64,000 nucleotides of DNA from a virus. Its lineage: Duplodnaviria; Caudoviricetes. The stretch covers positions 11,653-75,652 of IMG/VR virus record IMGVR_UViG_2588253903_000005; one strand, written 5' to 3'. Positions 1 through 64,000 of the stretch are shown piece after piece. How positions within the stretch are numbered: position 1 is the first letter of the stretch; each line of letters starts with the position of its first letter. The notes beneath the pieces are model-generated. The model was given only the letters and a program-made list of their open reading frames with translations, was not told the origin of the DNA and did not search any database. A program made the translations under genes and the position numbers.

Positions 1-37
1 AAGGCAAAACGCCTTAAATCGCAAAATACGAGGTCAG

Positions 38-60
38 AGAGTGTTTCGGCACTCTTTTTT
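38..60 (+). terminator. Intrinsic terminator
   Basis: AGAGTGT-TTCG-GCACTCT hairpin followed by a T run. Confidence 0.7.
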
Positions 61-79
61 ATTTTTTTGAAATTAGGGG

Positions 80-119
80 TTGACATTAGCTAGCTAACAT
101 GATATATTTTAGCTAGCAA
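80..119 (+). promoter_or_regulatory. Sigma70-type promoter with a palindromic operator and a second partial copy
   Basis: TTGACA (80-85), 17 bp, TATATT (103-108); palindrome TTAGCTAGCTAA (86-97) and partial copy TTAGCTAGCAA (109-119). Confidence 0.75.
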
Positions 120-137
120 CACAAAGGAGGTGTTGAG

Positions 138-314
138 TTGGTTGCGAAAAGAAACACTTCCGATTACTTCAAAGAACGCCGAAAAACAATAGGTCAATTC
201 AGTGTATCTGTAAAAAGAGAAAAGTTAGAATTACTGGATAAAGCACTGAAAAAGCAAGGGAAAACTAAGACCGCATGGCTTAACGAAAAGATTGATGAAG
301 AAATCGGAAAGTAA
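138..314 (+). CDS. Small ribbon-helix-helix-like DNA-binding protein (58 aa, not in ORF track)
   Basis: GGAGG RBS, TTG start; MVAKRNTSDYFKERRKTIGQFSVSVKREKLELLDKALKKQGKTKTAWLNEKIDEEIGK has an RHH-like strand-helix-helix pattern. Confidence 0.7.
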   Translation: MVAKRNTSDYFKERRKTIGQFSVSVKREKLELLDKALKKQGKTKTAWLNEKIDEEIGK

Positions 315-418
315 TAAAAGCGGTAGCTGTGCCGACTGGTCATCTAATCAGTTACCGCAATATCAAAACAAAATACATAAATATTACGCACTGTGTATAT
401 TTTTTTGGAAATTAGGAG

Positions 419-1075
419 GTGATTTCACTGGAAAACAAACTTTCAGTAAAGACGGTTGACTTCATGGGCGACGGATTGTTAGCGGCGCAGGACAGCAAGG
501 GCGTTATATGGACTGGCATAAATTCATTCTGTCAAGGAATTGGATTGAATAAGAATGAACGAGATAGACAAGTAAAGAATGTACAGTCTGATGAAGTGCT
601 GAAAATGGGGTGCGTCAAATTTGACGCAGGGGTATTTGACCCCAACAATGAAACTCTTGCACTGCAACTTGACTATGTTCCTCTTTGGCTTGCTAAAATC
701 TCCATCACGCCAAACATGAAAGAGAACAATCCAGAATTAGTTGACAAACTAGTGAAATATCAGTTAAAAGCCAAAGACGTATTGGCACAGGCTTTCTTAC
801 CACAAACAAAACCAATCAGAAGAAATTCCAAGCGGATAGGCAAAAAGAAAACAAAAATCACGCTTTACCGAGGGGAAAACTCGTATATTTTAATGATTGG
901 AGATGATGTGTACGATTTGGAAGAAGATGAATATACAGAAATTGATTCACTTATTCCAGAACTCGTGTTTATGAATGTGTCGCAAATAGCAAGTGTGGTA
1001 AAGGCACATCTTTCCATACACGAAAATAAAATCCAAAAATTAGAACGAGAGCAGACCATTGAATGTGATGAATAA
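419..1075 (+). CDS. Phage antirepressor N-terminal domain protein
   Basis: VDFMGDGLLAAQD...FCQGIGL...LDYVPLWLAKISIT...LVKYQLKAKDVLAQAF resembles the P22 Ant N-terminal family; paralog at 54574. Confidence 0.75.
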   Translation: MISLENKLSVKTVDFMGDGLLAAQDSKGVIWTGINSFCQGIGLNKNERDRQVKNVQSDEVLKMGCVKFDAGVFDPNNETLALQLDYVPLWLAKISITPNMKENNPELVDKLVKYQLKAKDVLAQAFLPQTKPIRRNSKRIGKKKTKITLYRGENSYILMIGDDVYDLEEDEYTEIDSLIPELVFMNVSQIASVVKAHLSIHENKIQKLEREQTIECDE

Positions 1076-1211
1076 CAAAAATAGAGCAATCGCTAGATTT
1101 GACGGTCAGACGATTGCCCTAACAATTAACCTAAGCCAACTTAGGTACACAAATATTATAGCACTGTGTACCTTTGTTTGGCAACCAAAAATCAAATGGA
1201 GGTATATTTTT

Positions 1212-1439
1212 ATGACATTTTTCAGAAAGAAAAAGGAACTCAAAGACAAGTTACAGAGTATTGACAAGGAATTTAAGAGCAGGACAGCCGAGGTATCAGA
1301 CGATATTTGGGATTTAGGGGATTTCCTCATGCTTCTCAATATTGCGGAATATTCCAAACCGTTAGGAAAATCAAAGGCTATTGTTTACGCCCTTAAAATC
1401 GGGTATCTGGCAGGAAGGGGCGGTGTCAATCATGAGTAA
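1212..1439 (+). CDS. Hypothetical protein
   Basis: GGAGG RBS before ATG 1212; overlaps the next ORF. Confidence 0.6.
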   Translation: MTFFRKKKELKDKLQSIDKEFKSRTAEVSDDIWDLGDFLMLLNIAEYSKPLGKSKAIVYALKIGYLAGRGGVNHE

Positions 1440-1680
1440 TGATGGGAAAAGGGTAATGGAAAGCATTGTTAAGAGAATGTCTGATATCGAGAATGAAAAT
1501 GTCATTAAAAGCATTGGTCTAATCATTGGGGATTGTGCGGTTGATGATAATGGAAACGAAAGGGCAGACTGGATATTTCACATTATTTATCAGCTTGTAA
1601 CAAATGCAGGAATGAACGAACTGAAAGCAATCTACTCTTTTTCGAGAGGACTTTGCAAAGCCGAGGAGGTATCGGCATGA
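1432..1680 (+). CDS. Hypothetical protein
   Basis: ORF coupled to its neighbours. Confidence 0.6.
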   Translation: MSNDGKRVMESIVKRMSDIENENVIKSIGLIIGDCAVDDNGNERADWIFHIIYQLVTNAGMNELKAIYSFSRGLCKAEEVSA

Positions 1681-1835
1681 GCGAGGAAGCAAAACAAGCC
1701 AACGAGCAGTACCGCAAGGAAATCCGCAGGATGATTGACAAGACGGAGGACACCCATGCTTTATGCTGTACCTACACCACGATATTGACGCACTTAAAAA
1801 TTCTTGCAGAGAAAGGCGGTGTTTCTGATGAATGA
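1677..1835 (+). CDS. Hypothetical protein
   Basis: GGAGG RBS; ATGA overlap with the upstream stop. Confidence 0.55.
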   Translation: MSEEAKQANEQYRKEIRRMIDKTEDTHALCCTYTTILTHLKILAEKGGVSDE

Positions 1836-2658
1836 CGTTCAAACCGCAACCATGCAGACACCGATTGAAATTGCGTTAGGCATTGACGAAAACGGTATGG
1901 CAACAGCTAAGAAACTGTATGAGTTTCTTGAACTTAATCCTAAAAACTATTCTCATTGGTGCAAAAGAAACATAACAGAGAATGAATTTGCAGAAGAAAA
2001 TGTTGATTATTGGGCATTCGTCTTAAATGACGAATGGGGCGGACAGGCTACAACAGATTATAAATTAACTGCCCACTTTGCAAAGAAATTATCATGCAAA
2101 GGCAACGGAGAACGTGCGGAGCAGGCAAGGGAATATTTTTCCACTCTTGATGATAAAGTCAAAGAGATTGCCATAAACCGCAGTCAGCTTTCCCGAAGCA
2201 CACAAGCATTGTTCGGTATCATTGAAAGCATGGCAAAGCAGGAGCTAGAACAGAAACGCCAAGCGGAGCAATTAAACCGTATTGAGCAAAAGCAGGAGGT
2301 CATATCTGATACCTTTACCCACACTTCGGATAATGAAGATTTCAAAGCGTGGGTAAACCGCTGTATTGCCAAGATTGCCGAAAGTCCGAATTATGCGAAC
2401 GGTTCTGGCAGGTCGGAAAGGTATCAGAATGTCCGTACCGAGAGTTACGACAGATTAAGGAAGAAATGGAACTGTAACCTCAATGATAGGGTTGCAAGGG
2501 CTAAAGGTCGGGCATTGGAAAACAAACCCAACATTACCAAAAAGGAACTCGATTCCATCAACAAGTTATCTGTGATTTCAGAAGATAAGAGCCTTAAACC
2601 TGTCTATGAAACAGTCATCAAGGAAATGATGATTTGCTATTGCGTAAACATTTCTTGA
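1828..2658 (+). CDS. AntA/AntB-type antirepressor
   Basis: TAKKLYEFLE...YSHWCKRNI...FAENVDY...DYKLTAHFAKKLS...GERAEQAREYF pattern. Confidence 0.75.
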   Translation: MNDVQTATMQTPIEIALGIDENGMATAKKLYEFLELNPKNYSHWCKRNITENEFAEENVDYWAFVLNDEWGGQATTDYKLTAHFAKKLSCKGNGERAEQAREYFSTLDDKVKEIAINRSQLSRSTQALFGIIESMAKQELEQKRQAEQLNRIEQKQEVISDTFTHTSDNEDFKAWVNRCIAKIAESPNYANGSGRSERYQNVRTESYDRLRKKWNCNLNDRVARAKGRALENKPNITKKELDSINKLSVISEDKSLKPVYETVIKEMMICYCVNIS

Positions 2659-2684
2659 CGCATTTCTAACTCTCTACATCATTT

Positions 2685-2714
2685 AGGGCGGTAGTGGTCG
2701 GCTACTGCCCTTTA
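2685..2714. terminator. Terminator between convergent operons
   Basis: AGGGCGGTAG/CTACTGCCCT stem. Confidence 0.65.
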
Positions 2715-2785
2715 TTCTGTTTTCAAGGTACGGAATTTGCGTTAGTCGGATTTGCACCAACTACAAGGCGACTAACACGCAAGTT

Positions 2786-2996
2786 TTAGTGGTAGCCTGC
2801 GGTTGCAGGCTTAATCTTCTTCCATTCCCTTCCCTTCAATGCGGCTTCTGTAACTGTCCAATCGAACCTATCAGAAACCTTTTTTCAGCAATGCTTCTTT
2901 GTAGGTTTCCAAAGAATCTGTCATATGGATGTCGCAAAGTTCGATTGTTTCGTTAAGTTCCACAAAAATTTTTCCTTCTGACTTGTATAATTTCAA
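2786..2996 (-). pseudogene. Small ORF apparently frameshifted in a homopolymer
   Basis: TTG start with GGAGG RBS; frame closes after KKGF, but a shifted frame continues VSDRFDWTVTEAALKGREWKKIKPATAGYH*; T6 run at 2880-2885; span is 3n+1. Confidence 0.45.
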
Positions 2997-3068
2997 AATA
3001 TCGCCTCCATTTCAAAAATTATAATTCCGTTTCTGGCGCGCGTCAAGGCGGAAAGGGCGTGTTGACTT

Positions 3069-3347
3069 TTAAATCAGCCCATACTGCTCACAGATATATT
3101 CGAGCCATGATGTGTATTCCCTTATCCATTTTTGGGTGGTATTTTTTACCATTTTCCCCTTGCTGTTCATCTTTTTAAGTGACACTTCGGAAAATTTAGT
3201 CCTCTTTTCGTCTAATTTTTCTATCCTTGCAGATACTCTTACATGGTCGTTTACCGCCGTATAAATTCCGTTGTTTTTATCTAAATGCAAAATCAACCTC
3301 TTTCCGTCATAAACATTTACATTGTTTCCGTTTCTTTTTATTTCCAT
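3069..3347 (-). CDS. Hypothetical protein (leftward early operon)
   Basis: 92-aa ORF with purine-rich RBS. Confidence 0.65.
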   Translation of the reverse strand: MEIKRNGNNVNVYDGKRLILHLDKNNGIYTAVNDHVRVSARIEKLDEKRTKFSEVSLKKMNSKGKMVKNTTQKWIREYTSWLEYICEQYGLI

Positions 3348-3447
3348 ATCCTTTTCTTTCTCCCCTTATCCCTGGGGGCTGGGAATTTTGAGAACTCCCG
3401 CCGGGACTTGCACCCGGCTGACCGCTTGACGGTGGTAGTTATGCGGG

Positions 3448-3666
3448 TTAAATGTTAAACATAACGATTTTTCCGTTATCATCGTAGATGTTTCCGCAAG
3501 TTCCCATGATAAAATATTTTCTGCCGTTTTCGATTCCCCTAACAGCGAAATGATACCCTTTTTCTTTTGCTTCTTTTTCGGACAATTCAGAAAAGGTTGT
3601 GTTCTCTCCCAATCCGTCATTGATAAAAAATCTTGTGATTTCCTCTGCATTGTTAAATTTAGCCAT
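3448..3666 (-). CDS. Hypothetical protein (leftward early operon)
   Basis: AGGAGG RBS before MAKFNNAEE. Confidence 0.65.
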   Translation of the reverse strand: MAKFNNAEEITRFFINDGLGENTTFSELSEKEAKEKGYHFAVRGIENGRKYFIMGTCGNIYDDNGKIVMFNI

Positions 3667-3751
3667 TTTTATATCCTCCTTAAATTTTATTGATAAATGG
3701 CAGTCAAGGGGCTTGCACCATTGCGCCGCTGGTCTGCCTACCACGCAAATT

Positions 3752-3931
3752 TTAACTGCGGGAAAATATTTCGAGAGCAACGGGATCAGCGAAAACATAA
3801 TCCCCGATCATGCGCCCGTCCTTCCAAATGTTACCCCGGTACTCCCCATCGTTGGGATAAAAAGAAATGTCGATTTTGTCGGCATCCTCTTTTTTATCCC
3901 CATACCACATATCAATCATAATCTTTGCCAT
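3752..3931 (-). CDS. Hypothetical protein (leftward early operon)
   Basis: RBS before MAKIMIDMWY. Confidence 0.6.
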   Translation of the reverse strand: MAKIMIDMWYGDKKEDADKIDISFYPNDGEYRGNIWKDGRMIGDYVFADPVALEIFSRS

Positions 3932-4019
3932 CCTCTTTTCCTCCTTGTACTTTCTGTCCTCTGCATCTTCCAGGCTTGGAACCGGCTGTGGCTGCATTAC
4001 ATGGGCGGAACGTGTCCGC

Positions 4020-4307
4020 CTATGCCAAAATCGCCTTTACTGAAGTGTAAACATAATACCTGTTATGGCTGTGTGTGAGCCAATTTCCATTATTTACGAT
4101 TGTATTATAGCTGTTTGGGTATTTCAGCTTAAAAACTGTTAAATAATCGTTCATTTCCTCGTCCGTTGCCTCAAGGCACTTTATAGCGCCCTCGATAATA
4201 GCCTTGTTGTCGTTCCAACCGATTTTCCCGCTAAATGTTTCGATTTTGCACATTTTCTTTTCTGCAAGCAGTTCCTCTAATTTCTTCATCAAATCTTTCT
4301 TTGTCAT
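4020..4307 (-). CDS. Hypothetical protein (leftward early operon)
   Basis: AAGGTGG RBS before MTKKDLMKK. Confidence 0.6.
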   Translation of the reverse strand: MTKKDLMKKLEELLAEKKMCKIETFSGKIGWNDNKAIIEGAIKCLEATDEEMNDYLTVFKLKYPNSYNTIVNNGNWLTHSHNRYYVYTSVKAILA

Positions 4308-4385
4308 ACTTTCCACCTTTTGAACTTTCTTTTTTGTTTCCCTTTCGGGCAGAGCCTGCGGCGGAATCGAACCGCCGTACACCGT

Positions 4386-4568
4386 TCAGGCTGCTCTTGT
4401 TAAATCGCAATGTTCAAACGCCTTGCGACCGAACGTGTGGATTTTATCAGAAATTTTGTTGCTCCCAAGTAAAACTCTGTATGTCACAATATTTTCGTTT
4501 GCTGATAAAATTTCAAAACAAACATTGTTTACATTGCCCTTAAAAATCATTCCTTTTTCAATTGTCAT
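4386..4568 (-). CDS. Hypothetical protein (leftward early operon)
   Basis: GGAGG RBS before MTIEKGMIF. Confidence 0.6.
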   Translation of the reverse strand: MTIEKGMIFKGNVNNVCFEILSANENIVTYRVLLGSNKISDKIHTFGRKAFEHCDLTRAA

Positions 4569-4659
4569 AATATTTTCCTCCATTTTTATTTGTTCCAACC
4601 CCGGCATTTCTGCCGGACGCTCCCAACTTAATGGACTTTTTAGAGCCGTTGGGACGGCT

Positions 4660-4863
4660 TTATATCGCGTCTTGCGCATAAACACCTTCCCAAAGCATTC
4701 TAAGATATTCACTTCCATTCCTCTCTTCTATCTTTTTCCGTTCCTGCTTCCCCCAATACTCAACAGTCGCAAATTTTTCTGTCCTTTTTACGATTTTTAC
4801 GGTATCTCTGACCTCCCCGCTCAGTTTTGCCTGGTACTCTTTTCCTGCTTCGAATTTTATCAT
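4660..4863 (-). CDS. Hypothetical protein, first gene of the leftward operon
   Basis: GGAGG RBS before MIKFEAGKEY, just downstream of a consensus promoter. Confidence 0.6.
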   Translation of the reverse strand: MIKFEAGKEYQAKLSGEVRDTVKIVKRTEKFATVEYWGKQERKKIEERNGSEYLRMLWEGVYAQDAI

Positions 4864-4911
4864 ATCCGCGCCCTCCTGTTTGGTTTGTTGTTTGCTTGTT
4901 TCTATGCTCTT

Positions 4912-4940
4912 ATTATATATCATGTTATATATAATGTCAA
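4912..4940 (-). promoter_or_regulatory. Consensus sigma70 promoter driving the leftward operon
   Basis: Minus strand TTGACA, 17 bp, TATAAT. Confidence 0.8.
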
Positions 4941-5022
4941 TAGGGAGTTTGAAAATATTTATATAATTTTTTATATGATGATTTATATATACATTTATAT
5001 ATGAAAACGCCCAAACGAAAAC

Positions 5023-5051
5023 TTGACAAGATATATAAAATGTTATATATT
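5023..5051 (+). promoter_or_regulatory. Divergent promoter for the putative repressor
   Basis: TTGACA, 17 bp, TATATT. Confidence 0.7.
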
Positions 5052-5084
5052 AAAAGAAATAAATCAGAAATGGAGGTTCTAAAA

Positions 5085-5297
5085 ATGGGAAAGACGCCAG
5101 AATACACAAAGAAGGCTGTGAATAACTATCGTGATAAGTTTGATTTTATACAAGTCAGATTTCCAAAAGGAACAAGGGAAAGATTAGCAGACAAAGGAAA
5201 TATAAATGATTATATATGCGGTCTTGTGCTGGATGATTTAGGGGAAGAAGCAGCCGAAAAAGAACAGAAAAAAACTAGCGCAGAATGTCCGTTTTAA
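5085..5297 (+). CDS. Small RHH/Arc-like regulator, candidate repressor of the divergent switch
   Basis: GGAGG RBS; YTKKAVNNYRDKFDFIQVRFPKGTRERL...NINDYICGLV. Confidence 0.6.
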   Translation: MGKTPEYTKKAVNNYRDKFDFIQVRFPKGTRERLADKGNINDYICGLVLDDLGEEAAEKEQKKTSAECPF

Positions 5298-5648
5298 TTG
5301 CAAAAAGTTCTAATTCCCTATTGACAATTTATATAACATGATTTGAAGCTGTTAGACACCATAGCAAGAGCAAAGGGAGTTGAATAAACCAACTCCCCAC
5401 ACAACAGAACGGGCGGCGTAAAAACCGCCCCAACTGTAAAGCAGATTATAGCACATAAGCCGCATGGATTTCAAGGGCGGTTTTTTGATGCAATAATATA
5501 TCAACAAGAATTAAATACATATTGAATTACAGTAATGCAATATGATTGATATAGGTATATAAATACATTAACTAAATAAGTATTGCAATCTGCAACGCAA
5601 TATTATATAATTTCAGTACATCAATATGCAATAAGGAGGCGTTATATT

Positions 5649-6161
5649 ATGGCAAAAACAGACCAAGAATTATTGGAATCATATAAAGCGAGGATAAAAC
5701 GGCAAAACAACAGGATAAAAAAGAATTACGACAAGGTAACAGCGGCACTTCCAAAGGGCACCGTAGACCGAATCAGGGCATTAGGATTGACGGTAAACGG
5801 CGCAATTAACGAAAGCCTTATAGCGTTTTTGGAATGTCTGGAAGAACAAGACAAAACAGAATCTTCCCAGACCATCCACAACGTCCATGCAAGTTCAAAA
5901 ACAGAAAAGCCGGAGAAACACACGCCGACACCGACAAAAGCCGAAATTGGGGCAAATACAACGCCATACCAGGGCGGAAAGGCAGAAGAATCGGGTTCCA
6001 ACGAGAATAATCCTGTAAAAGCCGGATTTGACGGGCTGAAAGCCTGTGAATGGAACACGGAAGATCATAGCGGAGTTGTGCCGCATCCGCCAATGGGAAC
6101 CCCAAATAATGCGATATGGGATTCCAGTATGGGCGAATGGTATGAGCCGCTGCCCTTTTAA
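5649..6161 (+). CDS. RHH-like N-terminus with low-complexity tail
   Basis: AGGAGG RBS; NYDKVTAALPKGTVDRIRALGLTVNGAINESL resembles the 5085 protein; TTGCAA-17-TATAAT promoter upstream. Confidence 0.55.
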   Translation: MAKTDQELLESYKARIKRQNNRIKKNYDKVTAALPKGTVDRIRALGLTVNGAINESLIAFLECLEEQDKTESSQTIHNVHASSKTEKPEKHTPTPTKAEIGANTTPYQGGKAEESGSNENNPVKAGFDGLKACEWNTEDHSGVVPHPPMGTPNNAIWDSSMGEWYEPLPF

Positions 6162-6239
6162 GGGATCCTGGAACCATAGTTAGCCGCCAGAAATGGCGGT
6201 TTTCTTATTCCTAAATTTATTCTTGACAAATTCCAGAAG

Positions 6240-6560
6240 TTGTGTTATTTTATATAATCTTTATATCAACTAGATAAATATTATTTAATCTATATTAAGA
6301 TATATACTGTATATATTATTATTAATCTCTATAAAGTAAAACATAACATAGTGTACATTATAAACCATAGAGTATATTATACCAGTAATATATAACGTAT
6401 ATATAGCCATAGTGTATAGTATTAGCCAATACAGTATATATAGCCATATATCACAGAGTATATTAATCCAATACAGTAAATCTTTAACCAATACAGTATA
6501 ACATACACATATGCTGTAGTATATTAAATTATTATAATGCGCGCGGATATATATTATATA
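6240..6560. repeat. Very AT-rich non-coding tract with short direct repeats
   Basis: CCAATACAGTA three times, AGAGTATATTA twice, many TATA runs. Confidence 0.6.
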
Positions 6561-6663
6561 CAGCTTATAGAATATATGTTCTGTAAATCCATAGTTGACA
6601 GATAAATAAATTTATGCTATGGTTTTAATAATTTAACAGTTTTACACAACATTAACTTTTTTA

Positions 6664-6725
6664 GATGGAATTGTAGAGGGAAACTTGAAACCCGGAGGTC
6701 ATGACGCTACCATGGCTTTCGGGTT
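6664..6725 (+). promoter_or_regulatory. Structured leader element, copy 1 (copy 2 at 46191-46256)
   Basis: 24-nt identity GATGGAATTGTAGAGGGAAACTTG plus a hairpin; downstream of TTGACA-17-TATGGT (6595-6623). Confidence 0.65.
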
Positions 6726-6759
6726 ATTTTTATTTTTAGGCAGATTGGAGGTGTAGGGC

Positions 6760-7356
6760 GTGGAGCGGACGGACGAATACATACAGACTATCGCGAGTGT
6801 GGAGGATATGCCAGCAGTAGCTAAAGACATAGTATCTATGTACTGCAAAGAGAATGGTATTGACGAGAAAGATATATTCCCGTCTGTCTGGAATGATATT
6901 ATAGATGAGCTGTATATTAAATTATTTAAACCCTGTAATAGATTATTAAAGACTGATAGTAATAAATATAACGAGTATGATAAAGAAAAGGTATTATATA
7001 TATATAATAATATATACAGGAGATTGTGTAATAATCATTGCCAGGAGGTTTGTCAGAAGGGATTTATAGACATGATTGGGATAGATAAGCAGACGCTGTA
7101 TAATTGGGCAAGCTCTGCAAGTTTCGACTTGCAAGAAAAAATCATGGAGGATAACGAGCAGTCTCTATTCGCCTTGATGAAAGACAGGCGAATGAACCCC
7201 ATGAAGATGCTGCCCAAACTCAACCGCTATCATGGCTGGAACATGCCTGGAGCAAGAGGGGAGACGGACAAGAAAAAGGTTCTGACCGCTACGGAACTGC
7301 CAAAACTGGGCGGCGGTGAGGCTAAAGGGATAGATGTTGTGGTGGACGGGGAGTGA
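6760..7356 (+). CDS. Putative terminase small subunit
   Basis: Size, HTH-like CQKGFIDMIGIDKQTLYNW segment and KLNRYHGW motif resemble small terminases; no other TerS candidate next to TerL. Confidence 0.5.
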   Translation: MERTDEYIQTIASVEDMPAVAKDIVSMYCKENGIDEKDIFPSVWNDIIDELYIKLFKPCNRLLKTDSNKYNEYDKEKVLYIYNNIYRRLCNNHCQEVCQKGFIDMIGIDKQTLYNWASSASFDLQEKIMEDNEQSLFALMKDRRMNPMKMLPKLNRYHGWNMPGARGETDKKKVLTATELPKLGGGEAKGIDVVVDGE

Positions 7357-7778
7357 TACACAATATGTGGTGATTATGCGCTAATGAGGATATGATTAAA
7401 TTTAAAATCATACGCATAAAGCTTTAAAGTAAAAATGCACAAAGGATTTTTAGGGGTAGATGCCTGATAAAAGGCGGCGTGGGGGTTTGTATGGAACGCC
7501 GCCGACCGCCTACTAAGCACTGTAAACTCCCGAAAAATCAAAAAGACCGCCCACTAAGGGCAGCCCTAAAAATTATTTTTTAAATAAAAAAAAGGGGTTA
7601 CAAATATTATTATAAACCCATGCCGAACATTGATAATTACATACCTGTGTACTTGGATACAAGACGCAGGGAGGCGGCGACCCTAGGCATACTCTGGAAT
7701 CGTAGCGGTTCGCCAGGTTGCAAATTGGTATGAGTTCTCGTAAGACCAATCCCGTTTTTGGGGCAGGGAAAGGGGCGT

Positions 7779-8021
7779 CTACTCTGCGCCGCCCCTTTTA
7801 ACAGCATCCCCCATCGTGAAAGTAAGTTTTGTATCTGTCTTGTACTCAATCGTGAGATTGCATCCCATGAAGTCCAGAACAGAGATTAAGTCTTGAACAG
7901 ACCAGCTATCCCTTTTGAACTTGGTATTGAGATTTTGTGGTCTCATTCCTAAATATTCAGCAAGCTCAACAGCTTTTATATTTTTTTCTTTCATGATTTG
8001 CTTTATTTTATCACTAATCAT
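7779..8021 (-). CDS. XRE/Cro-CI-type HTH regulator
   Basis: KIKQIMKEKNIKAVELAEYLGMRPQNLNTKFKRDSWSVQDL; AGGAGG RBS. Confidence 0.8.
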   Translation of the reverse strand: MISDKIKQIMKEKNIKAVELAEYLGMRPQNLNTKFKRDSWSVQDLISVLDFMGCNLTIEYKTDTKLTFTMGDAVKRGGAE

Positions 8022-8042
8022 GCGAATACCTCCTTTTTGGGT

Positions 8043-8121
8043 ATTATAATTCAAAATTCATTAAAAAGTCAATAAAAATAATTCAAAACGGTTGACTTAT
8101 AATTGAAAATGAGTTATAATA
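8043..8121. promoter_or_regulatory. Back-to-back promoters with repeated ATAATT(C/G)AAAA operator-like motif
   Basis: TTGACT...TATAAT on both strands between the XRE gene and the antirepressor. Confidence 0.6.
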
Positions 8122-8153
8122 AAACAAAAAATAATTCATGTGGAGGTAAAATC

Positions 8154-9002
8154 ATGAACGAAGTAAAAATGTTTGAAAACGAAGAAATCGGAATATTTGT
8201 AAGGACAGTACTGAATGATGACGGCAGTATTTCTGTCAACGCAGAAGATACAGCCATTGGCCTTGGATGGGTTGACACATCACAAAGAGCCGCAGATGGC
8301 TCTCCGCTGGTTAAGGTCAGATGGGCGAGAATGAATGGATATTGTGAAGAATTTGGATTCACCAACAAACTGGGGAAAGATGATTACATCCCAGAAAGCC
8401 TGTTTTACATGCTTGCTATGAAAGCCAGTAATGCAAAGGCGGTTAGGTTTCAACAGTGGATTGCAATGAAAGTTGTACCATCTATTCGCAAGAACGGTTC
8501 GTACTCCTTGCAACAGAGGATTCCAGATTCATACACAATCGAAAATCCGGTTGAACGTGCTAAACGTTGGATTGAAGAGCAGGAGGAACACAATGAGCAG
8601 ATTGCCGAGAAGGACAAGGTGATTGCTGAAAAAGACGAGAAGATAGCGGAGTTAGAACCGGACGCTGATTGTTTTAGAAAATTGTGCGACACACGTTCTC
8701 TGATATGCTTCCGTGATGCAGCTAACCTTCTGGGGATGAGCCAGACGCAGTTCACGGGTTATCTGGTGAGAGAGAAATATATTTACAAGAAGGGAAAAGA
8801 GGATTACAGACCGACCGAGCCGTATCGGAAAAGTGATTTGTTCAGAACAAAATCTTATGTCAATCGCAACAGTGGATATTCTGGAATACAGACATGCCTG
8901 ACGCCAAAAGGGTTACAGTATTTCAAACTGGCATTTGAAGCGCAAGGCATCTTCCCAGACGCACTTCCAAAACACGGCGGCAGGAACACAAAGAAAAAGT
9001 AA
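8154..9002 (+). CDS. Phage antirepressor (Bro-N-like N-terminus, KilA-C/ANT-like C-terminus)
   Basis: MFENEEIG..VRTV...YIPESLFYML...FQQWIAMKVVPSIRKNGSY; C-terminal LICFRDAANLLG...TPKG. Confidence 0.8.
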   Translation: MNEVKMFENEEIGIFVRTVLNDDGSISVNAEDTAIGLGWVDTSQRAADGSPLVKVRWARMNGYCEEFGFTNKLGKDDYIPESLFYMLAMKASNAKAVRFQQWIAMKVVPSIRKNGSYSLQQRIPDSYTIENPVERAKRWIEEQEEHNEQIAEKDKVIAEKDEKIAELEPDADCFRKLCDTRSLICFRDAANLLGMSQTQFTGYLVREKYIYKKGKEDYRPTEPYRKSDLFRTKSYVNRNSGYSGIQTCLTPKGLQYFKLAFEAQGIFPDALPKHGGRNTKKK

Positions 9003-9028
9003 GATGCAAAAGACGGAGGAATTTGAAC

Positions 9029-9823
9029 ATGGCTACATACGCATATTACAGAGTGTCAACAAGAACACAGGTAGAGAAGAACAGTACGGACATGCAGAAG
9101 AACGTCGTAAAGGAATATTGCGAAGAAAACGGTCTGGTGCTTGACGGAACATTTGAAGATGACGGAATATCCGGCGCAATGGACGATATGGAGGATAGCA
9201 TAGCGAGAAATGGTCTGATAGAACTTTTCTCAACCACACAAGAGGGTGACACAATCATTGTGCAGAACACATCAAGGTTGTGGCGTTCTGATACGGCAAA
9301 GGTCATTATCCGTAGGGAAATTAAAAAGTGTGGGGCAAACTTAGTAAGTGTTGAACAGCCTAATTATGACATTTACAAGAAAGACCCTAACGACTTTCTA
9401 ATAAACGGTCTTTTGGAGCTGCTTGACGAATACGACAAAATCTCAATCGCTGTCAAACTGGCAAAAGGCAGAAAGGCAAGAGCAAAGACAGGAAACAAAC
9501 CTTGCGGTAATGCTCCGATAGGCTACCGCTGGAACGGAAACAAGATCGAAATTGACTATAACAATCACTTGATTGTACAGGATATATTCAATATGTGTTT
9601 AGAACGCAAAGGGAATTTAAGTCAGATTATGCGTGACTGTGCAGAAAAGGGATATAAGACCACTAGAGGAAAAGATTTCAGCGTACAGGCTATCAAGAAT
9701 ATTCTGACGAATGATTTTTATGTTGGTGTTGTAACCCATGCAGGAAATAAGATAGCAGGAGAACATCAACCGATTATTGAAAAGCCGGTATTTGAAAAAG
9801 TCATTGAGATTTTGAGAGGGTAG
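9029..9823 (+). CDS. Serine recombinase (resolvase catalytic domain plus recombinase domain, 264 aa)
   Basis: YAYYRVST with catalytic Ser, DGISG, SRLWR, APIGY, NILTNDFYVG, GEHQPII; lacks the Zn-ribbon/coiled coil of full large serine integrases. Confidence 0.9.
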   Translation: MATYAYYRVSTRTQVEKNSTDMQKNVVKEYCEENGLVLDGTFEDDGISGAMDDMEDSIARNGLIELFSTTQEGDTIIVQNTSRLWRSDTAKVIIRREIKKCGANLVSVEQPNYDIYKKDPNDFLINGLLELLDEYDKISIAVKLAKGRKARAKTGNKPCGNAPIGYRWNGNKIEIDYNNHLIVQDIFNMCLERKGNLSQIMRDCAEKGYKTTRGKDFSVQAIKNILTNDFYVGVVTHAGNKIAGEHQPIIEKPVFEKVIEILRG

Positions 9824-9832
9824 GTATACGGT

Positions 9833-10189
9833 ATGGTTTATGGGTATGTGAATAGGCGCAAAGGCGAAACAAAAGATTATTTACATGGCAGAGAATTTGA
9901 CGAAATATTTTATCAAGACGGAGCAGAATACGATTTGTCTTTTCTGAAACAAGGAGACACAATAATACTTTGCAAGCTAAAAAGTATAAGCGATAATTTG
10001 AAAGATATTCTCGTATTTGCTCAATACGCATTTGACAACGAGATAGAAGTCCGCTGTATGGATAAAAACGATGACAAATATATTGATTTCATAGATACAA
10101 GTACAGCAATGGGGAAATTGATAATAGGTCTATGGGCAGGAATAAATAGGCTAGACGATGAATACTACAGAAATTCAGAAAATAATTAA
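9833..10189 (+). CDS. Resolvase-fold protein lacking catalytic residues
   Basis: VYGYVNRR, LKQGDTIILCKLKSIS, IDTSTAMGKLII align to resolvase GYARVS, GDVILVKKLDRLGR, ISTDGEMGKMVV. Confidence 0.65.
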   Translation: MVYGYVNRRKGETKDYLHGREFDEIFYQDGAEYDLSFLKQGDTIILCKLKSISDNLKDILVFAQYAFDNEIEVRCMDKNDDKYIDFIDTSTAMGKLIIGLWAGINRLDDEYYRNSENN

Positions 10190-10341
10190 ATTTCTACAAA
10201 AGATAAAATCTCAACCCACTCCCGATTAAATCAATCAAAATGCCAAAGATACCAACAACAAAATCAAATATAAGGCGGTGCATACACTTGTTCTGGAAAA
10301 AGAAAGAAATTCAGAAAAACGAAAAAGAGAATGAAACCGAA

Positions 10342-10683
10342 ATGAAGAAAGATTATCTCTATTGCGAAATTCCGATTTTGAAAAGAAAAACAAGACATGC
10401 AAAAACCATCATAGAAAATAAGCTGTATGATACCGAAAAAGCAGAAATTATTTCCTCAACGGCAGATTGCAGGATTTTGTTTGTGACGAAAAAGGGAAAT
10501 TATTTTTCTTGCAAAACAACAGATTATGATTATATGGAGAACGAAGAAAATAAAACATATCACATTTTTGAAACTGTATACCATGACATACGACCGGAAC
10601 TATTAGAATACGCAATGTCCAATATTGGAAAATATGAACCAGAGAAATACATTGAACTATATGGCGAAGTCGAAGAAGCGTAA
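10342..10683 (+). CDS. Hypothetical protein, paralog of 13414-13779
   Basis: Shared KLYDTEKAE, RIL..TKKGNYFSC and GE.EEA* motifs. Confidence 0.65.
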   Translation: MKKDYLYCEIPILKRKTRHAKTIIENKLYDTEKAEIISSTADCRILFVTKKGNYFSCKTTDYDYMENEENKTYHIFETVYHDIRPELLEYAMSNIGKYEPEKYIELYGEVEEA

Positions 10684-10741
10684 AGGCGTTGATTAAGATA
10701 CCAGTCCGCAAATCAAAGAGGGGATATAAGGAGGGAAATTA

Positions 10742-11112
10742 ATGGTAAAATCATATCTGACGATTCATACAAAACACATGCATTTATTGATGATGTAGAA
10801 ATAAGCGATAAAGCAACCAGTGTTCATTTTGAACAAAACGCTGGTGAAGTACCGATTTTCACATTTGAAACGGTAAATCTGCCAAACATAGAAATCGAAA
10901 ATGCAAATATTCGTTTCAGATTCACGACGGAAACAATAGAGGATTCTATGAAGGTTATTCGTCATAGTTTATTGACAGACAAAGTTTTATATGACGCCCT
11001 TGTTGCAAGCATAGAAAGTGCAATTTACGAAAATGGCGTGGTGCGTGACATATCAGACCAACACGAACTTGCTTTGGAGATTGCGGATAGGATTATTGAG
11101 AGGGAAGAATGA
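10742..11112 (+). pseudogene. Frameshifted hypothetical gene (not in ORF track)
   Basis: AGGAGG RBS and ATG 10742, but the long open frame (IISDDSYKTHAFIDDVEISDK...IEREE*) is one base off; one extra A in the A4 run restores it. Confidence 0.6.
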
Positions 11113-11113
11113 A

Positions 11114-11278
11114 ATGAAAGTAAGAGTAACAATTATGACAGAGAACGATAAGCCCATTTCTGTTTTGGGTGAAAATCCAGAAGAAAAAATAAAGATAGGA
11201 TGGGAACTTGTGCTTGCTTTATTAAATGCTCAAAGCGAAGATAGGGCAACGCTTGAAAGAGTAGAAATTGTTGAATAA
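11114..11278 (+). CDS. Hypothetical protein
   Basis: ATG right after the previous stop; 54 aa. Confidence 0.55.
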   Translation: MKVRVTIMTENDKPISVLGENPEEKIKIGWELVLALLNAQSEDRATLERVEIVE

Positions 11279-11283
11279 ATTTT

Positions 11284-11355
11284 AGGGATATCGCCAAACG
11301 GTAAGGCACAGGACTTTGACTGCTGTATTTCCGGGTTCGAATCCCGGTAGCCCAG
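11284..11355 (+). tRNA. tRNA-Gln(TTG) with stem mismatches; no encoded CCA
   Basis: D arm GCCAAACGGTAAGGC, anticodon arm CAGGA-CTTTGAC-TGCTG, T arm CCGGG-TTCGAAT-CCCGG; mismatches A1:A72, A5:G68, G30:G40. Confidence 0.8.
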
Positions 11356-11403
11356 TTCAGCCGAAAGGCTATATAAAAATTAAAGTTTAGGAGGGATTTG
11401 TCT

Positions 11404-12045
11404 ATGACGACTGAAACCATGACCGTGCATAAGGCTCTGGCAGAATTAAAGCTGCTTGACATCCGGATTGAGAAAGCAATCGCAGAAGGTGTTTACTGCG
11501 TTGCGAACAAACATTCAAACGATAAGATAGGCGGCGTTCCGCTTGATGATTACATTAAAATCATGCAGGGCGGATATGACAAGGCAACTGACTTTATCAA
11601 CCGTCAAACGGCAATAAAACGAGCAGTCACACTTTCCAATGCTGTAACCAAAGTCGAAATTTCTGGCGTGGAATATACAAGAGCAGAAGCCATTTGGATG
11701 AAAAATCACGGAATGGAATTTTGCAAAACACTTATGAATGCTATGCGGAGACAATATGATAAGGCTCAAATGCAAATCAATCTGGAAAACGGAAAAGACC
11801 TTGAACAGAGGGCAGAGCAGTATGTAACCGCAATCTACGGGCAGAAAGAAGGAAAGACAAATACTGCTGACATCGAAAAGGTCAAGGCAGACTTTTTAAA
11901 ATCCAACCAGTACGAACTGGTTGACCCGCTCCACGTCCTTGACAAGATTGAAGATTTGGAGAAGAAAATCAATGATTTCATGGCAGAAGTTGACAGCTCA
12001 TTATCGGTCAGCAACGCCTTAACCGAAATCACGATTGAATATTAA
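11404..12045 (+). CDS. Predominantly helical/coiled-coil hypothetical protein (213 aa) preceding the large ncRNA
   Basis: GGAGG RBS; MTVHKALAELKLLDIRIEKAI...LEDLEKKINDFMAEVDSSLSVSNALTEITIEY is amphipathic. Confidence 0.8.
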   Translation: MTTETMTVHKALAELKLLDIRIEKAIAEGVYCVANKHSNDKIGGVPLDDYIKIMQGGYDKATDFINRQTAIKRAVTLSNAVTKVEISGVEYTRAEAIWMKNHGMEFCKTLMNAMRRQYDKAQMQINLENGKDLEQRAEQYVTAIYGQKEGKTNTADIEKVKADFLKSNQYELVDPLHVLDKIEDLEKKINDFMAEVDSSLSVSNALTEITIEY

Positions 12046-12059
12046 AAATTAAATGAATT

Positions 12060-12460
12060 TTATCCACTGTTTACCGAAAACCCCAAACTACAATTCATAC
12101 GTCTTTTGCAGATACAGACATATGTAAAACAATAAAGAAATCTGCAAACTTCAATGGACGAAGATAATATGAATTGGTCTTGAAAACCAAATTTGCATAA
12201 ACAATGTGTCGGCGGTTCGATTCCGTCCAAGTCTTCGGACTTGTAGCTCAGTCGGGAGAGCGATTGTAAAAACAAAACGCACTGTAAAGATTAAAGAGTA
12301 AAGCTCAAATCTTAAAGCTGAAAGGTCAAAGTTTATTTTCTTCAAAGTTGAAAGAGCAAAGGTAAAAGACAAAAGTTTTACAAAATCCTTGGGAAATGTT
12401 TATTCGGGCTAATTGTAATTGCTGATGGGTTTAACACAAGGCTGGTAAATGGTGGGTTAT
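12060..12460 (+). ncRNA. Putative ~400-nt structured ncRNA of unrecognised family
   Basis: No credible ORF; long-range pairs 12064-75/12444-55, 12078-83/12427-32, 12089-95/12411-17, 12387-91/12437-41; permuted tRNA core; heptamer array. Confidence 0.75.
12283..12375 (+). repeat. 12 heptamers, consensus NNNAAAG
   Basis: TGTAAAG ATTAAAG AGTAAAG CTCAAAT CTTAAAG CTGAAAG GTCAAAG, 9-nt spacer, TTCAAAG TTGAAAG AGCAAAG GTAAAAG ACAAAAG. Confidence 0.85.
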
Positions 12461-12469
12461 ATGAATTAT

Positions 12470-12505
12470 CGGCGGCAGCTTGTTGGTCTCGTTGCCGCCG
12501 GTTTT
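12470..12505 (+). terminator. Strong hairpin with short T run after the ncRNA
   Basis: CGGCGGCAGC/GTTGCCGCCG then GTTTT. Confidence 0.5.
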
Positions 12506-12597
12506 GCAGATATAACCCTAACTGGTAAGGGAACGGTTTGCTAAACCGTCAGTAACCGTCAAATGACGGCGCGTAGGTTCAAGTCCTACTATCTGCG
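12506..12597 (+). tRNA. tRNA-Ser(GCT); no encoded CCA
   Basis: Acceptor GCAGATA/TATCTGC, anticodon arm ACGGT-TTGCTAA-ACCGT, long variable arm, T arm GTAGG-TTCAAGT-CCTAC, G73. Confidence 0.9.
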
Positions 12598-12667
12598 TTA
12601 TGGGGATGGTAAAGTCTATGGGTTGATTCCAAAAATAAACAAACTTTACAAAAAGCATTCCCATTAT

Positions 12668-12759
12668 GCCGACGTACCCAAACGGTTATAAGGGCGCAGT
12701 CTTGAAAACTGATGTGCCATGGAGAACATGGTCTGTGGGTTCAAATCCTACCGTCGGCG
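12668..12759 (+). tRNA. tRNA-Ser(TGA); no encoded CCA
   Basis: Acceptor GCCGACG/CGTCGGC, anticodon loop CTTGAAA (12701-07), long variable arm, T arm GTGGG-TTCAAAT-CCTAC. Confidence 0.9.
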
Positions 12760-13103
12760 TTTAGTGTCGAACATTCGTACCATTTGGCACTCCTTTCACC
12801 CCGTAGCGGAATGCTGTTAAGAGCCTTCGCAAGGCTTGCGGGGATTCGTCAAGGAAAAGACATTAAAACCCGCTTGCCAGAGCGTATAAGTGGCGATACT
12901 AAAGCCCGGCTACTGCTTGAGGGCAATATAAAAAAGAGCAGCGTGTAGATTGGCGGTAAGACGATGCGAATCTCAAATAACCGCATTCTGGATGATGCCC
13001 ACGTCATTGTATAATTGGTGATGCATACTAGTTTGGACAGAATCCGATTGTCAGTAAAGACATGCAAAATCCTATGCAGTCCTCATAGACATAAATTGGA
13101 CGG

Positions 13104-13287
13104 TGTTGCGTGGCGGAATAGATAAACGCTAAAGTGTAGCTCTTATAGATTGGTTGGCATTACAAGGTGTAGCCGTAAAAGAACAATTACTGTATAACAA
13201 GTCATCTCCGAGCAGAGGGCGAATGAGCCACGGAAAGGCAGAAATGCAAACTCCAATCATGTGTGGTGCAAATCCACACCGCAACAT
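13104..13287 (+). ncRNA. tRNA-framed RNA with ~130-nt insert replacing the anticodon arm
   Basis: Acceptor TGTTGCG/CGCAACA, D arm GCG-GAATAGATAAA-CGC, T arm GTGTGG-TGCAAAT-CCACAC, GATTGG/CCAATC stem at the base of the insert. Confidence 0.6.
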
Positions 13288-13413
13288 TTAGTTAGGCCAT
13301 TCCTAGCTAGACAGGAGTAAATCGGTCACTGCCCTGTCGAATCAAAAATAACGCTGGCAGGAACATTCTTTCTGCCAGATAAACCGCAAAATGAAGTCAG
13401 GAGGGATTTTGTC

Positions 13414-13779
13414 ATGCACTCTCTTTTAAGAAAAACAAAATCTGGGAGCAACGGACTTGTATATCCTTTTCGTCAAGAGAGAAAGGTTTTACATGAAAAA
13501 TCTATTATAAACGGCAAATTATATGACACAGAAAAAGCCGAGTTTTTATGCCCATTTAAAGACGGAAGGATTCTACTAAAGACAAAGAAAGGGAATTACT
13601 TTTCTTGCGTGCAAGATATAAGGTCGGTCAACAAAGAAAAAATGGATGAAATCATTGAAGCTGTAACAATATCACATTACGACTTGCGGGAAGAAACCAA
13701 AGAAGAAGTAAAGGGGTATATGGGTATTCACGAATTGGATTTGTATATAAAGATGTTTGGAGAGGCCGAGGAGGCGTAA
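13414..13779 (+). CDS. Hypothetical protein, paralog of 10342-10683
   Basis: KLYDTEKAE...KTKKGNYFSC...GEAEEA. Confidence 0.65.
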   Translation: MHSLLRKTKSGSNGLVYPFRQERKVLHEKSIINGKLYDTEKAEFLCPFKDGRILLKTKKGNYFSCVQDIRSVNKEKMDEIIEAVTISHYDLREETKEEVKGYMGIHELDLYIKMFGEAEEA

Positions 13780-14049
13780 CGATCTAAAATCAATTTTAAG
13801 CGATTTTAACCCAACGCCTTAAATTTCCTCAATGAAACATAAAAGAGGGCGATTTGAGGCAAATAGGAGCGTTAGAGAGGTATTTCTGCTAAAAGCATAC
13901 ACCGTTGTTCAAGTCAACGGGGCAGATTTGGCGGTAACTTCGGAAATCGCTACATAAAATCCAACATGAGCGGACAAAAGTGAGAACAAAAACGCTTGAG
14001 GTATAAAAGTGAGTATTGCGTATTCTCACAAAGCAGTATTCGCTTTTAA

Positions 14050-14121
14050 GGCGATATAGCAAAACGGTTAAGGCGGCAGTCTGCAAAACTGCTATTATCA
14101 GTTCGATTCTGATTATCGCCT
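14050..14121 (+). tRNA. tRNA-Cys(GCA); no encoded CCA
   Basis: Acceptor GGCGATA/TATCGCC, anticodon arm GCAGT-CTGCAAA-ACTGC, T arm ATCAG-TTCGATT-CTGAT, U73. Confidence 0.9.
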
Positions 14122-14215
14122 TTAACAACGGGATAGCCCGACGGGGCGAAAAGCAAAACCGTGATTGCCTGTCCGTTGTTTCAACTAATATCACGGGATT
14201 ATCAACATGTAGGTA

Positions 14216-14818
14216 ATGAAAATGGATAAATTGTATCAATCATACGTTTTGACAGACGATAAAGAACCGTTTAGGTTTGAATTGAAAGAAATTACAGTGA
14301 AATCAATTTCTGAAAATGGGACAATAGAAACAAAATATCCATGTTTTTATGGTGTAATGAAATGTACAAACCACATAAATGGTTCGGGAGAAATTAAAAC
14401 AGATAAGGAATATTCTTCTGGACATAGCTATGCATATTATTCGATAAGCTATGAAAAATGTATGGAGTATCTTGCGAATAAAAGACAGGAACTATTTCAA
14501 AAATATCAAAAAATGTCGGAAGAAGTAAGCACATTTTATAAAAAGATAATGGAAAGTGAAATAAAGAATCACGTAAATAACGCGACTGTTAAAAAATACT
14601 CTTTGTGGATGGAGGGATATTCTGCAACCGGACAAAGTTCAACAGCGGAATTTTTAGGAGTATTTGACGGAGTTTCGTTTAATGACGCTTGCGATAATTG
14701 GTCTAAAACTATTAAACAACCAGAATATTATAAGCCCGGAACCGATGAACACAGACCGAGTTATTGGGCGTGTAAAATTTTTGACAATGAAATAGACGCA
14801 AGAAAATCATTTGGTTAA
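14216..14818 (+). CDS. Hypothetical protein
   Basis: 200-aa ORF. Confidence 0.65.
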   Translation: MKMDKLYQSYVLTDDKEPFRFELKEITVKSISENGTIETKYPCFYGVMKCTNHINGSGEIKTDKEYSSGHSYAYYSISYEKCMEYLANKRQELFQKYQKMSEEVSTFYKKIMESEIKNHVNNATVKKYSLWMEGYSATGQSSTAEFLGVFDGVSFNDACDNWSKTIKQPEYYKPGTDEHRPSYWACKIFDNEIDARKSFG

Positions 14819-14931
14819 TTTAATCTTGGTAAATTCAATAGGCTAGGGTAGCTCCCAAAAAGCGTCCTCCAACGCCTGCCTATTGTTTTTATAAATTTGG
14901 AGGATTAGAAAAATGGATTGGAGGTCATTTT

Positions 14932-15966
14932 ATGAGTGAAACAGTAAAGAGAGAAAAGAAAGAGATAATCATATCAGAAAATAGAGATTTTAAGGGCGTT
15001 TGGACACCTCATAAACTTTATTTAGCGAGAAATTTGAGCGCAAGCAAGAAAAATTTACTTATTGAGATTCACAGCCTTACAAAGAACGGAAACAGAAAAT
15101 GTTTTGCGAGCAACAAGCATTTTTCTGATTTTCTCGGTTTAAAAGAAAATACCATAAAAAGAATGTTGTCTGATTTGGAAAAAGAAGGATACATAAAAAG
15201 AATTTATAAATATGTAGGAGACACAAAAGAATTTGAAAGCAGAATAATTAAACTCACAAACAAATTCTATAATGAATTTATAAATGAGTATGAAGAAAGC
15301 GAAGATGATGAGGAAAATATAGGTGGTGGAGAAAAATCCACCCCCTCGTGGAATGAAATAGATGGGGTGGTGGATTTTATCCCACAGGATGGTGAAAAAG
15401 ATTCCACAATAAGTAATACACCTTTTAAGAATAACAATCTAAGAGATACAGATTTAAGTGATACAGAAAAAGGAGAAAACATTAACAAAGTTAATGGAGA
15501 GGCAAAAACATCTTCTTCTGAAAACCGAAAGAAGATGACTGCGCCTAAAACTGCCTTAGAAAAATATCTCGGCAAAAAAGCAGACGAGAGGGACATGATT
15601 GAACGATTGGCTGCAATATGCTCTGAAAATTACGACAACGATACTGCAAACGAAATTTTCATATCGTTGACGCACTACTTTGAAAGATTTAAGGAGAGAT
15701 CCGGGAAGATACACCCGATTTTGAAAGACAGCACACTTTTAAGGTTTATAGAAAAAATGGACTGTTTCTATGATGACAGATATAGTCACTTTGGCAGGCT
15801 TATAGGGCAAGATAACGCCTATATAAAAATGGTTGATATGTTTCTTGATGGAGATTTCGGAGCGGTTAAAGGATATGAGACAAATTACCACCTTTCAGCA
15901 TTTATGTCAGACGAGGTATTAAACAGAATGGCACAGAGATTATTTGAATTGGGGGAGGTGGAATAA
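14932..15966 (+). CDS. Phage replication initiator / replisome organiser with N-terminal winged HTH
   Basis: CFASNKHFSDFLGLKENTIKRMLSDLEKEGYIKR; internal origin-like repeats. Confidence 0.75.
   Translation: MSETVKREKKEIIISENRDFKGVWTPHKLYLARNLSASKKNLLIEIHSLTKNGNRKCFASNKHFSDFLGLKENTIKRMLSDLEKEGYIKRIYKYVGDTKEFESRIIKLTNKFYNEFINEYEESEDDEENIGGGEKSTPSWNEIDGVVDFIPQDGEKDSTISNTPFKNNNLRDTDLSDTEKGENINKVNGEAKTSSSENRKKMTAPKTALEKYLGKKADERDMIERLAAICSENYDNDTANEIFISLTHYFERFKERSGKIHPILKDSTLLRFIEKMDCFYDDRYSHFGRLIGQDNAYIKMVDMFLDGDFGAVKGYETNYHLSAFMSDEVLNRMAQRLFELGEVE
15320..15410. repeat. Candidate replication origin iterons inside the initiator gene
   Basis: GGTGGAGAAAAATCCACC, GGTGGATTTTATCCCAC and GGTGAAAAAGATTCCAC direct and inverted variants. 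Confidence 0.5.
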
Positions 15967-16259
15967 TGGAATACTCAAACACACGTTTATGCAGCGGATA
16001 TTTAAACAAACCAAAACCCTGTGAACATTTTGAAAGCTGCGACATGAAGATTGGGTTTCAGTGGGACGAGAACGGAAACGAGCATTACATAATCGGCAGG
16101 GGTTGTAATTCCATGAGCTGCAAGCGAGATAATCCAGATTACAAGCCATTGACCAAGGAACAGTTCATAGAGATGTATAAGCAAATGCCGAACCGCACAA
16201 ATATTTCTCTTTATGAGTTATTGGAGTGTGCGAGGATTGACGGAATGGTGGAGGGATAG
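15966..16259 (+). CDS. Hypothetical Cys-containing protein
   Basis: Coupled ORF. Confidence 0.6.
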   Translation: MEYSNTRLCSGYLNKPKPCEHFESCDMKIGFQWDENGNEHYIIGRGCNSMSCKRDNPDYKPLTKEQFIEMYKQMPNRTNISLYELLECARIDGMVEG

Positions 16260-16262
16260 CTT

Positions 16263-16634
16263 ATGAACCGCCAACAAAGACGCTATGCAGAGCGTAAAAA
16301 CCAAAAATACAAAACCGCCACATACAACCTCACCAAGAGCCAGCTTGATAATGCGGTTAAGGATTCCATCAATTCAGAACTGGAAAAAGCATATCAGGAC
16401 GGCGTAAACGAGGGCGTAAATCAGGCAATGATTCTTCTGCTAACCTTGCCGCTTGAAGTCCTCATGGATTTTTACTGGAAGAAAAGTTATGCGAAGAAAA
16501 TTCCGGAATTCACGCAACATGTTCTGGACTACTACACAGCATGGCAGAACGGCGAACTGGACATGGACAAGCTGAAAGAGGATTTATGGGAGCGTGGAGG
16601 CGTGAGATTGGAGGAATCAGGGAATGGAGATTGA
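16263..16634 (+). CDS. Conserved phage hypothetical protein
   Basis: MNRQQRR start; ORF within the operon. Confidence 0.65.
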   Translation: MNRQQRRYAERKNQKYKTATYNLTKSQLDNAVKDSINSELEKAYQDGVNEGVNQAMILLLTLPLEVLMDFYWKKSYAKKIPEFTQHVLDYYTAWQNGELDMDKLKEDLWERGGVRLEESGNGD

Positions 16635-17193
16635 TATTTTCAAACATAATGACAACTGGCAGGATGTGAAAGATTCTGCAATGAATACAATAAACAAAAA
16701 CACAGGGAAATATCCTGATTCAGAGTGGAAAAGAAAATTGCTTATGTCGGAACATTCGCCGATCAGAAGGATAAAATTCTACTGGAGATGGAGCGGAATT
16801 AAATCGTGGGTCAGCGTACATATGGTAAGGCACAAAATTGGCATTGAGCATTGGGTCTCAACGCAAAGACCAGACAGGACGGATAATCAGGATAAAGACA
16901 GGGATAAGTTGCCGCAAGGCGCTCCGGTAAATCATGCATGTGAAGCAAACGCACAGGCATTGATAAACATCAGCAGAAAAAGATTGTGCGGATGCGCTGC
17001 AACGCAAACAAGGCTGGCATGGAAAGCAGTAAAAGAAAAAGTAGCAGAGACAGAGCCGGAACTTGCCAGCTGCATGGTGAGAGAGTGCATTTACCGTGGA
17101 TTTTGCCCGGAAATGTTTTCGTGTGGATACTATAAAACTGATGAATACAGAAAAGAATTGGAGGAATACAGGCATGGAATCAACGGAAACTAA
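16624..17193 (+). CDS. thyX: ThyX/Thy1-like flavin-dependent thymidylate synthase family protein (short phage form)
   Basis: SEHSPI, SVHMVRH...STQRPDR, NAQALINISRKRLC, CIYRGFCPE motifs. Confidence 0.7.
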   Translation: MEIDIFKHNDNWQDVKDSAMNTINKNTGKYPDSEWKRKLLMSEHSPIRRIKFYWRWSGIKSWVSVHMVRHKIGIEHWVSTQRPDRTDNQDKDRDKLPQGAPVNHACEANAQALINISRKRLCGCAATQTRLAWKAVKEKVAETEPELASCMVRECIYRGFCPEMFSCGYYKTDEYRKELEEYRHGINGN

Positions 17194-17416
17194 AACAGAT
17201 GAGATATGCCACCCGCCGCATTACTGCTTCGGAAAAAATGAGCCTGTAAAAGTGATACAGGACTGGAAACTTTCGTTCTGCCTTGGAAACGTATTGAAAT
17301 ATATCGCAAGAGCAGGTAGAAAAGAAGGGAACAGCAAACTGCAAGACCTGTTAAAGGCAAAGCAATATATTGAGTTTGAGATTGAGGGATTGGAAAATGA
17401 AAATAATCACGCTTGA
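17174..17416 (+). CDS. DUF3310 family protein
   Basis: HPPHY...FCLGNVLKYIARAGRK...QDLLKAKQY. Confidence 0.85.
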   Translation: MESTETKTDEICHPPHYCFGKNEPVKVIQDWKLSFCLGNVLKYIARAGRKEGNSKLQDLLKAKQYIEFEIEGLENENNHA

Positions 17417-18656
17417 AACACTAAAGACCATGCCAAACGGAACGGCGTTCAGTATAATTAATGAATGGGGACTGAACGGCACAACTATTTTTATTTTGAC
17501 AGGGGATGTCAAGGAACATACGTGTTTTGTCAAAGGAATAGAATTTCACCTAAAGATAGCTGCAAACAATACGCAAGACATGTATGATATGATGGTTGAC
17601 GAAGACGAAAACCTGATAACAGGAAAGAACATTCCAACTAAATACGGGAAGAAAGATAGAATGATGAGTTTTAAAGAAGATCAGTTATTTGCAGTATTCT
17701 CAAAAGCAGAGGTCAGAAAGATGATAAAATTCCTTCAATGGGCGTTGTCTGGTTTGGAAGATGATTTTGACACGGATGAGGTTTTGGAATGATTTTCAGG
17801 AACAAGGATATTAAACCAGAAAAATCCGGCTATCTGATTTGTGATGACTTGCTTGACACGGGTTTAGAGCCAATACCAAAAGAACTTCTTGAAAATATGC
17901 CAGCTCCACAAAGAGGAAATGTAATCAGCGGAACATTTGGAATGTTCAGAGCAAGTGAATTTGAAAAGAATGTGGGAGGATTGAAAAATGTGTGACTTTT
18001 GCAAAGAAATCATAAAAGAAAATGATGACAGTAACAGAGAAGAACTCATAATACAGAGAGATAACGGAAGATTTGATTTGTGCTGTCATGCGGGCGGTGG
18101 CGATTGGGGAGCAGTTGAAGATGTAGAATTTTGCCCGAAATGCGGAAGAAATTTGACGGAGGTATCAGAATGAAACAATTCCTAAAATTCCTTACAAAGA
18201 TAAAATCGTTCTGGAAATTCTACCAGAATTACGGATATGACGGAGAAGATGTTGAATTTATCATAGACAACTATGAGAGGGTGCTTTGCAATCGAACAAA
18301 GACAATGAGCAAGCCAACGTATTACCTCGAAGATGTCTTGAGGGAACTTGACAACTGGTATGAGGACAGAATGGAGGAATAAGTTATGTGGCTATTAAAA
18401 TTACACTTTTCAATATCGGTATTATGTATGCTGACATTTATCGGGTTTAAGTCGCTTTATAAACAGCAGATGAAAGACAATGGATGGATTGACGACGAAA
18501 AGAAGAAAAAGAAAAGCATATTTGCGTATTTTATGTTTTTCGTGCCGATAATGAATATTTTGTTTGTCATCATAATGTTTTTGATGATTGGCATGAAGAA
18601 AAAGGATTTTGACAAGATGTGTGATGATGCAAAGAAAGATAGGGAGGTATCAACCC

Positions 18657-18955
18657 ATGAATAAAACCGAACTTATGGAAAACTACACAGAGGAACAGCT
18701 TGCAGAGATGGTTGTTAAAAAAGGCATTGCGCTAGAACGGCTTGCAGAAACACACGCAAAAGCAGTAGGGGACGCATACAGAAAAATCAAATTTTAGAGG
18801 AAAACAACAGAAGACTGCAATCTAAACTTGATACATACAACAACTATCTTCTTCCGAGATGCACCAAAGAAGCAAAAGAAATGATAGACCATAATCATTT
18901 TACAGGGGTTATAATTGTCACACAGGAACAGTGGAATAATCGGGGAGGGAAAACT
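18657..18955 (+). pseudogene. ORF apparently frameshifted at an A5 run
   Basis: MNKTEL...DAYRK stops at 18797; one extra A at 18782-18786 gives NQILEENNRRLQSKLDTYNNY..., a frame with no start of its own before 18881. Confidence 0.5.
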
Positions 18956-19832
18956 ATGAACATATCAGACATTCAGAAATGCCAAGAGGAATACGAAAAA
19001 CTTTTGAAAGAAAGTCCTCTACATGGAACAATAGATAAAATCTGCAAAGATATTCTCGAACAGAAAAATAACGCTATGGCAATGGAGTTTACAAGGATAA
19101 TCTGCGATTTGCTGAAAAGATATGGAGTGTATGTTCACTGCACGGAAACAAAATTCGGAGAAAGGATAACAACAAATTCCATTGAAGATCAATATGGAAT
19201 TGTATTTGACAGCATGGACTTTTCGCAACATGATAAGGAATTTATGGACAAGATTAAGGAGTTGGAAAAGCAACTTGACCGTAGCCAGACCACCATAAAC
19301 CAAATTGATGATATTCTGGAAAAGTTATTTGGCGTGCGGCATGATATGGTTGATAAGCCAGATGAATTTGAAAAGATTTTATCTGAAAGAGCAAAAGGGA
19401 ATGTAACCGATTTCCTCCCAACAGAACCTATCAAAGTAGATGATATGCTGATAAACGCAAGCAAAAAGCGGACAAACTGCATGACGGGAAAGGAATATGA
19501 TAAATACATATTTGGTAAATGGCAGTTAAGGCAGATAGCGGAACATTTATTGGTTTATTGTAATCATAATGGGGAGGTGGAGGAATGAGAAGAATAAAAG
19601 AGTTTATATCGTTTTGGCTATATTATCCAAAATTATTGAGTTACTTGAAAGAAAAAGACCGCCATTCATTTGAAATTTTTAAGAAGATTGGCAGATTTCC
19701 ATATGCAAAACAATACAGCAGAATAAAAATTGATTTCGAGAATTTTAACAAAAGTGAATTACCGTGGGAAAGCGAAGATTTTTGCGAATGGAAATCTATT
19801 TATGACAAAGAGCCGATTGAAAGGTGTACAAA

Positions 19833-20051
19833 ATGAAAGTATTAGTCAACAATTACCTATACGAAATGGGAAGAAAAGAATACAAGGGCGTTTTAAAAGT
19901 CGCAAGCAAACAAATCCAATGCGGAATATATGCGGTTGAAAAAGACGGATTCTGCGAACTGAGGAAAGACACCTTTGACAGCAAAGAGGAATTAAAGAAA
20001 GCCGTTGCGGAATATGCGTAGAAAGGATTTAAGGCACATTATAATTCATAA
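19833..20051 (+). pseudogene. Small phage gene with probable premature amber codon
   Basis: AEYA-TAG (20019-21)-KGFKAHYNS-TAA; the TAA lies just before the next RBS. Confidence 0.5.
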
Positions 20052-20391
20052 ATTGGAGGATTTGATATGACAACATTTAAAACAGGAGATATGGTAATAT
20101 GCAAAAAGCATAGCGTAGCGCAAAAACTTGTTTTCGATTCTAAGGGAATGAGGATTGAAAATTATATTGATGATTATTTCTTTAATCGTGAAGCCGTTAT
20201 CGAGTACACGCATAAAGAGCGCATGGACGAACGTTTTAAAAATGACTTACACGAGGAATTTAAAGACAAAGAAGAATACGGAATTAGATTTTTAGATAGC
20301 AACGAAACTCTTGCATGGCTTAAAGCAGAAGAACTTGTCTTGAAGGTTCCAAAAGAACAGTTTATGGGCTTGGCTTAGGGAGAAAAACGAA

Positions 20392-20516
20392 ATGGACAAT
20401 AACTGCAACCTAACCACCTGCCGCTACAACCAATCCAGCACTTGCACGAATGAGGAAAAAGAAAAGAGTGCGTGGAGGTCAGTAAGAGGGTGTTGTGTTT
20501 GGAGGATAGAGAATGA
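20392..20516 (+). pseudogene. Small Cys-rich ORF apparently frameshifted at an A5 run
   Basis: One extra A at 20456-20460 gives ...EEKRKECVEVSKRVLCLEDRE* ending in an ATGA overlap with the ATG at 20513. Confidence 0.5.
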
Positions 20517-21746
20517 GAGATAAATCCCTAGAATTTGTCAAGAAAAGAATTGAATCTGGTGTATGTAATGGCATGGAAAAAGATAAATATAATCATTTGT
20601 ACGAAGTTGATTTTTTAAAAATTTCAGAACAGATAAAATTTAGCAATACTGTTAAAGTTTCTGAAAATCTTTTGGAAGTTGAATTGCCATTTAAAGATAA
20701 CAAAGGCACAACAATTTCAGTAACACGCAATACGGAAGCTGAATTTGACTATATGACCGTTGAGAGATGCCGCTGTGATGGAACTTTTGTGTTTTTTATA
20801 GATTTATGCAAAAAAATACTTGAAAAGATATTAAAAGGAGAAACTTGTTACAGTCCAAAAATTCCAAAAGATGCAAAAGAAAAACTTTACAAATACAATA
20901 TTCGGTTTGAGGTTGGAAATTTTATTTTTGCAGAAGAATATGGGGAAGATTTTACAACAAAAGAAAAACCGTGGATGAAAAGCAGATTTACAGTTATGTT
21001 GCCAATAAAATGTGATTTTGCAGAAAAACAACTGGCGTAAAACGCAAAATTTACCGCCTATCAGAAAGAGGGGGATGAAACTTGCCGAATACATAGAAAG
21101 TATCTGTCAAGAGCATTTAAGTAAATATCAAAAAGCGTTCTTTGAAGATGTGGAGCAAAAGTTAAAGAATGGATATGAAATATCCATGCCGCCACGAATA
21201 GGAAGGACATTGAGCATTCAGACAATATGGGCGATAGAGCAATGGAAAATACTGGAGGTATTCAAGTGAGTTTATCAGAAGTAATTGAAGGCATAGAACG
21301 TGAAATGTTCGAGAGGGCGACAAAAGAGGAAAAACCAAAATACTGTGATGATTGCAAAGTATATGAAGAAAGTAAAGATTGCCACGCTTGTATAAAACAA
21401 GAATTTAATGACAGGAGGCGCAAAAGTGAGTAAAGATAAAACAGAACTGAAAAATTCTGTCATTCAAAAGGCAGAAGAAATCGCAGAAGTGCTTTCAAAG
21501 AACAGTGACTGCGAACTACGAACATCTCCTAACGGCGTGGCGGTTATTAAAGTGAAAAAGGAAGTGGTTTCTAAATGATTTATGTAAAATGTCCGAATTG
21601 CGGAAAAGAACACATTTTAGACCCAGGAAACATAGAGCAACTGCTCATTATGAAAATACTTAGATTTCGAAACTGCCATTGCGGGAAAAAGTTTTTTATA
21701 AAAGAGGAAGATGATTGCTATTTTGTGAAAATAGGAGAATGCGAAG

Positions 21747-22949
21747 ATGAGTGATTTAAAAATATTTACAGAAAACATAGAACCGCAGGCATTAAATCAG
21801 ATTTACACGCTGATTAAGCAACCGGCATTTGCGGATTGCAAAGTGCGTATCATGCCTGACGTACACGCCGGAGCTGGATGTGTTATCGGTTTTACTGCTG
21901 ATTTGGGAGATAAGGTAATTCCAAACATCGTCGGAGTGGATATTGGCTGCGGCATGGAAACTGTAGAACTTGGCAACACAGACATAGACCTTGCAAAACT
22001 CGACGAGGTAATCAGAAAATATGTTCCGAATGGCAGAAATGTGCATGAAACAGAAGATAACTTTTCGGAAATCATCATCAATCAGCTTTATTGCGAAGAC
22101 CGCCTAAAAAACGTGGATTGGTTGAAAAGAAGCTGCGGTACGCTTGGCGGAGGAAATCATTTTTGCGAAGTGGACATTGACGATGACGGAAATAAATACC
22201 TTGTCATTCATTCGGGAAGTCGGAACATTGGAAAGCAGGTTGCGGAAATTTATCAGCAGATGGCGATTGACGATTTAAGCGGAGCGAACAGCCTTGAAGA
22301 AGAAACAAAGAAACTGATTGAAGATTACAAACGGACAGGCAGACACAAGGATATTCAGAGAGGGATTGCGGAGTTAAAACGGAAATTTCAGCCGAAAATT
22401 AGTGTGCCAAAAGAATTATCCTATCTGACAGGCGAACACAGGGAAATGTATCTGCACGACATGAAGTTGTGTCAGAAATTCGCAAGTGAAAATAGATACA
22501 GGATTGCAAAAGAAATATCTTATGGCATGGGCTGGGATATAGATAGATTTTCAAATGGATTTGAAACAATCCACAACTACATTGAGCATGACACAAACAT
22601 CGTCCGCAAGGGCGCAATATCGGCGAAAGAGGGCGAAACAGTCCTAATTCCTATCAATATGCGTGACGGCTGTATTATCGGCAGGGGAAAAGGTAATGCA
22701 GACTGGAATTATTCAGCGCCGCATGGGGCAGGACGGATAATGAGCCGTAGCAAAGCAAAAGAAACGGTATCGCTGGAAGAATTTGAACAGTCCATGCAAG
22801 GAATTTATACAACATCTGTTAATCGGTCAACGATTGATGAAAGCCCTATGGCATACAAGCCGATTGAGGAAATTGTAGCGAATATACAAGATACGGTTGA
22901 AATCATGAAGATTATCAAGCCGATTTATAATTTTAAGGCGAGTGAGTGA
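21747..22949 (+). CDS. rtcB: RtcB RNA ligase
   Basis: IMPDVHAG, GVDIGCG, GTLGGGNHF, HSGSR, HNY, RKGA, SAPHGAGR, DESPMAYK. Confidence 0.95.
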   Translation: MSDLKIFTENIEPQALNQIYTLIKQPAFADCKVRIMPDVHAGAGCVIGFTADLGDKVIPNIVGVDIGCGMETVELGNTDIDLAKLDEVIRKYVPNGRNVHETEDNFSEIIINQLYCEDRLKNVDWLKRSCGTLGGGNHFCEVDIDDDGNKYLVIHSGSRNIGKQVAEIYQQMAIDDLSGANSLEEETKKLIEDYKRTGRHKDIQRGIAELKRKFQPKISVPKELSYLTGEHREMYLHDMKLCQKFASENRYRIAKEISYGMGWDIDRFSNGFETIHNYIEHDTNIVRKGAISAKEGETVLIPINMRDGCIIGRGKGNADWNYSAPHGAGRIMSRSKAKETVSLEEFEQSMQGIYTTSVNRSTIDESPMAYKPIEEIVANIQDTVEIMKIIKPIYNFKASE

Positions 22950-23212
22950 GGTATGATGAAATGAGCGTTAAGAAATTGTTTTGTGACTTTATATACAAAC
23001 ACACTTCTTTTCCAAATGGATGCAAGCATGGGAATGAATTAAATTGGATGCTTAAACATTGTTGCCCTGTTTGCATAAATGAACCTATTGAGAGTTTGAG
23101 CAACAAAGAATATCACGAAAAATATCCAGCACATAACAAGATTCGGCTTGGAGTGTTGACGTTTTATTTATGTGATTTGCATTTGGAAGAAATGAAGAAG
23201 GAATTAAAATAA
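22946..23212 (+). CDS. Hypothetical protein
   Basis: ORF overlapping the rtcB stop. Confidence 0.55.
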   Translation: MRYDEMSVKKLFCDFIYKHTSFPNGCKHGNELNWMLKHCCPVCINEPIESLSNKEYHEKYPAHNKIRLGVLTFYLCDLHLEEMKKELK

Positions 23213-23266
23213 CATATCTAACACCGCACATAAAGCGTTTGTGCGGAATGAAAGGGATTTTGGAGA

Positions 23267-23719
23267 ATGGAAGATAATATCAACTGGAAAAGTTACTATC
23301 AACAAGAACCGATAGAACCTGATATATATTTCAAATTTGTTTGTTTTTATCAAGCAATGACTGAATTATACGATAGGGAATTAACGGATGAAAGAAGTCC
23401 TTACGATAAAACAGAAGCATTTATTTCAGAAAATATAAGGGGAATCTGCGAAGCGTATTCGCAAAACTTATATGATTGCATTAGAGAATACATTTGGAGA
23501 AAAACAAAAGTTCCGTTTGATATTGAGCGGTGGAGAAAAGAAACTAGACAAAGATATTCAGCTCAAGGATGGATAGACTTGTTTGAACATTTCAGAAAAG
23601 AAAAAGATGAAATCATTTTAGATATGATTGAAAATATATGGGAATATGGAAGAATAAGAAAAGATGATGAACAAAGGAAATATATTATTATAAAAAATCC
23701 ATTTCTGGAAACAAAATAA
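23267..23719 (+). CDS. Hypothetical protein
   Basis: 150-aa ORF with RBS. Confidence 0.65.
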   Translation: MEDNINWKSYYQQEPIEPDIYFKFVCFYQAMTELYDRELTDERSPYDKTEAFISENIRGICEAYSQNLYDCIREYIWRKTKVPFDIERWRKETRQRYSAQGWIDLFEHFRKEKDEIILDMIENIWEYGRIRKDDEQRKYIIIKNPFLETK

Positions 23720-23804
23720 ATATCTAAGGCATGAGAGAAGGGTTCTCGTGTGTCAGCTAAAGCGTAGCTTACTTTTATTCGAAGGGAGGTTACGCTTTTC
23801 TTTT

Positions 23805-25529
23805 ATGGCAAGTCAAGAATTACTCAAAGAAATTTCCAATGCAGAAAAATACATAGAAAGGCATGGAGTAGATATTGACGCTGTTAATGCGTTCCATACG
23901 TATGTCTTCTGGGCAGATGAAGAAGATAAGGACATAGAAACCGCCCTAAAAATATCACCAAGGGCAAAAGAACTGATGAACCAGTATGTCATAAACGGTG
24001 CTGGCGGCGACATATGGGAACTTGAAAAATTCTGCTTTGCCAACAAGACAGGGCATGAAATGGTGGACAAGTGGTATGAGATATTGAAGTTGGAGGCTCC
24101 ATATAAGTTTGAGAGTTATCTTTTGTATCTTGAAAAGAAAAGAGAGATAAGCGAGCGGTTCTATTCACCGAAAAGAAAACAGTTAAATAAGCATGGGCTT
24201 ATACAAGCAATGCAAGATTTGGAAGATGATAAGTACGATAGAATTTGCATATCCATGCCGCCTGGTACGCAAAAAACTACTCTCGAAAAATTTTTCTGTT
24301 CATGGATAATTGGAAAATACCCAAAGGACTACAGCCTTTTCTTTTCTCATAACAGCGACATAACAGAGAAATATTATAAGGGCGTACTTGACATTACAAC
24401 AGACAACCTTGAATATACATGGTCTGAAATTTTTCCAGACGTGAAATTACAAAGCACAAATGCAAAGTTGCAGGAGATAAATTTTGGAAAGTACAAGCCG
24501 TATTCAAGTATTCAGTGTTCTTCTATCGGTTCTAAAAATGCCGGAAAAGTAAGGACAAACCGTTATCTATATTGTGATGACCTAATAGGAACCATTGAGG
24601 AAGCTCTAAACCCGACTATCCTTGATAAAATTTGGAGGATATATGGCGTTGACCTAAAACAAAGAAAACTTAATCAACAAGTAAAAGAAGTAATCATTAT
24701 GACACGCTGGTCTACAAAAGATGTTGTCGGACGAATTATCGAACTGTATGGAAGTAGCGATAGAACAAAGATAATTTCCGTAGAAGACATAGATCCGATT
24801 ACGGGCAAAAGCAACTTTGATTATGAGTACAACGGAATGACGGTTGAGTTTTTTAACGACCAAGCCCTTACAATGGATGATATTTCTTATAGGTGTCTGT
24901 ATAAGCAACAGCCTATTGAGCGTGAAGGTTTGCTGTTTCCAGAAGGAAAGGTTATGCGATATGACGATGAAGAAATTAAAAAACTTAGAGAGAAACCGCC
25001 AGAACTTATTACAGGACAGTGCGATACCAAAGGAAAAGGAACAGATTTTTTTGTTTTACCATGCTTTGAAAAGTATGGAGATTACTATTACTGTACCGAT
25101 TGCGTGTGTGATAATTCCCCAGATTATGAATTGCAGTATGAAAATTCTGCAAATCTGATTGTTGACAACGAAATGCAGGATTGTGTGTTTGAGAGCAACA
25201 ATGGAGGCGACAGGGTAGCAGAAGAAGTGCAAAAACGAGTGGAAGAAAAGGGATGGATATGCAATATAACATCAGTGCCAACGGAATCAAACAAAGAGGC
25301 CAGGATTTATCAGTGCTCAAATTGGATATTGCAACACGTCAAATTTAAGGACAAGTCAATGTATGCGCCAAAAAGCCAATACGGAGTGATGATGGCGCAG
25401 TTGCTTAGTTATTCTGTATCTGGGAAAAACATAAATGATGACGTTGCCGATGTATTTGCTACATTTGCATTGAGAATAAAAAAAGGAAATGGAAGAAGGA
25501 AAACAATCATAATGCCAAGCCCAATCTAA
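23805..25529 (+). CDS. terL: Terminase large subunit
   Basis: Walker A-like SMPPGTQKT, Walker B-like LYCDDL, IMTRW, nuclease domain QCDTKGKGTDF, FESNNGG, DDVAD. Confidence 0.9.
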   Translation: MASQELLKEISNAEKYIERHGVDIDAVNAFHTYVFWADEEDKDIETALKISPRAKELMNQYVINGAGGDIWELEKFCFANKTGHEMVDKWYEILKLEAPYKFESYLLYLEKKREISERFYSPKRKQLNKHGLIQAMQDLEDDKYDRICISMPPGTQKTTLEKFFCSWIIGKYPKDYSLFFSHNSDITEKYYKGVLDITTDNLEYTWSEIFPDVKLQSTNAKLQEINFGKYKPYSSIQCSSIGSKNAGKVRTNRYLYCDDLIGTIEEALNPTILDKIWRIYGVDLKQRKLNQQVKEVIIMTRWSTKDVVGRIIELYGSSDRTKIISVEDIDPITGKSNFDYEYNGMTVEFFNDQALTMDDISYRCLYKQQPIEREGLLFPEGKVMRYDDEEIKKLREKPPELITGQCDTKGKGTDFFVLPCFEKYGDYYYCTDCVCDNSPDYELQYENSANLIVDNEMQDCVFESNNGGDRVAEEVQKRVEEKGWICNITSVPTESNKEARIYQCSNWILQHVKFKDKSMYAPKSQYGVMMAQLLSYSVSGKNINDDVADVFATFALRIKKGNGRRKTIIMPSPI

Positions 25530-25543
25530 AGGAGGTTACATAC

Positions 25544-25978
25544 ATGGTAAGCAAGGAAATTTTGATACAGTATTCAGATTTGCAGGAAGAAATAAAGGAA
25601 GTCCGACAAAGAATAGAGCAGACGGAACGACAGATTGAACGAATTGAAAGCGAAAAGACCGTATGTGACAAGGTTAGGGGAGGAGAGGGTGGCTTGCAAT
25701 CATTTAAAATTGAAGGTTTCCCATATCCAGAATACAGCCGAAAAAAAACATTGCTATATTCAAGAAAGGCAACGTTGACAAGCCTTGAAATGGAGCTTCT
25801 TGAAACACTGAACAAAGTAGAGGAATTTATTGCAAGCATTTCTGACAGCCGTATGAGAAGGATTATCAATCTGCGGTTCATTGAAAATCTTTCATGGAAT
25901 AAAGTAGCTGACCGAATTGGCGGAGGGAATACCGAGGATAGTATCAGAATGGCTTTTAACAGATTTATGGAAAAATAA
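25544..25978 (+). CDS. ArpU/RinA-like late transcriptional activator (sigma-70 region 4-like C-terminus)
   Basis: RRIINLRFIENLSWNKVADRIGGGNTEDSIRMAFNRF. Confidence 0.7.
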   Translation: MVSKEILIQYSDLQEEIKEVRQRIEQTERQIERIESEKTVCDKVRGGEGGLQSFKIEGFPYPEYSRKKTLLYSRKATLTSLEMELLETLNKVEEFIASISDSRMRRIINLRFIENLSWNKVADRIGGGNTEDSIRMAFNRFMEK

Positions 25979-26135
25979 AACTTGTTCGATATGTTCGGGA
26001 AAAATTTTTTATAATTATAATTGAGATGAAATCTCGACAGAGTTTTTCGTTGACAAAATCCCCCGAATGAAAAGGCGTTGCCGCAACGGTAGCGTCTTTT
26101 TGCATGGGAAAAATCAGATTTAAGGAGGGGATTTC

Positions 26136-26366
26136 ATGAGCCGAACCAAAAACATAATCCCCGAATTTACAAAGGACGAGCAAGACTACATAAAGGAACA
26201 CGCAAACTTTATGGAAGAAGAATTGCTTTTCTTTGAATTGCGAAATAAACAGTATACTTATGAATACTGTGCAATGGAAATGGGCATGTGCGTGTCGGCA
26301 GTTAAGAAAGTATCAAAGAAAACTATCTCTAAGATTATGAGAGTGATACGACATATGGATATTTGA
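26136..26366 (+). CDS. Small HTH (LuxR/sigma region 4-like) protein
   Basis: FELRNKQYTYEYCAMEMGMCVSAVKKVSKK. Confidence 0.55.
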   Translation: MSRTKNIIPEFTKDEQDYIKEHANFMEEELLFFELRNKQYTYEYCAMEMGMCVSAVKKVSKKTISKIMRVIRHMDI

Positions 26367-26390
26367 TTTGCGGAGAAAGAGAGGGTAATT

Positions 26391-27196
26391 ATGGATTTTG
26401 TAGAAGATGTAGAAAAATCTAAGAAATTAAAAGAAATATTATTTGGAAAACCAAGTGATTGCAAACATTGTTGCGGTGTAAGTGCGGGAGCTTTCGGAGT
26501 ACATTATGCTTGCATGAATGAAAATCATAAAAGATATGGAATGAATCCGCCACTATGTTTAAATTGCGATGGATATGAAAAAGAAGAACGGGAGATTACC
26601 GAGCAATAATCGGATGTTTCTTTTATTTTGGAGGGAATTATGAAATTTTGCGTACATGATTGGAAACGGATAGAAGAACCAAAACATTCTCATTTTAGTT
26701 ATGACGGATTGGAAGTATTGACGGCTATGTGCGTGTGTAAGAAATGTGGGAAGAAAAAAGTCCGAAAATTTGCCGGAAAATATGTAGGACAGTTATTCGG
26801 TTAGGTGGTGAGACATGGCAATAAAAGTGATTGAGTACGGAAAGCGTAATGTAAAGTGCAGTTATTGTGAAAGCAAGCTGCAATATGAAAAAGAAGATGT
26901 CAAAACCATGCAGACAGGCATGAACGAATGGCAGAGTTATATTGTATGCCCTGTTTGCGAAGAAAAGATATATGTAAATAATTAGGCGGTGTGGCATGAA
27001 GAAATATAAACCAGTAAAAATATTCTGCCCACAATGCAATTCTCATGTAGGAACACATGATGGGCGGTCAACTATAGACAAAATAGTAAAATGTAAAAAT
27101 TGCAATAAACTTGTAATTTACAGAACGCAAACCGGAAAAGCAGAGAATAAGCCGGTTCCAAAAAGAAGCTGTAGTTCTGGCGTGACATTCATTTAA
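26391..27196 (+). other. Four tiny Cys/Zn-ribbon ORFs
   Basis: 26391-26609, 26640-26804, about 26815-26985 and 26996-27196, each with CxxC pairs. Confidence 0.6.
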
Positions 27197-27209
27197 AGGC
27201 GGTGACTAA

Positions 27210-28781
27210 ATGCAAATAGGCAGATTGGAAATCTTTACAGACGAGCCGGAAATCACAGAGAAAAATGTAATAAGGGTTTTGAGGAACGCACTGCCAAAGC
27301 ATTTAATCAATGCCGCACGGTGCGATTTTTTGTTGAATTATGAAGCCGGGGAACAGCCGAATACAGCAATCAAAACAACCAGAAAAGACATTCAAAGTTT
27401 CTGCCCTGATAACTTAGCGCACAAAATCACGGAATTTAAGCTCGGATTTATCTGGGGTTTCCCAATAAGCATGGTGCAGAGAGGGGAAAAAGACAGTGGA
27501 GAAAAGAAAGACGAATCCACATCTATTGCACTGCTTAACGAGCAATACGAAATGGCAAAGGTGAGAAAAAGGACACAGGAGCTTGCAAGGTTCATTGAGA
27601 TATGTGGAACAGGGTTTAGTTACATAGATATAAACACGGAATATGAAGAAGGAGATAGCTACTTCGCATTAAACATACTAGACCCAAGAACAACATTTAT
27701 TGTCAAGTCAAGATATTATCCAGACCATAGACCTTTGCTTGCAGTGTCTTACCGAGAAGATGAAATGGGAAACAAATATTTTACCTGCTTCACGAAACAG
27801 CAAAGATTTGAAATCTCCGGCGCACTGAAAATAAAAAACGGGAAAATACAAAAAGATGATAATGGAGAGCCAATCACAAATTGGTTTGAAAGGGAGCGAA
27901 GCGGGGAAAAAAACCCGCTCGGAATGCTACCGATAATTGAGTGGATTCGTTCTTATGACAGAATGGGATGTTTTGAACACCAGATACCGGCAATGAACGA
28001 CCTTAATGCTTTACGCTCGAATTTTATGAACTCGATACAGCAGAACACAAATTCTCTCTGGCATTACAACGATGTGGACTTCCCTGTAGACGAAAACGGA
28101 AACGAAATAAACCCGAAGACAGGAGAGATTGTCAGGACGTTCACCACGCAGGACGGAAAATCCCCGACAATAAACCCTCTGACACTTGATTACAACTATG
28201 ATGGGCTTTTAAATAAAATAGTTTATGACAGGTCGATCATTCTGGAAGAGTGCGACGTTCCGCAAAGAAGCGAAAATGTTTCAAATTCAACCGGAATAGC
28301 AACATCGGATGCTACAGGATGGAGCGCAGCGGAAAACGCAGCGAATAAGCAGCAAAACATTACAGAAGATTGCAAAATGGAAGAAGTGAGGGTTGTTTGC
28401 AGGGCAATGCAAATTTCTCCCTACATTCCACAGGACAGCCCGATTTTAGACATAAAATATTCGGACACAAAGCCAAACATAAAAAGGCAGAAAAATTATG
28501 AACTAACGATAAAGGCAAATTACATGGCAACGTTGCTGAATTTGGGATTTTATGGAGAACACGTTATCAAAGGAGCAAATGCGTTTGACGACCCAGAGCA
28601 GGTATGGATTGACAGCCGGGAAATGATAGAGGCTATTCAGAAAAGTAAAATCACAAAACCAACGGCTAACGAAGGAACAGAAGAAACAAGGACAACAGAC
28701 GGCGGAATAGAAGCGCAAATATCTAATTCGCCAATGCTTGACGGAATGTCAAAAGAAAACCCAGAGAAAGCGGAGGGATGA
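27210..28781 (+). CDS. Portal protein (SPP1 gp6-like)
   Basis: 523 aa, position before the head genes, SPP1-portal-like pattern. Confidence 0.85.
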   Translation: MQIGRLEIFTDEPEITEKNVIRVLRNALPKHLINAARCDFLLNYEAGEQPNTAIKTTRKDIQSFCPDNLAHKITEFKLGFIWGFPISMVQRGEKDSGEKKDESTSIALLNEQYEMAKVRKRTQELARFIEICGTGFSYIDINTEYEEGDSYFALNILDPRTTFIVKSRYYPDHRPLLAVSYREDEMGNKYFTCFTKQQRFEISGALKIKNGKIQKDDNGEPITNWFERERSGEKNPLGMLPIIEWIRSYDRMGCFEHQIPAMNDLNALRSNFMNSIQQNTNSLWHYNDVDFPVDENGNEINPKTGEIVRTFTTQDGKSPTINPLTLDYNYDGLLNKIVYDRSIILEECDVPQRSENVSNSTGIATSDATGWSAAENAANKQQNITEDCKMEEVRVVCRAMQISPYIPQDSPILDIKYSDTKPNIKRQKNYELTIKANYMATLLNLGFYGEHVIKGANAFDDPEQVWIDSREMIEAIQKSKITKPTANEGTEETRTTDGGIEAQISNSPMLDGMSKENPEKAEG

Positions 28782-28787
28782 TAAGAT

Positions 28788-29411
28788 GTGAGAGAAATTG
28801 ACGAGTTAAACGACTTTTCAGAAGATGAAATATTAGACATAGATGCCTATTTTGATGAAATGGAACTTTCAGAAGAGGGAAAGGAAGAAAGAAAGAAATT
28901 CGCAAAGGATATGAAAGAAATCATTCTTTTTCTTTTCTCTCTTTTTCTTGTGATGAAAGAAAAAAGTTATATGGATAAGCGGTTTATCGTATCGCAGATA
29001 CAGTCAAGATATTCAGACTTGGTTGTTGAATATATGAAAATCGACAAATACATTGAAGAACACATAAAGGAATTTTCAGAAGAAACAGTTGATACTACGC
29101 TAAAACACATTGACGAAGAATTTTATCTTTCGGAAGACAGAGGCGTACTTATATCTGTCAACGAAGCAAACAGTACGCTAAATTACAAAGATTTTGCAAA
29201 TGCGATAGCAGACGGAAAAACAGAAAAACAATGGATAACAGAAAAAGACCAAAAGGTAAGGAAAACACACAAAAGGTTAGACAGTATGATAATTCCAATA
29301 GAAGATACGTTCGTTGTTGGAAATACGCTCATGCGATTCCCGCATGACACTTTTTATGGAATTGATTACAAGGAACTTTCGAATTGCCGCTGTACAGTGC
29401 GGTACATTTAA
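28788..29411 (+). CDS. Minor head protein (Mu F / SPP1 gp7-like)
   Basis: KQWIT.KD.KVR.TH...F.VG...MRFPHD...NCRC. Confidence 0.8.
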   Translation: MREIDELNDFSEDEILDIDAYFDEMELSEEGKEERKKFAKDMKEIILFLFSLFLVMKEKSYMDKRFIVSQIQSRYSDLVVEYMKIDKYIEEHIKEFSEETVDTTLKHIDEEFYLSEDRGVLISVNEANSTLNYKDFANAIADGKTEKQWITEKDQKVRKTHKRLDSMIIPIEDTFVVGNTLMRFPHDTFYGIDYKELSNCRCTVRYI

Positions 29412-29437
29412 AACTAAATATTTTCAGCAATTAAGCA

Positions 29438-29465
29438 CATGGAGAAATCCGTGTGCTTTTATTTT
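29438..29465 (+). terminator. Terminator-like hairpin
   Basis: GCACATGGA-GAAA-TCCGTGTGC followed by T-rich sequence. Confidence 0.55.
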
Positions 29466-29575
29466 GCGCTAGGGACAGCGCAATACAAGTTTCGCAAAAC
29501 GATAGGGAAATCGAAAATCGCAAACCCAAAAATATTGTGAGGGAACACATTAAAACGCAGAAAGAGGTAAGAAGA

Positions 29576-30271
29576 ATGAGCAAAGAAAGCAGAAAAATCC
29601 CAATGAACCTACAGTTTTTTGCAGAGCCGGGAGAGCAAGACGGACAGCAGACACCGCCAGCAGATGACGGAAAAGAGCAAGACGGACAGCAGACACCGCC
29701 AACAGATGACGGAAAAGAGCAAGACGGCCAGCAGACACCGCCAGCAGATGACGGAAAAGAGCCTACTGTTCAGGAACTTATGGTAGAACTCGCCAAGGTG
29801 AAAAAGGCACAGGAGCGCGCCGCAAGCGAGGCGGCAGAGTACAAGAAAAAGTACAACGCAAAGCTGTCTGAAAAAGAAAGGGTAGACGCAGAAAAGGCAG
29901 AGCGAGAAGCGGAAAGGGAAGAACAATTCCAGCAGCTTTTGAGGGAAAACAAAATCAACAAACTGGAAAAGTATTACCTTGGCGAGCTTAAATACACGCC
30001 GGACGAAGCAAGCCAGATGGCGATCGCAGAGGTTGACGACGATTTTGATGCAAAATTGAAAATCCAGCTTGCCGTAGACAAGAGGAAAAAGAAAGAGTAT
30101 GAAGCGGAATTTATTAAATCAAGACCGCAGATGAATGCCGGAACGGGTGACGGAAAGGTTGTTACATTAGAACAGTTTACAAAGATGGGGGTAGCGGACA
30201 GGGTTAAACTCAAACGCTCCGACCCAGACGGATATGAAAGATTAAGGAAAGCAGAACAAGGAGGAAAATAA
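29576..30271 (+). CDS. Capsid scaffold protein (DUF4355-like)
   Basis: N-terminal MNLQFFAE, acidic repeats, coiled coil, upstream of the capsid gene. Confidence 0.8.
   Translation: MSKESRKIPMNLQFFAEPGEQDGQQTPPADDGKEQDGQQTPPTDDGKEQDGQQTPPADDGKEPTVQELMVELAKVKKAQERAASEAAEYKKKYNAKLSEKERVDAEKAEREAEREEQFQQLLRENKINKLEKYYLGELKYTPDEASQMAIAEVDDDFDAKLKIQLAVDKRKKKEYEAEFIKSRPQMNAGTGDGKVVTLEQFTKMGVADRVKLKRSDPDGYERLRKAEQGGK
29633..29758 (+). repeat. Three 42-bp tandem repeats (EQDGQQTPP[A/T]DDGK)
   Basis: Units start at 29633, 29675 and 29717. Confidence 0.95.
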
Positions 30272-30274
30272 AGT

Positions 30275-31108
30275 ATGGCATTACCAGCAGGAGTTACAGG
30301 AATCGCAGATTTGTTCGACCCAGAGGTGGTCGGAGACCTTATTAACAAAAAGCTGATTGACGCAATTAGGTTTACGCCGCTTGCACTTGTAGATGATACG
30401 CTTGAAGGGCAGCCAGGGAGCAAGGTGAAACTTCCGTCATTTAATTATGTAGGAAGCGCAGAGAAGGTAGCAGAAGATGAAGACCTGCCAATCAAGAAAT
30501 TAACGCAGACCGAAGAAGAAGTTGAAATCATGGAGTATGGTCTTGGAATTGAGATTACAGACAGAGGGGCTGTTATGGGATTTGGAGATCCTCTTGATGA
30601 AGCTGCAAGGCAGATTACGATTGCTGTTGCAGACGGGGTAGAGAGCAGTTTGATTGATGCAGCAAGCACAACAGCTTCTTTGGTCGGAACATCTACAGCT
30701 ACAAAGGTTACAGACAGGATTGCAGAGGATTTGGAACTTTTCGGAGAGGAGATTGACGGAGAAAAAGTTCTTGTGGTTCCACCAAAAGTGCATACAGCAT
30801 TAAGGAAATCATCTGACTGGATTCCAAATACGCAGATGGGTGCAGACATCATTGTAAAGGGAACGGTTGGCATGATTTACGGCTGCCAGATTGTCACGTC
30901 CAACAGGCTGAAAACAAAGAATGAGGGATTTATCATCAAACCAGGCGCACTGGCTATCATTTCAAAGAGAAATACGCTTGTAGAGTTTGACAGGGATATT
31001 CTTGGAAGAAAAACCCTGATTACAGGCTCCAAAATGTTTGCTCCGTATGTTTACGACAAGAGCAAGTTAATCAAGATTAGCTTCGGTGGGGGAAACACCG
31101 GAGCATAA
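30275..31108 (+). CDS. Major capsid protein (N4-gp56-like)
   Basis: LFDPEV...DDTLEGQPG..V.LPSF.Y.G.AE.VAE...IITKPGAL...VEFDRDI. Confidence 0.85.
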   Translation: MALPAGVTGIADLFDPEVVGDLINKKLIDAIRFTPLALVDDTLEGQPGSKVKLPSFNYVGSAEKVAEDEDLPIKKLTQTEEEVEIMEYGLGIEITDRGAVMGFGDPLDEAARQITIAVADGVESSLIDAASTTASLVGTSTATKVTDRIAEDLELFGEEIDGEKVLVVPPKVHTALRKSSDWIPNTQMGADIIVKGTVGMIYGCQIVTSNRLKTKNEGFIIKPGALAIISKRNTLVEFDRDILGRKTLITGSKMFAPYVYDKSKLIKISFGGGNTGA

Positions 31109-31120
31109 GGAGGAAACGTT

Positions 31121-31372
31121 ATGGGAATGATTTACCACAAAAAAAGAATGTGGTCTAAGCTGAAAGAAAAGGAAGGGGAAACTCTTCCTTTTTCTGATTC
31201 TGATATTGAATTTGAAGAAAGGCCAGAGGAGCAGCAATATACCAAGACCGACATTCAGCGCATGAGTAAAGATGACCTTGTTTCACTTGCGTCAGAAGTC
31301 GGAATTGAGGGAGCAGGAGAAATGAATGGAGCAGACCTTAAAAGGGAACTGATAGAACATTTTGAACTTTAG
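31121..31372 (+). CDS. Small head-region protein with Rho-N/HeH-like motif
   Basis: MSKDDLVSLASEVGI...MNGADLKRELIE. Confidence 0.6.
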   Translation: MGMIYHKKRMWSKLKEKEGETLPFSDSDIEFEERPEEQQYTKTDIQRMSKDDLVSLASEVGIEGAGEMNGADLKRELIEHFEL

Positions 31373-31384
31373 GAGGTGGGCGGT

Positions 31385-31720
31385 ATGCTGACCTTAGAAT
31401 ATGAGCTATTGGAAGATTTGAAAGAGGAATTATCCGCAACAGACCCCAAGTTTAAGCCTGAACTTATAAAGCTAAAAATCAAAAATGCAATAAGGGAAGT
31501 GAAACGGGCAAGGAACTACCCGAAACACTATACAGAAAGCGCAATCGTGGAAGATTTGGAAAACTACTATTCCAACATCCGAAACATTGCGCTTTTTGAT
31601 TACAACATGATAGGTGCAGAGGGGCAGTCGTCATCATCCGAAAATGGAACATCGAGGAATTTCATAGACCGGGATAAGCTGTTTAGCGGCATTATACCGT
31701 TGTCAAGGACAGGGAGGTAA
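31385..31720 (+). CDS. Head-tail connector
   Basis: Position; GAEGQSSSSENGTSRNF motif. Confidence 0.7.
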   Translation: MLTLEYELLEDLKEELSATDPKFKPELIKLKIKNAIREVKRARNYPKHYTESAIVEDLENYYSNIRNIALFDYNMIGAEGQSSSSENGTSRNFIDRDKLFSGIIPLSRTGR

Positions 31721-31724
31721 TAAA

Positions 31725-32558
31725 TTGAAATATCTTGAATTTGATATAAAAAATATGGCAATCAGCCGAACAGCAGGAGATAAAACCGCGCTTATCAGCG
31801 GCGCAGTTAATTATTTTGGACTGCACTTTAATTTTGGTGATGAATTTGCAGAAATCCCAGGCACAAAATCGGTTGAGTTTTACAAAAACCGCAACAAAAT
31901 CAGGGTTGACCTTGTTGACAATCAGTGCGCCGTTCCTAATGAATTGCTGACTGATAACAAAAATTTTGAAATGCGAGTTATCAGTGGAAATACAATCGGC
32001 ACAACATGGACAAGCGTAGGTATCACAGAAAGTGGAATCGTCATGCCAGAAGAACCAGAAGAAGAAGCACCGTCTGGCATGGAATATGTAAAAACCGCAA
32101 GCGGCGAAAATGCCGCTCCATATCTTCGAGCGAGCACAAACGGTCTTGAATATTCTCAAAATGGTGAAGACTGGAATAGCGGCGTATCAGGCGTACCAGA
32201 AGTGCCGTCAAGACCAAAAGGTTCAGTATACCTTCGCAAAAATGGGGACTGGGTAAATGCAGAAGAATATCTTGCGGAAAACGGCGGAGAAACAAATGTC
32301 ATTAACGAAGTACAGGTTGACGGAACTGCACTGCCAGTCACGGACAAATCAGTAAACATTGACCTGTCTGCATATGCAAAAACAGCCGACCTTGCAAGCG
32401 AATATGCCACAAAAACGGAGGTTGCGGCATTGCAGACCTTGACAGGCACAGCGGAAACGGTAACAGATGTTGATTACAGCACAACGGATATATCTGATGT
32501 TATAACATCATACAACGCATTACTTTCTGCATTACGTGCAAGAGGGGTAATTGCATAA
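31725..32558 (+). CDS. Putative virion protein (head fibre/decoration-like C-terminus)
   Basis: Ends VITSYNALLSALRARGVIA; beta-rich N-terminus. Confidence 0.5.
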   Translation: MKYLEFDIKNMAISRTAGDKTALISGAVNYFGLHFNFGDEFAEIPGTKSVEFYKNRNKIRVDLVDNQCAVPNELLTDNKNFEMRVISGNTIGTTWTSVGITESGIVMPEEPEEEAPSGMEYVKTASGENAAPYLRASTNGLEYSQNGEDWNSGVSGVPEVPSRPKGSVYLRKNGDWVNAEEYLAENGGETNVINEVQVDGTALPVTDKSVNIDLSAYAKTADLASEYATKTEVAALQTLTGTAETVTDVDYSTTDISDVITSYNALLSALRARGVIA

Positions 32559-32691
32559 CAAGCGATTTTGGAAGATTGCGCGTGGCTTTAACCGTGTGTA
32601 TTTCCATACGGTTAGGGTTGCAGGGCATCCGCCATCAGGTGGTGGAGGGCAGGCGGATTAAAATTCTATTTGCGGAAAGGATTGAGCAAAT

Positions 32692-33030
32692 ATGACAGCA
32701 ACAACAGTAAGTGTTATTGCGGCGGTTATAAGCGCATTATCGCTTTTATCAATGATTTACTTTAACTTTAAGAGCGGAAAGCGAACAGAAACGAAAGACA
32801 CAGAGGAATACACAAAAGAACGAATTGAGGAAATCAAGGAACGCACTAAAGAAAACGCAATGATAAGCGGAAAACTTGACCTCATCAATTTGAGCAATCA
32901 GGAGATTAAGGAGCAGATTTCTTCTCTTGTAAAAAAAGTTGATGCTCACGGAGACAGGCTAACCAAGGTAGAGGAAAGCCTTGTTACAGCATGGAAGCGG
33001 ATTGATGAAATTATTGAAAAGATTGAATAA
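32692..33030 (+). CDS. Membrane-anchored coiled-coil protein (lysis-associated)
   Basis: N-terminal TM helix, coiled coil, immediately before the holin. Confidence 0.6.
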   Translation: MTATTVSVIAAVISALSLLSMIYFNFKSGKRTETKDTEEYTKERIEEIKERTKENAMISGKLDLINLSNQEIKEQISSLVKKVDAHGDRLTKVEESLVTAWKRIDEIIEKIE

Positions 33031-33045
33031 GGAGGACGACGAATA

Positions 33046-33249
33046 ATGAGTGACAAAACAAAGAGGTGGATTAAGGCAGCAGGAATCCGGGCCGGAAAAA
33101 CTGCGGCACAGGTAGCCTTGTCAATGCTGACGGTAGGGCAGGCGGTTATGGATGTGAACTGGATAAATGTATTATCAGTATCAGCAGTGGCAGCGGTTAT
33201 TTCTATCCTGACAAGCATTGCAGGGTTGCCAGAGGTTAAGGAGGACTGA
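33046..33249 (+). CDS. Holin (r1t-like)
   Basis: WIKAAGIRAGKTAAQ...VNWINVLS...ILTSIAGLPEV. Confidence 0.85.
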   Translation: MSDKTKRWIKAAGIRAGKTAAQVALSMLTVGQAVMDVNWINVLSVSAVAAVISILTSIAGLPEVKED

Positions 33250-33448
33250 CGATGATTGAAATAATCACAAAAGGCGGAAGAATCTTTACATACGATAAAA
33301 ATGAATATGAGTGTCAGTACGACAAGAAGGCTGTCTTGATATTCAAAAACGGAGAAATTGTTGCCCTTTACAATTTAGACGTTGTGGCAACGCTTTCTGT
33401 TAAATAGGGGGCGATTTTATAAGAACCCTCCTAAAAAACAAGCAATCC

Positions 33449-33892
33449 ATGAAATACGCCCTCCAAATCGGAGAAGTGCCAATCTACAACCGTGACGAAA
33501 ACGGCGAAATCATCTATGAACACTACGAGGACAGCGACGGGAACATTATTTATTACGAAGATGAAAACGGAAATAAGATACCGTCTGAAACTGGGGAATA
33601 TGAGATAGACTATAGCGAGCCCGTCTCTTTTTTATCCAGTTTAGCAATGAGTGGCGGAGAGGCGGAGGCGCAGGAATTTGGCTTGTCGACCTCTGACTAT
33701 AACGCCACTCTGCTATGCCAAAAAGGTGCTTATCCAATCGTTGAGGGTAGCCTTATTTGGACGAAAAGCGAGGTAGGGTACAAAGATATCAATAATGAGA
33801 TTATCGACCCTATATCGGCAGATTATGAGATTATAAAGGTGTCTGAAAGTCTTAACTTTGTGAAGTATGTGTTAAAGGCTGTGGTTAAATAA
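33449..33892 (+). CDS. Head closure/neck protein
   Basis: Position; GEAEAQEFG...ADYEIIKVSESLN pattern. Confidence 0.6.
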   Translation: MKYALQIGEVPIYNRDENGEIIYEHYEDSDGNIIYYEDENGNKIPSETGEYEIDYSEPVSFLSSLAMSGGEAEAQEFGLSTSDYNATLLCQKGAYPIVEGSLIWTKSEVGYKDINNEIIDPISADYEIIKVSESLNFVKYVLKAVVK

Positions 33893-33921
33893 AATAGACA
33901 GGCAGAAAGGAAGATAGAAAG

Positions 33922-34236
33922 ATGATTTTACAGTATTCAAATAATGGAACGGATTGTTACGAAGAATCGCAATCAATATGTTTTTTGCAAGTTCCGTTTA
34001 CAAAAAATGATGACATTGTAAGCATAATGGAAAGAGCAGAAAAACAAGTTTCTACAGTATGGGGAAAACCTACTTTTGAGCTTAGGTCAGATAACATGTT
34101 TCCAGAAAATGCAAAGTTTGCAAAAATTGCAATACTAAGCGAAAGAAACAGAGGAAAGTCAAGAGCGTTGATGTTTGGAGAAAAGACGGTTTTGTATTTG
34201 CTAAATGAAAACGGAAAAACTTTGAAAATGTTCTAA
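33922..34236 (+). CDS. Hypothetical protein
   Basis: ORF with RBS; ends LLNENGKTLKMF. Confidence 0.6.
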   Translation: MILQYSNNGTDCYEESQSICFLQVPFTKNDDIVSIMERAEKQVSTVWGKPTFELRSDNMFPENAKFAKIAILSERNRGKSRALMFGEKTVLYLLNENGKTLKMF

Positions 34237-34249
34237 GGTGGTGTTTGAC

Positions 34250-34573
34250 ATGGACAAGAAAACAGTAAATATTCTTGGAGCGGATTACACGATTGAAACA
34301 GATGAAGAAATACTAAAAGACGGCGCAGACGGTATCTGCCATCCATACTCCAACCGAATAAGGATAAGACCAAAAGAAAATATGCTCGGTGACGGAGATA
34401 CAAAAGAAGAAAAAGAGAAGTGTTATAAGGAAACGCTGTCTCACGAATGTATTCATGCATATTTTAGGGAAAGCGGACTGTACAGCTACATGAAGGACGA
34501 GGTTCTTGTAGATTGGATTGCAACGCAATTTCCAAAAATGGAAAAGACATTTAGGGAATTGGATATTTTGTAG
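34250..34573 (+). CDS. HExxH-motif small protein
   Basis: ETLSHECIHAYFRESGL. Confidence 0.6.
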   Translation: MDKKTVNILGADYTIETDEEILKDGADGICHPYSNRIRIRPKENMLGDGDTKEEKEKCYKETLSHECIHAYFRESGLYSYMKDEVLVDWIATQFPKMEKTFRELDIL

Positions 34574-34734
34574 GAGGTAGAAAATGGAAGATTTGTTTTA
34601 CAAAGACAATACAAAATTATGCGGAACACTTCAAGATGGTGTATTTTTCCCTTGCACCACTCTAATTCCAGAGTGGTTGAAGAAATCAGTAGAGAAATCT
34701 CTGAAATTTAATTTGTTAAACACAGAGATGGGTC

Positions 34735-35268
34735 ATGGCAAAGAAAACCCTTAAAGCCGACCTGTCTATTTCGTCAATCCGTAATCTCCAAAAGGAATTG
34801 GAAAAATACCGCAACAGTCTAACCTACAAAGCCAGACTGCTTGCAGAAAAACTTAGCGAGCGCGGCGTAGAAATCGCCAGAGTGCAGATAGCCGACCTCG
34901 ACGCAATCTTTACGGGCGAACTGATACAGAGCTTGCACAGCGAGTACAAGGCAAGTATGCCATACGGGGCGATATTTGCGGTAGTTACAGACTCCAAGCA
35001 CTGTGCCTTTGTTGAGTTCGGCACAGGACAACGTGGCGAGGACAAACCATACCCCTATCCTCTTCCAGAGGGTGTAAGCTGGGATTACAATGTCGGAAAG
35101 ACGATAAGACAGAACGCAACCACGGGAAGATATTACTGGTTTTATCCGGGGCAGGACGGGAAATGGCATTATACAGAGGGAATGCCGTCTCGTCCTTTTA
35201 TGTACCTTACAAGCATGGAACTGATAAGGGAAGTTCCGAAGATAGCTAAAGAAGTATTCGGGAAGTGA
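34735..35268 (+). CDS. Tail completion / HK97 gp10-like protein
   Basis: AFVEFGTG...TEGMPSRPFMY. Confidence 0.75.
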   Translation: MAKKTLKADLSISSIRNLQKELEKYRNSLTYKARLLAEKLSERGVEIARVQIADLDAIFTGELIQSLHSEYKASMPYGAIFAVVTDSKHCAFVEFGTGQRGEDKPYPYPLPEGVSWDYNVGKTIRQNATTGRYYWFYPGQDGKWHYTEGMPSRPFMYLTSMELIREVPKIAKEVFGK

Positions 35269-35324
35269 GAGGGGATCCTCTCTTTTTTAATTTAACAAAA
35301 TAAATCATCAGGAGGCATGAATTT

Positions 35325-36005
35325 ATGTTAGTAGAAATCATTGGAAAAAGAAACGAAGAAAGGCTTATCACTACAAGCCTTAAAATTGCTGAAAAGTTCG
35401 GTAAGGAACATGCCCATGTCCTTAGAGATATTCGGGATATGGAATGTAGCGATATGTTTAGAGAATCCAATTTTGGATTGTCCTCTTATAAGTCTGCACA
35501 AGGCAAGACATTGCCAATGTATGAAGTGACAAGGGATGGGTTCACCTTGCTGGCTATGGGATATACCGGAAAAGAAGCAATGAAGTTCAAAGAGGACTAC
35601 ATCAATGCGTTTAACGCAATGGAAAACGAATTAAAACGCATTTACACCGAGCGTCAACAATGGAAGATAGAGCGTGACAAAGGCGTTGTTATTCGTCACA
35701 TCCTCACAGACACAATCAAGATGAAGATTGCAGACAGCCCACACAAGCGGTTCGCATATCCAAATTATACAAATCTGATTTACCGAACTTTGTTTGGAAA
35801 AACTGCAAAAGAACTTGAACAGGAATGTGGCGTAAAGGCGAGAGAAAATTTAAGGGATTATTTTACCGGGAATGCCTTGGCACAGGTACAGAGCATGGAA
35901 ATGCTGGTTTCAAGCCTTATCGGGTGTGGCTGGGGATATGAAAAAATAAAAGAATTTGTGTCTGAAAACTGCAAATATAAGATTGAGGAGGAAAATCATG
36001 GTTAA
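35325..36005 (+). CDS. Rha-family phage regulatory protein
   Basis: TTSLKIAEKFGKEHAHVLRDI...YEVTRDGFTLLAMGYTGKEAMKFKEDYINAFNAME. Confidence 0.9.
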   Translation: MLVEIIGKRNEERLITTSLKIAEKFGKEHAHVLRDIRDMECSDMFRESNFGLSSYKSAQGKTLPMYEVTRDGFTLLAMGYTGKEAMKFKEDYINAFNAMENELKRIYTERQQWKIERDKGVVIRHILTDTIKMKIADSPHKRFAYPNYTNLIYRTLFGKTAKELEQECGVKARENLRDYFTGNALAQVQSMEMLVSSLIGCGWGYEKIKEFVSENCKYKIEEENHG

Positions 36006-36315
36006 AACAAAAATCACTGAAACAACAGAAAAATACGACAAGGACGGAAAGCTTGTTGAAAAGGTTGCAAGAGAGGAAAATTCGGAAGATGATACAGTTT
36101 ACACACCAGCCTATTTGAATCCAAACCTTAGTGGAACGTTGATTCATACAAACCCACCTTACTACTCATATTGCGGACAAAGAGAAAATTCGGAAAGTAA
36201 TTTCGGAGGAAGAATCGAGACCGGAACTGTACCATACGACAGAATCAAAACGGGAGAAATTACAGAGGGATTAGATTTTTCTGGCTTAAAAAATAAAGGA
36301 GAAACTACCATTTAA
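35998..36315 (+). CDS. Hypothetical protein
   Basis: GAGGAGG RBS before MVKTKITETTEKYD. Confidence 0.55.
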   Translation: MVKTKITETTEKYDKDGKLVEKVAREENSEDDTVYTPAYLNPNLSGTLIHTNPPYYSYCGQRENSESNFGGRIETGTVPYDRIKTGEITEGLDFSGLKNKGETTI

Positions 36316-36330
36316 AGGCAGGTGGTCTAA

Positions 36331-36726
36331 ATGCTTGACAGCATAGAAACGCAAGTGTTTTCGCTGATAAAAGCGAAGTTTTCCGCAAAGATAAAAGCGA
36401 AATACAAAGACCTCAATTTTACCACAAGCGACAGGTCATCAACAAAACCTAAATTTCCAACAGTGTACATACACATGGTTGATTCACAGGAAGCAGGTTC
36501 GGATTTGGAGGGAACATCAATACCAGGAGTTAATGCAGCGTTCCAAGTTGACGTTTCTGACAATCAAAACAACAACAGGACAGATGAAGTGGCGAGAGAG
36601 GTTTTAAGGATAATGAAAAGCATGAGATTTAAACCAATGCCTATGCCAATGCACAATAACACTGGGGATGTATACATCACCACGGCGAGATACAAAAGAG
36701 TAATAGGTGACGGAGACATATTGTAA
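36331..36726 (+). CDS. Tail terminator
   Basis: Position before the major tail gene; FPTVYIH...FQVDV. Confidence 0.7.
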   Translation: MLDSIETQVFSLIKAKFSAKIKAKYKDLNFTTSDRSSTKPKFPTVYIHMVDSQEAGSDLEGTSIPGVNAAFQVDVSDNQNNNRTDEVAREVLRIMKSMRFKPMPMPMHNNTGDVYITTARYKRVIGDGDIL

Positions 36727-36786
36727 CAGAAGCAAAGAGCAGAAACGCTCTTATTTTTATGCAAATTTTTAAGGAGGAATGAAATT

Positions 36787-37284
36787 ATGGCAGATACCAG
36801 TTATCTTGCAAGAGTAATCATAAAAGAGTTTGAGGGGGACATACATAGCGCAATCGATTTTAGTGGCGAGTACAAACTATTGGTAAGGGCTAAGTCAATC
36901 CCAAGCCCTGTATCAGCCCCCAATACGGTTGAAAGCACAACGCTTGAAGATGATACGCAGACGTTTGAAATGGGAATTAAAACAGCGGATACAAGAGAAA
37001 TAACAGGAAATCTTGAAAAGGAATACCTGCAAGCAATCAATAAGCTGAATGGAAAGAAACTCTGCATTTTTCATCTATACGGGACGCAGGGGATTGGAGG
37101 AACCGCAAAATATGCCTACGTAGGGCAGGCAACGGCAACGCCAAATGACGTTGGTGGAGTTGATGAAATCCTTGAAATGACAGTAACGGTTATTCCGAAC
37201 ACATCTGCCATCGAATGCACAGACGATTTTACCGTGGTTGATAACGGCGACGGAACATTCAATGTAACAAAGACGGGAGCATAA
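36787..37284 (+). CDS. Major tail protein
   Basis: IPSPVSAPNTVESTTLEDD..TFEMGIK pattern, position. Confidence 0.8.
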   Translation: MADTSYLARVIIKEFEGDIHSAIDFSGEYKLLVRAKSIPSPVSAPNTVESTTLEDDTQTFEMGIKTADTREITGNLEKEYLQAINKLNGKKLCIFHLYGTQGIGGTAKYAYVGQATATPNDVGGVDEILEMTVTVIPNTSAIECTDDFTVVDNGDGTFNVTKTGA

Positions 37285-37306
37285 TTCAAAGAAAGGAAAG
37301 TAAAAC

Positions 37307-37759
37307 ATGAAATTAAAAATCGGAGAAAAAGAATACAGCATCAAGTTTGCATACAAGCCAACGCTGAAAGAGCGTATCATATCAAAATTTGTAAAGTTTG
37401 CAGATTTGTCAAACGGAGACAAGGAAGCATATTTTGAGAAAGTTGAAGATTTGCTCCTGTTTTTACCAGAAGCAGTGCTTGTCGGCTTGCAGGTACACTA
37501 CCCGGAATTCAAATACAACTGCGACACAGGCGAGGGCAAGGAAGAGAAACTTGAAAAGGCATTTGCGCTTGTTGAGGAATACATGGACAGCGAGGGAGCA
37601 GACGTTATGGCGTTCTTCAATCAGATTCAGGAGGCGTTGTTGGAAGATTCTTTTTTGAGAAGCCTGTTCCAGAAGGAGCAGAAGAAAGAGGAACAAGTAG
37701 AAGAAACAGTTCAACCAAGACTGGAAGTAATTCAGAACGGGAAAATAGTAGAGATTTAA
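37307..37759 (+). CDS. Tail assembly chaperone (gpG-like)
   Basis: Between the major tail gene and the TMP. Confidence 0.75.
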   Translation: MKLKIGEKEYSIKFAYKPTLKERIISKFVKFADLSNGDKEAYFEKVEDLLLFLPEAVLVGLQVHYPEFKYNCDTGEGKEEKLEKAFALVEEYMDSEGADVMAFFNQIQEALLEDSFLRSLFQKEQKKEEQVEETVQPRLEVIQNGKIVEI

Positions 37760-38115
37760 CATGGGAAATATACTGTGAGGAAATACGACCTTTGTTAATG
37801 CTTGCAACAAAAGGGTATGGTCTTTCTGTTGACTATATTGATTGGTCAAGCCCTGCCGAGATGGATCCATATCTAAAAGCGTATAAGTTAAAAAGAAATG
37901 AGAAAGACGTTCTTCAATGGCAGTTAGGTCAATATGTGGCGGCTGCTATAAGCTGCGTATTACCAAAAGGAAAATATCTTAAAAAACCAATGTTCCAGAT
38001 AGAAGAAAACATAGGAGAAATTACTGAAAGAGATATAGAAAAGGCAATTTTAACAGAGCAACGGTATATGGCAATGTCAGCCAATAAAGGATTGCCAGAA
38101 ACAATCATAGCTTAG
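37651..38115 (+). CDS. -1 frameshift extension of the tail chaperone (gpGT-like)
   Basis: In-phase slippery heptamer T TTT TTG at 37651-37657; the -1 frame is open through DLTWEIYCEEIRPLLM to 38115. Confidence 0.6.
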   Translation, partial: FFEKPVPEGAEERGTSRRNSSTKTGSNSERENSRDLTWEIYCEEIRPLLMLATKGYGLSVDYIDWSSPAEMDPYLKAYKLKRNEKDVLQWQLGQYVAAAISCVLPKGKYLKKPMFQIEENIGEITERDIEKAILTEQRYMAMSANKGLPETIIA

Positions 38116-38125
38116 GAGGAATTTT

Positions 38126-39112
38126 ATGAGCAGAAATATCAACGAACTTCACCCAAGATTACAAGAAAAAGTTTCGGAGTTGCAGAAACTTTGCGAAAAT
38201 AACGGTTTGATTATCGGAATCGGCGAGTGCTTAAGAACGGTAGCAGAACAAGAAGAACTGTACGCACAGGGCAGGGATAAGCCTGGAAACATTGTCACAA
38301 ATGCAAGAGGGACTTCTTATTCCAGCCAACACCAGTGGGGGATTGCGTTTGACTTTTATCGAAATGATGGAACAGGCGCATACAATGAATCTGGGAACTT
38401 CTTTGAAAGAGTCGGGAGCCTTGCGAAATCTATCGGTTTAGGATGGGGAGGCGACTGGACAAGTATCAAAGACCGTCCGCACCTGTACCTTCCTGACTGG
38501 GGAAGCACTGCAACAAAATTAAAAAATCAGTATGGAACCCCAGAAAAATTCATGAAGACGTGGGGGGATTCAGGGAATGAAACCCATGCTCCGACCCATA
38601 CTTCTGATAACAGAAGGACGTATCTGAAAAGAGGGGATAAGGGACAGAACGTAAAAGATATGCAACTTATGTTGATTGGCTGCGGGTATTCCTGCGGAAA
38701 ATCTGGCGCAGATGGAATTTTTGGTTCTGGAACCGAAAAAGCACTCCTGAAATTCCAACGCGACAATGGGCTGAAAGAAGACGGATTGTATGGAAACGCT
38801 TCTAAGGCAAAACTTGAGAAGGTATATTCCAACAGAACGCAGATTGAAAAGGCGGATTACAAAGTAGGAAGCACCTATACCTTGCAGACAGAAATGAAAG
38901 TACGTGAGTGTGCAGGGACAACATACAGGGCAAAGAAACACAGTGATCTTACAGAGGACGGAAGAAAGCACGATGCAGACAGAGACGGATGCCTTGACAA
39001 AGGTACAAAGGTAACTTGTAAAGAGGTAAAGAAAGTCGGAGATGATACATGGATTCGCACTCCCTCTGGATGGATTGCGGCGGTTTATGATGGAAAAGTA
39101 TATGTAAAATAA
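38126..39112 (+). CDS. Endolysin: M15 peptidase, PG_binding_1 and SH3-like domain
   Basis: RTVAEQEELYAQGR, SQHQWGIAFD, GWGGDW..IKDRPH; LKRGDKG...DGIFG..TEKALLKFQ. Confidence 0.9.
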   Translation: MSRNINELHPRLQEKVSELQKLCENNGLIIGIGECLRTVAEQEELYAQGRDKPGNIVTNARGTSYSSQHQWGIAFDFYRNDGTGAYNESGNFFERVGSLAKSIGLGWGGDWTSIKDRPHLYLPDWGSTATKLKNQYGTPEKFMKTWGDSGNETHAPTHTSDNRRTYLKRGDKGQNVKDMQLMLIGCGYSCGKSGADGIFGSGTEKALLKFQRDNGLKEDGLYGNASKAKLEKVYSNRTQIEKADYKVGSTYTLQTEMKVRECAGTTYRAKKHSDLTEDGRKHDADRDGCLDKGTKVTCKEVKKVGDDTWIRTPSGWIAAVYDGKVYVK

Positions 39113-39163
39113 AATCAAGGACAGCATGGGTTCAAATCCTGCTGTCTTTTTCTTTGAAAGGAA

Positions 39164-42100
39164 GTGGCAAGAATGGCAACGATAGACAGATTGGATATAC
39201 AAATAGAAGGTTCTGCACAAAAAGCAAATGTCGCAATAAATGACCTTATAAAAAATCTCGACAGACTTGCCAATTCCTTAAAAATAGACACAAGCGGATT
39301 AGAGAAAATCGGAAAATCTTTGAATTTAAGTGGCATTGATAAGGCTGCTAAAAATATGCAATCCCAAACGCAGAAAGTATCAAAATCCCTGTCTCAAATT
39401 ACGGAGCAGTACAAGGATTTGGGCAAAGGATTTGAAATAAAAGGCTCTACGCAACAGATACAGAAGCAAATTGACAGCCTTACAAACAAACTTGCAAATG
39501 CAAAACTGGCGAAAGATGATTTTGAAGCGTCCGGGAAGGCCAATTTAGGTGGTTACGAAACAGCAGTTAAAAATGTAATAAAGTATACAAACCAGATTGA
39601 AAGCCTGAAAAAGCAACTTGAGGGATTGCAGACAGCACAGCCGAAACTTGATTTCAATGTAGCTGGCGCGGAAAGCCAAACAAAATATCTAGTTGAATAC
39701 AAAAAGCAATTAATAGATTTCAAAAATGATATGAAATCCATAGGTGATGTTTATGGCGGGTTGCAGAATGTTCCAAAAGGAGGACTAGATACTCTAATTC
39801 AAAATTTAAAGCAATCCATAGAAGAATTAAAGCAATCCTACCCGCAGGCAACGAATGTTATTTCCGCATTTGAAAAAGAGTTGCAAAAGCTACAAGGTAT
39901 TTCTTCTGGACTGACAAAAGAACCAATTAGAGCCAATATTGATACAAGCTCTATTGACAAAGTAAGTGAAAAAATAGCAGAGCTAAAAAACAGGTTTGAA
40001 AAAGTTGGATCAGATTTTAAGTTTACCGGGAATTTTGAACAGTTAAATATTGAAATAGAAAAAGTTTATTCCAAGCTGAACGAATTAAGAACCAAAGAAC
40101 AGGAAATGATTTCTGCCGGACAGGTAAATACATCTGGATTTGAACAGTTGCAGGAATCACTTGCAAGAGTTGGAAATAAGTTCGGAATAATGCAGGATTT
40201 AAGGGACAGAACAGAAGCATTTAACCAATCCTTGCAACAATTAAGAGTTCCAGAAATCCGAGAAGAAAATCTTACAAAACTTCAAAATTCCTTAAGAAAA
40301 ACAGAAGCAGACACAGAAAAGCTAAGAACAAAACTTTCTAATGCAATAACAATGGGAAGGATTGTTCCAAACATAGACGACAGCGGATTCCGAAAACTTA
40401 CGGAGCAAATTGCGTTATCAGAAAAACAGGCAGAAGCATTAAGGCAGAAAATACAGGAAGTGGGAGGCGATACAAGCGGAACCGGAAGCATAATGGACAG
40501 GCTGAAATCTTCTCTGTCAAATGTTTCGAGCCAGTCAAGCAAAACATCTTCTGCGACAAACATATTATCAAAAAATATAAAAAACCTTTCCTCAACAATG
40601 AGCGGATTCAGCAAGTCAGCAGGAAAAGCGGTCACAGGGCTGAAATCATTCGCAAGACAAGCATTGTCTGCTATGGGGATATATCTTGGGGTTTATGGGG
40701 CGGTAAGGGGGCTTAAATCATCGTTAGAAAGCTCCATGAATTACATAGAAATCCTTAATTATTTCAATGCCGCATTTGGACAGGTGGCAGAAAAGGCAGA
40801 TTACAGTAAGTTTGAAGAAATGGGATATGATTCAGCAGAAGCATATTACAATTCTTTTTCTGAAAGGGCAAAAGAATTAACAGAAAAAATGTCCGGGTTT
40901 ACAATGAACGAAAGCGGGATGTTGGAATCCGGAGGAATGAAAAGCCTTGGAATTGACCCTACGAAACTTATGAACTATCAGGCGATGTTTGGGCAGATGT
41001 CTAGCTCTATGGGAGCGACAAGCGAAAATGCATTAAGGCTGTCAACAGTCCTTACGGAAATTGGGGCTGACCTGGCTTCTGTAAAGAACATGAAGTTTGA
41101 AAAAGTCTGGAACGATATGGCTTCCGGGCTTGCGGGAATGAGCCGGACACTGGATAAGTATGGGGCAAATATCCGAAACGTGAACTTGCAGCAGAAGTTA
41201 AACGAACTTGGAATCAGTGCAAACATATCCGCATTAAACCAGAATGACAAGGCTCTTTTACGTACAATTATTCTTCTTGACAGTACGAGATATGCATGGG
41301 GTGATTTGGCAAAAACAATCAATCAACCTGCTAACCAGTTAAGGTTGCTCCAATCAAATTTCAGCAACCTTGGGAGGGCTATAGGAAACATATTTTTGCC
41401 AATCGTTGCAAAGGTTTTACCATACATAAATATGCTTGTGCAGGCATTGACGAGGCTTGCAGAATGGCTTGTAAAACTCCTTGGATTCGAGGGATTCGAC
41501 TGGGGAGGTGGCGGGGGCGGAAACTCTACCCCGGATATACTTGGTGACATATACGACAATGCAGAGGATGCATCTGGCGCATTGGATAAAGTATCTGAAT
41601 CCGCAAAAAAAGCGAAGGCAGGTCTTAGGGGATTTGATGAGTTAAAAACAATCAACATGCCAGAATCCAATGAACCAGACGATGGAGCAGGGGGAGCGGG
41701 AACTGGAGGAATTGACAGCGGACTTCTGCAAGGAGCATTAGATAGCATACTGGACGAATATCAGGCGGCATGGGACAAGGCTTTTTCCGAAATGGAAAAC
41801 AGGGCTAATACATTCGCTGATAACGTGGCGAAAGCGTTTAAAGAAAAAGGTCTCTATGGTGTTGGGGAATATTTCAGTAAAAGCATAACAAGCGCATTGG
41901 AGAGCATACCCTGGGATTCTGTATATGAGGGAGCAAGAATGTTTGGAAGCGGTTTAGCTTCCTTTTTAAATGGGTTGATTTCCCCGGATCTGTTCGGTGC
42001 ACTTGGGAAAACGATTGCAGGCGCGTTGAACACAGCGTTGCATTTCCTTGATTCATTTGGGGAAACATTTGATTTTACCAATTTCGGCGTTTCCATAGGA

Positions 42101-45100
42101 GCCGGGATAAATTCTGCATTAGGAGGGATTGACTGGAAAACCGCGCTTTCAGCGGCTAAGAAATGGGGTACTGGAATTGGAAACGCTATCAATGGATTTT
42201 TCAGAAAAACGGATTTTTCCACCGTTGGAAGCACGTTGGCAAATGCCTTAAACACTGCGATACAGCTTGCACTATCATCAGGGAAAAAGATAGATTTTGA
42301 GTTAATAGGAAAGAAAATTTCAGACGGAATCAATGGATTTTTCAAGACGTTCAGGGCTGATAAATTAGCGAAAGCCATAAATGTTTGGATGAAGGGCGCG
42401 CTGAAAACAGTTTCTACATTACTAAAGAAAACGGATTTTGATATGATTGGGAAGAAAATAGGAAAATTCCTTGCAGAACTTGATTTGACAGGAGCATTGA
42501 AAGGGCTGGCGAGCGTTGTATGGGAGGCGATAAAGGGAGCGTTTAACTTATTATCGGGAATTTTTAAATCCGCACCAATTGAAGCGTCTTTGCTTGTTGC
42601 ATTTTCGTTCCTGAAATTTACAAAGGTTGGGCAGATTTTTACTTCCAATCTTTTTTCTATTTTAAAAGGCGGGGCAACACAATCTTTAAATAAGTTTGCA
42701 AGTTTCTTCAATGGGGGATTGCTTGGAGTTATCGGAACAGCGGTAGCAGCATTTGCAGAATTTAGCGTTGTTTCTGATTCAATAGAGAATTTAACGCTCG
42801 GAACAGGAGATTTTATAGCAGAAATAGGTAAAATAGCAGGGGTTGTAGGGATTGCTTGGGCAGGAATGTCCGCTATACTTGGATTCCCAGCAGGAACCAT
42901 AGCTACTGCAATTGTTGGTATAGTAGGAGCGATAAAAGGGATAAGCGATGCATTTAAGGATATAAAAGCTGAATCCGCAATGCAATCAATAGCGAACGCA
43001 TTGAAAAAACCAGGTGGAACACCGATTGAAGATTTGACAGAGTTGTATTCGGATACAATTGGAAAAATAAAAAGCGGATTTGATGACATAAATGTAAAGT
43101 CAGAAGAACTTAAAACAACACAGACTAATGCAGAAAAAACAAGCAAAAAAATTGACCTCATAAAGTTTTCGATAGAAAACGGCTCAAAGGCTACGAAAGA
43201 AAAAACAACAGAAATAAAACAGGCGTTCGACAGTCTATTAAGCGATTCAAAAAGCATTTTTGAACAAGAATACGACGTTATCATGACGGGAATATCTGGT
43301 TCGTTGCAGCAATCGTTGACGGATGCTGGATATTCTGTTGAGCAGATTGTCGGAGTGATGGATTCGCTAAAAACGGAACATCAGAAAGAGATAGAGGAAA
43401 TAGAGAAAAATAACGAGAAGTTGAAAACCAGTTTTGAAAATGGGAAAATTTCTATCCAAGAGTATGCTGCAAAAATGCTAGAAAATTACGAAAAACTGGG
43501 CGAGATAACGGGAAAGACAGACGAGTATTCATCTGCCATTGAAAAGGTATCAGAGGCGGCGAAAGGCGTTGACTTAAGCGGAATAGTAAACAAAGACAAT
43601 ACAATTAACACAGGTCTTTTAGCAGAACAGTTCAAGGGGTTAAGCACAACCGCTACCGAGGCTAAGCAATCAATAAACGATTCATCTGCGGGGTTAACTG
43701 CGGCACTAAATGATTATGCAAAAGAAGCAGAAAGAACCAAAAATTCAGAAGCCGCAACAGCGATTAGCGATATGCTATCAGCAGAAGAAGCGAATGTGAA
43801 ATCAGCAACGGAAAGTGTAAACAATCAGTTAACAGAATACGGAAACCAAGTACAATATGCAGTTTTGGAAAAAATTCCAAGCGTGGTAGACGAAGCGGTT
43901 GCAGATTATGAGAACAAAAGCCCTATATACAAATTCTTTAATTCAGAAGAAAGCCATGTGCAATCCGCATTAGAGGAATACCAAAAAAATGTAATAGACC
44001 CGTCTACGGAAGAATTAGAACGTTTATATTCGGAAGCAGGAATTGAGGGGGCTACTTTTTCCTCTAATGCTGGGAAAGAAATAATAGATGCAATGTTTGA
44101 TGAAAACATAGTGTCAAGCGGGGAGCTTACCTACTATTCAAAGACATTGAAAAGCAATTATACAAAAGTAGTTAATAATGCTGTTGATGAAATAAAGAAG
44201 GATGCTAAGAAAAAATCTAAGCAAATAGGAAAAAATGTAGATGAAGGTACGAGGGATGGAGTAAACGAAAACCTTGGACTTGCAACTGGAGCAATAGGCG
44301 GCATGGCAAACCAAATGCTTAGAAAGGCAAGGGAAACCCTTGGAGTGCATAGCCCATCTACAAAATTTAAAGAAATCGGTGGATATGTCGTAGAAGGAAT
44401 GAAGGGAGGGATTTCTGGAAAATGGGGAGAATTCAGCGAGTTTTGGGCAAAGAAGCATGATTACATTATAAATAAATTTAATGGAATAAAAGAAAAATTC
44501 GGGACAAAAGGAAAGGATATAATATCAGGAATCCGGTCTGGAATATCTGATAAATGGAACGATTTCAGTACGTTTTGGGGAGAAAAGAAAAGTAGTATCA
44601 TAGATAAATTCAATGATATAAAAGAAAAATTTAATACAAAAGGTGGAAATATAATTTCTGGCATAAGGTCTGGCATATCTGGGAAATGGGGTGAATTTAA
44701 TTCTTATTGGACAGAAAGAAAAAATTCTATAGTAGAGAAGTTTAAAAATATCAAAGAATCATTCCAGGGAAAGGGTGGCGATATTATATCTGGGCTAAAA
44801 AGCGGTATTTCCAGTAACTGGGATGGTTTTGTTGGATGGTGGGCAGAAAAAATCAAGGCAATGGTGAATGGGATACTGGATGGAATAAACTGGGTTCTTA
44901 AAAAAGTTGGCTCTAGTACACAGCTAGACCCATGGGAGCCAAAAGGATTTGCAAAAGGAGCCAACGGACTTCCGCAAGACACCATAGGAATCGTAAACGA
45001 CCAGAAAGGAAGCACATACAAAGAACTTATCGTGCCGCCACATGGAAAGCCATTCATCCCAGAGGGCAGGAATGTCATGCTTCCCATGAAAAAAGGGACA

Positions 45101-46114
45101 AAAATCATGCCAGCCCGCCAGACGAAGGACTTCATGGAGAAAATGAACAATATGCCGCATTTTGCCGGAGGTATTGGTGATTTCTTTAAAGGTGCATGGG
45201 CAAAGATATCAGAGTTTACCGGGAATATCTGGGACTACATTTCAAACCCAGGGAAGATTTTGCAGATTGCATTTGACAAATTCACGGATTTATCCGGGAT
45301 GCTTGAACCCGTGCTTTCCATAGCTACAGGGGCTGCAAAAACGCTTCTGGATGGCGCAACAGGTTTTATAAAGAAAATGTTCGACGAAAACCTTACGGTG
45401 CAGTATAACCCGTCCCAAGGAGTGGAACAGTGGCGCGGTCTTGCGACAAAGGCGTTGCAGATTACAAACCAGTTCACAGCACCAAACTTAACCGCCTTGC
45501 TAACACAAATGCAGCATGAATCCAGTGGAAATCCAAAGGCAATCAATCTATGGGATTCTAATGCAAAGAAGGGAACCCCATCCAAAGGACTTATGCAGGT
45601 CATTGACCCGACGTTCCGGGCGTATGCATTAGCACCACACAATAAAGATATATGGGACCCGCTTTCAAACATGATTGCGGCCATCCGGTACACAGTATCG
45701 CATTATGGCAGCTTATATTCCGGATGGACTGCGAGAGGATATAAAGGTTATGCCTCTGGAATAGGAAAAATAAACCTTGCAGACCTGATACCAAAATACA
45801 GGGCAGGCGGGTTCCCGGAAGATGGATTGTTCTATGCAAACCATACAGAACTTGTTGGAAGATTCAGTAACGGACAGACAGCAGTAGCGAATAACGGGCA
45901 GATTACGCAGGGGATTGCAGAAGCAATATACCCAGCGGTATACAATGCGGTTTCTTCTGCAATGAGAAATAATGGAACATCTGGAAGTGTGGACATATCT
46001 CTACAATTAAACCTGGACGGGGATGCAGTTTATAAAAATGTTGTGAAACGGACAAGGGAAGGGAGGGATAGGAATATAGGTGGTAGACTTGTTCTTGCGG
46101 AAGAGGTTTATTAA
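39164..46114 (+). CDS. Tape measure protein with C-terminal lytic transglycosylase domain
   Basis: 2316 aa, helical, 44-aa W/F repeats; QHESSGNPKAINLWDSNAKKGTPSKGLMQVIDPTF. Confidence 0.95.
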   Translation: MARMATIDRLDIQIEGSAQKANVAINDLIKNLDRLANSLKIDTSGLEKIGKSLNLSGIDKAAKNMQSQTQKVSKSLSQITEQYKDLGKGFEIKGSTQQIQKQIDSLTNKLANAKLAKDDFEASGKANLGGYETAVKNVIKYTNQIESLKKQLEGLQTAQPKLDFNVAGAESQTKYLVEYKKQLIDFKNDMKSIGDVYGGLQNVPKGGLDTLIQNLKQSIEELKQSYPQATNVISAFEKELQKLQGISSGLTKEPIRANIDTSSIDKVSEKIAELKNRFEKVGSDFKFTGNFEQLNIEIEKVYSKLNELRTKEQEMISAGQVNTSGFEQLQESLARVGNKFGIMQDLRDRTEAFNQSLQQLRVPEIREENLTKLQNSLRKTEADTEKLRTKLSNAITMGRIVPNIDDSGFRKLTEQIALSEKQAEALRQKIQEVGGDTSGTGSIMDRLKSSLSNVSSQSSKTSSATNILSKNIKNLSSTMSGFSKSAGKAVTGLKSFARQALSAMGIYLGVYGAVRGLKSSLESSMNYIEILNYFNAAFGQVAEKADYSKFEEMGYDSAEAYYNSFSERAKELTEKMSGFTMNESGMLESGGMKSLGIDPTKLMNYQAMFGQMSSSMGATSENALRLSTVLTEIGADLASVKNMKFEKVWNDMASGLAGMSRTLDKYGANIRNVNLQQKLNELGISANISALNQNDKALLRTIILLDSTRYAWGDLAKTINQPANQLRLLQSNFSNLGRAIGNIFLPIVAKVLPYINMLVQALTRLAEWLVKLLGFEGFDWGGGGGGNSTPDILGDIYDNAEDASGALDKVSESAKKAKAGLRGFDELKTINMPESNEPDDGAGGAGTGGIDSGLLQGALDSILDEYQAAWDKAFSEMENRANTFADNVAKAFKEKGLYGVGEYFSKSITSALESIPWDSVYEGARMFGSGLASFLNGLISPDLFGALGKTIAGALNTALHFLDSFGETFDFTNFGVSIGAGINSALGGIDWKTALSAAKKWGTGIGNAINGFFRKTDFSTVGSTLANALNTAIQLALSSGKKIDFELIGKKISDGINGFFKTFRADKLAKAINVWMKGALKTVSTLLKKTDFDMIGKKIGKFLAELDLTGALKGLASVVWEAIKGAFNLLSGIFKSAPIEASLLVAFSFLKFTKVGQIFTSNLFSILKGGATQSLNKFASFFNGGLLGVIGTAVAAFAEFSVVSDSIENLTLGTGDFIAEIGKIAGVVGIAWAGMSAILGFPAGTIATAIVGIVGAIKGISDAFKDIKAESAMQSIANALKKPGGTPIEDLTELYSDTIGKIKSGFDDINVKSEELKTTQTNAEKTSKKIDLIKFSIENGSKATKEKTTEIKQAFDSLLSDSKSIFEQEYDVIMTGISGSLQQSLTDAGYSVEQIVGVMDSLKTEHQKEIEEIEKNNEKLKTSFENGKISIQEYAAKMLENYEKLGEITGKTDEYSSAIEKVSEAAKGVDLSGIVNKDNTINTGLLAEQFKGLSTTATEAKQSINDSSAGLTAALNDYAKEAERTKNSEAATAISDMLSAEEANVKSATESVNNQLTEYGNQVQYAVLEKIPSVVDEAVADYENKSPIYKFFNSEESHVQSALEEYQKNVIDPSTEELERLYSEAGIEGATFSSNAGKEIIDAMFDENIVSSGELTYYSKTLKSNYTKVVNNAVDEIKKDAKKKSKQIGKNVDEGTRDGVNENLGLATGAIGGMANQMLRKARETLGVHSPSTKFKEIGGYVVEGMKGGISGKWGEFSEFWAKKHDYIINKFNGIKEKFGTKGKDIISGIRSGISDKWNDFSTFWGEKKSSIIDKFNDIKEKFNTKGGNIISGIRSGISGKWGEFNSYWTERKNSIVEKFKNIKESFQGKGGDIISGLKSGISSNWDGFVGWWAEKIKAMVNGILDGINWVLKKVGSSTQLDPWEPKGFAKGANGLPQDTIGIVNDQKGSTYKELIVPPHGKPFIPEGRNVMLPMKKGTKIMPARQTKDFMEKMNNMPHFAGGIGDFFKGAWAKISEFTGNIWDYISNPGKILQIAFDKFTDLSGMLEPVLSIATGAAKTLLDGATGFIKKMFDENLTVQYNPSQGVEQWRGLATKALQITNQFTAPNLTALLTQMQHESSGNPKAINLWDSNAKKGTPSKGLMQVIDPTFRAYALAPHNKDIWDPLSNMIAAIRYTVSHYGSLYSGWTARGYKGYASGIGKINLADLIPKYRAGGFPEDGLFYANHTELVGRFSNGQTAVANNGQITQGIAEAIYPAVYNAVSSAMRNNGTSGSVDISLQLNLDGDAVYKNVVKRTREGRDRNIGGRLVLAEEVY

Positions 46115-46190
46115 ATACAGAAGAAAACAAGATTGACATTTCATGTAGATTGTGGTAGATTGAATAAAATTTGATACGCTATTACAAACT

Positions 46191-46256
46191 GATGGAATTG
46201 TAGAGGGAAACTTGGAACCCGGAGAGTCTGGACGCTATGCCAGATTTCTTCGGGTT
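46191..46256 (+). promoter_or_regulatory. Structured leader element, copy 2
   Basis: Matches 6664-6725; downstream of TTGACA-17-TAGATT (46133-46161). Confidence 0.65.
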
Positions 46257-46329
46257 TGTTTATTTTCGGGAAAATACCAAAGATAAACACTGTGAAGTTG
46301 CGGGAAAACCAAATATCGGAGGTATCATT

Positions 46330-47028
46330 ATGAAACTAAGACTTGTGAAGCAGGGAGATTTCTTAGGAACAAAGTGTGATTTTTATGTGGATGAGGATAA
46401 CAACATCTACATGAGCAGGACACAGATAGGGTATGCGCTGGAATATAAAGACCCGTCTAATGCGGTCAAGAATATTCACAACAAATATCAAGAAAGATTT
46501 GACAGATTTTCAGTTGAAGTATCGGGTGCTCAGTTTGTACCCCCGATAAACAAGAATAAAAATTCCCCTAAGATTTATATGTATGCGGAAAAGGGAATTT
46601 ATGAGGTTTGCCGGAGGTCAAGACAGACGGTTGCGGACAAATTCTATGACTGGGCATATGATACCATTTCAGAAATTAAGAAGAATGGATTTTATATCGC
46701 CAACGGTAAAGATGAAAAATGGATAGGAATAAGGCGGGAAACAAAGCAAGTCCGAAAGAACGAAACGGACATGATACAGAAATTTGTAGACTATGCCATA
46801 TCGCAAGGAAGCCAAAACGCAAAAAGATACTACACGCATTTGACAAACCTTGCAAATAAGCGTTGCGGCATTAAGACGGGCGAGCGTGACAAGGCAGACC
46901 AGAAAACATTGCTTCGGCTGAAATCCTTGGAAACGCTGATTGATATGAGGTTAGAAACACTTATGAATAACAATATCCCATATAAAGAGGTGTTTTCTGA
47001 TGTTAAGGACATGATTGAGGGGATTTAA
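46330..47028 (+). CDS. Bro-N-like antirepressor
   Basis: YMSRTQIGYALEY...MYAEKGIYEVCRRSRQTVADKFYDW. Confidence 0.7.
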   Translation: MKLRLVKQGDFLGTKCDFYVDEDNNIYMSRTQIGYALEYKDPSNAVKNIHNKYQERFDRFSVEVSGAQFVPPINKNKNSPKIYMYAEKGIYEVCRRSRQTVADKFYDWAYDTISEIKKNGFYIANGKDEKWIGIRRETKQVRKNETDMIQKFVDYAISQGSQNAKRYYTHLTNLANKRCGIKTGERDKADQKTLLRLKSLETLIDMRLETLMNNNIPYKEVFSDVKDMIEGI

Positions 47029-47244
47029 TAGACAGGAGGATTCTTTCCATACCTTTAATGAAAATTGGTGTATGGAATTTAGTTTATTATAAAGAAAAAT
47101 ACAGAAGAGCTGGCATACCTAACTATGAAGAAAAGCTTGTTAATGTTGGTTACATCTGGGGATAGGCTGACGAGCCGAAAAGTACAAGCCTTAGTACCTG
47201 CCCCGGTTTGACATAAGGCAGTTTGCGGAAAGGCGGTAAAGAGC

Positions 47245-48006
47245 ATGAATGAGATAATCAAAATCAACAACCACGATGTAGAAGTAAAAGAGTACAAGGG
47301 TCAAAGAGTGGTAACATTCAAAGATATTGATACAGTACATGAAAGACCGGCTGGGACGGCAAAGAGGAATTTCAACGACAACAAGAAGCACTTTATTGAG
47401 GGCGAGGACTTCTTTGCAATTCCCTATTCGGAGTTCTGTACGGAATTCGTACCCAACCCACCAAAGGGCGGAAATCCGAACGTTCCAGTAAATTTAATGA
47501 CGGAGCAAGGCTACCTCATGTTGGTAAAATCCCTTACAGATGATTTGGCGTGGAAGGTGCAGAGGGAGCTTGTCAATGGGTATTTTAGGGCTAAAAAGGC
47601 AAAATCAGCCATAGAGGAATTACAGGAGCTTCAAAGCAGGGCAATACTTGAAGTAAATGAAAAAGTAGGAGAAGTAGAGAACAGGATAACCAGGCTTGAA
47701 AACAACATGACAATAACCCATGAGCAGATACAGATAATCAAGAATCGGGTAAACGCAAGAATTGTAAATGATGTTCTTGGCGGTTACGAGAGTAACGCAT
47801 ACAACGATGTTCATTTGAGAAGCAAGGTTTACAGCCGGTTCAACAAAGATTATTGCGATTACTTCCGCATCAATGCAAGGACAAACACATTAGCTTCAAA
47901 ATTTGATGAAGCTCTGCGATATATTGATATGTGGGAGCCTGACACGAATATGAAGTTGATGATACAGAACGCAAATGCACAAATGAAAATAGAGGATATA
48001 GCATAG
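47245..48006 (+). CDS. ORF6N plus ORF6C domain antirepressor-like protein
   Basis: EYKGQRVVTFKDIDTVH...FNDNKKHFIEGEDFF; C-terminal KFDEALRYIDMWEP. Confidence 0.85.
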   Translation: MNEIIKINNHDVEVKEYKGQRVVTFKDIDTVHERPAGTAKRNFNDNKKHFIEGEDFFAIPYSEFCTEFVPNPPKGGNPNVPVNLMTEQGYLMLVKSLTDDLAWKVQRELVNGYFRAKKAKSAIEELQELQSRAILEVNEKVGEVENRITRLENNMTITHEQIQIIKNRVNARIVNDVLGGYESNAYNDVHLRSKVYSRFNKDYCDYFRINARTNTLASKFDEALRYIDMWEPDTNMKLMIQNANAQMKIEDIA

Positions 48007-48146
48007 GACGGAAACAACCGTCCTATTGTTTTGCAAAAATCTTTAATTTTCCTCTTGACTTTTTGTCGAAACTTATCTTATTTTGTGGTATAATATGGTA
48101 TTATGCGAAAGGTATTATGAAAAGGATTCTAATTTTAGAAAGGAAG

Positions 48147-48470
48147 ATGAATGTGGATAATTTCAAAATCATGTACAAAATTCTCCGAGAGTTAGAGAAA
48201 AACATGGGGAACGAAAGATTTAACATAGAAACCGTATCGGCAGAAAAGCTGAAAATATCCTTCGAGAAATGGGAACAGCTTTTAATTCTCATGCAGGACG
48301 AGGGGTATATCAAAGGCTTGGTTCTGTCAAAAGACCTTGGGCAGATGTATAGGCACATTGCAGAGCCGATAAAGCCGCAGATTACCATTAGAGGGCTTGA
48401 ATACCTTGCAGGGAACAGTTTTATGGGGAAAGCAAAGGAAGCGTTGAAGATGGCGGGAGAGATAATTTAG
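48147..48470 (+). CDS. YjcQ-like winged-helix protein
   Basis: NFKIMYKILRELE...LMQDEGYIKG...ITIRGLEYL...M.KAK. Confidence 0.75.
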   Translation: MNVDNFKIMYKILRELEKNMGNERFNIETVSAEKLKISFEKWEQLLILMQDEGYIKGLVLSKDLGQMYRHIAEPIKPQITIRGLEYLAGNSFMGKAKEALKMAGEII

Positions 48471-48615
48471 TAAAAACAAAGGCAGTTGGTCAACTTGGCG
48501 TTGCCCAATGTGGGTATCGCCTTTTAAAATATTTTAATTTCCTCTTAACTTTTGTCGAAACTTATCCCATTTTATGTTATAATTTACCAAAACACAAATG
48601 AAGGGAGAAATACTT

Positions 48616-49494
48616 ATGAGCAGGAGAGAAGGGAAAATATCAATAATTGTGGCTGTGATAGGTTTAATTGGAGTTATAGGGGCAGCAATCATCGGTGCAA
48701 AGTGGGGTAAGGAGAATGTAACAGTAATAGTTCAGTTGGACGGAAAGAATGTGGTTCTTAATAATGAGGATGTTAAGAAAATGGCGAAAGAAAATGAGCA
48801 GTTAAATAATGAAATTTCTGAATATAAAGAAGAAATAGAAAAATTACAGGGTCAGGGCAAGGAATTAGCAACAAAATTAGGGGCTGCAAATGGAGAACTC
48901 AACGATGTTCCGTCCATTGAATATAGAAACTTTGGGCTTTCCATAGATGGGAAAGAAATGGCTGTAAATAAAGACAAATCAGCTGTTTTGATAAATGGCA
49001 GGAAATATTATTCAAAAGATTTTGTTGATAATTTGCTGCCATCCGATAAAGCAGCGGTAGAAAAGGATGATATGCTTTATGTCGGAAAGGTGGTAAAAGA
49101 GAAATCTAATTTATTTGACAGGCAATTAATAGGAAAATCGAATGATGGTTCACAAGTAAGTATAGAAACAAATGTTAAAGATACATATGGGAATATGCAT
49201 GATAAAGCAGTTGTGTTTTCTTTGTACAATAACAGCATAACGTTTAATGCAAATAAAGAATATTCTAAATTTAAATGCATATTAAATGTTTTAGATGGGA
49301 ACCCAGGAGGCGGGATTATTCAAATAGAATCGGAACAAGGAATTCTATATACATCAGAAGAAGTTTTAAGCACAACAGAACCAGTTTTAGTCGATATACC
49401 AATAAACTATGCTTCTTCCATAACAATAATGAAAATAGGAAATGAAAATACGAAGAATATGGTAACAGATGCAGTTCTTTACAATGAAGAATAG
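48616..49494 (+). CDS. Membrane-anchored protein with coiled coil and NPCBM-like beta-sandwich
   Basis: N-terminal TM; C-terminal TFNANKEYSKFKC...DIPINYASSITI. Confidence 0.6.
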   Translation: MSRREGKISIIVAVIGLIGVIGAAIIGAKWGKENVTVIVQLDGKNVVLNNEDVKKMAKENEQLNNEISEYKEEIEKLQGQGKELATKLGAANGELNDVPSIEYRNFGLSIDGKEMAVNKDKSAVLINGRKYYSKDFVDNLLPSDKAAVEKDDMLYVGKVVKEKSNLFDRQLIGKSNDGSQVSIETNVKDTYGNMHDKAVVFSLYNNSITFNANKEYSKFKCILNVLDGNPGGGIIQIESEQGILYTSEEVLSTTEPVLVDIPINYASSITIMKIGNENTKNMVTDAVLYNEE

Positions 49495-49557
49495 TGGATA
49501 AGAAAATTTTTTATCAATGATTGGATTCTGCAACATTTTATTAAAAGGAGAAAACTT

Positions 49558-50361
49558 ATGGAGAAACAAACGAAAACCAAGAAACTTTTAACCCTTGCCG
49601 CAATCATTCTGTCTTTGCTGGTATTATTCCCAACCAGCGTGAATGCCGCAGGAAAAACCAAGCTGAACGCCATAAAGAAAACAGTCAATGTGGGTGATTC
49701 CTGCACTGTGAAGCTACTGAACAACAAAAAGAAAGTGAAATGGTCTGTATCGAACAAAAACATCAAGATTGTGAGCAAAAGCAACAAGCAAGTAAAAATT
49801 AAGGGCATTAAGAAAGGAACGTCATACCTGAAAGCGAAGGTTGGGAGCAAGACTTATAAGTGCAAGGTGACGGTGAAGGAGAAAAGTAAAGGGAATGGAA
49901 CCAAAAAGAATCCGTATTCTGCGTATGATACATATACAACAGATATATTTGGAGCAAGGTATTACGGTCAAGCAAAAGTCAAGCTGATTGATTATAAAGA
50001 TGGAAAAGAAGCGTTAAATTATCTTAAGAAAAATGGGCTAAAGAAAAATCCAGGGAAATCAAAAGAATATGTATATTTAAAATTTAAAATTGATTATTTT
50101 TATGGTCGGGAAGAAATACCAGCACTTTTAACGATAGGTAGATTTTACACGTCAAATTCCACAAAGGAAATACCTTGGAATGAAATAAAGTGCAATGATG
50201 GAATTAAAGACTTTTACACAGAAAGTATGTTGCCGGGAAATAGTGTGACATGCAAAATTATATTTTTAATAAATTCAAAAGAAAAGCCAGTAACTTATAA
50301 AATTGATGGTTATGACGATGACTGGAACCCAACCGAAACATGGTTTACAACGAAGAAATAG
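49558..50361 (+). CDS. Secreted protein with Ig-like (Big_2) domain
   Basis: Signal peptide; KVKWSVSNK...VKIKGIKKGT..LKAKVGSKTYKCKVTVK. Confidence 0.75.
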   Translation: MEKQTKTKKLLTLAAIILSLLVLFPTSVNAAGKTKLNAIKKTVNVGDSCTVKLLNNKKKVKWSVSNKNIKIVSKSNKQVKIKGIKKGTSYLKAKVGSKTYKCKVTVKEKSKGNGTKKNPYSAYDTYTTDIFGARYYGQAKVKLIDYKDGKEALNYLKKNGLKKNPGKSKEYVYLKFKIDYFYGREEIPALLTIGRFYTSNSTKEIPWNEIKCNDGIKDFYTESMLPGNSVTCKIIFLINSKEKPVTYKIDGYDDDWNPTETWFTTKK

Positions 50362-50384
50362 TAGAGATAAAGGGGAAAATTCAA

Positions 50385-51173
50385 ATGAAAAAATATAAAA
50401 ATGTAATTATGATTTCTATACTTTTAGCATTGCATATTTCTTTAAATGTAAAAGCAGAATGCATTCATGAATGGACGGAATGGAAAACACTTATAGAGCC
50501 TACTTGTTCCGAAGAAGGGTACCAAACAAGAGAATGTTTGAAGTGCTATGAAAGCGATAGTAGATACATACCAGAAACTGGTATTCATACATGGACAGAA
50601 TGGAAGGCAGATGATGTTTTATGCGCTGATGGAAAATACACGAGGGAATGTAAAGAATGTTATAAAACGGAAACAAAATTTAGGAAAGGTAATGGAAACC
50701 ATAGATATTCTAAATGGTATGTAATTACAGAAGCAAATTGCACAAATAATGGAAAAAAAGAAAGAGAGTGCCTGGATTGCTTTTATTATGAATATGAAAT
50801 TATTCCATCAAATTCTTCCCTGCATGAATGGTCGAGTTGGAGTTCTATAGTTTATGCAACAGCATTAAAAACTGGAAAATCAGAACGGGAATGTTATGTA
50901 TGTCACACAGTTGAAGTGAAAAAAACAAAAAAACTTAAAGCTAAAATAACCCTTTCTTTAAAAAAGAAAATTTTGAAAGTTGGAAAGTCCTTCACGCTTG
51001 GGTTAAAGAGATATACATATGGAGATAAAATTTCTAAGTTTTTGTCTAGCAATAAAAAAGTTGCTACAGTAAATAAAAAAGGAAGGGTTACTGCAAAAAA
51101 GAAAGGGAAAGCAAAGATAACAGTTAGGATGAAAAGCGGATGTAAAGCAACGTGCAATGTAACAGTAAAATAG
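50385..51173 (+). CDS. Secreted protein with Cys/Trp repeats and C-terminal Big_2 domain
   Basis: Repeated H.W..W.....TC..G...REC..C; SSNKKVATVNKKGRVTAKKKGKAKITV. Confidence 0.75.
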   Translation: MKKYKNVIMISILLALHISLNVKAECIHEWTEWKTLIEPTCSEEGYQTRECLKCYESDSRYIPETGIHTWTEWKADDVLCADGKYTRECKECYKTETKFRKGNGNHRYSKWYVITEANCTNNGKKERECLDCFYYEYEIIPSNSSLHEWSSWSSIVYATALKTGKSERECYVCHTVEVKKTKKLKAKITLSLKKKILKVGKSFTLGLKRYTYGDKISKFLSSNKKVATVNKKGRVTAKKKGKAKITVRMKSGCKATCNVTVK

Positions 51174-51298
51174 GTTTGAGGATTTAGAGCCTAAAGGCTC
51201 TATTTCTTTTTATCTTTTAATTTTGTTAGTTGAAATTAAATGAAATATATCTTCTTTGATGGTATAATATAGCATTATACGAAAGGGGATAAGGTGCT

Positions 51299-52525
51299 AT
51301 GGGGAAACTATCTGATTGGATAAAGAAAAACATATTAAATGAAAATCAAGCTGAAAATATAGAAAGAAATGAATATAATGCAGTTGATGAAAAGAAAAGC
51401 GAAGAAAATATTTCTGAAATAAAGGAAGAAAAACCAAAAGAGAAAATTTATATTAGCCACATGGATGCCTATTTTTGGGAGGCAGGGGAATTTGTCATTG
51501 AAAAGAATAAAGGTTCTATAGGTTTAATTCAGATGAATTTTAAAATAGGATTTAATCGCGCTTCAAAAATAATGGATGAATTATGTGAAGCTGGGGTTGT
51601 TGGAGAAGAAAATGGAATAGAACCGAGAAAAGTTTTAATGAGCAAAGAAGAATTTGAAGAATTACATAATAACGATATAGATATGATAGAGATAGGAAAA
51701 AAAGTAGACTTTGAAAAGTCAAACAGAATAGACATGTATAACAACAAAATCGACTACATGACAGGGGAAGATTTTGAATTATATGTTGCTCAACTATTAG
51801 GGAATATAGGGTTTTACAACATACATACCACAAAAGGAAGCGGCGACCAAGGCGTTGATATTCTTGCAGAAAAAGAGGGAATGAAATATGCTTTTCAGTG
51901 CAAAAGATATGATAAACCAGTTGGTAATAATGCTGTACAGGAGGTTTTTGCAGGAAAATTCTTTTATCACTGTCATGTGGCGATAGTTGTGACAAATAAC
52001 TATTTTACAAAATCAGCTAAAGATTTAGCAAATGAAAACGGGGTTGTTCTGTGGGATAGGAATTATTTGCAAAAATTTATCGGCACAACAAATGGAGTTG
52101 CCATAGAAAAATCTCCAAATTCTATCATAGAAAAATATTATTATATAAATGGAGACTTTACAACTTTTTCTTTGAAAAAAGAAAATAAAATTGAAATTTT
52201 AGCAATTTGTAAGAATAATATAAATGCGGCCAATTTGTATCTTTCCTATTCTGTTAAATTGAAGGAAGAATGGATTGGAAAAGTAGATTTTGCGGTTGCT
52301 GTTAATTTTGGAAATGCAGTAGCAATCTGCACAAATGAAAATGGGGAAGAATTTTTTGGAGGCAAGGAACTTGATGGAGAGATTGCAATAGGAATACCGA
52401 AATGGATGGATAAAGCAAGAGACGAACTTTTAAGCAGGAACAAAGATGAATTTTTAAGAATGGTTGAAGAAGCAAACAGATATTTAGACGAGTTTATGTC
52501 AGAAGCGATAAAATATATTAAATAA
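51299..52525 (+). CDS. FtsK gamma-domain plus Mrr-type restriction endonuclease fusion
   Basis: GSIGLIQMNFKIGFNRASKIMDELCEAGVVG...PRKVL (FtsK gamma); MTGEDFE...GDQGVDILAEK...AFQCKRY...AVQEV...TNNYFT..AKDLA (Mrr_cat). Confidence 0.8.
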   Translation: MGKLSDWIKKNILNENQAENIERNEYNAVDEKKSEENISEIKEEKPKEKIYISHMDAYFWEAGEFVIEKNKGSIGLIQMNFKIGFNRASKIMDELCEAGVVGEENGIEPRKVLMSKEEFEELHNNDIDMIEIGKKVDFEKSNRIDMYNNKIDYMTGEDFELYVAQLLGNIGFYNIHTTKGSGDQGVDILAEKEGMKYAFQCKRYDKPVGNNAVQEVFAGKFFYHCHVAIVVTNNYFTKSAKDLANENGVVLWDRNYLQKFIGTTNGVAIEKSPNSIIEKYYYINGDFTTFSLKKENKIEILAICKNNINAANLYLSYSVKLKEEWIGKVDFAVAVNFGNAVAICTNENGEEFFGGKELDGEIAIGIPKWMDKARDELLSRNKDEFLRMVEEANRYLDEFMSEAIKYIK

Positions 52526-52532
52526 AATCCTC

Positions 52533-52587
52533 TTGACAATGCACGTGCATTTTGATATATTAAGAGTGTGCAAACAGCACGTGCAAT
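52533..52587 (+). promoter_or_regulatory. Promoter with a palindromic operator and a second partial copy
   Basis: TTGACA, 17 bp, TATATT; ATGCACGTGCAT in the spacer and GCACGTGCA downstream. Confidence 0.75.
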
Positions 52588-52606
52588 CTGAAAGGAGGTT
52601 GATACA

Positions 52607-52786
52607 GTGTCTCCCAAAATGGGGCAAAAGATTAAGGACAACCCTAAAAATGTAAGGCTTGATTTAAGGCTGACAAAACAAGAAGCAGAGGATTTACAAT
52701 ACTGTGCTGATAAGTTGGAAACAAGCCGAACAGATGTAATTAACAGGGGTGTTCAGAAAATCAAAAAAGAAATTGATAAAAAATAG
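52607..52786 (+). CDS. CopG/RHH protein (59 aa, not in ORF track)
   Basis: GGAGG RBS, GTG start; KNVRLDLRLTKQEAEDLQYCADKLETSRTDVINRGV. Confidence 0.75.
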   Translation: MSPKMGQKIKDNPKNVRLDLRLTKQEAEDLQYCADKLETSRTDVINRGVQKIKKEIDKK

Positions 52787-53002
52787 AAGTTGCCCACCGT
52801 CCAAAGTCAGCAACTTCTAAACACACCAACTCCCATAAGAAGCTGATACATCCAGTATAACAGACTCTTATGGGAATGTCAAACATTTTCATAGGAGGTT
52901 TTAGTGTGAAAGTAAGTAGAGGAAAACCATAAATTGGCGCACTTGAATAAGCTGTCTAAGGCAGGCAACTTTTTGAAGTGCTATGGAGTTAGGAAATTAG
53001 AT

Positions 53003-54277
53003 TTAAGAAGCTAATGGTTCATCAGGAGGAAGTAATCCTTCTCGTTGTAATAACTTCTTGGCTTGTTTGATAGCCTTTGCCTTTTGTTTTTCAAGCAGAG
53101 GTGCAGGCATATCGATTTTGTAAAGATCGCTCGGATTCCACTGCTCACCAGTAGACAGCATCTGGTAGATGGCAGTAAGAATCATGCGGGCAATAGCGAT
53201 TATGGCTCTTTTCTTGCCACGGCGTTTAACAAGTGAATCATATTTCTTTTTGTAGTAAGGAGATTTGTCAGATTTTACGGCTGCATGAGCACACTGTACT
53301 AATGCAGGTTTGAGGTAGACACCGGCACGCGTAATCCGGACAGACTTCTTCTTACCAGCGGATTCATTGCTGCCGGGGGTTAGACCAGCCCAGCAGCATA
53401 AGCGTTTGGAACTCGAGAACTGAGACATATCAGTACCAATTTCGGAGATGATAGTGATTGCACTATCATGTTTTACACCCGGAATGGTACAGAGAAACCG
53501 GACAGCATTTTCAAAATCAGGATTAGAAGAAATCATATTTTCAATCATTTTATCAACATCATTGATTTCAGCTGTGATATAATCCATATGTGCACGGACA
53601 AGGCGCATACGGTATTTTTGGGCATCAGTCATCTGATATCCTTCGACGGATTCTATAACAGCATCTTCTTTGGATTTGAGGCTCCTTAGAAGTTTAGATG
53701 CGATTTCTTCGTGGTTAATGGATGTACCCGATTGTTCAAGCAGATAGTCAATAATGGATGTGGATGACTTCCCAAAGATATCGGAAACAACAGAATCTAA
53801 TGCAACATTGCAAACAGTAAGAGCATTCTGATATCTATTCTTTTCACTTGAACGGCAGGAAACAAGCTTATAACGATAGCGAGTGTATTCCCTGAGAATA
53901 CGGACTTTCTTGCAAGGGATATAACTGCCTTTGACAAGTCCAAGACGGAACAAATCTCCAATCCATTTAGAATCTTTGGCATCATCTTTGTTGCCTTTTA
54001 CCGCCTTGACCCATTTGGGATTGGCAATGACAACATTGATTTCATCTTCCAGAAGATTAAAGACAGGAATCCAGTATTTACCTGTGGATTCCATACAGAC
54101 ATCATGGCAATCATTGTCGAGAAGCCATTGCTTGAATTCGAGAATGGAATTGTTAAAGGTAGAAAAGCGCTTCTTTTGGTAAGAAGGCTCAATGCCACCG
54201 GTAGTTTTGACGATTGTGGCAACGAGAAACGATTTGTGAACATCGACACCACAACAGGTTTGGTAAGTAACTTTCAT
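53003..54277 (-). CDS. IS110 recombinase/transposase
   Basis: CGVDVHK, MESTGKYW, KDDAKD, TIPGV, WAGLTP...ESAGK. Confidence 0.95.
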   Translation of the reverse strand: MKVTYQTCCGVDVHKSFLVATIVKTTGGIEPSYQKKRFSTFNNSILEFKQWLLDNDCHDVCMESTGKYWIPVFNLLEDEINVVIANPKWVKAVKGNKDDAKDSKWIGDLFRLGLVKGSYIPCKKVRILREYTRYRYKLVSCRSSEKNRYQNALTVCNVALDSVVSDIFGKSSTSIIDYLLEQSGTSINHEEIASKLLRSLKSKEDAVIESVEGYQMTDAQKYRMRLVRAHMDYITAEINDVDKMIENMISSNPDFENAVRFLCTIPGVKHDSAITIISEIGTDMSQFSSSKRLCCWAGLTPGSNESAGKKKSVRITRAGVYLKPALVQCAHAAVKSDKSPYYKKKYDSLVKRRGKKRAIIAIARMILTAIYQMLSTGEQWNPSDLYKIDMPAPLLEKQKAKAIKQAKKLLQREGLLPPDEPLAS

Positions 54278-54528
54278 AGTCAGACTCCTTTCGTAAAAGA
54301 TGAGAAGCCATTGACTGAACTGCCACACAATTAAACTAAGGCGCTTAAACAATTCTTAGTGTACGGATTCGTAATTCCACTTATTTGTGCTTGAAAAGGC
54401 AGAACTTACACTGATTTATATGCTGTCTAAAACGAAGAAAGTTATTACAACTCCTCCTCTCGTGCTTTGTAGTTTAGCTTCTCACAAACTATTTTACAGC
54501 ACAGCGTAGAGAGTTGGAACACTTTCAT
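54278..54528 (-). ncRNA. Probable IS110 bridge-RNA-encoding non-coding end
   Basis: About 250-nt non-coding region 5' of the recombinase, where IS110-group elements encode bridge RNA; structure not verified. Confidence 0.5.
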
Positions 54529-54573
54529 TACTATTTGTGCCGCCAACTGAAAGGCGGCGGAATGGAGATTTAT

Positions 54574-55167
54574 ATGGATGATTTAATGATTAAAAACGTA
54601 GATGTATTTGGCGATAGCATTATGGCAGTACAGGACGTAGATGGAATAATTTGGGCGGGTGTAAGTTTCTTTTGCAAGGCTCTTGGAATGAGCGGCACAC
54701 AAAGAGATACACAGGTTGAGAAAATAAGGACAGATAAAACACTTTCAAAGGCGACCCGGAAATTTCCGGGTGGGGTATTTGGGACAACAAATGAAGCATA
54801 TGCATTAAAATTAGATTTTGTTCCTCTCTGGCTTGCCAAAATTTCAATCACGAAATGGATGGAGAAAGAGCACCCAGAGCTTGCAGAGAAACTACTGAAC
54901 TACCAGTTGAAAGCCAAAGACATCCTTGCAGACGCTTTCCTCCCAAACAGGGAATCCGCACCAGTACAGGTATATAACCCGTCCGAAATCCCATTAGGTG
55001 AACTTGCAAGCTATCTTAAAATTATGGACAGGGTAGCGAACCGCCAGAATCTCGCATCTTATAAGATTGCAGAGAACTTCAAGAAAGTGTCGGAGCAGTT
55101 CGGCGTGCAGCTTTCGGACGATTTTGTGAATGTGCCGGACTATGTGCAGCAGACCCTTGATATATAG
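54574..55167 (+). CDS. Phage antirepressor N-terminal domain protein
   Basis: VDVFGDSIMAVQD...LDFVPLWLAKISIT...LLNYQLKAKDILADAF; paralog of 419-1075. Confidence 0.8.
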   Translation: MDDLMIKNVDVFGDSIMAVQDVDGIIWAGVSFFCKALGMSGTQRDTQVEKIRTDKTLSKATRKFPGGVFGTTNEAYALKLDFVPLWLAKISITKWMEKEHPELAEKLLNYQLKAKDILADAFLPNRESAPVQVYNPSEIPLGELASYLKIMDRVANRQNLASYKIAENFKKVSEQFGVQLSDDFVNVPDYVQQTLDI

Positions 55168-55303
55168 CATTCCAATCCGGGCACTTACTAAAATGCATTT
55201 TTCTGGTTCTTAGTGAGTGTCCACTAAAATACAAAAAAAGCGTTCTTGACTGGACACTTTCCTAAATGTATAATAATGGAAAATAGGAAAGGGGCAAGGG
55301 AAT

Positions 55304-56134
55304 ATGAAACAGACAAGAGCAACGCACAGTGGAACATGGAAAATAGGAGAAGGATTGGAATTGGAATGCTATGTCATGGACAATAAGGAGCGGGTTTTGT
55401 CTTCCAGGGGAGCGGCGAAAGCCATGAATCTCACGGGTGGCGGCGGAACAGCATTAAAAAGAAATTTGAATTCTTTGTGGATTGCGCCATATCTTTCAGA
55501 AGAATTGAGGGAATGGGTGTATAAATCAACAAGAAATGAGCTGCCGCAGTATCTCACGAAAAGGGGGACGCCATTCTTCCCAATGAAATCATCTGTATTT
55601 GTAGACATATGCAAAGCGTATGTGGATGCAAGGAACGATGGGATATTGAATAAGACGCAAGCCGAAACTGCCGAAAGGCTATACGCTATAATGACCGCTT
55701 TTGCAAAAGTTGGTCTTGATTCTCTGATTGATGAAGTTACTGGCTATCAGTACGACAGGGAACATGATGAATTGCAGCGGCTTTTATCGGCTTATATCAG
55801 TGAGGAACTTATGCCGTGGGCAAAACGGTTTCCGGATGAATTTTACAAGCAAATGTTCCGTCTGAAAGGCTGGACATACAATGGGAACAGCCGACCGCAG
55901 TATGTAGGGAAACTGACAAACCAATACATATATGAGCAACTGCCGGACGGAGTTCTGGAAGAGTTGAAAAGCAAGACCCCGAAGAACAGGAGATTGCACC
56001 AATCTTTGACAGATGAGATAGGAGTTCCGCATCTTGACAAACAGCTCCAAAAGGTGATTGCTCTTATGAGGGCGTCTGACACATGGGAAGAATTTGAAAA
56101 CCTATTCGACAAGGCAACAAATAGGAAAGACTGA
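55304..56134 (+). CDS. P63C domain protein
   Basis: FAKVGLDSLIDEVTGYQ...WAKRFPDEFY...RPQYVGKLTN..IY...LHQSLT..IG.PHL. Confidence 0.85.
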   Translation: MKQTRATHSGTWKIGEGLELECYVMDNKERVLSSRGAAKAMNLTGGGGTALKRNLNSLWIAPYLSEELREWVYKSTRNELPQYLTKRGTPFFPMKSSVFVDICKAYVDARNDGILNKTQAETAERLYAIMTAFAKVGLDSLIDEVTGYQYDREHDELQRLLSAYISEELMPWAKRFPDEFYKQMFRLKGWTYNGNSRPQYVGKLTNQYIYEQLPDGVLEELKSKTPKNRRLHQSLTDEIGVPHLDKQLQKVIALMRASDTWEEFENLFDKATNRKD

Positions 56135-56244
56135 TATTTACGATTCCCAATCCTTCTGTTTTTGAAAGGAAGGAAAAATGGATAGATTGAAAATAACAAT
56201 GATAAACGCCCAGAAGACCCTTGACTTGGAAGGGGGTCTTCATA

Positions 56245-56403
56245 ATGCTTAGAGTAGAAGCGCCGAAAGACAAAAAGAAACTGGAACAGCAGATTGCTGC
56301 CCTCCAGTATCAGATTTCCATTGATGCGAACGAGACGGACAAGAAGATTCATGAGGAAGCCCTACGGGTTCTGGAAGGAAAGTGGGGTGGACAAAATGAG
56401 TAA
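56245..56403 (+). CDS. Hypothetical protein
   Basis: MLRVEAPKDKKKLEQQIAAL...; coupled to the HNH gene. Confidence 0.55.
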   Translation: MLRVEAPKDKKKLEQQIAALQYQISIDANETDKKIHEEALRVLEGKWGGQNE

Positions 56404-56911
56404 AAATATGAAGTATTCGGAAGTAAGACAGATTGTATACAATCGTTACCACGGAAAATGCGCCATATGTGGGCAGAGGATTAAACTTAGTGAAATGTGT
56501 ATAAATCTGATTGTGCCAAAGTCAAAAGGCGGCTACAAGGAATTTTCCAATATGCAGGCGGTATGTGAAACTTGCGGGAAGATGAAACATAACATGACAC
56601 AGGAGGAATTTTTTAGGAAAGTTTTTGGATTAGCCATAAGAAATGCCATGAAATATTTTAAGTGGCTTCCGTTTTTAAATAGGAAGGAATGCAAAAAACC
56701 TGAAATTGAAAGAATGTTAAAAGAATACCGGGAGCGCACGGAAAGCGTGAAATTCTGCATGGGGTGGGATGATTATTTCAACCTGATTGAAATTTCGGAA
56801 AAAACCAATCCGAACAATGCGGTAGATTTGGCGTTCCGGCTAGGGCATATACAGGGAGAGGAAGATTTGAAAAACTACCTTCTTTCACATTTTGCAGCGG
56901 AGGTGGAGTGA
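56396..56911 (+). CDS. HNH endonuclease-like protein
   Basis: YHGKCAICG...IVPKSKGG...SNMQAVCETCGKMK; the canonical His appears altered (CINLI). Confidence 0.7.
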   Translation: MSKNMKYSEVRQIVYNRYHGKCAICGQRIKLSEMCINLIVPKSKGGYKEFSNMQAVCETCGKMKHNMTQEEFFRKVFGLAIRNAMKYFKWLPFLNRKECKKPEIERMLKEYRERTESVKFCMGWDDYFNLIEISEKTNPNNAVDLAFRLGHIQGEEDLKNYLLSHFAAEVE

Positions 56912-57207
56912 TGGAACAATGCATGGAGAACTTAAGGCATCAGCTTCTTCGTTATATGGGAAGGACAGGGTGCAGCATGAAACGCATGTCACAAGAGTGC
57001 GGGATTTCCATTCGGGAATTAAATTACATATTGGACGGGAAAAAGAAGGATATCAGGCTCTCAACCGTTGTGAGGATATCCGAGGGGATTAGAAAACCAC
57101 TCCCATGCCTAATAAGTGAGGAGGAATCAAAAAAGTATGAAAATATAATGTTTATCCATAAATTACACGCAGAAATAAGCGGTTATGTGGATAAGGCGGG
57201 AATATGA
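56908..57207 (+). CDS. XRE-type HTH protein
   Basis: SMKRMSQECGISIRELNYILDGKKKDIRLSTVVRISE. Confidence 0.75.
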   Translation: MMEQCMENLRHQLLRYMGRTGCSMKRMSQECGISIRELNYILDGKKKDIRLSTVVRISEGIRKPLPCLISEEESKKYENIMFIHKLHAEISGYVDKAGI

Positions 57208-57287
57208 GATTGGAAGGAAGAAAAGAATAGAAGCAATGAGAGATTCGATTTAGGGAATAGGGAAATTAAATAAAGCAAGTATTGCAA

Positions 57288-57321
57288 AGAGCATCTATCA
57301 GAAATGGTAGGTGCTCTTTTT
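57288..57321 (+). terminator. Intrinsic terminator
   Basis: AGAGCATCTATCA-GAAA-TGGTAGGTGCTCT then a T run. Confidence 0.7.
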
Positions 57322-57347
57322 ATGCCCATTTTTAAGGAGGTGGAAGT

Positions 57348-57809
57348 TTGCTTGAAAAAAAAGAAAGGAAAAGTAAGTATGCAGGGTGGCTTGTTAAAAT
57401 TGGCGATTACATCATTCCGACAAACAGATTTATTGCGGCAGACAGTTACAAGGCATACGCAAATATGCAAGACATTGACCCATGGACGGATGCAAACGGA
57501 TATTTGCATAGGAATGCAGTAAGATTAAAGGCTCTTAAGGTTGAATTTGAAACGCCGGCCATGCTTACAGATGAAGATTTTTCAGAATTAATGTGGAACA
57601 TAGACAGAAACATTACAAATGCAGATGCAAACGAATGTTATATTGAAGCGTTTATTCCAAGATACAACAGATATGAAAGACAAAAAGGATATTTGGTCGA
57701 TATAGAGCCGCAGATTTATGGAAATTACGAAAGAGATAATTCTGGAAACGGAATTTTACGTTATGACCCAATCAGGATTGCTTTTGTAGGAGGTGTTTAC
57801 AGTGGTTGA
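57348..57809 (+). CDS. Distal tail-type protein
   Basis: Position after the TMP island; D..TDANGYLHRNAV..K.KVEFETP. Confidence 0.65.
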   Translation: MLEKKERKSKYAGWLVKIGDYIIPTNRFIAADSYKAYANMQDIDPWTDANGYLHRNAVRLKALKVEFETPAMLTDEDFSELMWNIDRNITNADANECYIEAFIPRYNRYERQKGYLVDIEPQIYGNYERDNSGNGILRYDPIRIAFVGGVYSG

Positions 57810-60800
57810 TTACAAATACAAGGATCTATACAATAAACCACATATTGATAAGCAGATGAAGATTATTGCGTGCGATTATGTTGGGTATGGTGCGCCAGAA
57901 AGCAAATATCCGGCAAAATTAGAATATGAGGGAAAAGTTTATCTGGATGCAGAAACAAATTATTATTACAAGTGCAGAAAATCAGGTATTTCCTATACCT
58001 GGGAAAAGGTTGAACATGAATATGAATTACTCGCATTCAAAAACAGCGACATAGACTGGGAAAATTTTGAACTGTCGGAAAGTCTTTGCTCTGAATCAGA
58101 ACTCCGTTTTGGATGCTGTGAAGCAAGCGTCCTGAAATTCAGGATACATAATACGTTTGTTTCCTTAAAAGACAAATGGGTGACAGCTACAGAAGTTTTG
58201 GAAGGACATTCAGATTCTCCATTCCAATTTGGAAGATATAAAGTATTTTCGGATGTACCGACGGCGGATAGGCTATACCGAGATGTGACAGCTTACGATG
58301 CCATGTACGACATCATCAATTCCAGTGCGATTAACTGGTATAACACAATCCTTCCCGAAAGAAACAGTAAAGTCACAATGCGCCAGTTCCGTACAAGCTT
58401 TGTGAATTATTTTGGGCTGGAACAGGAAGAAATAACCCTTGTAAACGATGACATGATTGTTGAAAAAACAATCCAAGTAGAAGAAGGGGTGGAAATCGAA
58501 AACGAAACAGAGCATACAAGCATAATAAGGGAATCTTCGTTAAGCGGGAAAGACGTAATAACTGCAATCTGCGAGATTAACGGATGCTTCGGGCATGTTG
58601 GGCGCGATGGGAAATTCCATTATGTCTATTTGAAACAAGACATCATGGGCTTATACCCAAGCAACACATTATTCCCAGACCACGCGCCTTGGTATTTGAA
58701 GCAGTCAGAGACAGGGCATTTATACCCGCAAGACCCAAAATCCACAAGTCTGGGCACGGGAAAATATAAAAGCTGCCAATATGAGGATTTTATTTGCAGG
58801 AGGATAACAAGGCTGCAAATCAGGCAGGAAGAGAATGACATAGGGAAGATATGGCCGGAAGGGGAGAAAAAGCCAGACGACAACTGCTATATTATTGAGA
58901 ACAATTTCCTTGTCTATGGAAAATCTTCCGATGACTTGAAGGTGATAGCAAAAAACATATTCAACAAAATAACAGATATTGTGTATCGGCCTTTTTCTGC
59001 TGATTGTGTTGGAAATCCCTGTTTGGAGGTTGGAGACCCAGTAAGGCTTCCGACAAGATACGAACTTGTGGAATCCTACATTTTAAGCCGTGTATTAAAA
59101 GGTATACAAGGTCTTGGGGATTCGTACAGTGCAAATGGAACGGAAAAATATTCGGAGAAGTTAAATGGAATTCATAACTCCATTATACAATTAAAGTCCA
59201 AAGCAAACATACTGAAAAGGACGATAGAGGAGACGAGAAGCGAACTGATAGATTCAGATGCGGGGCTGAATTCTCTGATTTTGCAAACAGCGGGAGAGAT
59301 CAGGGCAGAAGTAAAAAACACAAAAGAGGGATTGGAATCTTCGATAAGCCAGACGGCAGAAAGCATAACAAGCACAGTTGCAAGAACAGAAAAAATATGG
59401 AGCGAGAAAGAAGAAGACGGAACACCAATCAATATAGGAAAATACGGGCTTGGTGCCCCTCCAAGGATAATGACGGCAGAAGAATATACACCAGGGCTTA
59501 AATACTTAGACCAGACAAGCGGGAAAGTATATGTTGCGATTAAGCATCACCCAATGGACAGGCCGCAATGGGTGGAGTGGAGAGAATACGCGCAACTTGA
59601 GCAGGTTAGCACAACTATAAGGACAGAAATAAAGCAGACAGCAGAAGGAATACGGCAAGAAGTTTCAGATTCAGAAAGAGGGCTTTCGTCAAGGATAGAG
59701 CAATCAGTGAAGGCTATAGATATGTCTGTTGTTAATGGATCTACTTCTGCAACCTTGAATCTTTCGGTAACAAAAGAAAATGGAAGCGTAATAACCGGGC
59801 AAGCAAAAGAGATAAAATTTTCTGGACTTGTCAGCTTTGAAAACCTTGCAGCAAATGACGGGAAAACAATAATAAATGGAGGAAATATTACAACCGGAAA
59901 TATAAATTGCGATAGGCTGAACGGAGGGAAAATCAAAGGGCAGACTTTTGAAGGAGGGAAAATAACCGGGGCAAATATAGAGGCAAAATCAGCTTATTAC
60001 ATAAGGGACCCGGATTTTGATGATAGGTATAGAGTTATTTACATTAAGTCTGACAGTACAAGCGATACTGAATTAAGGATTGGGAGGATATCGAAAAATG
60101 GGTATGAATCTGGGTATAATTATTTGGCTTTCAAAGAAAGTTCCCAAGACAGAAGTTGCCACATATACAGCGACTTAATGAGGGCTCATTGTGAATTACA
60201 GGCAACAAAATTGTATGCAAATCGATATTTGGATTTCACACAAGATTCTGGAGAAATGGGGGTTAGGGTAAATGTTAGCCACGAAGGGCTTGCGCATTAC
60301 ATAATCGGTTACAGGCAAGAAGATAGATTTACATTTGCCGGGGTTCCAGCATCGCAATACAGCGATTCTCCGACATCATTAAGGCTGCGAGGAAATTCCG
60401 TAGTTTTGAGTTCTGCTGGAAGCATAACCCCTTCTGATGAACGATTAAAAAATTCATTCAAGCCATTGGATGGATTTGATGAAGTGTATATGGAAATAGA
60501 TCCGTGCGCATTTAGATACAACAAAGGAACTTCTGGAAGATATCATTTCGGAGTAAAGGCAAAAAACGTTAAAGATGCGTTTGAGAAGCATGGATATACA
60601 ACGAAGGATTTCGGAGGGTTCGTGCAGATGTATGATAACCCAGAAAATGAGGATTACTGCGGCATAGAAGACCCTATGGGGATTATCTATACAGAGTTTG
60701 TCATGTGGAACACACATATGATCCAGAAGCTTTATAAAAAAATAGAAGAACAGCAGGAAGAGATAGATTCGTTAAAAGAATCTGTCTCTTTTTTAATGGG

Positions 60801-60822
60801 AAGGGTTGAAAATTATGAATAA
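57793..60822 (+). CDS. Tail-associated/baseplate hub protein with C-terminal peptidase S74 chaperone
   Basis: FGCCEAS, GNPCLEVGD; TPSDERLKNSFKPL...RYHFGVKAKNV. Confidence 0.85.
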   Translation: MFTVVDYKYKDLYNKPHIDKQMKIIACDYVGYGAPESKYPAKLEYEGKVYLDAETNYYYKCRKSGISYTWEKVEHEYELLAFKNSDIDWENFELSESLCSESELRFGCCEASVLKFRIHNTFVSLKDKWVTATEVLEGHSDSPFQFGRYKVFSDVPTADRLYRDVTAYDAMYDIINSSAINWYNTILPERNSKVTMRQFRTSFVNYFGLEQEEITLVNDDMIVEKTIQVEEGVEIENETEHTSIIRESSLSGKDVITAICEINGCFGHVGRDGKFHYVYLKQDIMGLYPSNTLFPDHAPWYLKQSETGHLYPQDPKSTSLGTGKYKSCQYEDFICRRITRLQIRQEENDIGKIWPEGEKKPDDNCYIIENNFLVYGKSSDDLKVIAKNIFNKITDIVYRPFSADCVGNPCLEVGDPVRLPTRYELVESYILSRVLKGIQGLGDSYSANGTEKYSEKLNGIHNSIIQLKSKANILKRTIEETRSELIDSDAGLNSLILQTAGEIRAEVKNTKEGLESSISQTAESITSTVARTEKIWSEKEEDGTPINIGKYGLGAPPRIMTAEEYTPGLKYLDQTSGKVYVAIKHHPMDRPQWVEWREYAQLEQVSTTIRTEIKQTAEGIRQEVSDSERGLSSRIEQSVKAIDMSVVNGSTSATLNLSVTKENGSVITGQAKEIKFSGLVSFENLAANDGKTIINGGNITTGNINCDRLNGGKIKGQTFEGGKITGANIEAKSAYYIRDPDFDDRYRVIYIKSDSTSDTELRIGRISKNGYESGYNYLAFKESSQDRSCHIYSDLMRAHCELQATKLYANRYLDFTQDSGEMGVRVNVSHEGLAHYIIGYRQEDRFTFAGVPASQYSDSPTSLRLRGNSVVLSSAGSITPSDERLKNSFKPLDGFDEVYMEIDPCAFRYNKGTSGRYHFGVKAKNVKDAFEKHGYTTKDFGGFVQMYDNPENEDYCGIEDPMGIIYTEFVMWNTHMIQKLYKKIEEQQEEIDSLKESVSFLMGRVENYE

Positions 60823-61972
60823 TGCGCATATGGATTTAATTTGGAAAAACTATCCAAGTGAAGAATCTCCAGTAAATGAAGAAAATTTAAACCGCATGGT
60901 ACGTTCAATCAATTTAACAGATGAAAATGTACATAATTTGGATTCAAACAAAGCAACAAAGGATGAAGTTGCGCCGTTAATAGCAGATGTTCAATTCGAT
61001 GAATCTACAGGAACATTTATATTTATAAGGAAAGATAGTGTCAGATATGAAGCTAGAATATGGGACACAAAACTTGAACAGCTTGTGGAAAATCTTGATT
61101 TCGATGAAGAAGCGCAAGAACTAATCATAATAAGGGCAGACGGGAAAAGAATACGAGTTGATGTTTCTGCGTTTGTGAAACCAAATGAATTTTTAAACAG
61201 TGATACGATTCTATTTTCCATTGAAAATGGAGGAAAGGTAAGGGCAATTGTTAAAGAGGGAAGTATCGAGGAAAAGCATCTGCGCCCAGACTATCTTGCG
61301 GATATCAGGGTGGAACAGGGGAAGGCACAGCTAAGCGCAGTGAAATCAGAAGAATTCGCAAAACTGTCCGAAAGCTATGCGCATGGAGGAACCGGGGTGA
61401 GGGAAGGGGAAGATGCGGATAATGCAATGGAGTATGCCAGACAGGCAAAGGAGAGCGCGGACAGGGCAAATAATATAGTTTCTGGCGGACTTGTAACCGG
61501 AGTAAAAGGGTATAATGAAGACCTGTACAGAACCGGGGATGTAAGCCTAGGAATGCACGATATATTGCCCCGGAATTCTGTAAATTTATCAGATGTCCCA
61601 GTGGACAATTCCTGGCATGACATAGAGATTGAGGGTATTTTGGAAGGGATAAATATAGTTAAGGCGATCGTATGGGTTAAACGTAGAGAGGAAATATACT
61701 TTGGGATATATACAGGTATGTTTAATTGGTATAGGCAAAAAACGGAAATTTCTGATTTTACAGAAGAAATACCACTTGATTTTTCTGGTGACATGTATGT
61801 GCCACCAAGTCAAGGAACTACTACTTGGCCTGCTTCAAGGTTTTACTTGAGGAAAGCATGGGGAAAAGACAAATTCCCTTCTTTGCAATTATCAATTGCC
61901 AGAGGAATGCCTGGCTTAAGTGCAAGGGTTGAACTTACAATTATTAACCTGCTTTCGTTTTTACACATATAG
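60815..61972 (+). CDS. Minor tail/fibre protein
   Basis: WKNYPSEESPVNEENLN, SESYAHGGTGVREGEDADNA, VTGVKG motifs. Confidence 0.65.
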   Translation: MNNAHMDLIWKNYPSEESPVNEENLNRMVRSINLTDENVHNLDSNKATKDEVAPLIADVQFDESTGTFIFIRKDSVRYEARIWDTKLEQLVENLDFDEEAQELIIIRADGKRIRVDVSAFVKPNEFLNSDTILFSIENGGKVRAIVKEGSIEEKHLRPDYLADIRVEQGKAQLSAVKSEEFAKLSESYAHGGTGVREGEDADNAMEYARQAKESADRANNIVSGGLVTGVKGYNEDLYRTGDVSLGMHDILPRNSVNLSDVPVDNSWHDIEIEGILEGINIVKAIVWVKRREEIYFGIYTGMFNWYRQKTEISDFTEEIPLDFSGDMYVPPSQGTTTWPASRFYLRKAWGKDKFPSLQLSIARGMPGLSARVELTIINLLSFLHI

Positions 61973-62005
61973 TATTTTGCAAAATTTAAAGTAAAGGAGA
62001 AATGT

Positions 62006-62953
62006 ATGGATTTAAAGGATATCATAAACGGGACATGCCGGAAAGCCATCAATGATGAAAGAGGCAATAACATATTAGAAACATACCAGAAAAAACTTGG
62101 GATTGGGGAATTCATAGGGAACATTGACTTGATAAGTAAAAATAGTGTATGCCTGTGCTGGAGTATCAAATGTGAAGGAACTTTCCCGCTTGACAATATG
62201 GTTTGTATTTTAAAAACAGAAAATTATGAAGAAGCAGGGGATACGCAAGCATTTGTATTTCAGACAGCATTGCCAGTTGATGGGAAAAATGAAGGGAGAT
62301 GCTTCATAAGGAAAAAAAATCTGGTAGGAGATGAAGTTTCAGCTTCAGATTGGCATGAAATCCCATCTGATGCGACGATTAACAAATTTGAAATAAATTT
62401 TGACAGTGAAGACGATGAAAACCCAGTAGCATGGACATCCATGCGGAAAATAGTCAGCGGGAAGATAAAAGACTTATTTGGGAATGTTTCCATCATGGCT
62501 AAAAATATCCGGTGGCTTTATAAAATGCTTGGGACAACCGATATCGCAAGCATTGGCGGCGGGACGCTGACAGGGGCAATTAGTAAGCTAAACACCGATT
62601 TCCTGAAGGCGAATGAGGTTAAGTACCTTGAGATGCCACAGCCCCCAACCAATGGCATGTTCGTTAGCTTTTCCCACTGGGTATTCCATGTCACTAAAGT
62701 CGGGAGGGTGGTGACAATAACGACAAATTTTGCAGGGCATATGAAAGCATCATGGGACAACCAATTATTATTAACCCTCCCAGCAGAATATTCCCCATAT
62801 GACTGGTATGAGATATTTCCCCATATTACGCAAGGTGGCAATACTATCTTAGTTGGCATTTCACATGACGGGAGTGTAGAGTTCAACAGCCTTGGGAAGG
62901 AAATAGATGATTGGTTAGCCAGGTGGTGCATCACATATATAGCTAGGGAATAG
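62006..62953 (+). CDS. Tail fibre / receptor-binding protein, currently expressed C-terminal variant A
   Basis: TTDIASIGGGTLTGAISKLNTD junction followed by a beta-rich tip. Confidence 0.8.
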   Translation: MDLKDIINGTCRKAINDERGNNILETYQKKLGIGEFIGNIDLISKNSVCLCWSIKCEGTFPLDNMVCILKTENYEEAGDTQAFVFQTALPVDGKNEGRCFIRKKNLVGDEVSASDWHEIPSDATINKFEINFDSEDDENPVAWTSMRKIVSGKIKDLFGNVSIMAKNIRWLYKMLGTTDIASIGGGTLTGAISKLNTDFLKANEVKYLEMPQPPTNGMFVSFSHWVFHVTKVGRVVTITTNFAGHMKASWDNQLLLTLPAEYSPYDWYEIFPHITQGGNTILVGISHDGSVEFNSLGKEIDDWLARWCITYIARE

Positions 62954-63310
62954 CCATGCCGCATCCCGGCAATTTTATTTCAAGGGGTAGATGATTACAA
63001 ATATTTCAGCATAATCCAACGGCGTCTTGAAAAATATGTCCATTTTTCCACTAGCCCTCATGCAGATTGAGCTCATTTTACCAATATCTTCGTATGATGC
63101 ATTATATGATGGGATCCCCCTCATATCTGTTCTGGGCGCATAGGGGGCTGAAATTTTTGCAATTTGGGTCACCATTTCTGTCGTCCCAGCAGGTGCCCTC
63201 CCAGTTATCCAGACAATACCATTTTTTACATATGCGCTATCAAAGGTTGTCCCTTCTTTGAGTATAGTAATTTCATTCTTGATATCTTTATAGGACAAAT
63301 CGGTGTTTAG
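62588..63310. mobile_element. Invertible tail-fibre cassette bounded by 14-bp inverted repeats
   Basis: CTAAACACCGATTT at 62588-62601 (+) and 63297-63310 (-); inversion fuses the alternative ORF in frame. Confidence 0.85.
62975..63310 (-). CDS. Silent alternative tail-fibre C-terminus (variant B)
   Basis: Reads LNTDLSYKDIKNEITILKEG...IYPLK* from the repeat; no RBS or promoter of its own. Confidence 0.8.
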   Translation of the reverse strand, partial: LNTDLSYKDIKNEITILKEGTTFDSAYVKNGIVWITGRAPAGTTEMVTQIAKISAPYAPRTDMRGIPSYNASYEDIGKMSSICMRASGKMDIFFKTPLDYAEIFVIIYPLK

Positions 63311-63440
63311 TGAACAGAATAAAAATGGTACAACTGGATTCGGAAAATATTCTATAATTAAGAAAAAGAAAGAAGTAAAGATAAAAAAACAAAATTTTAT
63401 TGCATTTAAAAATATGGTTAAAATAAGTTGTTCTTTATTT

Positions 63441-63482
63441 CACGAACCGCATACCTTATTTTAAATATGCGGTTCGTGTTTT
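63441..63482. terminator. Perfect 13-bp hairpin
   Basis: CACGAACCGCATA/TATGCGGTTCGTG. Confidence 0.65.
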
Positions 63483-63544
63483 CCGTTGTTTCTGGAATTT
63501 ATTTTAGCATTTCAATAATAAAATGAAAAGAAACGTCGAATACT

Positions 63545-63738
63545 ATTATTTTTGTTCGCCAAACAAAAATTTAAATTTTTGAATTTTACACATAGACAAA
63601 ATATTTTCTAATAACACTTCTAATCCTGCATAATCCGTATTACATAAGTCGAAAATTTCCTCATAGTGGATACCTGAATTTTCACAAATCTTAACGAGGG
63701 TATCAAAACGTATATTTGAAGCGTCTCCATTTTTAATT
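63545..63738 (-). pseudogene. C-terminal part of an XRE HTH gene cut by the IS
   Basis: IKNGDASNIRFDTLVKICENSGIHYEEIFDL...GEQK* begins exactly at the IS end; stop position approximate. Confidence 0.6.
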
Positions 63739-64000
63739 TGGATCTATGTCAATACTTTAGACAAAAAAAGTCGAAAGGTTATGCTGCTTTTTTAAGTTCC
63801 TCATCCTCCTTTTGTTGGGGTGTCATATAACCAATAGCACTGTGTATTCTTTTACGGTTATACCAGCCCTCTATGTATTCAAAGATTGCTCTGCGGGCTT
63901 CCGCTGAATCCTGATAGGTATGGAGATAGATTTCTTCCTTTTTCAGCACGGAATGGAATGACTCAATACAGGCATTGTCATATGGATTTCCCTTACGGCT
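63739..64000 (-). mobile_element. IS3-family element, right end (runs off the window)
   Basis: SRKGNPYDNACIESFHSVLKKE...YIEGWYNRKRIHSAIGYMTP (CDS ends 63779); terminal ...TTGACATAGATCCA. Confidence 0.9.

Follow-up and report, generated by a model that had tools for sequence, protein, structure and literature searches.

Within the 64,000-nucleotide stretch of phage DNA analysed here (the window), a gene for a 213-aa protein is followed by a non-coding segment, and the cassette of gene and RNA sits in the tRNA cluster of a gut prophage. This locus raises the question of whether the segment encodes a new kind of RNA, whether that RNA belongs with the gene beside it, and what the two might do together. 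A preliminary description had proposed nested and crossing pairings, a tRNA-like interior, a 7-nt array and co-transcription with the gene. These proposals held up on re-examination, and only the claim that the RNA is undescribed had to be narrowed.

Two pseudoknotted domains close the RNA

The whole non-coding RNA extends over 12062..12458 on the + strand (397 nt), and its 5' block, its 3' block and the P1 helix that closes it end to end are found in all relatives. The nested pairs described earlier are in place, namely CCACTGTTTACC (12064-75) with GGTAAATGGTGG (12444-55), AAACCC (12078-83) with GGGTTT (12427-32), and TACAATT (12089-95) with AATTGTA (12411-17). P1 pairs 12062..12076 (+ strand) with 12443..12457 (+ strand), the latter just preceded by a conserved GGCU; 97% of its alignment cells are paired, with CG/UA and UA/CG swaps, and the duplex occurs in 24 of 24 lineages despite quite different sequences. 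P2 (5' strand 12078..12083, + strand; partner 12427-12432) is 89% paired and changes on both sides at 2 pairs, and P3 (5' strand 12089..12095, + strand; partner 12411-12417, within the loop of hairpin H4) is 98% paired, with both-side changes in 4 of 7 pairs. Next to P3 lies a 5' H-type pseudoknot (12096..12146, + strand) in which helix Ha (12096-104/12116-124; 92% paired, both-side changes in 8 of 9 pairs) crosses Hb (12107-113/12140-146; 83% paired), the latter being the TGCAGAT/ATCTGCA pair noticed previously. The crossing helix reported for the other end is likewise present: in the 3' pseudoknot domain (12387..12441, + strand), PK3a (CCTTG 12387-91 with CAAGG 12437-41) and PK3b (TGTT 12397-400 with AACA 12433-36) cross P2 and P3. 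This domain also holds H4, at about 12404-09/12421-25, whose register is shifted by 1 nt in the window's subclade; PK3a, PK3b and H4 are 99%, 85% and 84% paired, respectively.

Eight core helices, forming two pseudoknotted domains, are supported by covariation. Across 26 related sequences they are 83-99% paired, compared with 33-42% when the partners are slid, and changes on both sides are seen at 41 pairs. The covariation score is 0.251 versus 0.136 in shuffles, and none of 500 shuffles reaches it, which places the pairings beyond chance. For the 3' pseudoknot domain, an alignment of 34 sequences including T5 is 91% paired (35-44% in slid controls) with a covariation score of 0.578 versus 0.166. 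The unpaired core bases CGAAAAC and GGCU are invariant, and the MFE z-score of the RNA region is -4.35. Together these results support a conserved, structured, pseudoknotted, non-coding RNA. The strand was fixed as + because P1 has conserved U-G and G-U pairs, which are valid on that strand only and become A-C when the opposite one is read.

The RNA is transcribed on the + strand, directly 3' of the gene. Metatranscriptome contigs contain it, and in two runs contigs with exactly the window's sequence span 12076-12360 and 12270-12471; being assembled contigs, they are uninformative on ends or levels and may include DNA. No contig from the same two runs falls on the ORF, which is not evidence of absence. 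No promoter-like site was found between the stop codon and the RNA. The GC hairpin noted earlier at 12470..12500 (+ strand) has 8 bp followed by GUUUUG and is terminator-like, although its U run is short and extends into the next tRNA; it was not called by a terminator scan.

The two pseudoknotted domains, built from the 5' and 3' ends, tie the RNA shut around a loop that consists of a variable domain and twelve heptads, about 100 nt of the loop being heptads. The variable domain (12147..12279, + strand) contains a hairpin (12149-52/12160-63), an anticodon-like hairpin (12174-90; stem 12174-78/12186-90, loop CUUGAAA, CTTGAAA in the DNA) and a tRNA-like module, the last two as first proposed. 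This module is a permuted, YrlA-like mimic of the tRNA elbow (12201..12267, + strand), with a closing stem (12201-05/12263-67), a T arm (12211-15/12223-27), an acceptor-like hairpin capped by UUCG (12228-33/12238-43) and a D arm (12246-49/12258-61). The T and D arms and a capped stem of 7 bp were recovered by RNAalifold, which showed 9 compensated pairs, and the module is shared with Erwinia phage Bosolaphorus (44.5 bits). The variable domain differs in length and content between lineages. It is missing in Dulem virus 39, the closest relative, which lacks the tRNA-like insert; other lineages carry other inserts, so the insert is optional.

The array comprises a first block of seven W-U-Y-A-A-A-G units in exact 7-nt register (12283..12331, + strand; unit ends 12289, 12296 and so on to 12331), a U-rich 9-nt spacer (12332-12340) and a second block of five units (12341..12375, + strand; unit ends 12347 to 12375). 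Over 312 units, the frequencies are 0.99 for A4, 0.98 for A5, 0.90 for A6 and 0.75 for G7. Three-unit matches to the heptad profile occur in the 64-kb window at the array alone (6 positions observed vs. 0.1 expected). No further heptad sites that could form a regulon were found in the phage beyond the array, barring one 2-unit chance site (39798-39811) inside a large ORF. A weak covariance-model match at 50841-50998 was rejected as an A-rich stretch within a CDS. In T5, SSE121, Klebsiella and Pseudomonas phages the arrays extend over about 11-15 heptad lengths, and even where protein identity has dropped to about 30% the architecture is retained together with an array of about twelve units. 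The motif itself drifts in Vibrio, Bacillus G, Lactococcus and Aeromonas phages (UUAAG, AUAG, UCAAG), and for this reason a single recognition code is not established.

The partner gene and its linkage to the RNA

The partner gene (11404..12045, + strand) encodes a 213-aa member of the T5.085/phrog_1491 family (phrog_1491 match, E 3e-50), for which 3057 cluster representatives were retrieved at E<=1e-3. The protein was previously described as helical, and the AF2 model (mean pLDDT 84) agrees, predicting a mostly helical protein with a small conserved beta-sheet head. It is acidic (pI 5.4; family range 5.2-6.4), and no second copy of its gene was found in the genome. Pfam, NCBIfam and PADLOC offered no family, barring a chance-level Cas8a fragment, and Pfam gave no match to DIP1984-like or DUF6847 helical proteins. 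A PDB sequence search was empty, a Foldseek search of the PDB returned nothing at E<=0.001, and no known RNA-binding fold or signature was matched. Matches in BFVD were confined to uncharacterised phage proteins and those in the ESM Atlas to unnamed clusters, with DUF6847 listed as a 0.86 lead only. The best match among solved structures, 3kdq_A (function unknown), has a Z of 9.6 over 151 of 152 residues at an rmsd of 7.8, a Z common among helical bundles. Conserved residues are K36, H37, S38, N39, K41; S78, N79, T82; K100, N101, H102; and S201, S203, N204, T207, Y213. We infer that they cluster at one end of a rod-shaped protein because they fall in or beside four short strands of the AF2 model. 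Among 15 aligned sequences H9 is invariant, and H37 and H102, which lie beside K36 and K100, are conserved in at least 90%. In GenBank records the protein is often mislabelled as a tail fiber protein, and the stretch of the RNA appears as an empty gap or as spurious small ORFs.

Gene and RNA are, as far as their distribution in sequenced genomes indicates, obligately linked in both directions. Loci found by the RNA pattern had the partner gene upstream in 78 of 78 cases, whereas all 19 bacterial-genome loci and all 5 viral contigs found by the protein had the RNA downstream of the gene. The same arrangement holds for all eight distant phages in which an RNA after the gene was sought; the distant types with the RNA are T5, Klebsiella, Salmonella, Pseudomonas, Vibrio, Erwinia, Lactococcus, Aeromonas and Bacillus G. 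The covariance model was built from the window's clade only, and it scores 27-59 bits in T5, SSE121, Klebsiella, Lactococcus, Pseudomonas, Vibrio and Bacillus G phages; the Erwinia and Aeromonas RNAs were read by eye. A scan of viral contigs with a 14-nt DNA pattern gave mostly chance matches and was left unused, and a 24-nt pattern re-found two known contigs only. Overall, gene and RNA stay next to each other without a break in about 100 loci, in hosts of different phyla and at protein identities as low as 30%, and the strand of the RNA relative to the gene is always the same. Nearly all 78 loci have 14-36 nt between gene and RNA, which supports the earlier proposal of co-transcription, and the two are almost certainly transcribed together; in Aeromonas phage LAh_9 the RNA lies 470 nt away from the gene.

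The cassette is flanked by tRNA genes. Directly upstream is tRNA-Gln(UUG) (11283..11356, + strand; ARAGORN, and Rfam tRNA at 44.9 bits), and downstream ARAGORN places tRNA-Ser(GCU) at 12505..12598 (+ strand) and tRNA-Ser(UGA) at 12667-12760. In relatives a tRNA starts 3-45 nt after the 3' end of the RNA. Among the 19 genome loci, tRNA genes lie within 4 kb in 17, and they abut the RNA 3' end in seven. The only links to tRNA are this genomic context and the optional tRNA-like insert.

Leader heptads and the possible role of the module

Heptads also occur in front of the gene. Two tandem heptad-like units (TATAAAA ATTAAAG) lie in its leader at 11372..11385 (+ strand), 4 nt 5' of the ribosome-binding site (GGAGG, 11390-94). 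At 10.7 bits, the profile score of this leader is matched or exceeded in 3.6% of 110 control leaders. Over 22 lineages, whose leaders are not independent of each other, the family median is 10.8 versus -2.2 for controls (Mann-Whitney p 7e-11). Tandem heptads beside the ribosome-binding site score above the 95th percentile of the 110 control leaders in 16 of the 22, and the pattern recurs in new genome loci. Base 7 of the leader units does not significantly track that of the array units (rho 0.27, p 0.19). The leader heptads would fit a heptad-reading protein that represses translation of its own mRNA, but the signal may have another cause because A/U-rich tracts before the ribosome-binding site are common translation enhancers.

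We give an even chance to the reading that gene and RNA are one conserved two-part module that builds a defined protein-RNA particle on the array. The conserved head, rich in Lys, His, Asn and Ser, would read one heptad per subunit or per dimer, and the array, with about twelve sites, would set the stoichiometry, much as phased triplets are read by TRAP or HutP rings. When free, the protein would bind the two leader heptads next to the ribosome-binding site of its gene and block further synthesis of itself, as CsrA does. The cassette may be cut from a polycistronic tRNA transcript, with RNase P cleavage of the next tRNA setting the 3' end of the RNA, and the variable domain, with its YrlA-type elbow mimic and anticodon-like hairpin, could be an interchangeable adaptor through which the particle docks onto tRNA-binding machinery. 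The acidity of the protein and its lack of a match to any known RNA-binding fold speak against a particle. More tentatively, and on balance doubtfully, the module may represent an unrecognised class of phage RNP, spread over hundreds of phages including T5 and over prophage tRNA arrays, in which the knotted RNA is a ruler, twelve phased heptads template an assembly of fixed size, and exchangeable adaptors, some of them tRNA elbow mimics, direct the particle to the translation or tRNA machinery.

Several other explanations account for part of these observations. The RNA could act alone, as a self-assembling or catalytic ornate RNA (ROOL, GOLLD, OLE or ribozyme-like), with the protein a co-expressed helper or an unrelated syntenic neighbour. 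The elaborate core with its two pseudoknotted domains and invariant unpaired CGAAAAC and GGCU would suit such a role, as would the acidic protein, and the RAGATH series was defined through association with self-cleaving ribozymes, of which the phage carries one, a Pistol ribozyme. However, in mosaic phage genomes plain synteny rarely persists without a break through about 100 loci, the gene leader has heptads as well, and an unpaired, A-rich array of 100 nt is an unlikely building block for an RNA-only structure, so that we consider an RNA acting alone unlikely. That the array serves to sequester or dock a host factor with a preference for single-stranded A-rich RNA (S1 or the 30S subunit, Hfq, an RNase), with the leader units ordinary enhancers, seems distinctly unlikely. 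A-rich leaders do enhance translation, the array is unpaired and A-rich, and the partner protein lacks an RNA-binding signature. Such factors would have no need of the strict 7-nt phase or the near-constant number of units, though, and their sets differ between the hosts over which the module is spread, from Bacillota prophages to Enterobacteria, Pseudomonas and Vibrio phages; the obligate partner gene would also be left unexplained.

It is very unlikely that the module resembles a type III toxin-antitoxin system, in which the protein would be an endoribonuclease for U-Y-A-A-A-G with catalytic His and Lys, the array a decoy, an inhibitor or a precursor of 7-nt products, and cleavage of the leader a feedback. 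This idea draws on a repeat RNA adjoining its protein, on the invariant H9 and the conserved H37 and H102, and on AAA-G being a cleavage context of some mRNA interferases. However, no similarity to ToxN, AbiQ, HEPN or PADLOC models was found, the gene order is the reverse of that in ToxIN, the units are 7 nt rather than folded repeats of ~36 nt, and metatranscriptome contigs run uncut over many units. A cis-acting 3' untranslated region that guards the mRNA of the upstream gene against 3' exonucleases, or governs translation of that mRNA once the cassette has been excised from the tRNA transcript, would agree with the gap of 14-36 nt to the stop codon, the lack of a promoter-like site and the flanking tRNAs. 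A simple hairpin would suffice for that purpose, however, and both the 470-nt separation in LAh_9 and the contigs of two runs that fall on the RNA but not on the ORF speak against a 3' untranslated region, which makes this explanation highly improbable. Finally, short direct repeats resemble iterons and a replication-initiator-like gene lies 2.5 kb downstream, but an element acting as DNA (origin iterons, a packaging or recombination site) is scarcely credible: compensatory changes keep RNA helices, including G-U pairs that are A-C on the other strand, a 7-bp phase misfits the DNA helical repeat, and the strand relative to the gene never varies.

The context of the module points to a place in tRNA or translation biology during infection. 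A conserved, structured RNA of about 300-460 nt with an obligate partner protein lies unannotated in hundreds of sequenced phages, which include T5, Vequintavirinae, jumbo Erwinia and Lactococcus 949-type phages and many gut prophages. The module may bring to light a natural RNA that sets the measure of a protein assembly, as well as a new strategy of phages for handling tRNAs or translation.

Comparison with known systems

Large, conserved, pseudoknotted phage RNAs beside tRNA genes are known in GOLLD, which can carry embedded tRNAs, and ROOL. These have no obligate partner gene and no heptad array, and neither had an Rfam match in 11900-12700 at E<=10 with permissive filters, in agreement with the preliminary description. 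ARAGORN called no tmRNA anywhere in the window. Neither a T arm nor CCA follows P1, and stop codons interrupt every reading frame of the array. Besides RAGATH-27 and tRNAs, Rfam gave nothing for the element apart from a sub-threshold YrlA or tRNA-Sec match. The YrlA (RF02553) match is partial, at 36.3 bits vs. a cut-off of 69 and over model positions 23-85 only. Like YrlA, the module has a permuted T arm, a capped acceptor-like stem and a D arm, and is entered and left through the position of the anticodon stem. It differs in that it is optional here and is joined to a conserved core and a heptad array without counterpart in Y RNAs. No Ro/TROVE protein (PF05731) was matched in the 75.6-kb provirus, whereas control genomes gave matches. 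The phage encodes RtcB; in Salmonella, RtcB shares an operon with rsr and yrlA.

The array invites comparison with the trp leader bound by TRAP and the hut mRNA bound by HutP, where a fixed number of short purine-rich motifs is also set at constant spacing in unpaired RNA; HutP sites have a 7-nt period. However, TRAP and HutP are small beta or alpha/beta proteins with no relation in sequence or fold to the 213-aa helical rod, and their arrays lie in regulated mRNA leaders, whereas the heptads belong to a dedicated knotted RNA for which protein binding is inferred only. CsrA with CsrB or RsmZ resembles the module in having many copies of a short motif on one RNA and the motif again at the ribosome-binding site of its own gene. 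Csr motifs (GGA) are located in hairpin loops without phase, and CsrA is unrelated to the partner protein; unlike the Csr system, gene and RNA here form one transcription unit, and no further target sites were found in the phage. In type III ToxIN, too, a protein gene adjoins a tandem-repeat RNA that would bind several protein copies. The gene order of ToxIN is opposite, its units are folded and about 36 nt long vs. 7 nt, and the module, unlike ToxIN, occurs in virulent phages such as T5. Pfam, NCBIfam and PADLOC detected none of the type III toxin families (ToxIN, AbiEii-like, CptIN).

No paper was found on the module, RAGATH-27, RF03100, T5.085, phrog_1491, DUF6847 or RAGATH-19 in the literature searched. 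DIP1984 had one mention, in an unrelated paper, and broader literature on phage, T5 and ncRNA yielded nothing relevant. The one catalogued relative is RAGATH-27 (RF03100), which matches 12063..12146 (+ strand) at 92.1 bits vs. a cut-off of 76.1 over model positions 1-86 of 86; two relatives (L001 and L002) also pass the cut-off. The RNA is not wholly undescribed, as had been claimed, because its first 84 nt match all of this orphan motif, but the other four fifths are uncatalogued. T5-type versions were not detected by the RAGATH-27 model, and Rfam found nothing in the RNA core of T5 and seven other phages. The model, which covers about one fifth of the RNA, consists of one hairpin (Hb, the only part of the 5' pseudoknot that Rfam annotates) and 46 conserved bases taken as unpaired, with no partner protein. 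In our structure these bases form the 5' sides of helices P1, P2, P3 and Ha and pair with partners as far as 390 nt downstream; all 69 loci whose flank is long enough have the 3' block, 300-457 nt downstream. An orphan Rfam motif is in this way recognised as a fragment of an RNA five times larger, and RAGATH-27 gains a partner that can be tested and, with T5 in E. coli, a model system that is tractable.

Setting of the module

The preliminary description had pointed to a gene for a helical protein followed by an ornate non-coding RNA, and we confirmed this observation as a whole; on re-reading, every string that it cited is present at its coordinates. The module is embedded in a tRNA cluster; the provirus measures 75.6 kb, and the genome most closely related to it is a Lachnospiraceae MAG (96% protein identity). 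The locus, all on the plus strand, begins with tRNA-Gln (11283-11356), followed by a 47-nt leader, the 213-aa ORF (11404-12045), a 16-nt gap, the 397-nt non-coding stretch (12062-12458), an 8-bp GC hairpin 3' of the RNA (12470-12500) and two tRNA-Ser genes, one of them tRNA-Ser(UGA) (12667-12760).

Other RNA elements and related genes occur in the window. A Pistol self-cleaving ribozyme lies on the minus strand in the leftward early region (4594-4659; 54 bits, cut-off 34.5), and the ends it makes could be ligated, since the phage also encodes an RtcB-type RNA ligase (21747-22949, plus strand; phrog_1075, E 1e-130). Dulem virus 39 (78% nucleotide identity) likewise encodes RtcB and has no tRNA-like domain in its RNA; therefore, the ligase does not track with that insert. 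Three int-alpA RNA motifs were found on the plus strand (14126-14196, 14836-14903 and 47155-47219; 43-49 bits), one of them directly 3' of tRNA-Cys (14049-14122). A 266-aa serine-recombinase-like ORF and the following 118-aa ORF, which matches the same family (9023-10189, plus strand), may represent a split or frameshifted integrase or invertase.

Architecture of the RNA

The RNA had been presented as possibly undescribed, which holds for most of its length. Rfam RAGATH-27 (RF03100) covers 12063-12146 with all 86 model positions (92 bits, cut-off 76), but the rest of the 397-nt RNA lies outside the catalogue, and the full RNA is five times the size of this motif. In the Rfam model a single hairpin is drawn and 46 conserved 5' bases have no pairing partner; our literature search found no paper that names RAGATH-27. 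A permissive Rfam scan around the RNA gave a partial YrlA match (12203-12265; 36 bits, cut-off 69) and neither GOLLD nor ROOL, in agreement with the preliminary description. RAGATH names rest on association with ribozyme-linked genes, and a type II hammerhead ribozyme in Dulem virus 39 (483-547, 59 bits), approximately 3.5 kb upstream of the module, fits this naming.

A 26-nt pattern drawn from the 5' block retrieved 82 metagenome loci, 78 of which were judged real, and a conserved 3' block lies 300-457 nt downstream in 69/69 loci with sufficient flank. We scored the helices that we had derived on 26 non-redundant sequences, as paired cells. The nested helices P1 (12062-76/12443-57), P2 (12078-83/12427-32) and P3 (12089-95/12411-17) are paired in 97%, 89% and 98% of cells, respectively, and Ha (12096-104/12116-124) and Hb (12107-113/12140-146), which cross as an H-type pseudoknot, in 92% and 83%. 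The crossing helix noticed earlier was borne out: PK3a (12387-91/12437-41, 99%), PK3b (12397-400/12433-36, 85%) and H4 (about 12404-09/12421-25, 84%) cross P2 and P3, with the 3' strand of P3 inside the H4 loop. Slid partners, used as a control, paired in just 33-42% of cells. Homologs covary, with 41 pairs changed on both sides and a core score of 0.251 vs. 0.136 in shuffles (0/500 as high); for the 3' domain in 34 sequences including distant phages, pairing is 91% and covariation 0.578 vs. 0.166. The closing P1 duplex is present in 24/24 lineages with unrelated sequences, and its conserved U-G and G-U pairs fix the RNA strand. As the final 37 nt (12421-12457) are the near-gapless 3' strands of H4, P2, PK3b, PK3a and P1, the core is probably a single long coaxial stack.

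The loop closed by this core holds a variable domain (12147-12279) and a heptad array. A permuted tRNA elbow, as described earlier, occupies the variable domain in the window and 7/16 other representative lineages; it has the layout of YrlA, with a T arm, a loop-capped acceptor-like stem and a D arm, entered and left via the anticodon-stem position, and it emerges from RNAalifold with nine compensated pairs. Some lineages carry an extra hairpin whose CUUGAAA loop equals the anticodon loop of the tRNA-Ser(UGA), and in others unrelated inserts replace the tRNA-like domain. The 7-nt periodicity also held, as twelve heptads: seven in exact register, a 9-nt U-rich spacer, then five. The unit profile, compiled from 312 aligned heptads, reads W, U (0.63), Y (0.87), A (0.99), A (0.98), A (0.90), G (0.75), and a scan with it found no three tandem heptads elsewhere in the 64-kb window. 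In one MAG contig (L215, 4640-5450) the 3' half of the RNA begins 630 nt after the gene, so there is either a large insert in the variable domain or something between gene and RNA.

Linkage of gene and RNA

All 78 real loci with upstream sequence encode a homolog of the 213-aa protein (51-92% identity), its stop 14-36 nt ahead of the RNA in nearly all. In the reverse search, by protein, the RNA lay downstream on the same strand in 19/19 bacterial-genome loci (Lachnospiraceae, Blautia, Ruminococcus, Flavonifractor, Flintibacter and others), scoring 47-175 bits with R1, a model trained on the 3' half of the RNA from the window's clade.

The protein family (T5.085/phrog_1491) comprises 3057 cluster representatives at E<=1e-3 and 742 phage records, including T5, Salmonella, Klebsiella, Pseudomonas, Vibrio, Erwinia, Lactococcus and Aeromonas phages and Bacillus phage G. 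In eight of these phages an unannotated gap of 360-600 nt follows the gene, and R1 aligns to it full-length in Lactococcus AM1 (58.7 bits), SSE121 (55.3), Klebsiella VLCpiM5a (47.7), T5 (47.0), phiPsa381 (33.8), Vibrio Chloris (28.7) and phage G (26.8). The full T5 module occupies the 363-nt gap after T5.085 (AY543070, 3146-3508, reverse strand); approximately 1.6 kb beyond it is a further feature with its own annotation, "RNAX, stable RNA with unknown functions". Measured in heptad lengths, the arrays of T5, SSE121 and the Klebsiella and Pseudomonas phages extend over about 11-15. The Erwinia Bosolaphorus array is interrupted by a hairpin; P1, the CGAA junction, the PK3 pseudoknot and also the tRNA-like module can be recognized in this RNA. 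Aeromonas LAh_9 has a complete RNA 470 nt after the gene, the spacer (2137-2605) bearing a partial STnc100-like match; the RNA overlaps an annotated 38-codon ORF, gp026 (2742-2858), which is probably spurious. A ProQ-like gene lies directly upstream of the LAh_9 partner gene. No Rfam model matched any distant-phage RNA core examined.

Partner protein, leader and expression

Family and solved-structure searches returned nothing that explains the 213-aa protein; the best structural match was 3kdq, an uncharacterized Corynebacterium protein (Z 9.6). The PHROG label "tail fiber protein" is not supported by where the gene lies, amid early genes and tRNA genes. With a pI of 5.2-6.4 the protein is acidic, and its AF2 model (pLDDT 84) is a long-helix bundle with a four-stranded sheet formed from the N-terminus, hairpin 83-92 and the C-terminus. 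Since the conserved residues (NKHSNxK 35-41, SNAxT 78-82, KNHG 100-103 and LSxSNAxT...Y 200-213) map in or beside these strands, we interpret one end of the modeled rod as a conserved head.

Heptads also precede the gene. In the 50 nt preceding the start codon, the top-scoring pair of units reached a median of 10.8 bits across 22 lineages (T5, Klebsiella, Pseudomonas and Erwinia phages among them), vs. a median of -2.2 for 110 control leaders taken from these loci; 16/22 lay above the 95th percentile of the controls (Mann-Whitney p 7e-11, with lineages related to each other). The units abut the ribosome-binding site, and new genome loci have the same pattern. A heptad-binding protein repressing its own translation would look like this, although the pattern falls short of proof, given the relatedness of the lineages and the frequent occurrence of A-rich enhancers.

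No promoter-like site was found between gene and RNA in a scan of the window locus. Mouse-gut metatranscriptome assemblies from two runs of one study contain contigs identical to the window at 12076-12360 and 12270-12471 and none from the ORF, and another study's contig stops at 12458, two bases beyond 12455, where the 12-bp P1 core ends. As these data are contigs, they point at most weakly to a stable RNA. A tRNA gene begins 3-45 nt after the RNA in 7/19 relative loci, which suggests that tRNA 5' processing sets the RNA 3' end. One mouse-gut run contains a relative with 415 extra letters at 12455-12467, just after the RNA 3' end, possibly a further cassette.

As a putative protein-RNA system, the pairing proposed earlier has good support in two respects, its obligate genetic linkage and the structure of the RNA. 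We rank the module high because it is widespread, found in a model phage, almost wholly uncatalogued and unlike any characterized system.

What the first reader, a model, noticed from the sequence alone, without database searches (positions are those of the whole stretch)
12283..12386. Twelve-unit NNNAAAG heptamer array inside the ncRNA
Seen: seven exact 7-nt-period units (11 of all 12 end in AAAG), a 9-nt U-rich spacer, then five more. The first three bases vary freely, so the period and the AAAG are conserved rather than a whole repeat, which does not look like a recent slippage microsatellite. Known: TRAP wraps RNA carrying 11 spaced (G/U)AG triplets. Inference: a single-stranded array that binds an oligomer of the upstream protein, or a register-defining template.
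Basis: partly seen in the sequence, partly recalled or inferred. Interest (0 to 1): 0.75.

Follow-up and report, generated by a model that had tools for sequence, protein, structure and literature searches.

The report
Heptad-repeat loop of phage RNA
The twelve 7-base units are real and form a conserved, unpaired loop in a knotted ~390-base phage RNA that always follows one small helical-protein gene (phage T5 included); the loop is probably a row of docking sites for that protein, but its job is untested.

Summary
There are seven units (12283-12331), a 9-nt spacer, five units (12341-12375) and a tail that runs to 12386.

The array is not chance and not a slippage repeat. The same 7+5 frame aligns column for column in 31 non-redundant relatives. 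It is as conserved as the helices of the RNA (identity 0.63, against 0.15 in the variable insert).

The unit is NUYAAAR rather than NNNAAAG. A4 and A5 are invariant, position 2 is mostly U, position 3 is a pyrimidine, and the final G is weak.

The array lies unpaired in the large loop of a covariation-supported, triply pseudoknotted RNA (12064-12455). Only the first 86 nt of this RNA are catalogued, as RAGATH-27.

The RNA always follows a 213-aa helical protein of unknown family: 70 of 70 evaluable loci in an RNA-first search. The pair, with a 7-8-nt period, recurs in T5-like, Vequintavirinae, Vibrio, Pseudomonas, Erwinia jumbo and Lactococcus phages.

The leader of the protein gene carries two to four of the same heptads just 5' of its Shine-Dalgarno sequence. 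That site is the best one outside the RNA in 24 of 31 loci.

Best reading (0.45): a multivalent single-stranded platform read by the partner protein, which also represses its own translation. No binding has been shown. The template idea is rejected.

This scan had already noted the same class in at least eight other genomes.

The parts
11372..11392 (+). Leader heptads of the partner gene: TATAAAA ATTAAAG TTTAGGA, running into the Shine-Dalgarno GGAGG (ATG at 11404).
   Evidence: The three-unit PWM score is 7.9 bits. That beats all 196 control leaders but is only second best within 4.5 kb of this window. At family level the leader site is the best site outside the RNA in 24 of 31 loci.
11404..12045 (+). 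Partner protein gene, 213 aa. The protein is a long helical bundle with a small 4-strand sheet. It is DIP1984-like (PDB 3kdq) and belongs to phrog_1491, which is mislabelled 'tail fiber protein'.
   Evidence: No Pfam or NCBIfam family. PHROG hit 3e-50. AF2 model pLDDT 90.5. 3kdq matches with Z 10.3. 742 phage records hold a relative.
12064..12455 (+). The whole structured ncRNA, closed by the 13-bp helix P1 (12064-12076 with 12443-12455).
   Evidence: 8 helices, 91.5% of cells paired against 34-42% with slid partners; 41 of 53 pairs change on both sides; 0 of 500 shuffles reach the observed values. P1 is 99.3% paired and 11 of its 13 pairs covary.
12063..12146 (+). The catalogued part, the RAGATH-27 motif. 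It holds an H-type pseudoknot: S1 12096-12104 with 12116-12124, and S2 12107-12113 with 12140-12146.
   Evidence: Rfam RF03100, 92.1 bits against a gathering score of 76.1. S1 and S2 covary (helices 4 and 5).
12078..12095 (+). 5' strands of two long-range pseudoknots: PKa 12078-12083 pairs with 12427-12432, and PKb 12089-12095 pairs with 12411-12417.
   Evidence: helices 2 and 3: PKb is 98.2% paired with 5 of 7 pairs covarying; 3 of 6 PKa pairs covary.
12201..12267 (+). Optional, circularly permuted tRNA-like module (T arm, acceptor stem closed by UUCG, D arm). It is absent from Dulem virus 39 and present in L060 and in Erwinia phage Simmy50.
   Evidence: Sub-threshold YrlA hit at 12203-12265, 36.3 bits against a gathering score of 69. 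Alignment with Dulem virus 39 shows it as an indel. Simmy50 sequence.
12283..12331 (+). Array block A: seven NUYAAAR heptads.
   Evidence: The block is 49 nt in 21 of 31 relatives, 50 nt in 8 and 51 nt in 2. It is unpaired in the consensus fold.
12332..12340 (+). Spacer UUUAUUUUC. Only its first UUUA is conserved.
   Evidence: T67, T68 and A69 conserved; the rest varies and is 9-13 nt long.
12341..12375 (+). Array block B: five heptads.
   Evidence: The block is 35 nt in 18 relatives, 36 nt in 12 and 43 nt in 1.
12376..12386 (+). Tail UUUUACAAAAU. It holds the conserved UUUAY and the invariant AAA of AAAUCC, which leads into P2.
   Evidence: invariant A117-A119 and C121.
12387..12441 (+). 3' domain: P2 (12387-12391 with 12437-12441), P2b (12397-12399 with 12434-12436) and P3 (12407-12409 with 12421-12423). 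The P3 loop forms PKb.
   Evidence: P2 is 100% paired with 3 of 5 pairs covarying; all 3 pairs of P2b covary.

Best explanation
The array is the single-stranded, multivalent recognition platform of a phage ribonucleoprotein.

A compact knotted RNA core (P1, two long-range pseudoknots and an H-type pseudoknot) holds out a ~105-nt unpaired loop. The loop carries 7 + 5 copies of the 5-nt core UYAAA, separated by 2 (sometimes 3) free nucleotides. Copies of the co-encoded 213-aa helical protein are proposed to bind side by side, one per heptad, as TRAP or HutP read short spaced triplets.

Two to four of the same heptads lie against the Shine-Dalgarno sequence of the protein's own mRNA. Protein in excess of the RNA would therefore shut off its own translation, as ribosomal proteins and TRAP do.

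Shown here: the array, its conservation, its unpaired state, the RNA fold, the gene-RNA linkage and the leader heptads. What the particle does in the phage tRNA cluster is unknown.
For: 1. Selection acts on the array. It is as conserved as the helices: pairwise column identity 0.63, against 0.54 and 0.62 for the cores and 0.15 for the variable insert. A4 and A5 are invariant in every unit.
2. No array column pairs in the consensus of 31 sequences, while the surrounding fold has strong covariation.
3. Linkage is strict. A search with an RNA-only pattern gave 79 hits. Seventy have the protein gene 187-310 nt upstream, eight loci are truncated, and one is a chance hit inside a coding sequence.
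4. The gene plus a 400-475-nt unannotated RNA with the same P1, AAAUCC-P2 and GGCUG frame occurs in T5_ev219, JBP901, Lactococcus 949, Vibrio River4, Klebsiella KP12, Pseudomonas PE09, Erwinia Simmy50 and E. coli Av-05.
5. The period outlives the motif. Lag-7 or lag-8 autocorrelation has z 2.9-5.2 in seven of these eight phages, although the core drifts, for example to UUxA in River4. This points to a co-evolving, phage-encoded reader.
6. The leader of the partner gene carries the same heptads next to the SD. Twenty-six of 29 leaders exceed the 95th percentile of 196 control leaders (median 12.9 against -11.4 bits, Mann-Whitney p = 3e-16). The leaders of T5, KP12, Simmy50 and 949 exceed every control. 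The leader site is the top site outside the RNA, on both strands, in 24 of 31 loci.
7. Blocks accept +1 or +2 nt, giving spacers of 2-3 nt, as expected for beads on a string.
8. Sixteen K/R columns are conserved in the protein.
9. Weak expression hint: in mouse-gut metatranscriptome libraries of two studies, exact contigs cover 12076-12360 and 12270-12471 while no contig covers the protein gene in those two runs.
Against: - No binding, oligomerisation or RNA-end data exist.
- The protein is acidic overall (pI 5.2-6.4 in 20 of 21 homologues). It has no known RNA-binding fold; its only clear structural relative is the uncharacterised 3kdq.
- In this window the leader carries only two clear units. 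Its 7.9 bits is matched by about a dozen chance sites across the 64 kb.
- The 31 sequences are related, so counts are not independent events.
- The unit number is not fixed across the wider class (about 5+4 in L008), so a defined 12-mer is unlikely.
- Gene-RNA linkage could reflect co-transcription alone.
- The RNA-library evidence consists of contigs only and could include DNA.
Confidence: 0.45

Rival explanations
1. Sponge or recruitment site for a host single-strand RNA-binding factor, such as ribosomal protein S1, the 30S subunit, Hfq or a nuclease. The A-rich heptads would mimic AU-rich translation-enhancer or standby sites. The array would titrate or recruit the host factor, and the leader heptads would simply be enhancers.
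For: The heptads lie immediately 5' of an SD in most partner-gene leaders, where AU-rich enhancers are expected. The array is unpaired and A/U-rich. The partner protein is acidic.
Against: Other leaders in the same phages lack the motif: 196 controls have a maximum of 7.0 bits against a median of 12.9. The motif drifts between phage lineages while the period stays, which fits a co-evolving phage reader better than a conserved host protein. A strict 7-nt phasing with invariant A4A5 is more specific than general AU-richness.
Confidence: 0.15
2. A structural tether only. On this view the loop must be long, unpaired and stiffened by A-stacking, for instance to hold the optional tRNA-like module away from the knotted core, and no factor reads the heptads.
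For: The array sits between the variable insert or tRNA-like module and the 3' domain. A-rich sequence avoids pairing.
Against: A tether does not need invariant A4A5, a pyrimidine at position 3, position-specific first and last units, a conserved UUUA after each block, or a 7+5 frame kept in 31 lineages. It also does not explain the same heptads in the partner gene's leader.
Confidence: 0.12
3. RNA-RNA docking array. Either the units pair with loops of other RNAs (for example tRNA anticodon loops: UCA-A in UUCAAAG is complementary to the UUGAA of a Ser-UGA loop), or they mediate multimerisation of the RNA, as in ROOL/GOLLD-type assemblies.
For: The locus lies in tRNA clusters in every phage inspected. 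The RNA can carry tRNA-like modules. A phage RtcB ligase is present.
Against: The invariant positions (A4A5) do not track the phage's tRNA set; this window has only Gln, Ser, Ser and Cys tRNAs. Unit 1 is UGUAAAG in almost every relative, whatever its tRNAs. No complementary CUUU-type array was seen in the RNA, and nothing covaries with the variable positions.
Confidence: 0.1
4. A DNA-level element: iterons or an operator for a DNA-binding protein (as with the 7-bp heptads bound by the omega repressor of Inc18 plasmids, recalled from memory), or an origin or partition site.
For: Direct 7-bp repeats in two blocks resemble iteron arrays. A replication-initiator-like gene lies 2.5 kb downstream.
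Against: The array lies inside an RNA whose enclosing helices covary. It is always on the sense strand, at a fixed place in that RNA. It is found in RNA-library contigs. The leader copies abut an SD, which is a translational rather than a promoter position.
Confidence: 0.04
5. A register-defining template, or a recently expanded slippage repeat.
For: Regular 7-nt units.
Against: No reverse transcriptase is found in the 75.6-kb record. The units are only 72% alike yet positionally orthologous across distant relatives. Single-nucleotide insertions break the register. The variable positions carry no conserved information.
Confidence: 0.03

Closest known systems
RAGATH-27 RNA motif (Rfam RF03100)
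   Same: The first 84 nt of this RNA (12063-12146) match the model above its gathering score (92.1 against 76.1 bits).
   Different: The Rfam model has 86 positions and one annotated hairpin. It stops about 137 nt before the array. It misses P1, both long-range pseudoknots, the 3' domain and the partner protein. It does not detect the relatives L004, L014, L008, T5, JBP901 or 949 at E <= 0.1. I found no paper on its function.
TRAP binding sites in Bacillus trp leaders (from memory: 11 (G/U)AG triplets with 2-3 nt spacers wrapped round an 11-mer; further sites overlapping the SD of trpG, trpP and ycbK)
   Same: A short conserved core with free spacers, repeated about a dozen times in unpaired RNA. 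Secondary sites lie at an SD, which implies translational control.
   Different: The core is UYAAA at period 7, not (G/U)AG at period 5-6. The array sits in a stable structured ncRNA, not an attenuator. The partner protein has no Pfam family at all, so no TRAP domain, and it is a helical bundle rather than a beta-sandwich ring.
HutP binding site of the B. subtilis hut leader (from memory: two blocks of three NAG triplets at 7-nt period, about 20 nt apart, read by the two faces of a hexamer)
   Same: A 7-nt period and a two-block layout with a spacer.
   Different: 7 + 5 units instead of 3 + 3, a different core, no antiterminator context and no HutP-like protein.
Protein-sequestering sRNAs of the CsrB/RsmZ type, and ribosomal-protein autoregulation by mimicry of the rRNA site (from memory)
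   Same: Many copies of one short site on a stable ncRNA. The same site recurs at the SD of an mRNA, here the partner's own.
   Different: The sites are A-rich heptads in one long unpaired loop, not GGA in hairpin loops. The protein is phage-encoded and unrelated to CsrA.
YrlA / bacterial Y RNA (Rfam RF02553; Chen et al. 2014, PMC4201824)
   Same: Some members carry a T arm, closed acceptor stem and D arm in the YrlA order (12203-12265), and the RNA ends pair.
   Different: The score is below the gathering threshold (36.3 against 69). No Ro60/TROVE gene is in the record. The module is optional. Y RNAs have no heptad array.

Membership tests
RAGATH-27 (RF03100) | Covariance-model match at or above the gathering score | tested here: met
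   92.1 bits against 76.1, at 12063-12146. The array itself lies outside the model.
YrlA / Y RNA (RF02553) | Covariance-model match at or above the gathering score | tested here: not met
   36.3 bits against 69, model positions 23-85 only.
YrlA / Y RNA (RF02553) | Encoded next to a Ro60/Rsr (TROVE) gene | tested here: not met
   No PF05731 match in the 75.6-kb record, which is 82% complete.
TRAP-type RNA target | 9-11 (G/U)AG triplets separated by 2-3 nt | tested here: not met
   The unit is NUYAAAR at period 7.
TRAP-type RNA target | A TRAP (MtrB) protein as reader | tested here: not met
   The partner and seven neighbouring ORFs have no TRAP domain. Only these ORFs were scanned.
HutP-type RNA target | Two blocks of NAG triplets at 7-nt period, read by a HutP hexamer | tested here: not met
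   The period and the two-block layout are shared, but the core differs and there is no HutP domain in the scanned ORFs.
Type III toxin-antitoxin antitoxin repeats (ToxI-like) | Tandem repeats of about 34-45 nt next to a ToxN-like nuclease gene | tested here: not met
   Period 7. The neighbouring ORFs show no ToxN-like hits in Pfam or PHROGs. PADLOC was not run.
Slippage microsatellite | Near-identical units whose copy number varies between close relatives | tested here: not met
   72% matches. The 7+5 frame and position-specific units are kept in 31 relatives.
tmRNA | tRNA-like ends plus a tag reading frame | tested here: not met
   ARAGORN and Rfam find none here. A period of 7 puts TAA in every frame.
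Phage heptad-repeat RNA with DIP1984-like partner (unnamed class seen in this scan) | Partner gene directly upstream; P1 closing helix; AAAUCC-P2...GGCUG 3' frame; periodic 7-8-nt loop | tested here: met

The most novel reading that the evidence does not exclude
The heptad loop plus the DIP1984-like protein form a previously undescribed, widespread phage ribonucleoprotein, found from gut Bacillota phages to T5, Vequintavirinae and jumbo phages. About a dozen protein copies would polymerise along a periodic single-stranded RNA held by a knotted core. The particle would act on the phage's tRNA economy, for example by shielding, sorting or repairing tRNAs under attack by host anticodon nucleases, and would set its own stoichiometry through heptads at the protein's SD.
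Probability: 0.2. Interest if true: 0.9.

Novelty: categorically new. Interest (0 to 1): 0.72.

Why it matters
The gene-RNA pair is present in at least 742 sequenced phage records, including the model phage T5. Even so, the protein is annotated as a 'tail fiber' or hypothetical protein, and the RNA lies in unannotated gaps.

A periodic, unpaired array held out by a pseudoknotted core is an unusual RNA design. If a protein polymer reads it, this would be a new class of viral RNP that is easy to study in E. coli with T5.

Its constant position in phage tRNA clusters, with optional tRNA mimics and a nearby RtcB ligase, links it to the open question of why large phages carry tRNA genes and how they withstand tRNA-targeting defences.

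The leader heptads give a direct, cheap test: translational autoregulation.

Tried and rejected
- Literature searches for RAGATH-27, T5 ncRNA, heptanucleotide repeats, DIP1984 and DUF6847 found no description of this RNA or protein. The 2017 motif paper has no held supplement. A 2026 preprint on tRNA mimics concerns other RNAs.
- An exact 32-nt pattern from the 3' domain found nothing in IMG/VR. It was too specific.
- A loose AAAG-period pattern mostly returned unrelated (TTTAAAG)n microsatellites (L009-L013).
- Counting units by A-run starts over-splits units. It was dropped in favour of the alignment frame.
- Fold searches gave only 3kdq and generic helical bundles (F-BAR, CdvA, ClyA-like, at Z of 7 or less). 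No function can be read from them.
- The ESM Atlas returned only unnamed clusters.
- The single-sequence MFE fold draws small hairpins in the array that no relative conserves.
- Codon-like readings of the variable triplets against the phage's four tRNAs gave matches no better than expected from three frames. I did not pursue this.
- RNA-library contigs cannot give ends or levels. Stretches without cover in runs X16 and X18 are not evidence of absence.

Full report
**Observation**

The window is an IMG/VR provirus record. It carries phage genes (Ant, a serine recombinase, a replication initiator, RtcB) and four tRNA genes.

Directly after the stop of a 213-aa ORF (11404-12045) lies a non-coding island. 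Eleven of the twelve units end in AAAG. Tandem Repeats Finder reports period 7 at only 72% matches.

A chain of six AAAG at period 7 is beyond chance. In 200 Markov simulations of the window the longest chain was 2 to 4, and none of 20,000 local shuffles reached 5. Lag-7 autocorrelation has z = 6.1.

**Conservation**

Relatives were first fetched through the upstream protein (313 relatives in IMG/VR, 80 loci kept) and from Dulem virus 39. Thirty-one non-redundant RNAs, whose partner proteins are 44-66% identical to the window's (78% in Dulem virus 39, the nearest), align column for column over the array. All show:
- 7 units;
- UUUA plus a variable spacer of 9-13 nt in all;
- 5 units;
- UUUAY-N-AAAUCC.

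Block A is 49 nt in 21 sequences, 50 nt in 8 and 51 nt in 2. Block B is 35 nt in 18, 36 nt in 12 and 43 nt in 1. So 2-nt spacers sometimes become 3-nt spacers, and a rigid register is not required.

The unit logo is N-U-Y-A-A-A-R, with information of 0.2, 1.0, 0.65, 2.0, 1.84, 1.2 and 0.6 bit. A4 and A5 are the conserved core. Positions 2 and 3 are not free, and the final G is weak. Unit 1 (UGUAAAG) and unit 7 (UUCAAAG-UUUA) are conserved specifically at their positions.

The array is as conserved as the helical cores (pairwise identity 0.63, against 0.54 and 0.62), while the insert upstream of it scores 0.15. This excludes a recent slippage repeat.

**The RNA around the array**

Rfam recognises only 12063-12146, as RAGATH-27 (92.1 bits).
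- P1: 12064-76 with 12443-55.
- Long-range pseudoknot PKa: 12078-83 with 12427-32.
- Long-range pseudoknot PKb: 12089-95 with 12411-17.
- H-type pseudoknot S1/S2 inside the RAGATH-27 part.
- P2, P2b and P3 in the 3' domain.

The result was 91.5% of cells paired, against 34-42% with slid partners. Forty-one of 53 pairs change on both sides, and 0 of 500 shuffles reach the observed values.

RNAalifold pairs no array column. The array is therefore about 105 nt of unpaired RNA inside the large loop that leaves and re-enters a compact knotted core. The same loop holds a variable insert. In this window the insert includes a circularly permuted tRNA-like module (a YrlA-like sub-threshold hit at 12203-12265). 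Dulem virus 39 lacks the module, and Erwinia phage Simmy50 has it.

**Linkage with the protein**

A scan of IMG/VR with an RNA-only pattern gave 79 hits. Seventy have the protein gene 187-310 nt upstream, eight loci are too short to tell, and one is a chance hit in a recombinase gene.

tblastn finds the protein in 742 phage records. In all eight distant phages I opened, the gene is followed by 400-475 nt (in Av-05 about 1,060 nt) of unannotated DNA that shows the same frame: P1, AAAUCC-P2 and GGCUG-P1. These were T5_ev219, Bacillus JBP901, Lactococcus 949, Vibrio River4, Klebsiella KP12, Pseudomonas PE09, Erwinia Simmy50 and E. coli Av-05. Most are in or beside tRNA clusters.

Seven of the eight keep a 7- or 8-nt period at the equivalent place (z 2.9-5.2). 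The core motif drifts, to UUxA in River4 and UUUAxAG in 949. Rfam has no family for these RNAs.

**The protein**

It has no Pfam or NCBIfam family. PHROG 1491 is labelled 'tail fiber protein' without support. The AF2 model (pLDDT 90.5) is a bundle of long helical hairpins capped by a four-strand sheet.

The only clear structural relative is 3kdq, an uncharacterised Corynebacterium protein (Z 10.3). The other matches are uncharacterised phage proteins. The protein is acidic (pI 5.2-6.4) but has 16 conserved K/R columns.

**The leader heptads**

The 50 nt before the partner gene's start codon carry two to four of the same heptads, ending against the SD. An example is UAUAAAG UUUAAAA UUCAAAG UUAAAAAGGAG in L015.

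I scored leaders with the array's own PWM (three tandem units):
- Twenty-six of 29 partner leaders exceed the 95th percentile of 196 control leaders from the same loci. The median is 12.9 against -11.4 bits, the control maximum is 7.0, and p = 3e-16.
- The leaders of T5, KP12, Simmy50 and 949 also beat every control.
- In 24 of 31 loci the leader site is the best site outside the RNA on either strand.

In this window the signal is modest. TATAAAA ATTAAAG TTTAGGA (11372-11392) scores 7.9 bits, and about a dozen chance sites in the 64 kb score as high. The sequences are related, so these are not independent counts. However, the motif persists while the leader sequences diverge, and it recurs in very distant phages.

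**Expression**

DNA holders of the stretch are mouse-gut metagenomes. In metatranscriptome libraries of two studies, exact contigs cover 12076-12360 (run X16) and 12270-12471 (run X18), with no contig on the protein gene in those runs. Run X15 has contigs ending at 12355 and 12458. Contigs cannot show ends or levels, and RNA libraries can hold DNA. This is a weak hint only.

**Interpretation**

The data fit a multivalent single-stranded platform read by a phage-encoded, co-evolving factor. The partner protein is the simplest candidate. The leader copies suggest it represses its own translation once the RNA is saturated. The design works like TRAP or HutP sites and like CsrB-type or ribosomal-protein feedback, but every membership test for those families fails.

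The rivals are weighed in the report sections. They are a host-factor sponge, a mere tether, RNA-RNA docking, DNA iterons, and a template. The template idea is rejected: no reverse transcriptase is found, and single-base indels break the register.

The biological role of the particle is not known. It may be linked to the tRNA cluster, the optional tRNA mimics and the phage RtcB.

**Novelty**

I found no publication on the full RNA, the array or the protein. Earlier notes of this scan describe the same class in at least eight other genomes. So this is not a first sighting within the scan, but it appears undescribed in the literature held here.

Noticed in passing
window 12155-12171: The hairpin TTGGTCTTGAAAACCAA has the loop CUUGAAA, the same loop as the anticodon loop of the neighbouring tRNA-Ser(UGA). 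A like hairpin (CAGACTTGAAATCTG) lies at the same place in L060. So the variable insert looks like a rearranged tRNA-Ser: an anticodon arm followed by the permuted top half.
   Followed up: partly
window 12761-13413: About 650 nt without a long ORF follow the two tRNA-Ser genes. The part 13110-13212 matches three Brochothrix phages at 84.6% identity in unannotated DNA. This may be a second conserved ncRNA.
   Followed up: no
window 4594-4659 (-), 14126-14196, 14836-14903, 47155-47219 (+): A pistol ribozyme and three int-alpA RNAs are found above Rfam gathering scores.
   Followed up: no
window 12468-12500: A strong GC hairpin (CGGCGGCAGC...GTTGCCGCCG) lies between the 3' end of the RNA and tRNA-Ser(GCU). 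It may be a processing or terminator element.
   Followed up: no
L187 (Erwinia phage Simmy50) about 2256-2330: This jumbo phage's version of the RNA carries the same permuted tRNA-like module (T arm, acceptor closed by a GAAA-type loop, D arm). The module therefore recurs across very distant members.
   Followed up: partly
L009-L013 (IMG/VR contigs): Unrelated phages carry long intergenic (TTTAAAG)n or (GTYTAAA)n microsatellite-like arrays, without the partner gene or the RNA frame.
   Followed up: no
window 11357 joined to 12761: One RNA-library contig of run X15 (depth 82.6) joins the end of tRNA-Gln to the end of tRNA-Ser(UGA), skipping 1,403 nt. It could be a relative that lacks the whole protein-RNA-tRNA cassette, or an assembly chimera between tRNA ends.
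   Followed up: no
window 12034-12054: A further heptad-like stretch, ATTGAAT ATTAAAA ATTAAAT (8.5 bits), spans the stop codon of the partner gene, just 5' of P1.
   Followed up: no

Follow-up and report, generated by a model that had tools for sequence, protein, structure and literature searches.

Comparative evidence for an invertible receptor-binding protein tip, without its own recombinase gene, in a Lachnospiraceae prophage

Can a DNA segment at the end of a phage tail operon act as a host-range switch when no recombinase gene lies next to it, and if it can, what turns it? The question is raised by a provirus record of 75.6 kb from the Lachnospiraceae (Bacillota), of which we analysed a stretch of 64,000 nucleotides (the window) whose right end is the end of the public record. 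The first-pass annotation of this DNA described an invertible tail-fibre tip, likened it to the Gin system of Mu and the Cin system of P1, and proposed that inversion is catalysed in trans, possibly by a serine recombinase at 9029, or that the switch is now frozen.

The repeat that defines the segment, CTAAACACCGATTT, is an exact 14-bp inverted repeat with two copies in the whole 64-kb window, even when two mismatches are tolerated. They stand where they had been annotated, at LNTD codons of the ‘fibre’ gene and 5′ of a promoterless ORF on the opposite strand. The left crossover site (IR-L, 62588-62601, plus strand) supplies codons L195-N-T-D198 of a 315-aa ORF (62006-62953, plus strand), which in the current orientation runs on into head cassette A (FLKANEVKY..., 62602-62953, plus strand), delimited from the ORF and cassette comparison and expressed at present. 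The right site (IR-R, 63297-63310, minus strand) stands at the head of silent cassette B (LSYKDIKNE..., 62975-63296, minus strand), which has 107 codons and a stop, and no promoter or start codon: its sole ‘start’ is a TTG made by the repeat itself, and no sequence resembling a ribosome-binding site was found 5′ of it. The proposed in-frame exchange of a 315-aa product for one of about 305 aa holds up, since the minus strand read from IR-R is open through LNTD and 107 codons (ORF 62975-63298), giving a predicted flipped product of 198 + 107 = 305 aa. The cassettes are convergent, with stops 22 bp apart, and between them a small G+C hairpin followed by a T-run (62957-62971, plus strand) is terminator-like, by consensus match only.

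By chance alone the 14-bp repeat is unremarkable: simulated windows held a mean of 0.43 exact 14-mer inverted pairs no more than 1 kb apart, and 25% of simulations had at least one. What makes it significant is the reading frame, together with its conservation. The only other exact 14-mer inverted pair within 1 kb in the window (6307/7004, 14-16 bp) lies in AT-rich low-complexity DNA and was rejected as another switch.

What would be exchanged is a receptor-binding head. The 315-aa protein had no match in Pfam, PHROG or NCBIfam; phmmer matched it to 960 clusters, mostly over aa ~120-200 only. It is laid out as a variable N-terminal part (~aa 1-120), a conserved neck (~aa 120-198) and head A (aa 199-315), and the phmmer matches mark LNTD as the boundary between neck and head throughout a large modular family. 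The repeat is located at this neck-head junction. AF2 models of the two heads reached a pLDDT of ~90-97 (A >90, B ~90). Top Foldseek matches of heads A and B in the PDB were 6r5w, 4v96, 3hg0, 2f0c and 2bse, and the best matches of head A were PSA gp15, TP901-1 ORF49 and the p2 receptor-binding proteins; matches to TP901-1, p2 and PSA had E ~1e-4 and probability 1.00, with ~115 residues aligned at 3.5 Å. For both heads the predicted fold resembles that of the receptor-binding head in the lactococcal phages TP901-1 and p2 and in Listeria PSA. The shoulder/neck/head plan and beta-sandwich head of those proteins match the predicted model, while sequence identity to the heads here is just 11-18%. 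Given the AF2 and Foldseek results, receptor-binding protein with a TP901-1-type head would be a better name for this gene than the earlier ‘fibre’. DNA inversion is not known to switch the heads of TP901-1, p2 or PSA. The PDB contains functional TP901-1/p2 chimeras with swapped heads (3d8m, 3da0), consistent with a swap at the neck-head junction.

Upstream are distal-tail genes for a tail fibre/spike-like protein (1009 aa, with a Peptidase_S74 chaperone domain) and a 388-aa protein (57793-61972, plus strand), in the same gene order as in relatives. Holin and endolysin genes directly follow the receptor-binding protein gene on its 3′ side in three related loci (L002, L008 and L027) and in phage Jekyll, and judged on these relatives the gene is the last structural one before the lysis genes. 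Where relatives have lysis genes, the window has an IS-disrupted region 3′ of the receptor-binding protein gene, and the XRE gene annotated as IS-broken is indeed found there: it is represented by a C-terminal fragment of an XRE-type HTH protein (~63590-63745, minus strand), which directly adjoins one end of an IS3-family element, of which the transposase C-terminus is present (63779-64000). Outside the invertible segment, a 13-bp perfect hairpin followed by TTTTCC (63441-63478, plus strand) is possibly an operon terminator usable by either orientation; it was not called in the terminator scan because its loop is 12 nt.

The two sites have been conserved together. Related loci L002-L011 were defined by a common left flank plus the repeat and hold five cassette types; in every one of the 11 related loci, these included, the two repeat copies match perfectly and the opposite-strand cassette is open and in frame. 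In a survey of the host genus the neck was present in 11/49 genomes, and repeats fall exactly at the LNT[D/G/E] junction in 11 of 25 loci. Their cores read TAAACAC[C/G]G[A/G], with both arms co-varying within a locus at a synonymous position; the co-varying C/G position probably lies within the strand-exchange region. In G075, a genome further removed, the pair measures 21 bp, lies at LNTN and has the core TAAACACGAAT. The family core in IR-L, TAAACACCGAT (62589-62599), is also present in shufflons encoding an invertase. Beyond the right arm, alignment of right-hand sites reveals a conserved outer flank, TGAACAGAATAAAAATGGTACAA (63311-63333, no strand assigned), in which the TGAA beside the core is retained in 6/6 aligned sites, among them those of invertase-bearing shufflons. 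Silent cassette E, compared between two orphan loci with identical repeats (L005 and L011), has a dN/dS of 0.096 at a dS of 0.88 and is under purifying selection. Purifying selection on silent cassettes could date from residence in invertase-bearing phages.

Relatives also display the alternative joint. Three proteins, P0001 (305 aa), P0014 (304 aa) and P0015 (313 aa), carry a window-type N-terminus joined at LNTD to head B, and differ from the window in the shared part by 1 to ~5 residues; on this sequence evidence the predicted 305-aa flipped product is present in public assemblies. Head B is the C-terminus of 12 full-length proteins and recurs as a stand-alone 107-aa ORF (P0013), and silent A-type ORFs are found elsewhere with unrelated sequence and then LNTD in front of them (P0031, P0033, P0036, P0038, P0040). 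The ENA contigs recorded for P0004, in which B is expressed, and for P0039, which is A alone, both measure 46,636 bp and are probably one and the same. Within IMG/VR, an exact scan for the predicted flipped junction gave no match, and a search with head B and a B-type protein alignment gave no relatives. Other head pairs were found both ways round. L065 expresses head F and L066 expresses head G: their upstream 3.7 kb are 99.84% identical, identity stops exactly at the repeat and the interior matches in inverted order. The D/E pair likewise occurs in both orders (L005 and L050). Contigs with the exact left flank of the window have one orientation per pair (A/C in 5 records, D/E in 4).

Could all this arise with no programmed inversion, the repeat being a module boundary of a mosaic family and the cassette debris of illegitimate or homologous exchange? 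The ease with which a 14-bp repeat occurs, the position of LNTD as a boundary throughout the family and the abrupt loss of L065/L066 identity at the repeat, which shows cassette exchange there, would fit such a history. It sits badly with arms that are perfect although the heads have diverged past recognition at the DNA level, with their co-variation at a synonymous position, with purifying selection on silent cassettes, and with the dedicated recombinase and four-site arrays of the sister loci described below. We think it quite improbable, and take the comparison of these loci as decisive for a real flip switch.

A candidate enzyme is found in sister prophages of the host genus, which carry four sites (core TAAACAC[C/G]GAT), four tips and a 346-aa recombinase within the locus. 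In one of them (L058) the sites are at 4734(+), 5355(-), 6940(+) and 7700(-), the four intact heads have 92, 104, 152 and 98 aa, and the recombinase gene (5777-6817) lies between two cassette pairs. Xer-like tyrosine recombinases of 338-348 aa are in or beside the switch at two loci in G405 and in G403, G409 and G412 (loci L057, L058, L061, L075 and L076). They have PF00589 and Phage_int_SAM_4 domains and no arm-binding domain, score above the NCBIfam XerA cut-off, and have XerC-like proteins and XerD as nearest solved structures; the three compared in full are 82-88% identical. Four sites, four tips and an internal Xer-like tyrosine recombinase make these loci shufflons of the Rin type. At an identity of at least 79%, the recombinase was found in 5/11 neck-positive and 0/38 neck-negative genomes of the genus (one-sided Fisher p ~2e-4), and the orphan switches of G405, G403 and G409 have the same core variant as the co-resident full shufflon. 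From position and co-occurrence we infer that the tyrosine recombinase of the relatives acts on the core.

No such gene is found here. The absence of a recombinase beside the switch, noted in the first-pass annotation, extends to the whole 75.6-kb provirus record: a PF00589 search found only a 414-aa integrase, at the left end, and tblastn with the invertases of the relatives returned only this integrase, as a weak match. The complete Lachnospiraceae genome G001 (5.3 Mb) has a receptor-binding gene 98% identical to that of the window, in a prophage that is otherwise unrelated, and the search of this genome for the shufflon recombinase gave no match above 33% identity. A protein identical to the 315-aa product is encoded on a 3.2-Mb contig at NCBI. 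The enzyme is absent as well at orphan switches of G404, G407 and G445, the last retaining just an 82-aa remnant. No invertase remnant was found 3′ of the right arm, and homology to invertase-bearing loci stops a few bases outside the core. Since sisters encode the recombinase and the window record and G001 do not, the copy here is an orphan.

Several other sources of activity were considered. The phage integrase is unlikely as the invertase, the integrases of two prophages with the same gene being 23% identical. An IS110-family (Piv-like) transposase (53003-54352), rejected as the invertase, belongs to an ordinary multi-copy IS; the element is also in G001, with none within 78 kb of its switch, and none is in the L002 record. 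With one mismatch tolerated, the 14-mer occurs in the 5.3-Mb G001 genome at the two arms only; there is thus no regulon of such sites, and a master invertase serving identical sites was discarded. Nor is there a sign of a diversity-generating retroelement: direct template/variable repeats are absent, and no reverse transcriptase appeared in any search.

The closest system is the tyrosine-recombinase Rin shufflon of Bifidobacterium breve and Bifidobacterium longum prophages (Mavrich et al. 2018, PMC6109161); a Rin-type shufflon is also known from Eggerthella lenta prophages (PMC8778435). Rin has a constant N-terminal siphophage receptor-binding part and several start-less TP901-1-like head cassettes, as here, where the constant part (aa 1-198) is accompanied by two start-less cassettes with an identical in-frame inverted crossover repeat, the 14-bp pair, at each cassette head. 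Both use a short asymmetric 11-bp core, rix TTCCCTAACCC in Rin and TAAACAC[C/G]GAT here. The armless Xer-like tyrosine invertase of Rin has no counterpart in or beside the window locus and has one of like architecture in five related loci. The hosts are of different phyla, Bifidobacterium in one case and Lachnospiraceae (Bacillota) in the other, and core sequence and protein family also differ. Rin has its recombinase at the end of the array, while relatives of the window have it between two convergent cassette pairs; and Rin comprises several cassettes plus the recombinase, where the window copy has two cassettes and no recombinase.

Gin (Mu), Cin (P1), Pin (e14) and Min (p15B) reach the same outcome, a constant N-terminal fibre with alternative C-termini and a change of host range. 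They employ a small adjacent serine invertase, 26-bp sites with a 2-bp crossover and a Fis-bound enhancer. The earlier likeness to Gin and Cin is apt for function and not for the enzyme: there is no adjacent small serine invertase (Resolvase plus HTH) and no intact serine invertase here, and the recombinase of the relatives is a tyrosine enzyme. Compared by eye with hixL and gix, the site gives only ~11/26 matches, an unconvincing likeness.

The proposed serine recombinase at 9029 consists of remnants that are not part of the switch, a 266-aa protein (9023-9823, plus strand) followed by a 118-aa one (9833-10189, plus strand). These are the only PF00239 matches in the record, 53 kb from the switch. 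As the sole serine recombinase there, with weak matches to a DNA invertase in PHROG and to the Mpi family in NCBIfam, the first protein might be thought to invert the segment, with or without the second. It has Resolvase and Recombinase domains only, though, with no zinc-ribbon or coiled-coil, and is a truncated large serine recombinase that best matches large enzymes of the CcrB and integrase type; the ORF after it encodes part of a catalytic domain, starting at profile position 57. The gene is also missing from the G001 prophage and the L002 record, both of which carry the switch: no serine recombinase was found within 140 kb in G001. With relatives that employ a tyrosine enzyme, a role for this gene is very improbable indeed.

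We put the probability at about 0.8 that the locus is a two-cassette minimal unit of a tyrosine-recombinase receptor-binding-protein shufflon, without a recombinase gene of its own. In this reading the 315-aa protein has three parts: an anchor, a helical neck, which is conserved, and a beta-sandwich head of ~115 aa for binding the host receptor. Recombination between the inverted TAAACACCGAT cores in the LNTD codons would invert the 695 bp between the arms; the constant part of 198 residues would then read on in frame into head B instead of A, and adsorption specificity would change. For flipping here, the cell would have to supply such an enzyme from another source, such as a co-resident full-shufflon prophage; if it does not, the copy would be frozen in the A state. 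With no cognate recombinase in the 75.6-kb record, action in trans and a frozen switch, as first proposed, are still the right pair of options.

Locus and proposal have a precedent in bifidophages 689b-1 and Bb423phi2, which are integrated at tRNA-Met and have a second inverted locus without a flanking recombinase, for which the authors proposed an invertase acting in trans (PMC6109161). There the 3′ end of a tail-region gene is exchanged by inversion of ~500 bp at an 8-bp repeat; the genes were of no recognised function and no cognate recombinase family was found, whereas here the fold is recognisable and sister loci provide a candidate enzyme. It is a tentative and rather doubtful view that orphan two-tip switches stay functional because a trans-acting enzyme flips them, be it the Xer-like invertase of a full-shufflon prophage in the same cell or a Xer protein of the host. 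If it is true, unrelated prophages in one Lachnospiraceae cell would share one switching enzyme and a pool of receptor-binding heads, and the 11-bp core would be both the flip site and the joint for cassette swapping between phages.

A host enzyme acting with no phage invertase, either a chromosomal XerC/XerD-type or another resident tyrosine recombinase, seems unlikely. The cognate enzyme of the relatives is itself Xer-like with no arm-binding domain, hosts in the genus have 15-57 tyrosine recombinase matches per genome, and trans-acting invertases are documented in the literature quoted in passages of PMC6109161 and PMC9881135; nonetheless no dif-likeness of the site was established, a B. 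subtilis-type dif pattern had no match in G001, and no specific candidate emerged. Alternatively the unit may have lost its recombinase by deletion or modular exchange, with no flipping now and head B stored but unreachable. This is a sub-case of our preferred explanation, with the same family and origin, and differs on present activity only. The shufflon recombinase is absent from both the 75.6-kb record and the complete G001 genome, orientation is uniform over near-identical contigs, and the 14-mer is nowhere else in G001; set against these are two perfect sites with the same core as in active-looking shufflons, an intact head B ORF, near-identical N-termini found fused to B, and a dN/dS of ~0.1 in the silent cassette of orphan loci. 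We regard a frozen relic as quite possible, if somewhat short of probable.

The two-cassette shufflon unit does not introduce a new principle, since Rin shufflons and a recombinase-less bifidophage inversion have already been described: the switch is a reduced copy, with two tips, of a four-tip shufflon, a kind of host-range switch already known. On the comparative evidence, this gut prophage has a real DNA flip switch able to give its last tail protein another receptor-binding tip, and the locus shows the neck-head junction (LNTD) to be both a site-specific crossover point and a boundary of exchange between phages. With two intact heads whose fold class is known, a core of 11 bp and a candidate recombinase in sister prophages, it is a compact testable case, suited to asking whether switches without an invertase are turned in trans or survive as stored relics. 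Head switching sets the strains open to infection by a temperate gut phage, and thus matters for phage-host dynamics in the Lachnospiraceae, a family that is dominant in the gut and has been little studied.

The window covers the final 64 kb of an IMG/VR provirus record 75.6 kb long, and both end at the same point. A sequence search of it finds the 14-mer CTAAACACCGATTT exactly twice, at 62588-62601 (+) and 63297-63310 (-), confirming the exact inverted repeat that the first-pass annotation had placed at LNTD codons. The left copy lies at codons L195-N-T-D198 of a 315-aa ORF (62006-62953), whose expressed C-terminal head we call A. Read on the opposite strand, the right copy opens in the same frame into a silent cassette, head B (LNTD-LSYKDIKNE..., 107 codons), whose stop is 22 bp from that of the expressed gene. 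Cassette B has no ribosome-binding site, and its sole 'start' is a TTG made by the repeat. Exact 14-mer inverted pairs at most 1 kb apart number 0.43 on average per simulated window, with at least one in a quarter of the windows; the 14-bp repeat alone is thus not improbable, and the case rests on the reading frame and on comparison with relatives. A 16-bp inverted pair is also present, with one copy (6307-6322) in an AT-rich repetitive tract (6280-6560) upstream of an ORF (6760-7356) and the second ~700 bp off, inside that ORF (7004-7019); it is low in complexity, probably chance or origin-like DNA and not a second switch.

Twelve full-length proteins in the protein collection end in head B. 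P0001 (305 aa), P0014 (304 aa) and P0015 (313 aa) join it at LNTD to a window-type N-terminal part that departs from the window's own at one to about five positions, and match exactly the flipped product of about 305 aa that had been predicted. Head B as in P0001 is also called as a stand-alone 107-aa ORF (P0013), which we read as its putative silent state. A-type heads are likewise found as ORFs in which unrelated residues come first, followed by LNTD; one of them, P0036 (...NVCS-LNTD-FLKANEVK), resembles the window's right flank. P0004, with B expressed, and P0039, an A-type head alone, both have an ENA contig of 46,636 bp as their recorded source, probably one and the same.

The 315-aa protein has no match in Pfam, PHROGs or NCBIfam. 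A phmmer search of 1.8 billion representatives returned 960 clusters, most aligning with residues ~120-200 only and stopping at LNTD, which therefore marks the point where a conserved neck module meets a hypervariable head module. The AlphaFold2 model has helices at 154-175 and 188-202 and a confident beta-sandwich at 205-315 (pLDDT above 90). A Foldseek search of the PDB with this model ranks three groups highest, namely Listeria phage PSA gp15 (a receptor-binding protein), lactococcal phage TP901-1 ORF49 and the p2 head, with E about 1e-4, a probability of 1.00 and about 115 residues aligned at 3.5 A. The head of the B form (P0001) is predicted with equal confidence and has the same structural matches. 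Upstream of the switch gene are a 1009-aa fibre/spike-like protein and a 388-aa protein, and in relatives the switch gene is the last structural gene, followed by holin and endolysin. Given the module boundary at LNTD, the predicted head folds and the gene position, inversion is predicted to exchange receptor-binding heads precisely where neck and head join. Among isolated phages, only Roseburia phage Jekyll has a homologue of the neck, which there lies mid-way in a much longer (843-aa) protein.

Three public collections were scanned with the left flank and repeat as query; the ten loci found belong to nine distinct records, since one viral record holds two of them. Every locus has a perfect inverted pair and an open in-frame cassette on the opposite strand, with arms 608-640 bp apart (695 bp in the window). 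Five head types occur in all, window included: the window alone expresses A and keeps B silent; five records, including the complete chromosome of Lachnospiraceae bacterium JLR.KK009 (G001), express A and keep C silent; and four express D and keep E silent. The silent E cassettes of two of these loci, L005 and L011, differ by 41.5 synonymous and 20.5 non-synonymous changes (dS 0.88, dN/dS 0.096) with the repeat unaltered, and such conservation would not be expected of a sequence that is never expressed. The G001 prophage and the window's phage share the gene at 98% identity and almost nothing else, so the switch moves between phages as a module. Lysis genes lie 3′ of the switch in L002, L008 and L027, with a tRNA next in L002 and host genes next in L008. 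None lie 3′ of the window's switch; its endolysin gene (38126-39112), 65% identical over 154 aa to the endolysin 3′ of the G001 switch, is directly upstream of the 2316-aa tape-measure gene (39164-46114), an unusual order.

Across 49 species genomes of the G001 genus the neck is present in 11, at 25 loci. Eleven of these loci have inverted repeats of 11-25 bp, 539-1223 bp apart, whose first base falls exactly at LNT[D/G/E] codons and whose core is TAAACACCGAT, TAAACACGGAT or TAAACACCGGA. In G075, a more distant genome, the pair is 21 bp long, its core is TAAACACGAAT and it lies at LNTN. Within one locus the two arms always have an identical core variant. Two contigs (G407:C5, locus L033; G411:C25, locus L047) stop 12-13 nt into LNTD, right at the crossover core; a break there is what a flipping or repeated site, with its two alternative continuations, would be expected to cause in assembly.

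Cassette pairs are found in both orders. For the F/G pair, F is expressed and G silent in L065, and the reverse holds in L066. These two loci are 99.84% identical over the 3.7 kb that leads up to and includes the repeat, and their interiors match in inverted orientation at 68-79%. Identity between these prophages of different species falls exactly at the repeat (L065 5018-5034; L066, reverse complement, 3703-3717), so the core also serves as a seam at which phages exchange whole cassette pairs. For the D/E pair, D is expressed in L005 and an E-type head in L050. At one orphan switch (L063, G404:C22, 3233-3313) a stop cuts the expressed head to 26 aa, the silent A-type head (120 aa) being intact, and the present orientation yields a truncated receptor-binding protein.

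Directly after or within the switch, five neck loci (two in G405, one each in G403, G409 and G412) carry a tyrosine recombinase of 338-348 aa. It has PF00589 and Phage_int_SAM_4 domains, lacks an arm-binding domain and scores above the XerA cut-off of NCBIfam; among solved structures an XerC-like protein and XerD are nearest to it, and three copies compared in full are 82-88% identical. On its sequence, L058 is a clean four-way shufflon, with TAAACACGGAT sites at 4734(+), 5355(-), 6940(+) and 7700(-), four intact heads (92, 104, 152 and 98 aa) in two convergent pairs, and the recombinase gene (5777-6817) between the pairs. Each pair has the layout of the window's unit. The recombinase (at least 79% identity) is found in 5 of 11 neck-positive versus 0 of 38 neck-negative genomes (one-sided Fisher p about 2e-4). 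The two recombinases of G405 are 88% identical and their cores differ at the C/G position only; this fits a base in the exchange region at which partner sites would have to match and which the enzyme need not read.

No shufflon-recombinase homologue is found in the window or the 11.6 kb to its left, the sole match being the integrase (E 1e-6 to 1e-8), which bears out the earlier observation that no recombinase adjoins the switch. A recombinase remnant was looked for 3′ of the window's right arm and none was found; homology to invertase-bearing loci ends a few bases outside the core. The shufflon recombinase is also missing from G404 and G407, G445 has only an 82-aa remnant, and nothing in G001 exceeds 33% identity. 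Within ~50 kb of the G001 switch the only recombinase is a tyrosine integrase, 23% identical to that of the window record; there is no serine recombinase within 140 kb, no IS110 transposase within 78 kb and, allowing one mismatch, no further 14-mer in the genome. The large serine recombinase proposed as catalyst (9023-9823, 266 aa; annotated at 9029) was rejected, since it is truncated, without the zinc-ribbon and coiled-coil part, and absent from other prophages carrying the switch. The ORF after it (118 aa, to 10189) aligns with the resolvase catalytic domain at positions 57-129 only, and 9023-10189 looks like two decayed recombinase genes adjoining. In three orphan-switch genomes (G405, G403 and G409) a full shufflon of matching core variant is present as well, which makes action in trans plausible there. 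The window's copy is an orphan, flipped in trans or frozen, with roughly even odds between the two.

Elsewhere in the window, an intact IS110-family transposase (53003-54352 (-), 449 aa; DEDD_Tnp_IS110 and Transposase_20) lies in the accessory region between the tape-measure gene and the distal tail genes; five ORFs of the same score and length in G001 make it an ordinary multi-copy IS shared with that host lineage. Six anti-repressor (Ant/KilAC/Bro-N)-like genes are scattered through the prophage (419-1075, 1804-2658, 8103-9002, 46237-47028, 47245-48006 and 54514-55167), three of them in the tail-gene region. Well away from the tail module, a 215-aa ORF (11398-12045) in the early/replication region has a match to PHROG 1491 'tail fiber protein' (E 3e-50).

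Tail-fibre genes are a recognised target class of programmed gene-altering inversions, and cases of invertible regions with no recombinase close by have been documented (PMC9881135). Of the systems described so far, the Rin shufflon of Bifidobacterium prophages comes closest; it combines a constant N-terminal part of the receptor-binding protein with TP901-1-like variable C-termini, an 11-bp rix core and an XerD-like armless tyrosine invertase. The same study describes an inversion of ~500 bp at a repeat of 8 bp that no recombinase flanks, and suggests that an invertase is provided in trans (PMC6109161). Rin has also been reported in Eggerthella prophages (PMC8778435), and our literature search found no description of a Rin-type system in Lachnospiraceae phages. 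The first-pass annotation was right about the kind of element, an invertible head switch, and wrong about its likely enzyme. The window's locus, an orphan copy, is real but ordinary, and belongs to a class that is already known.
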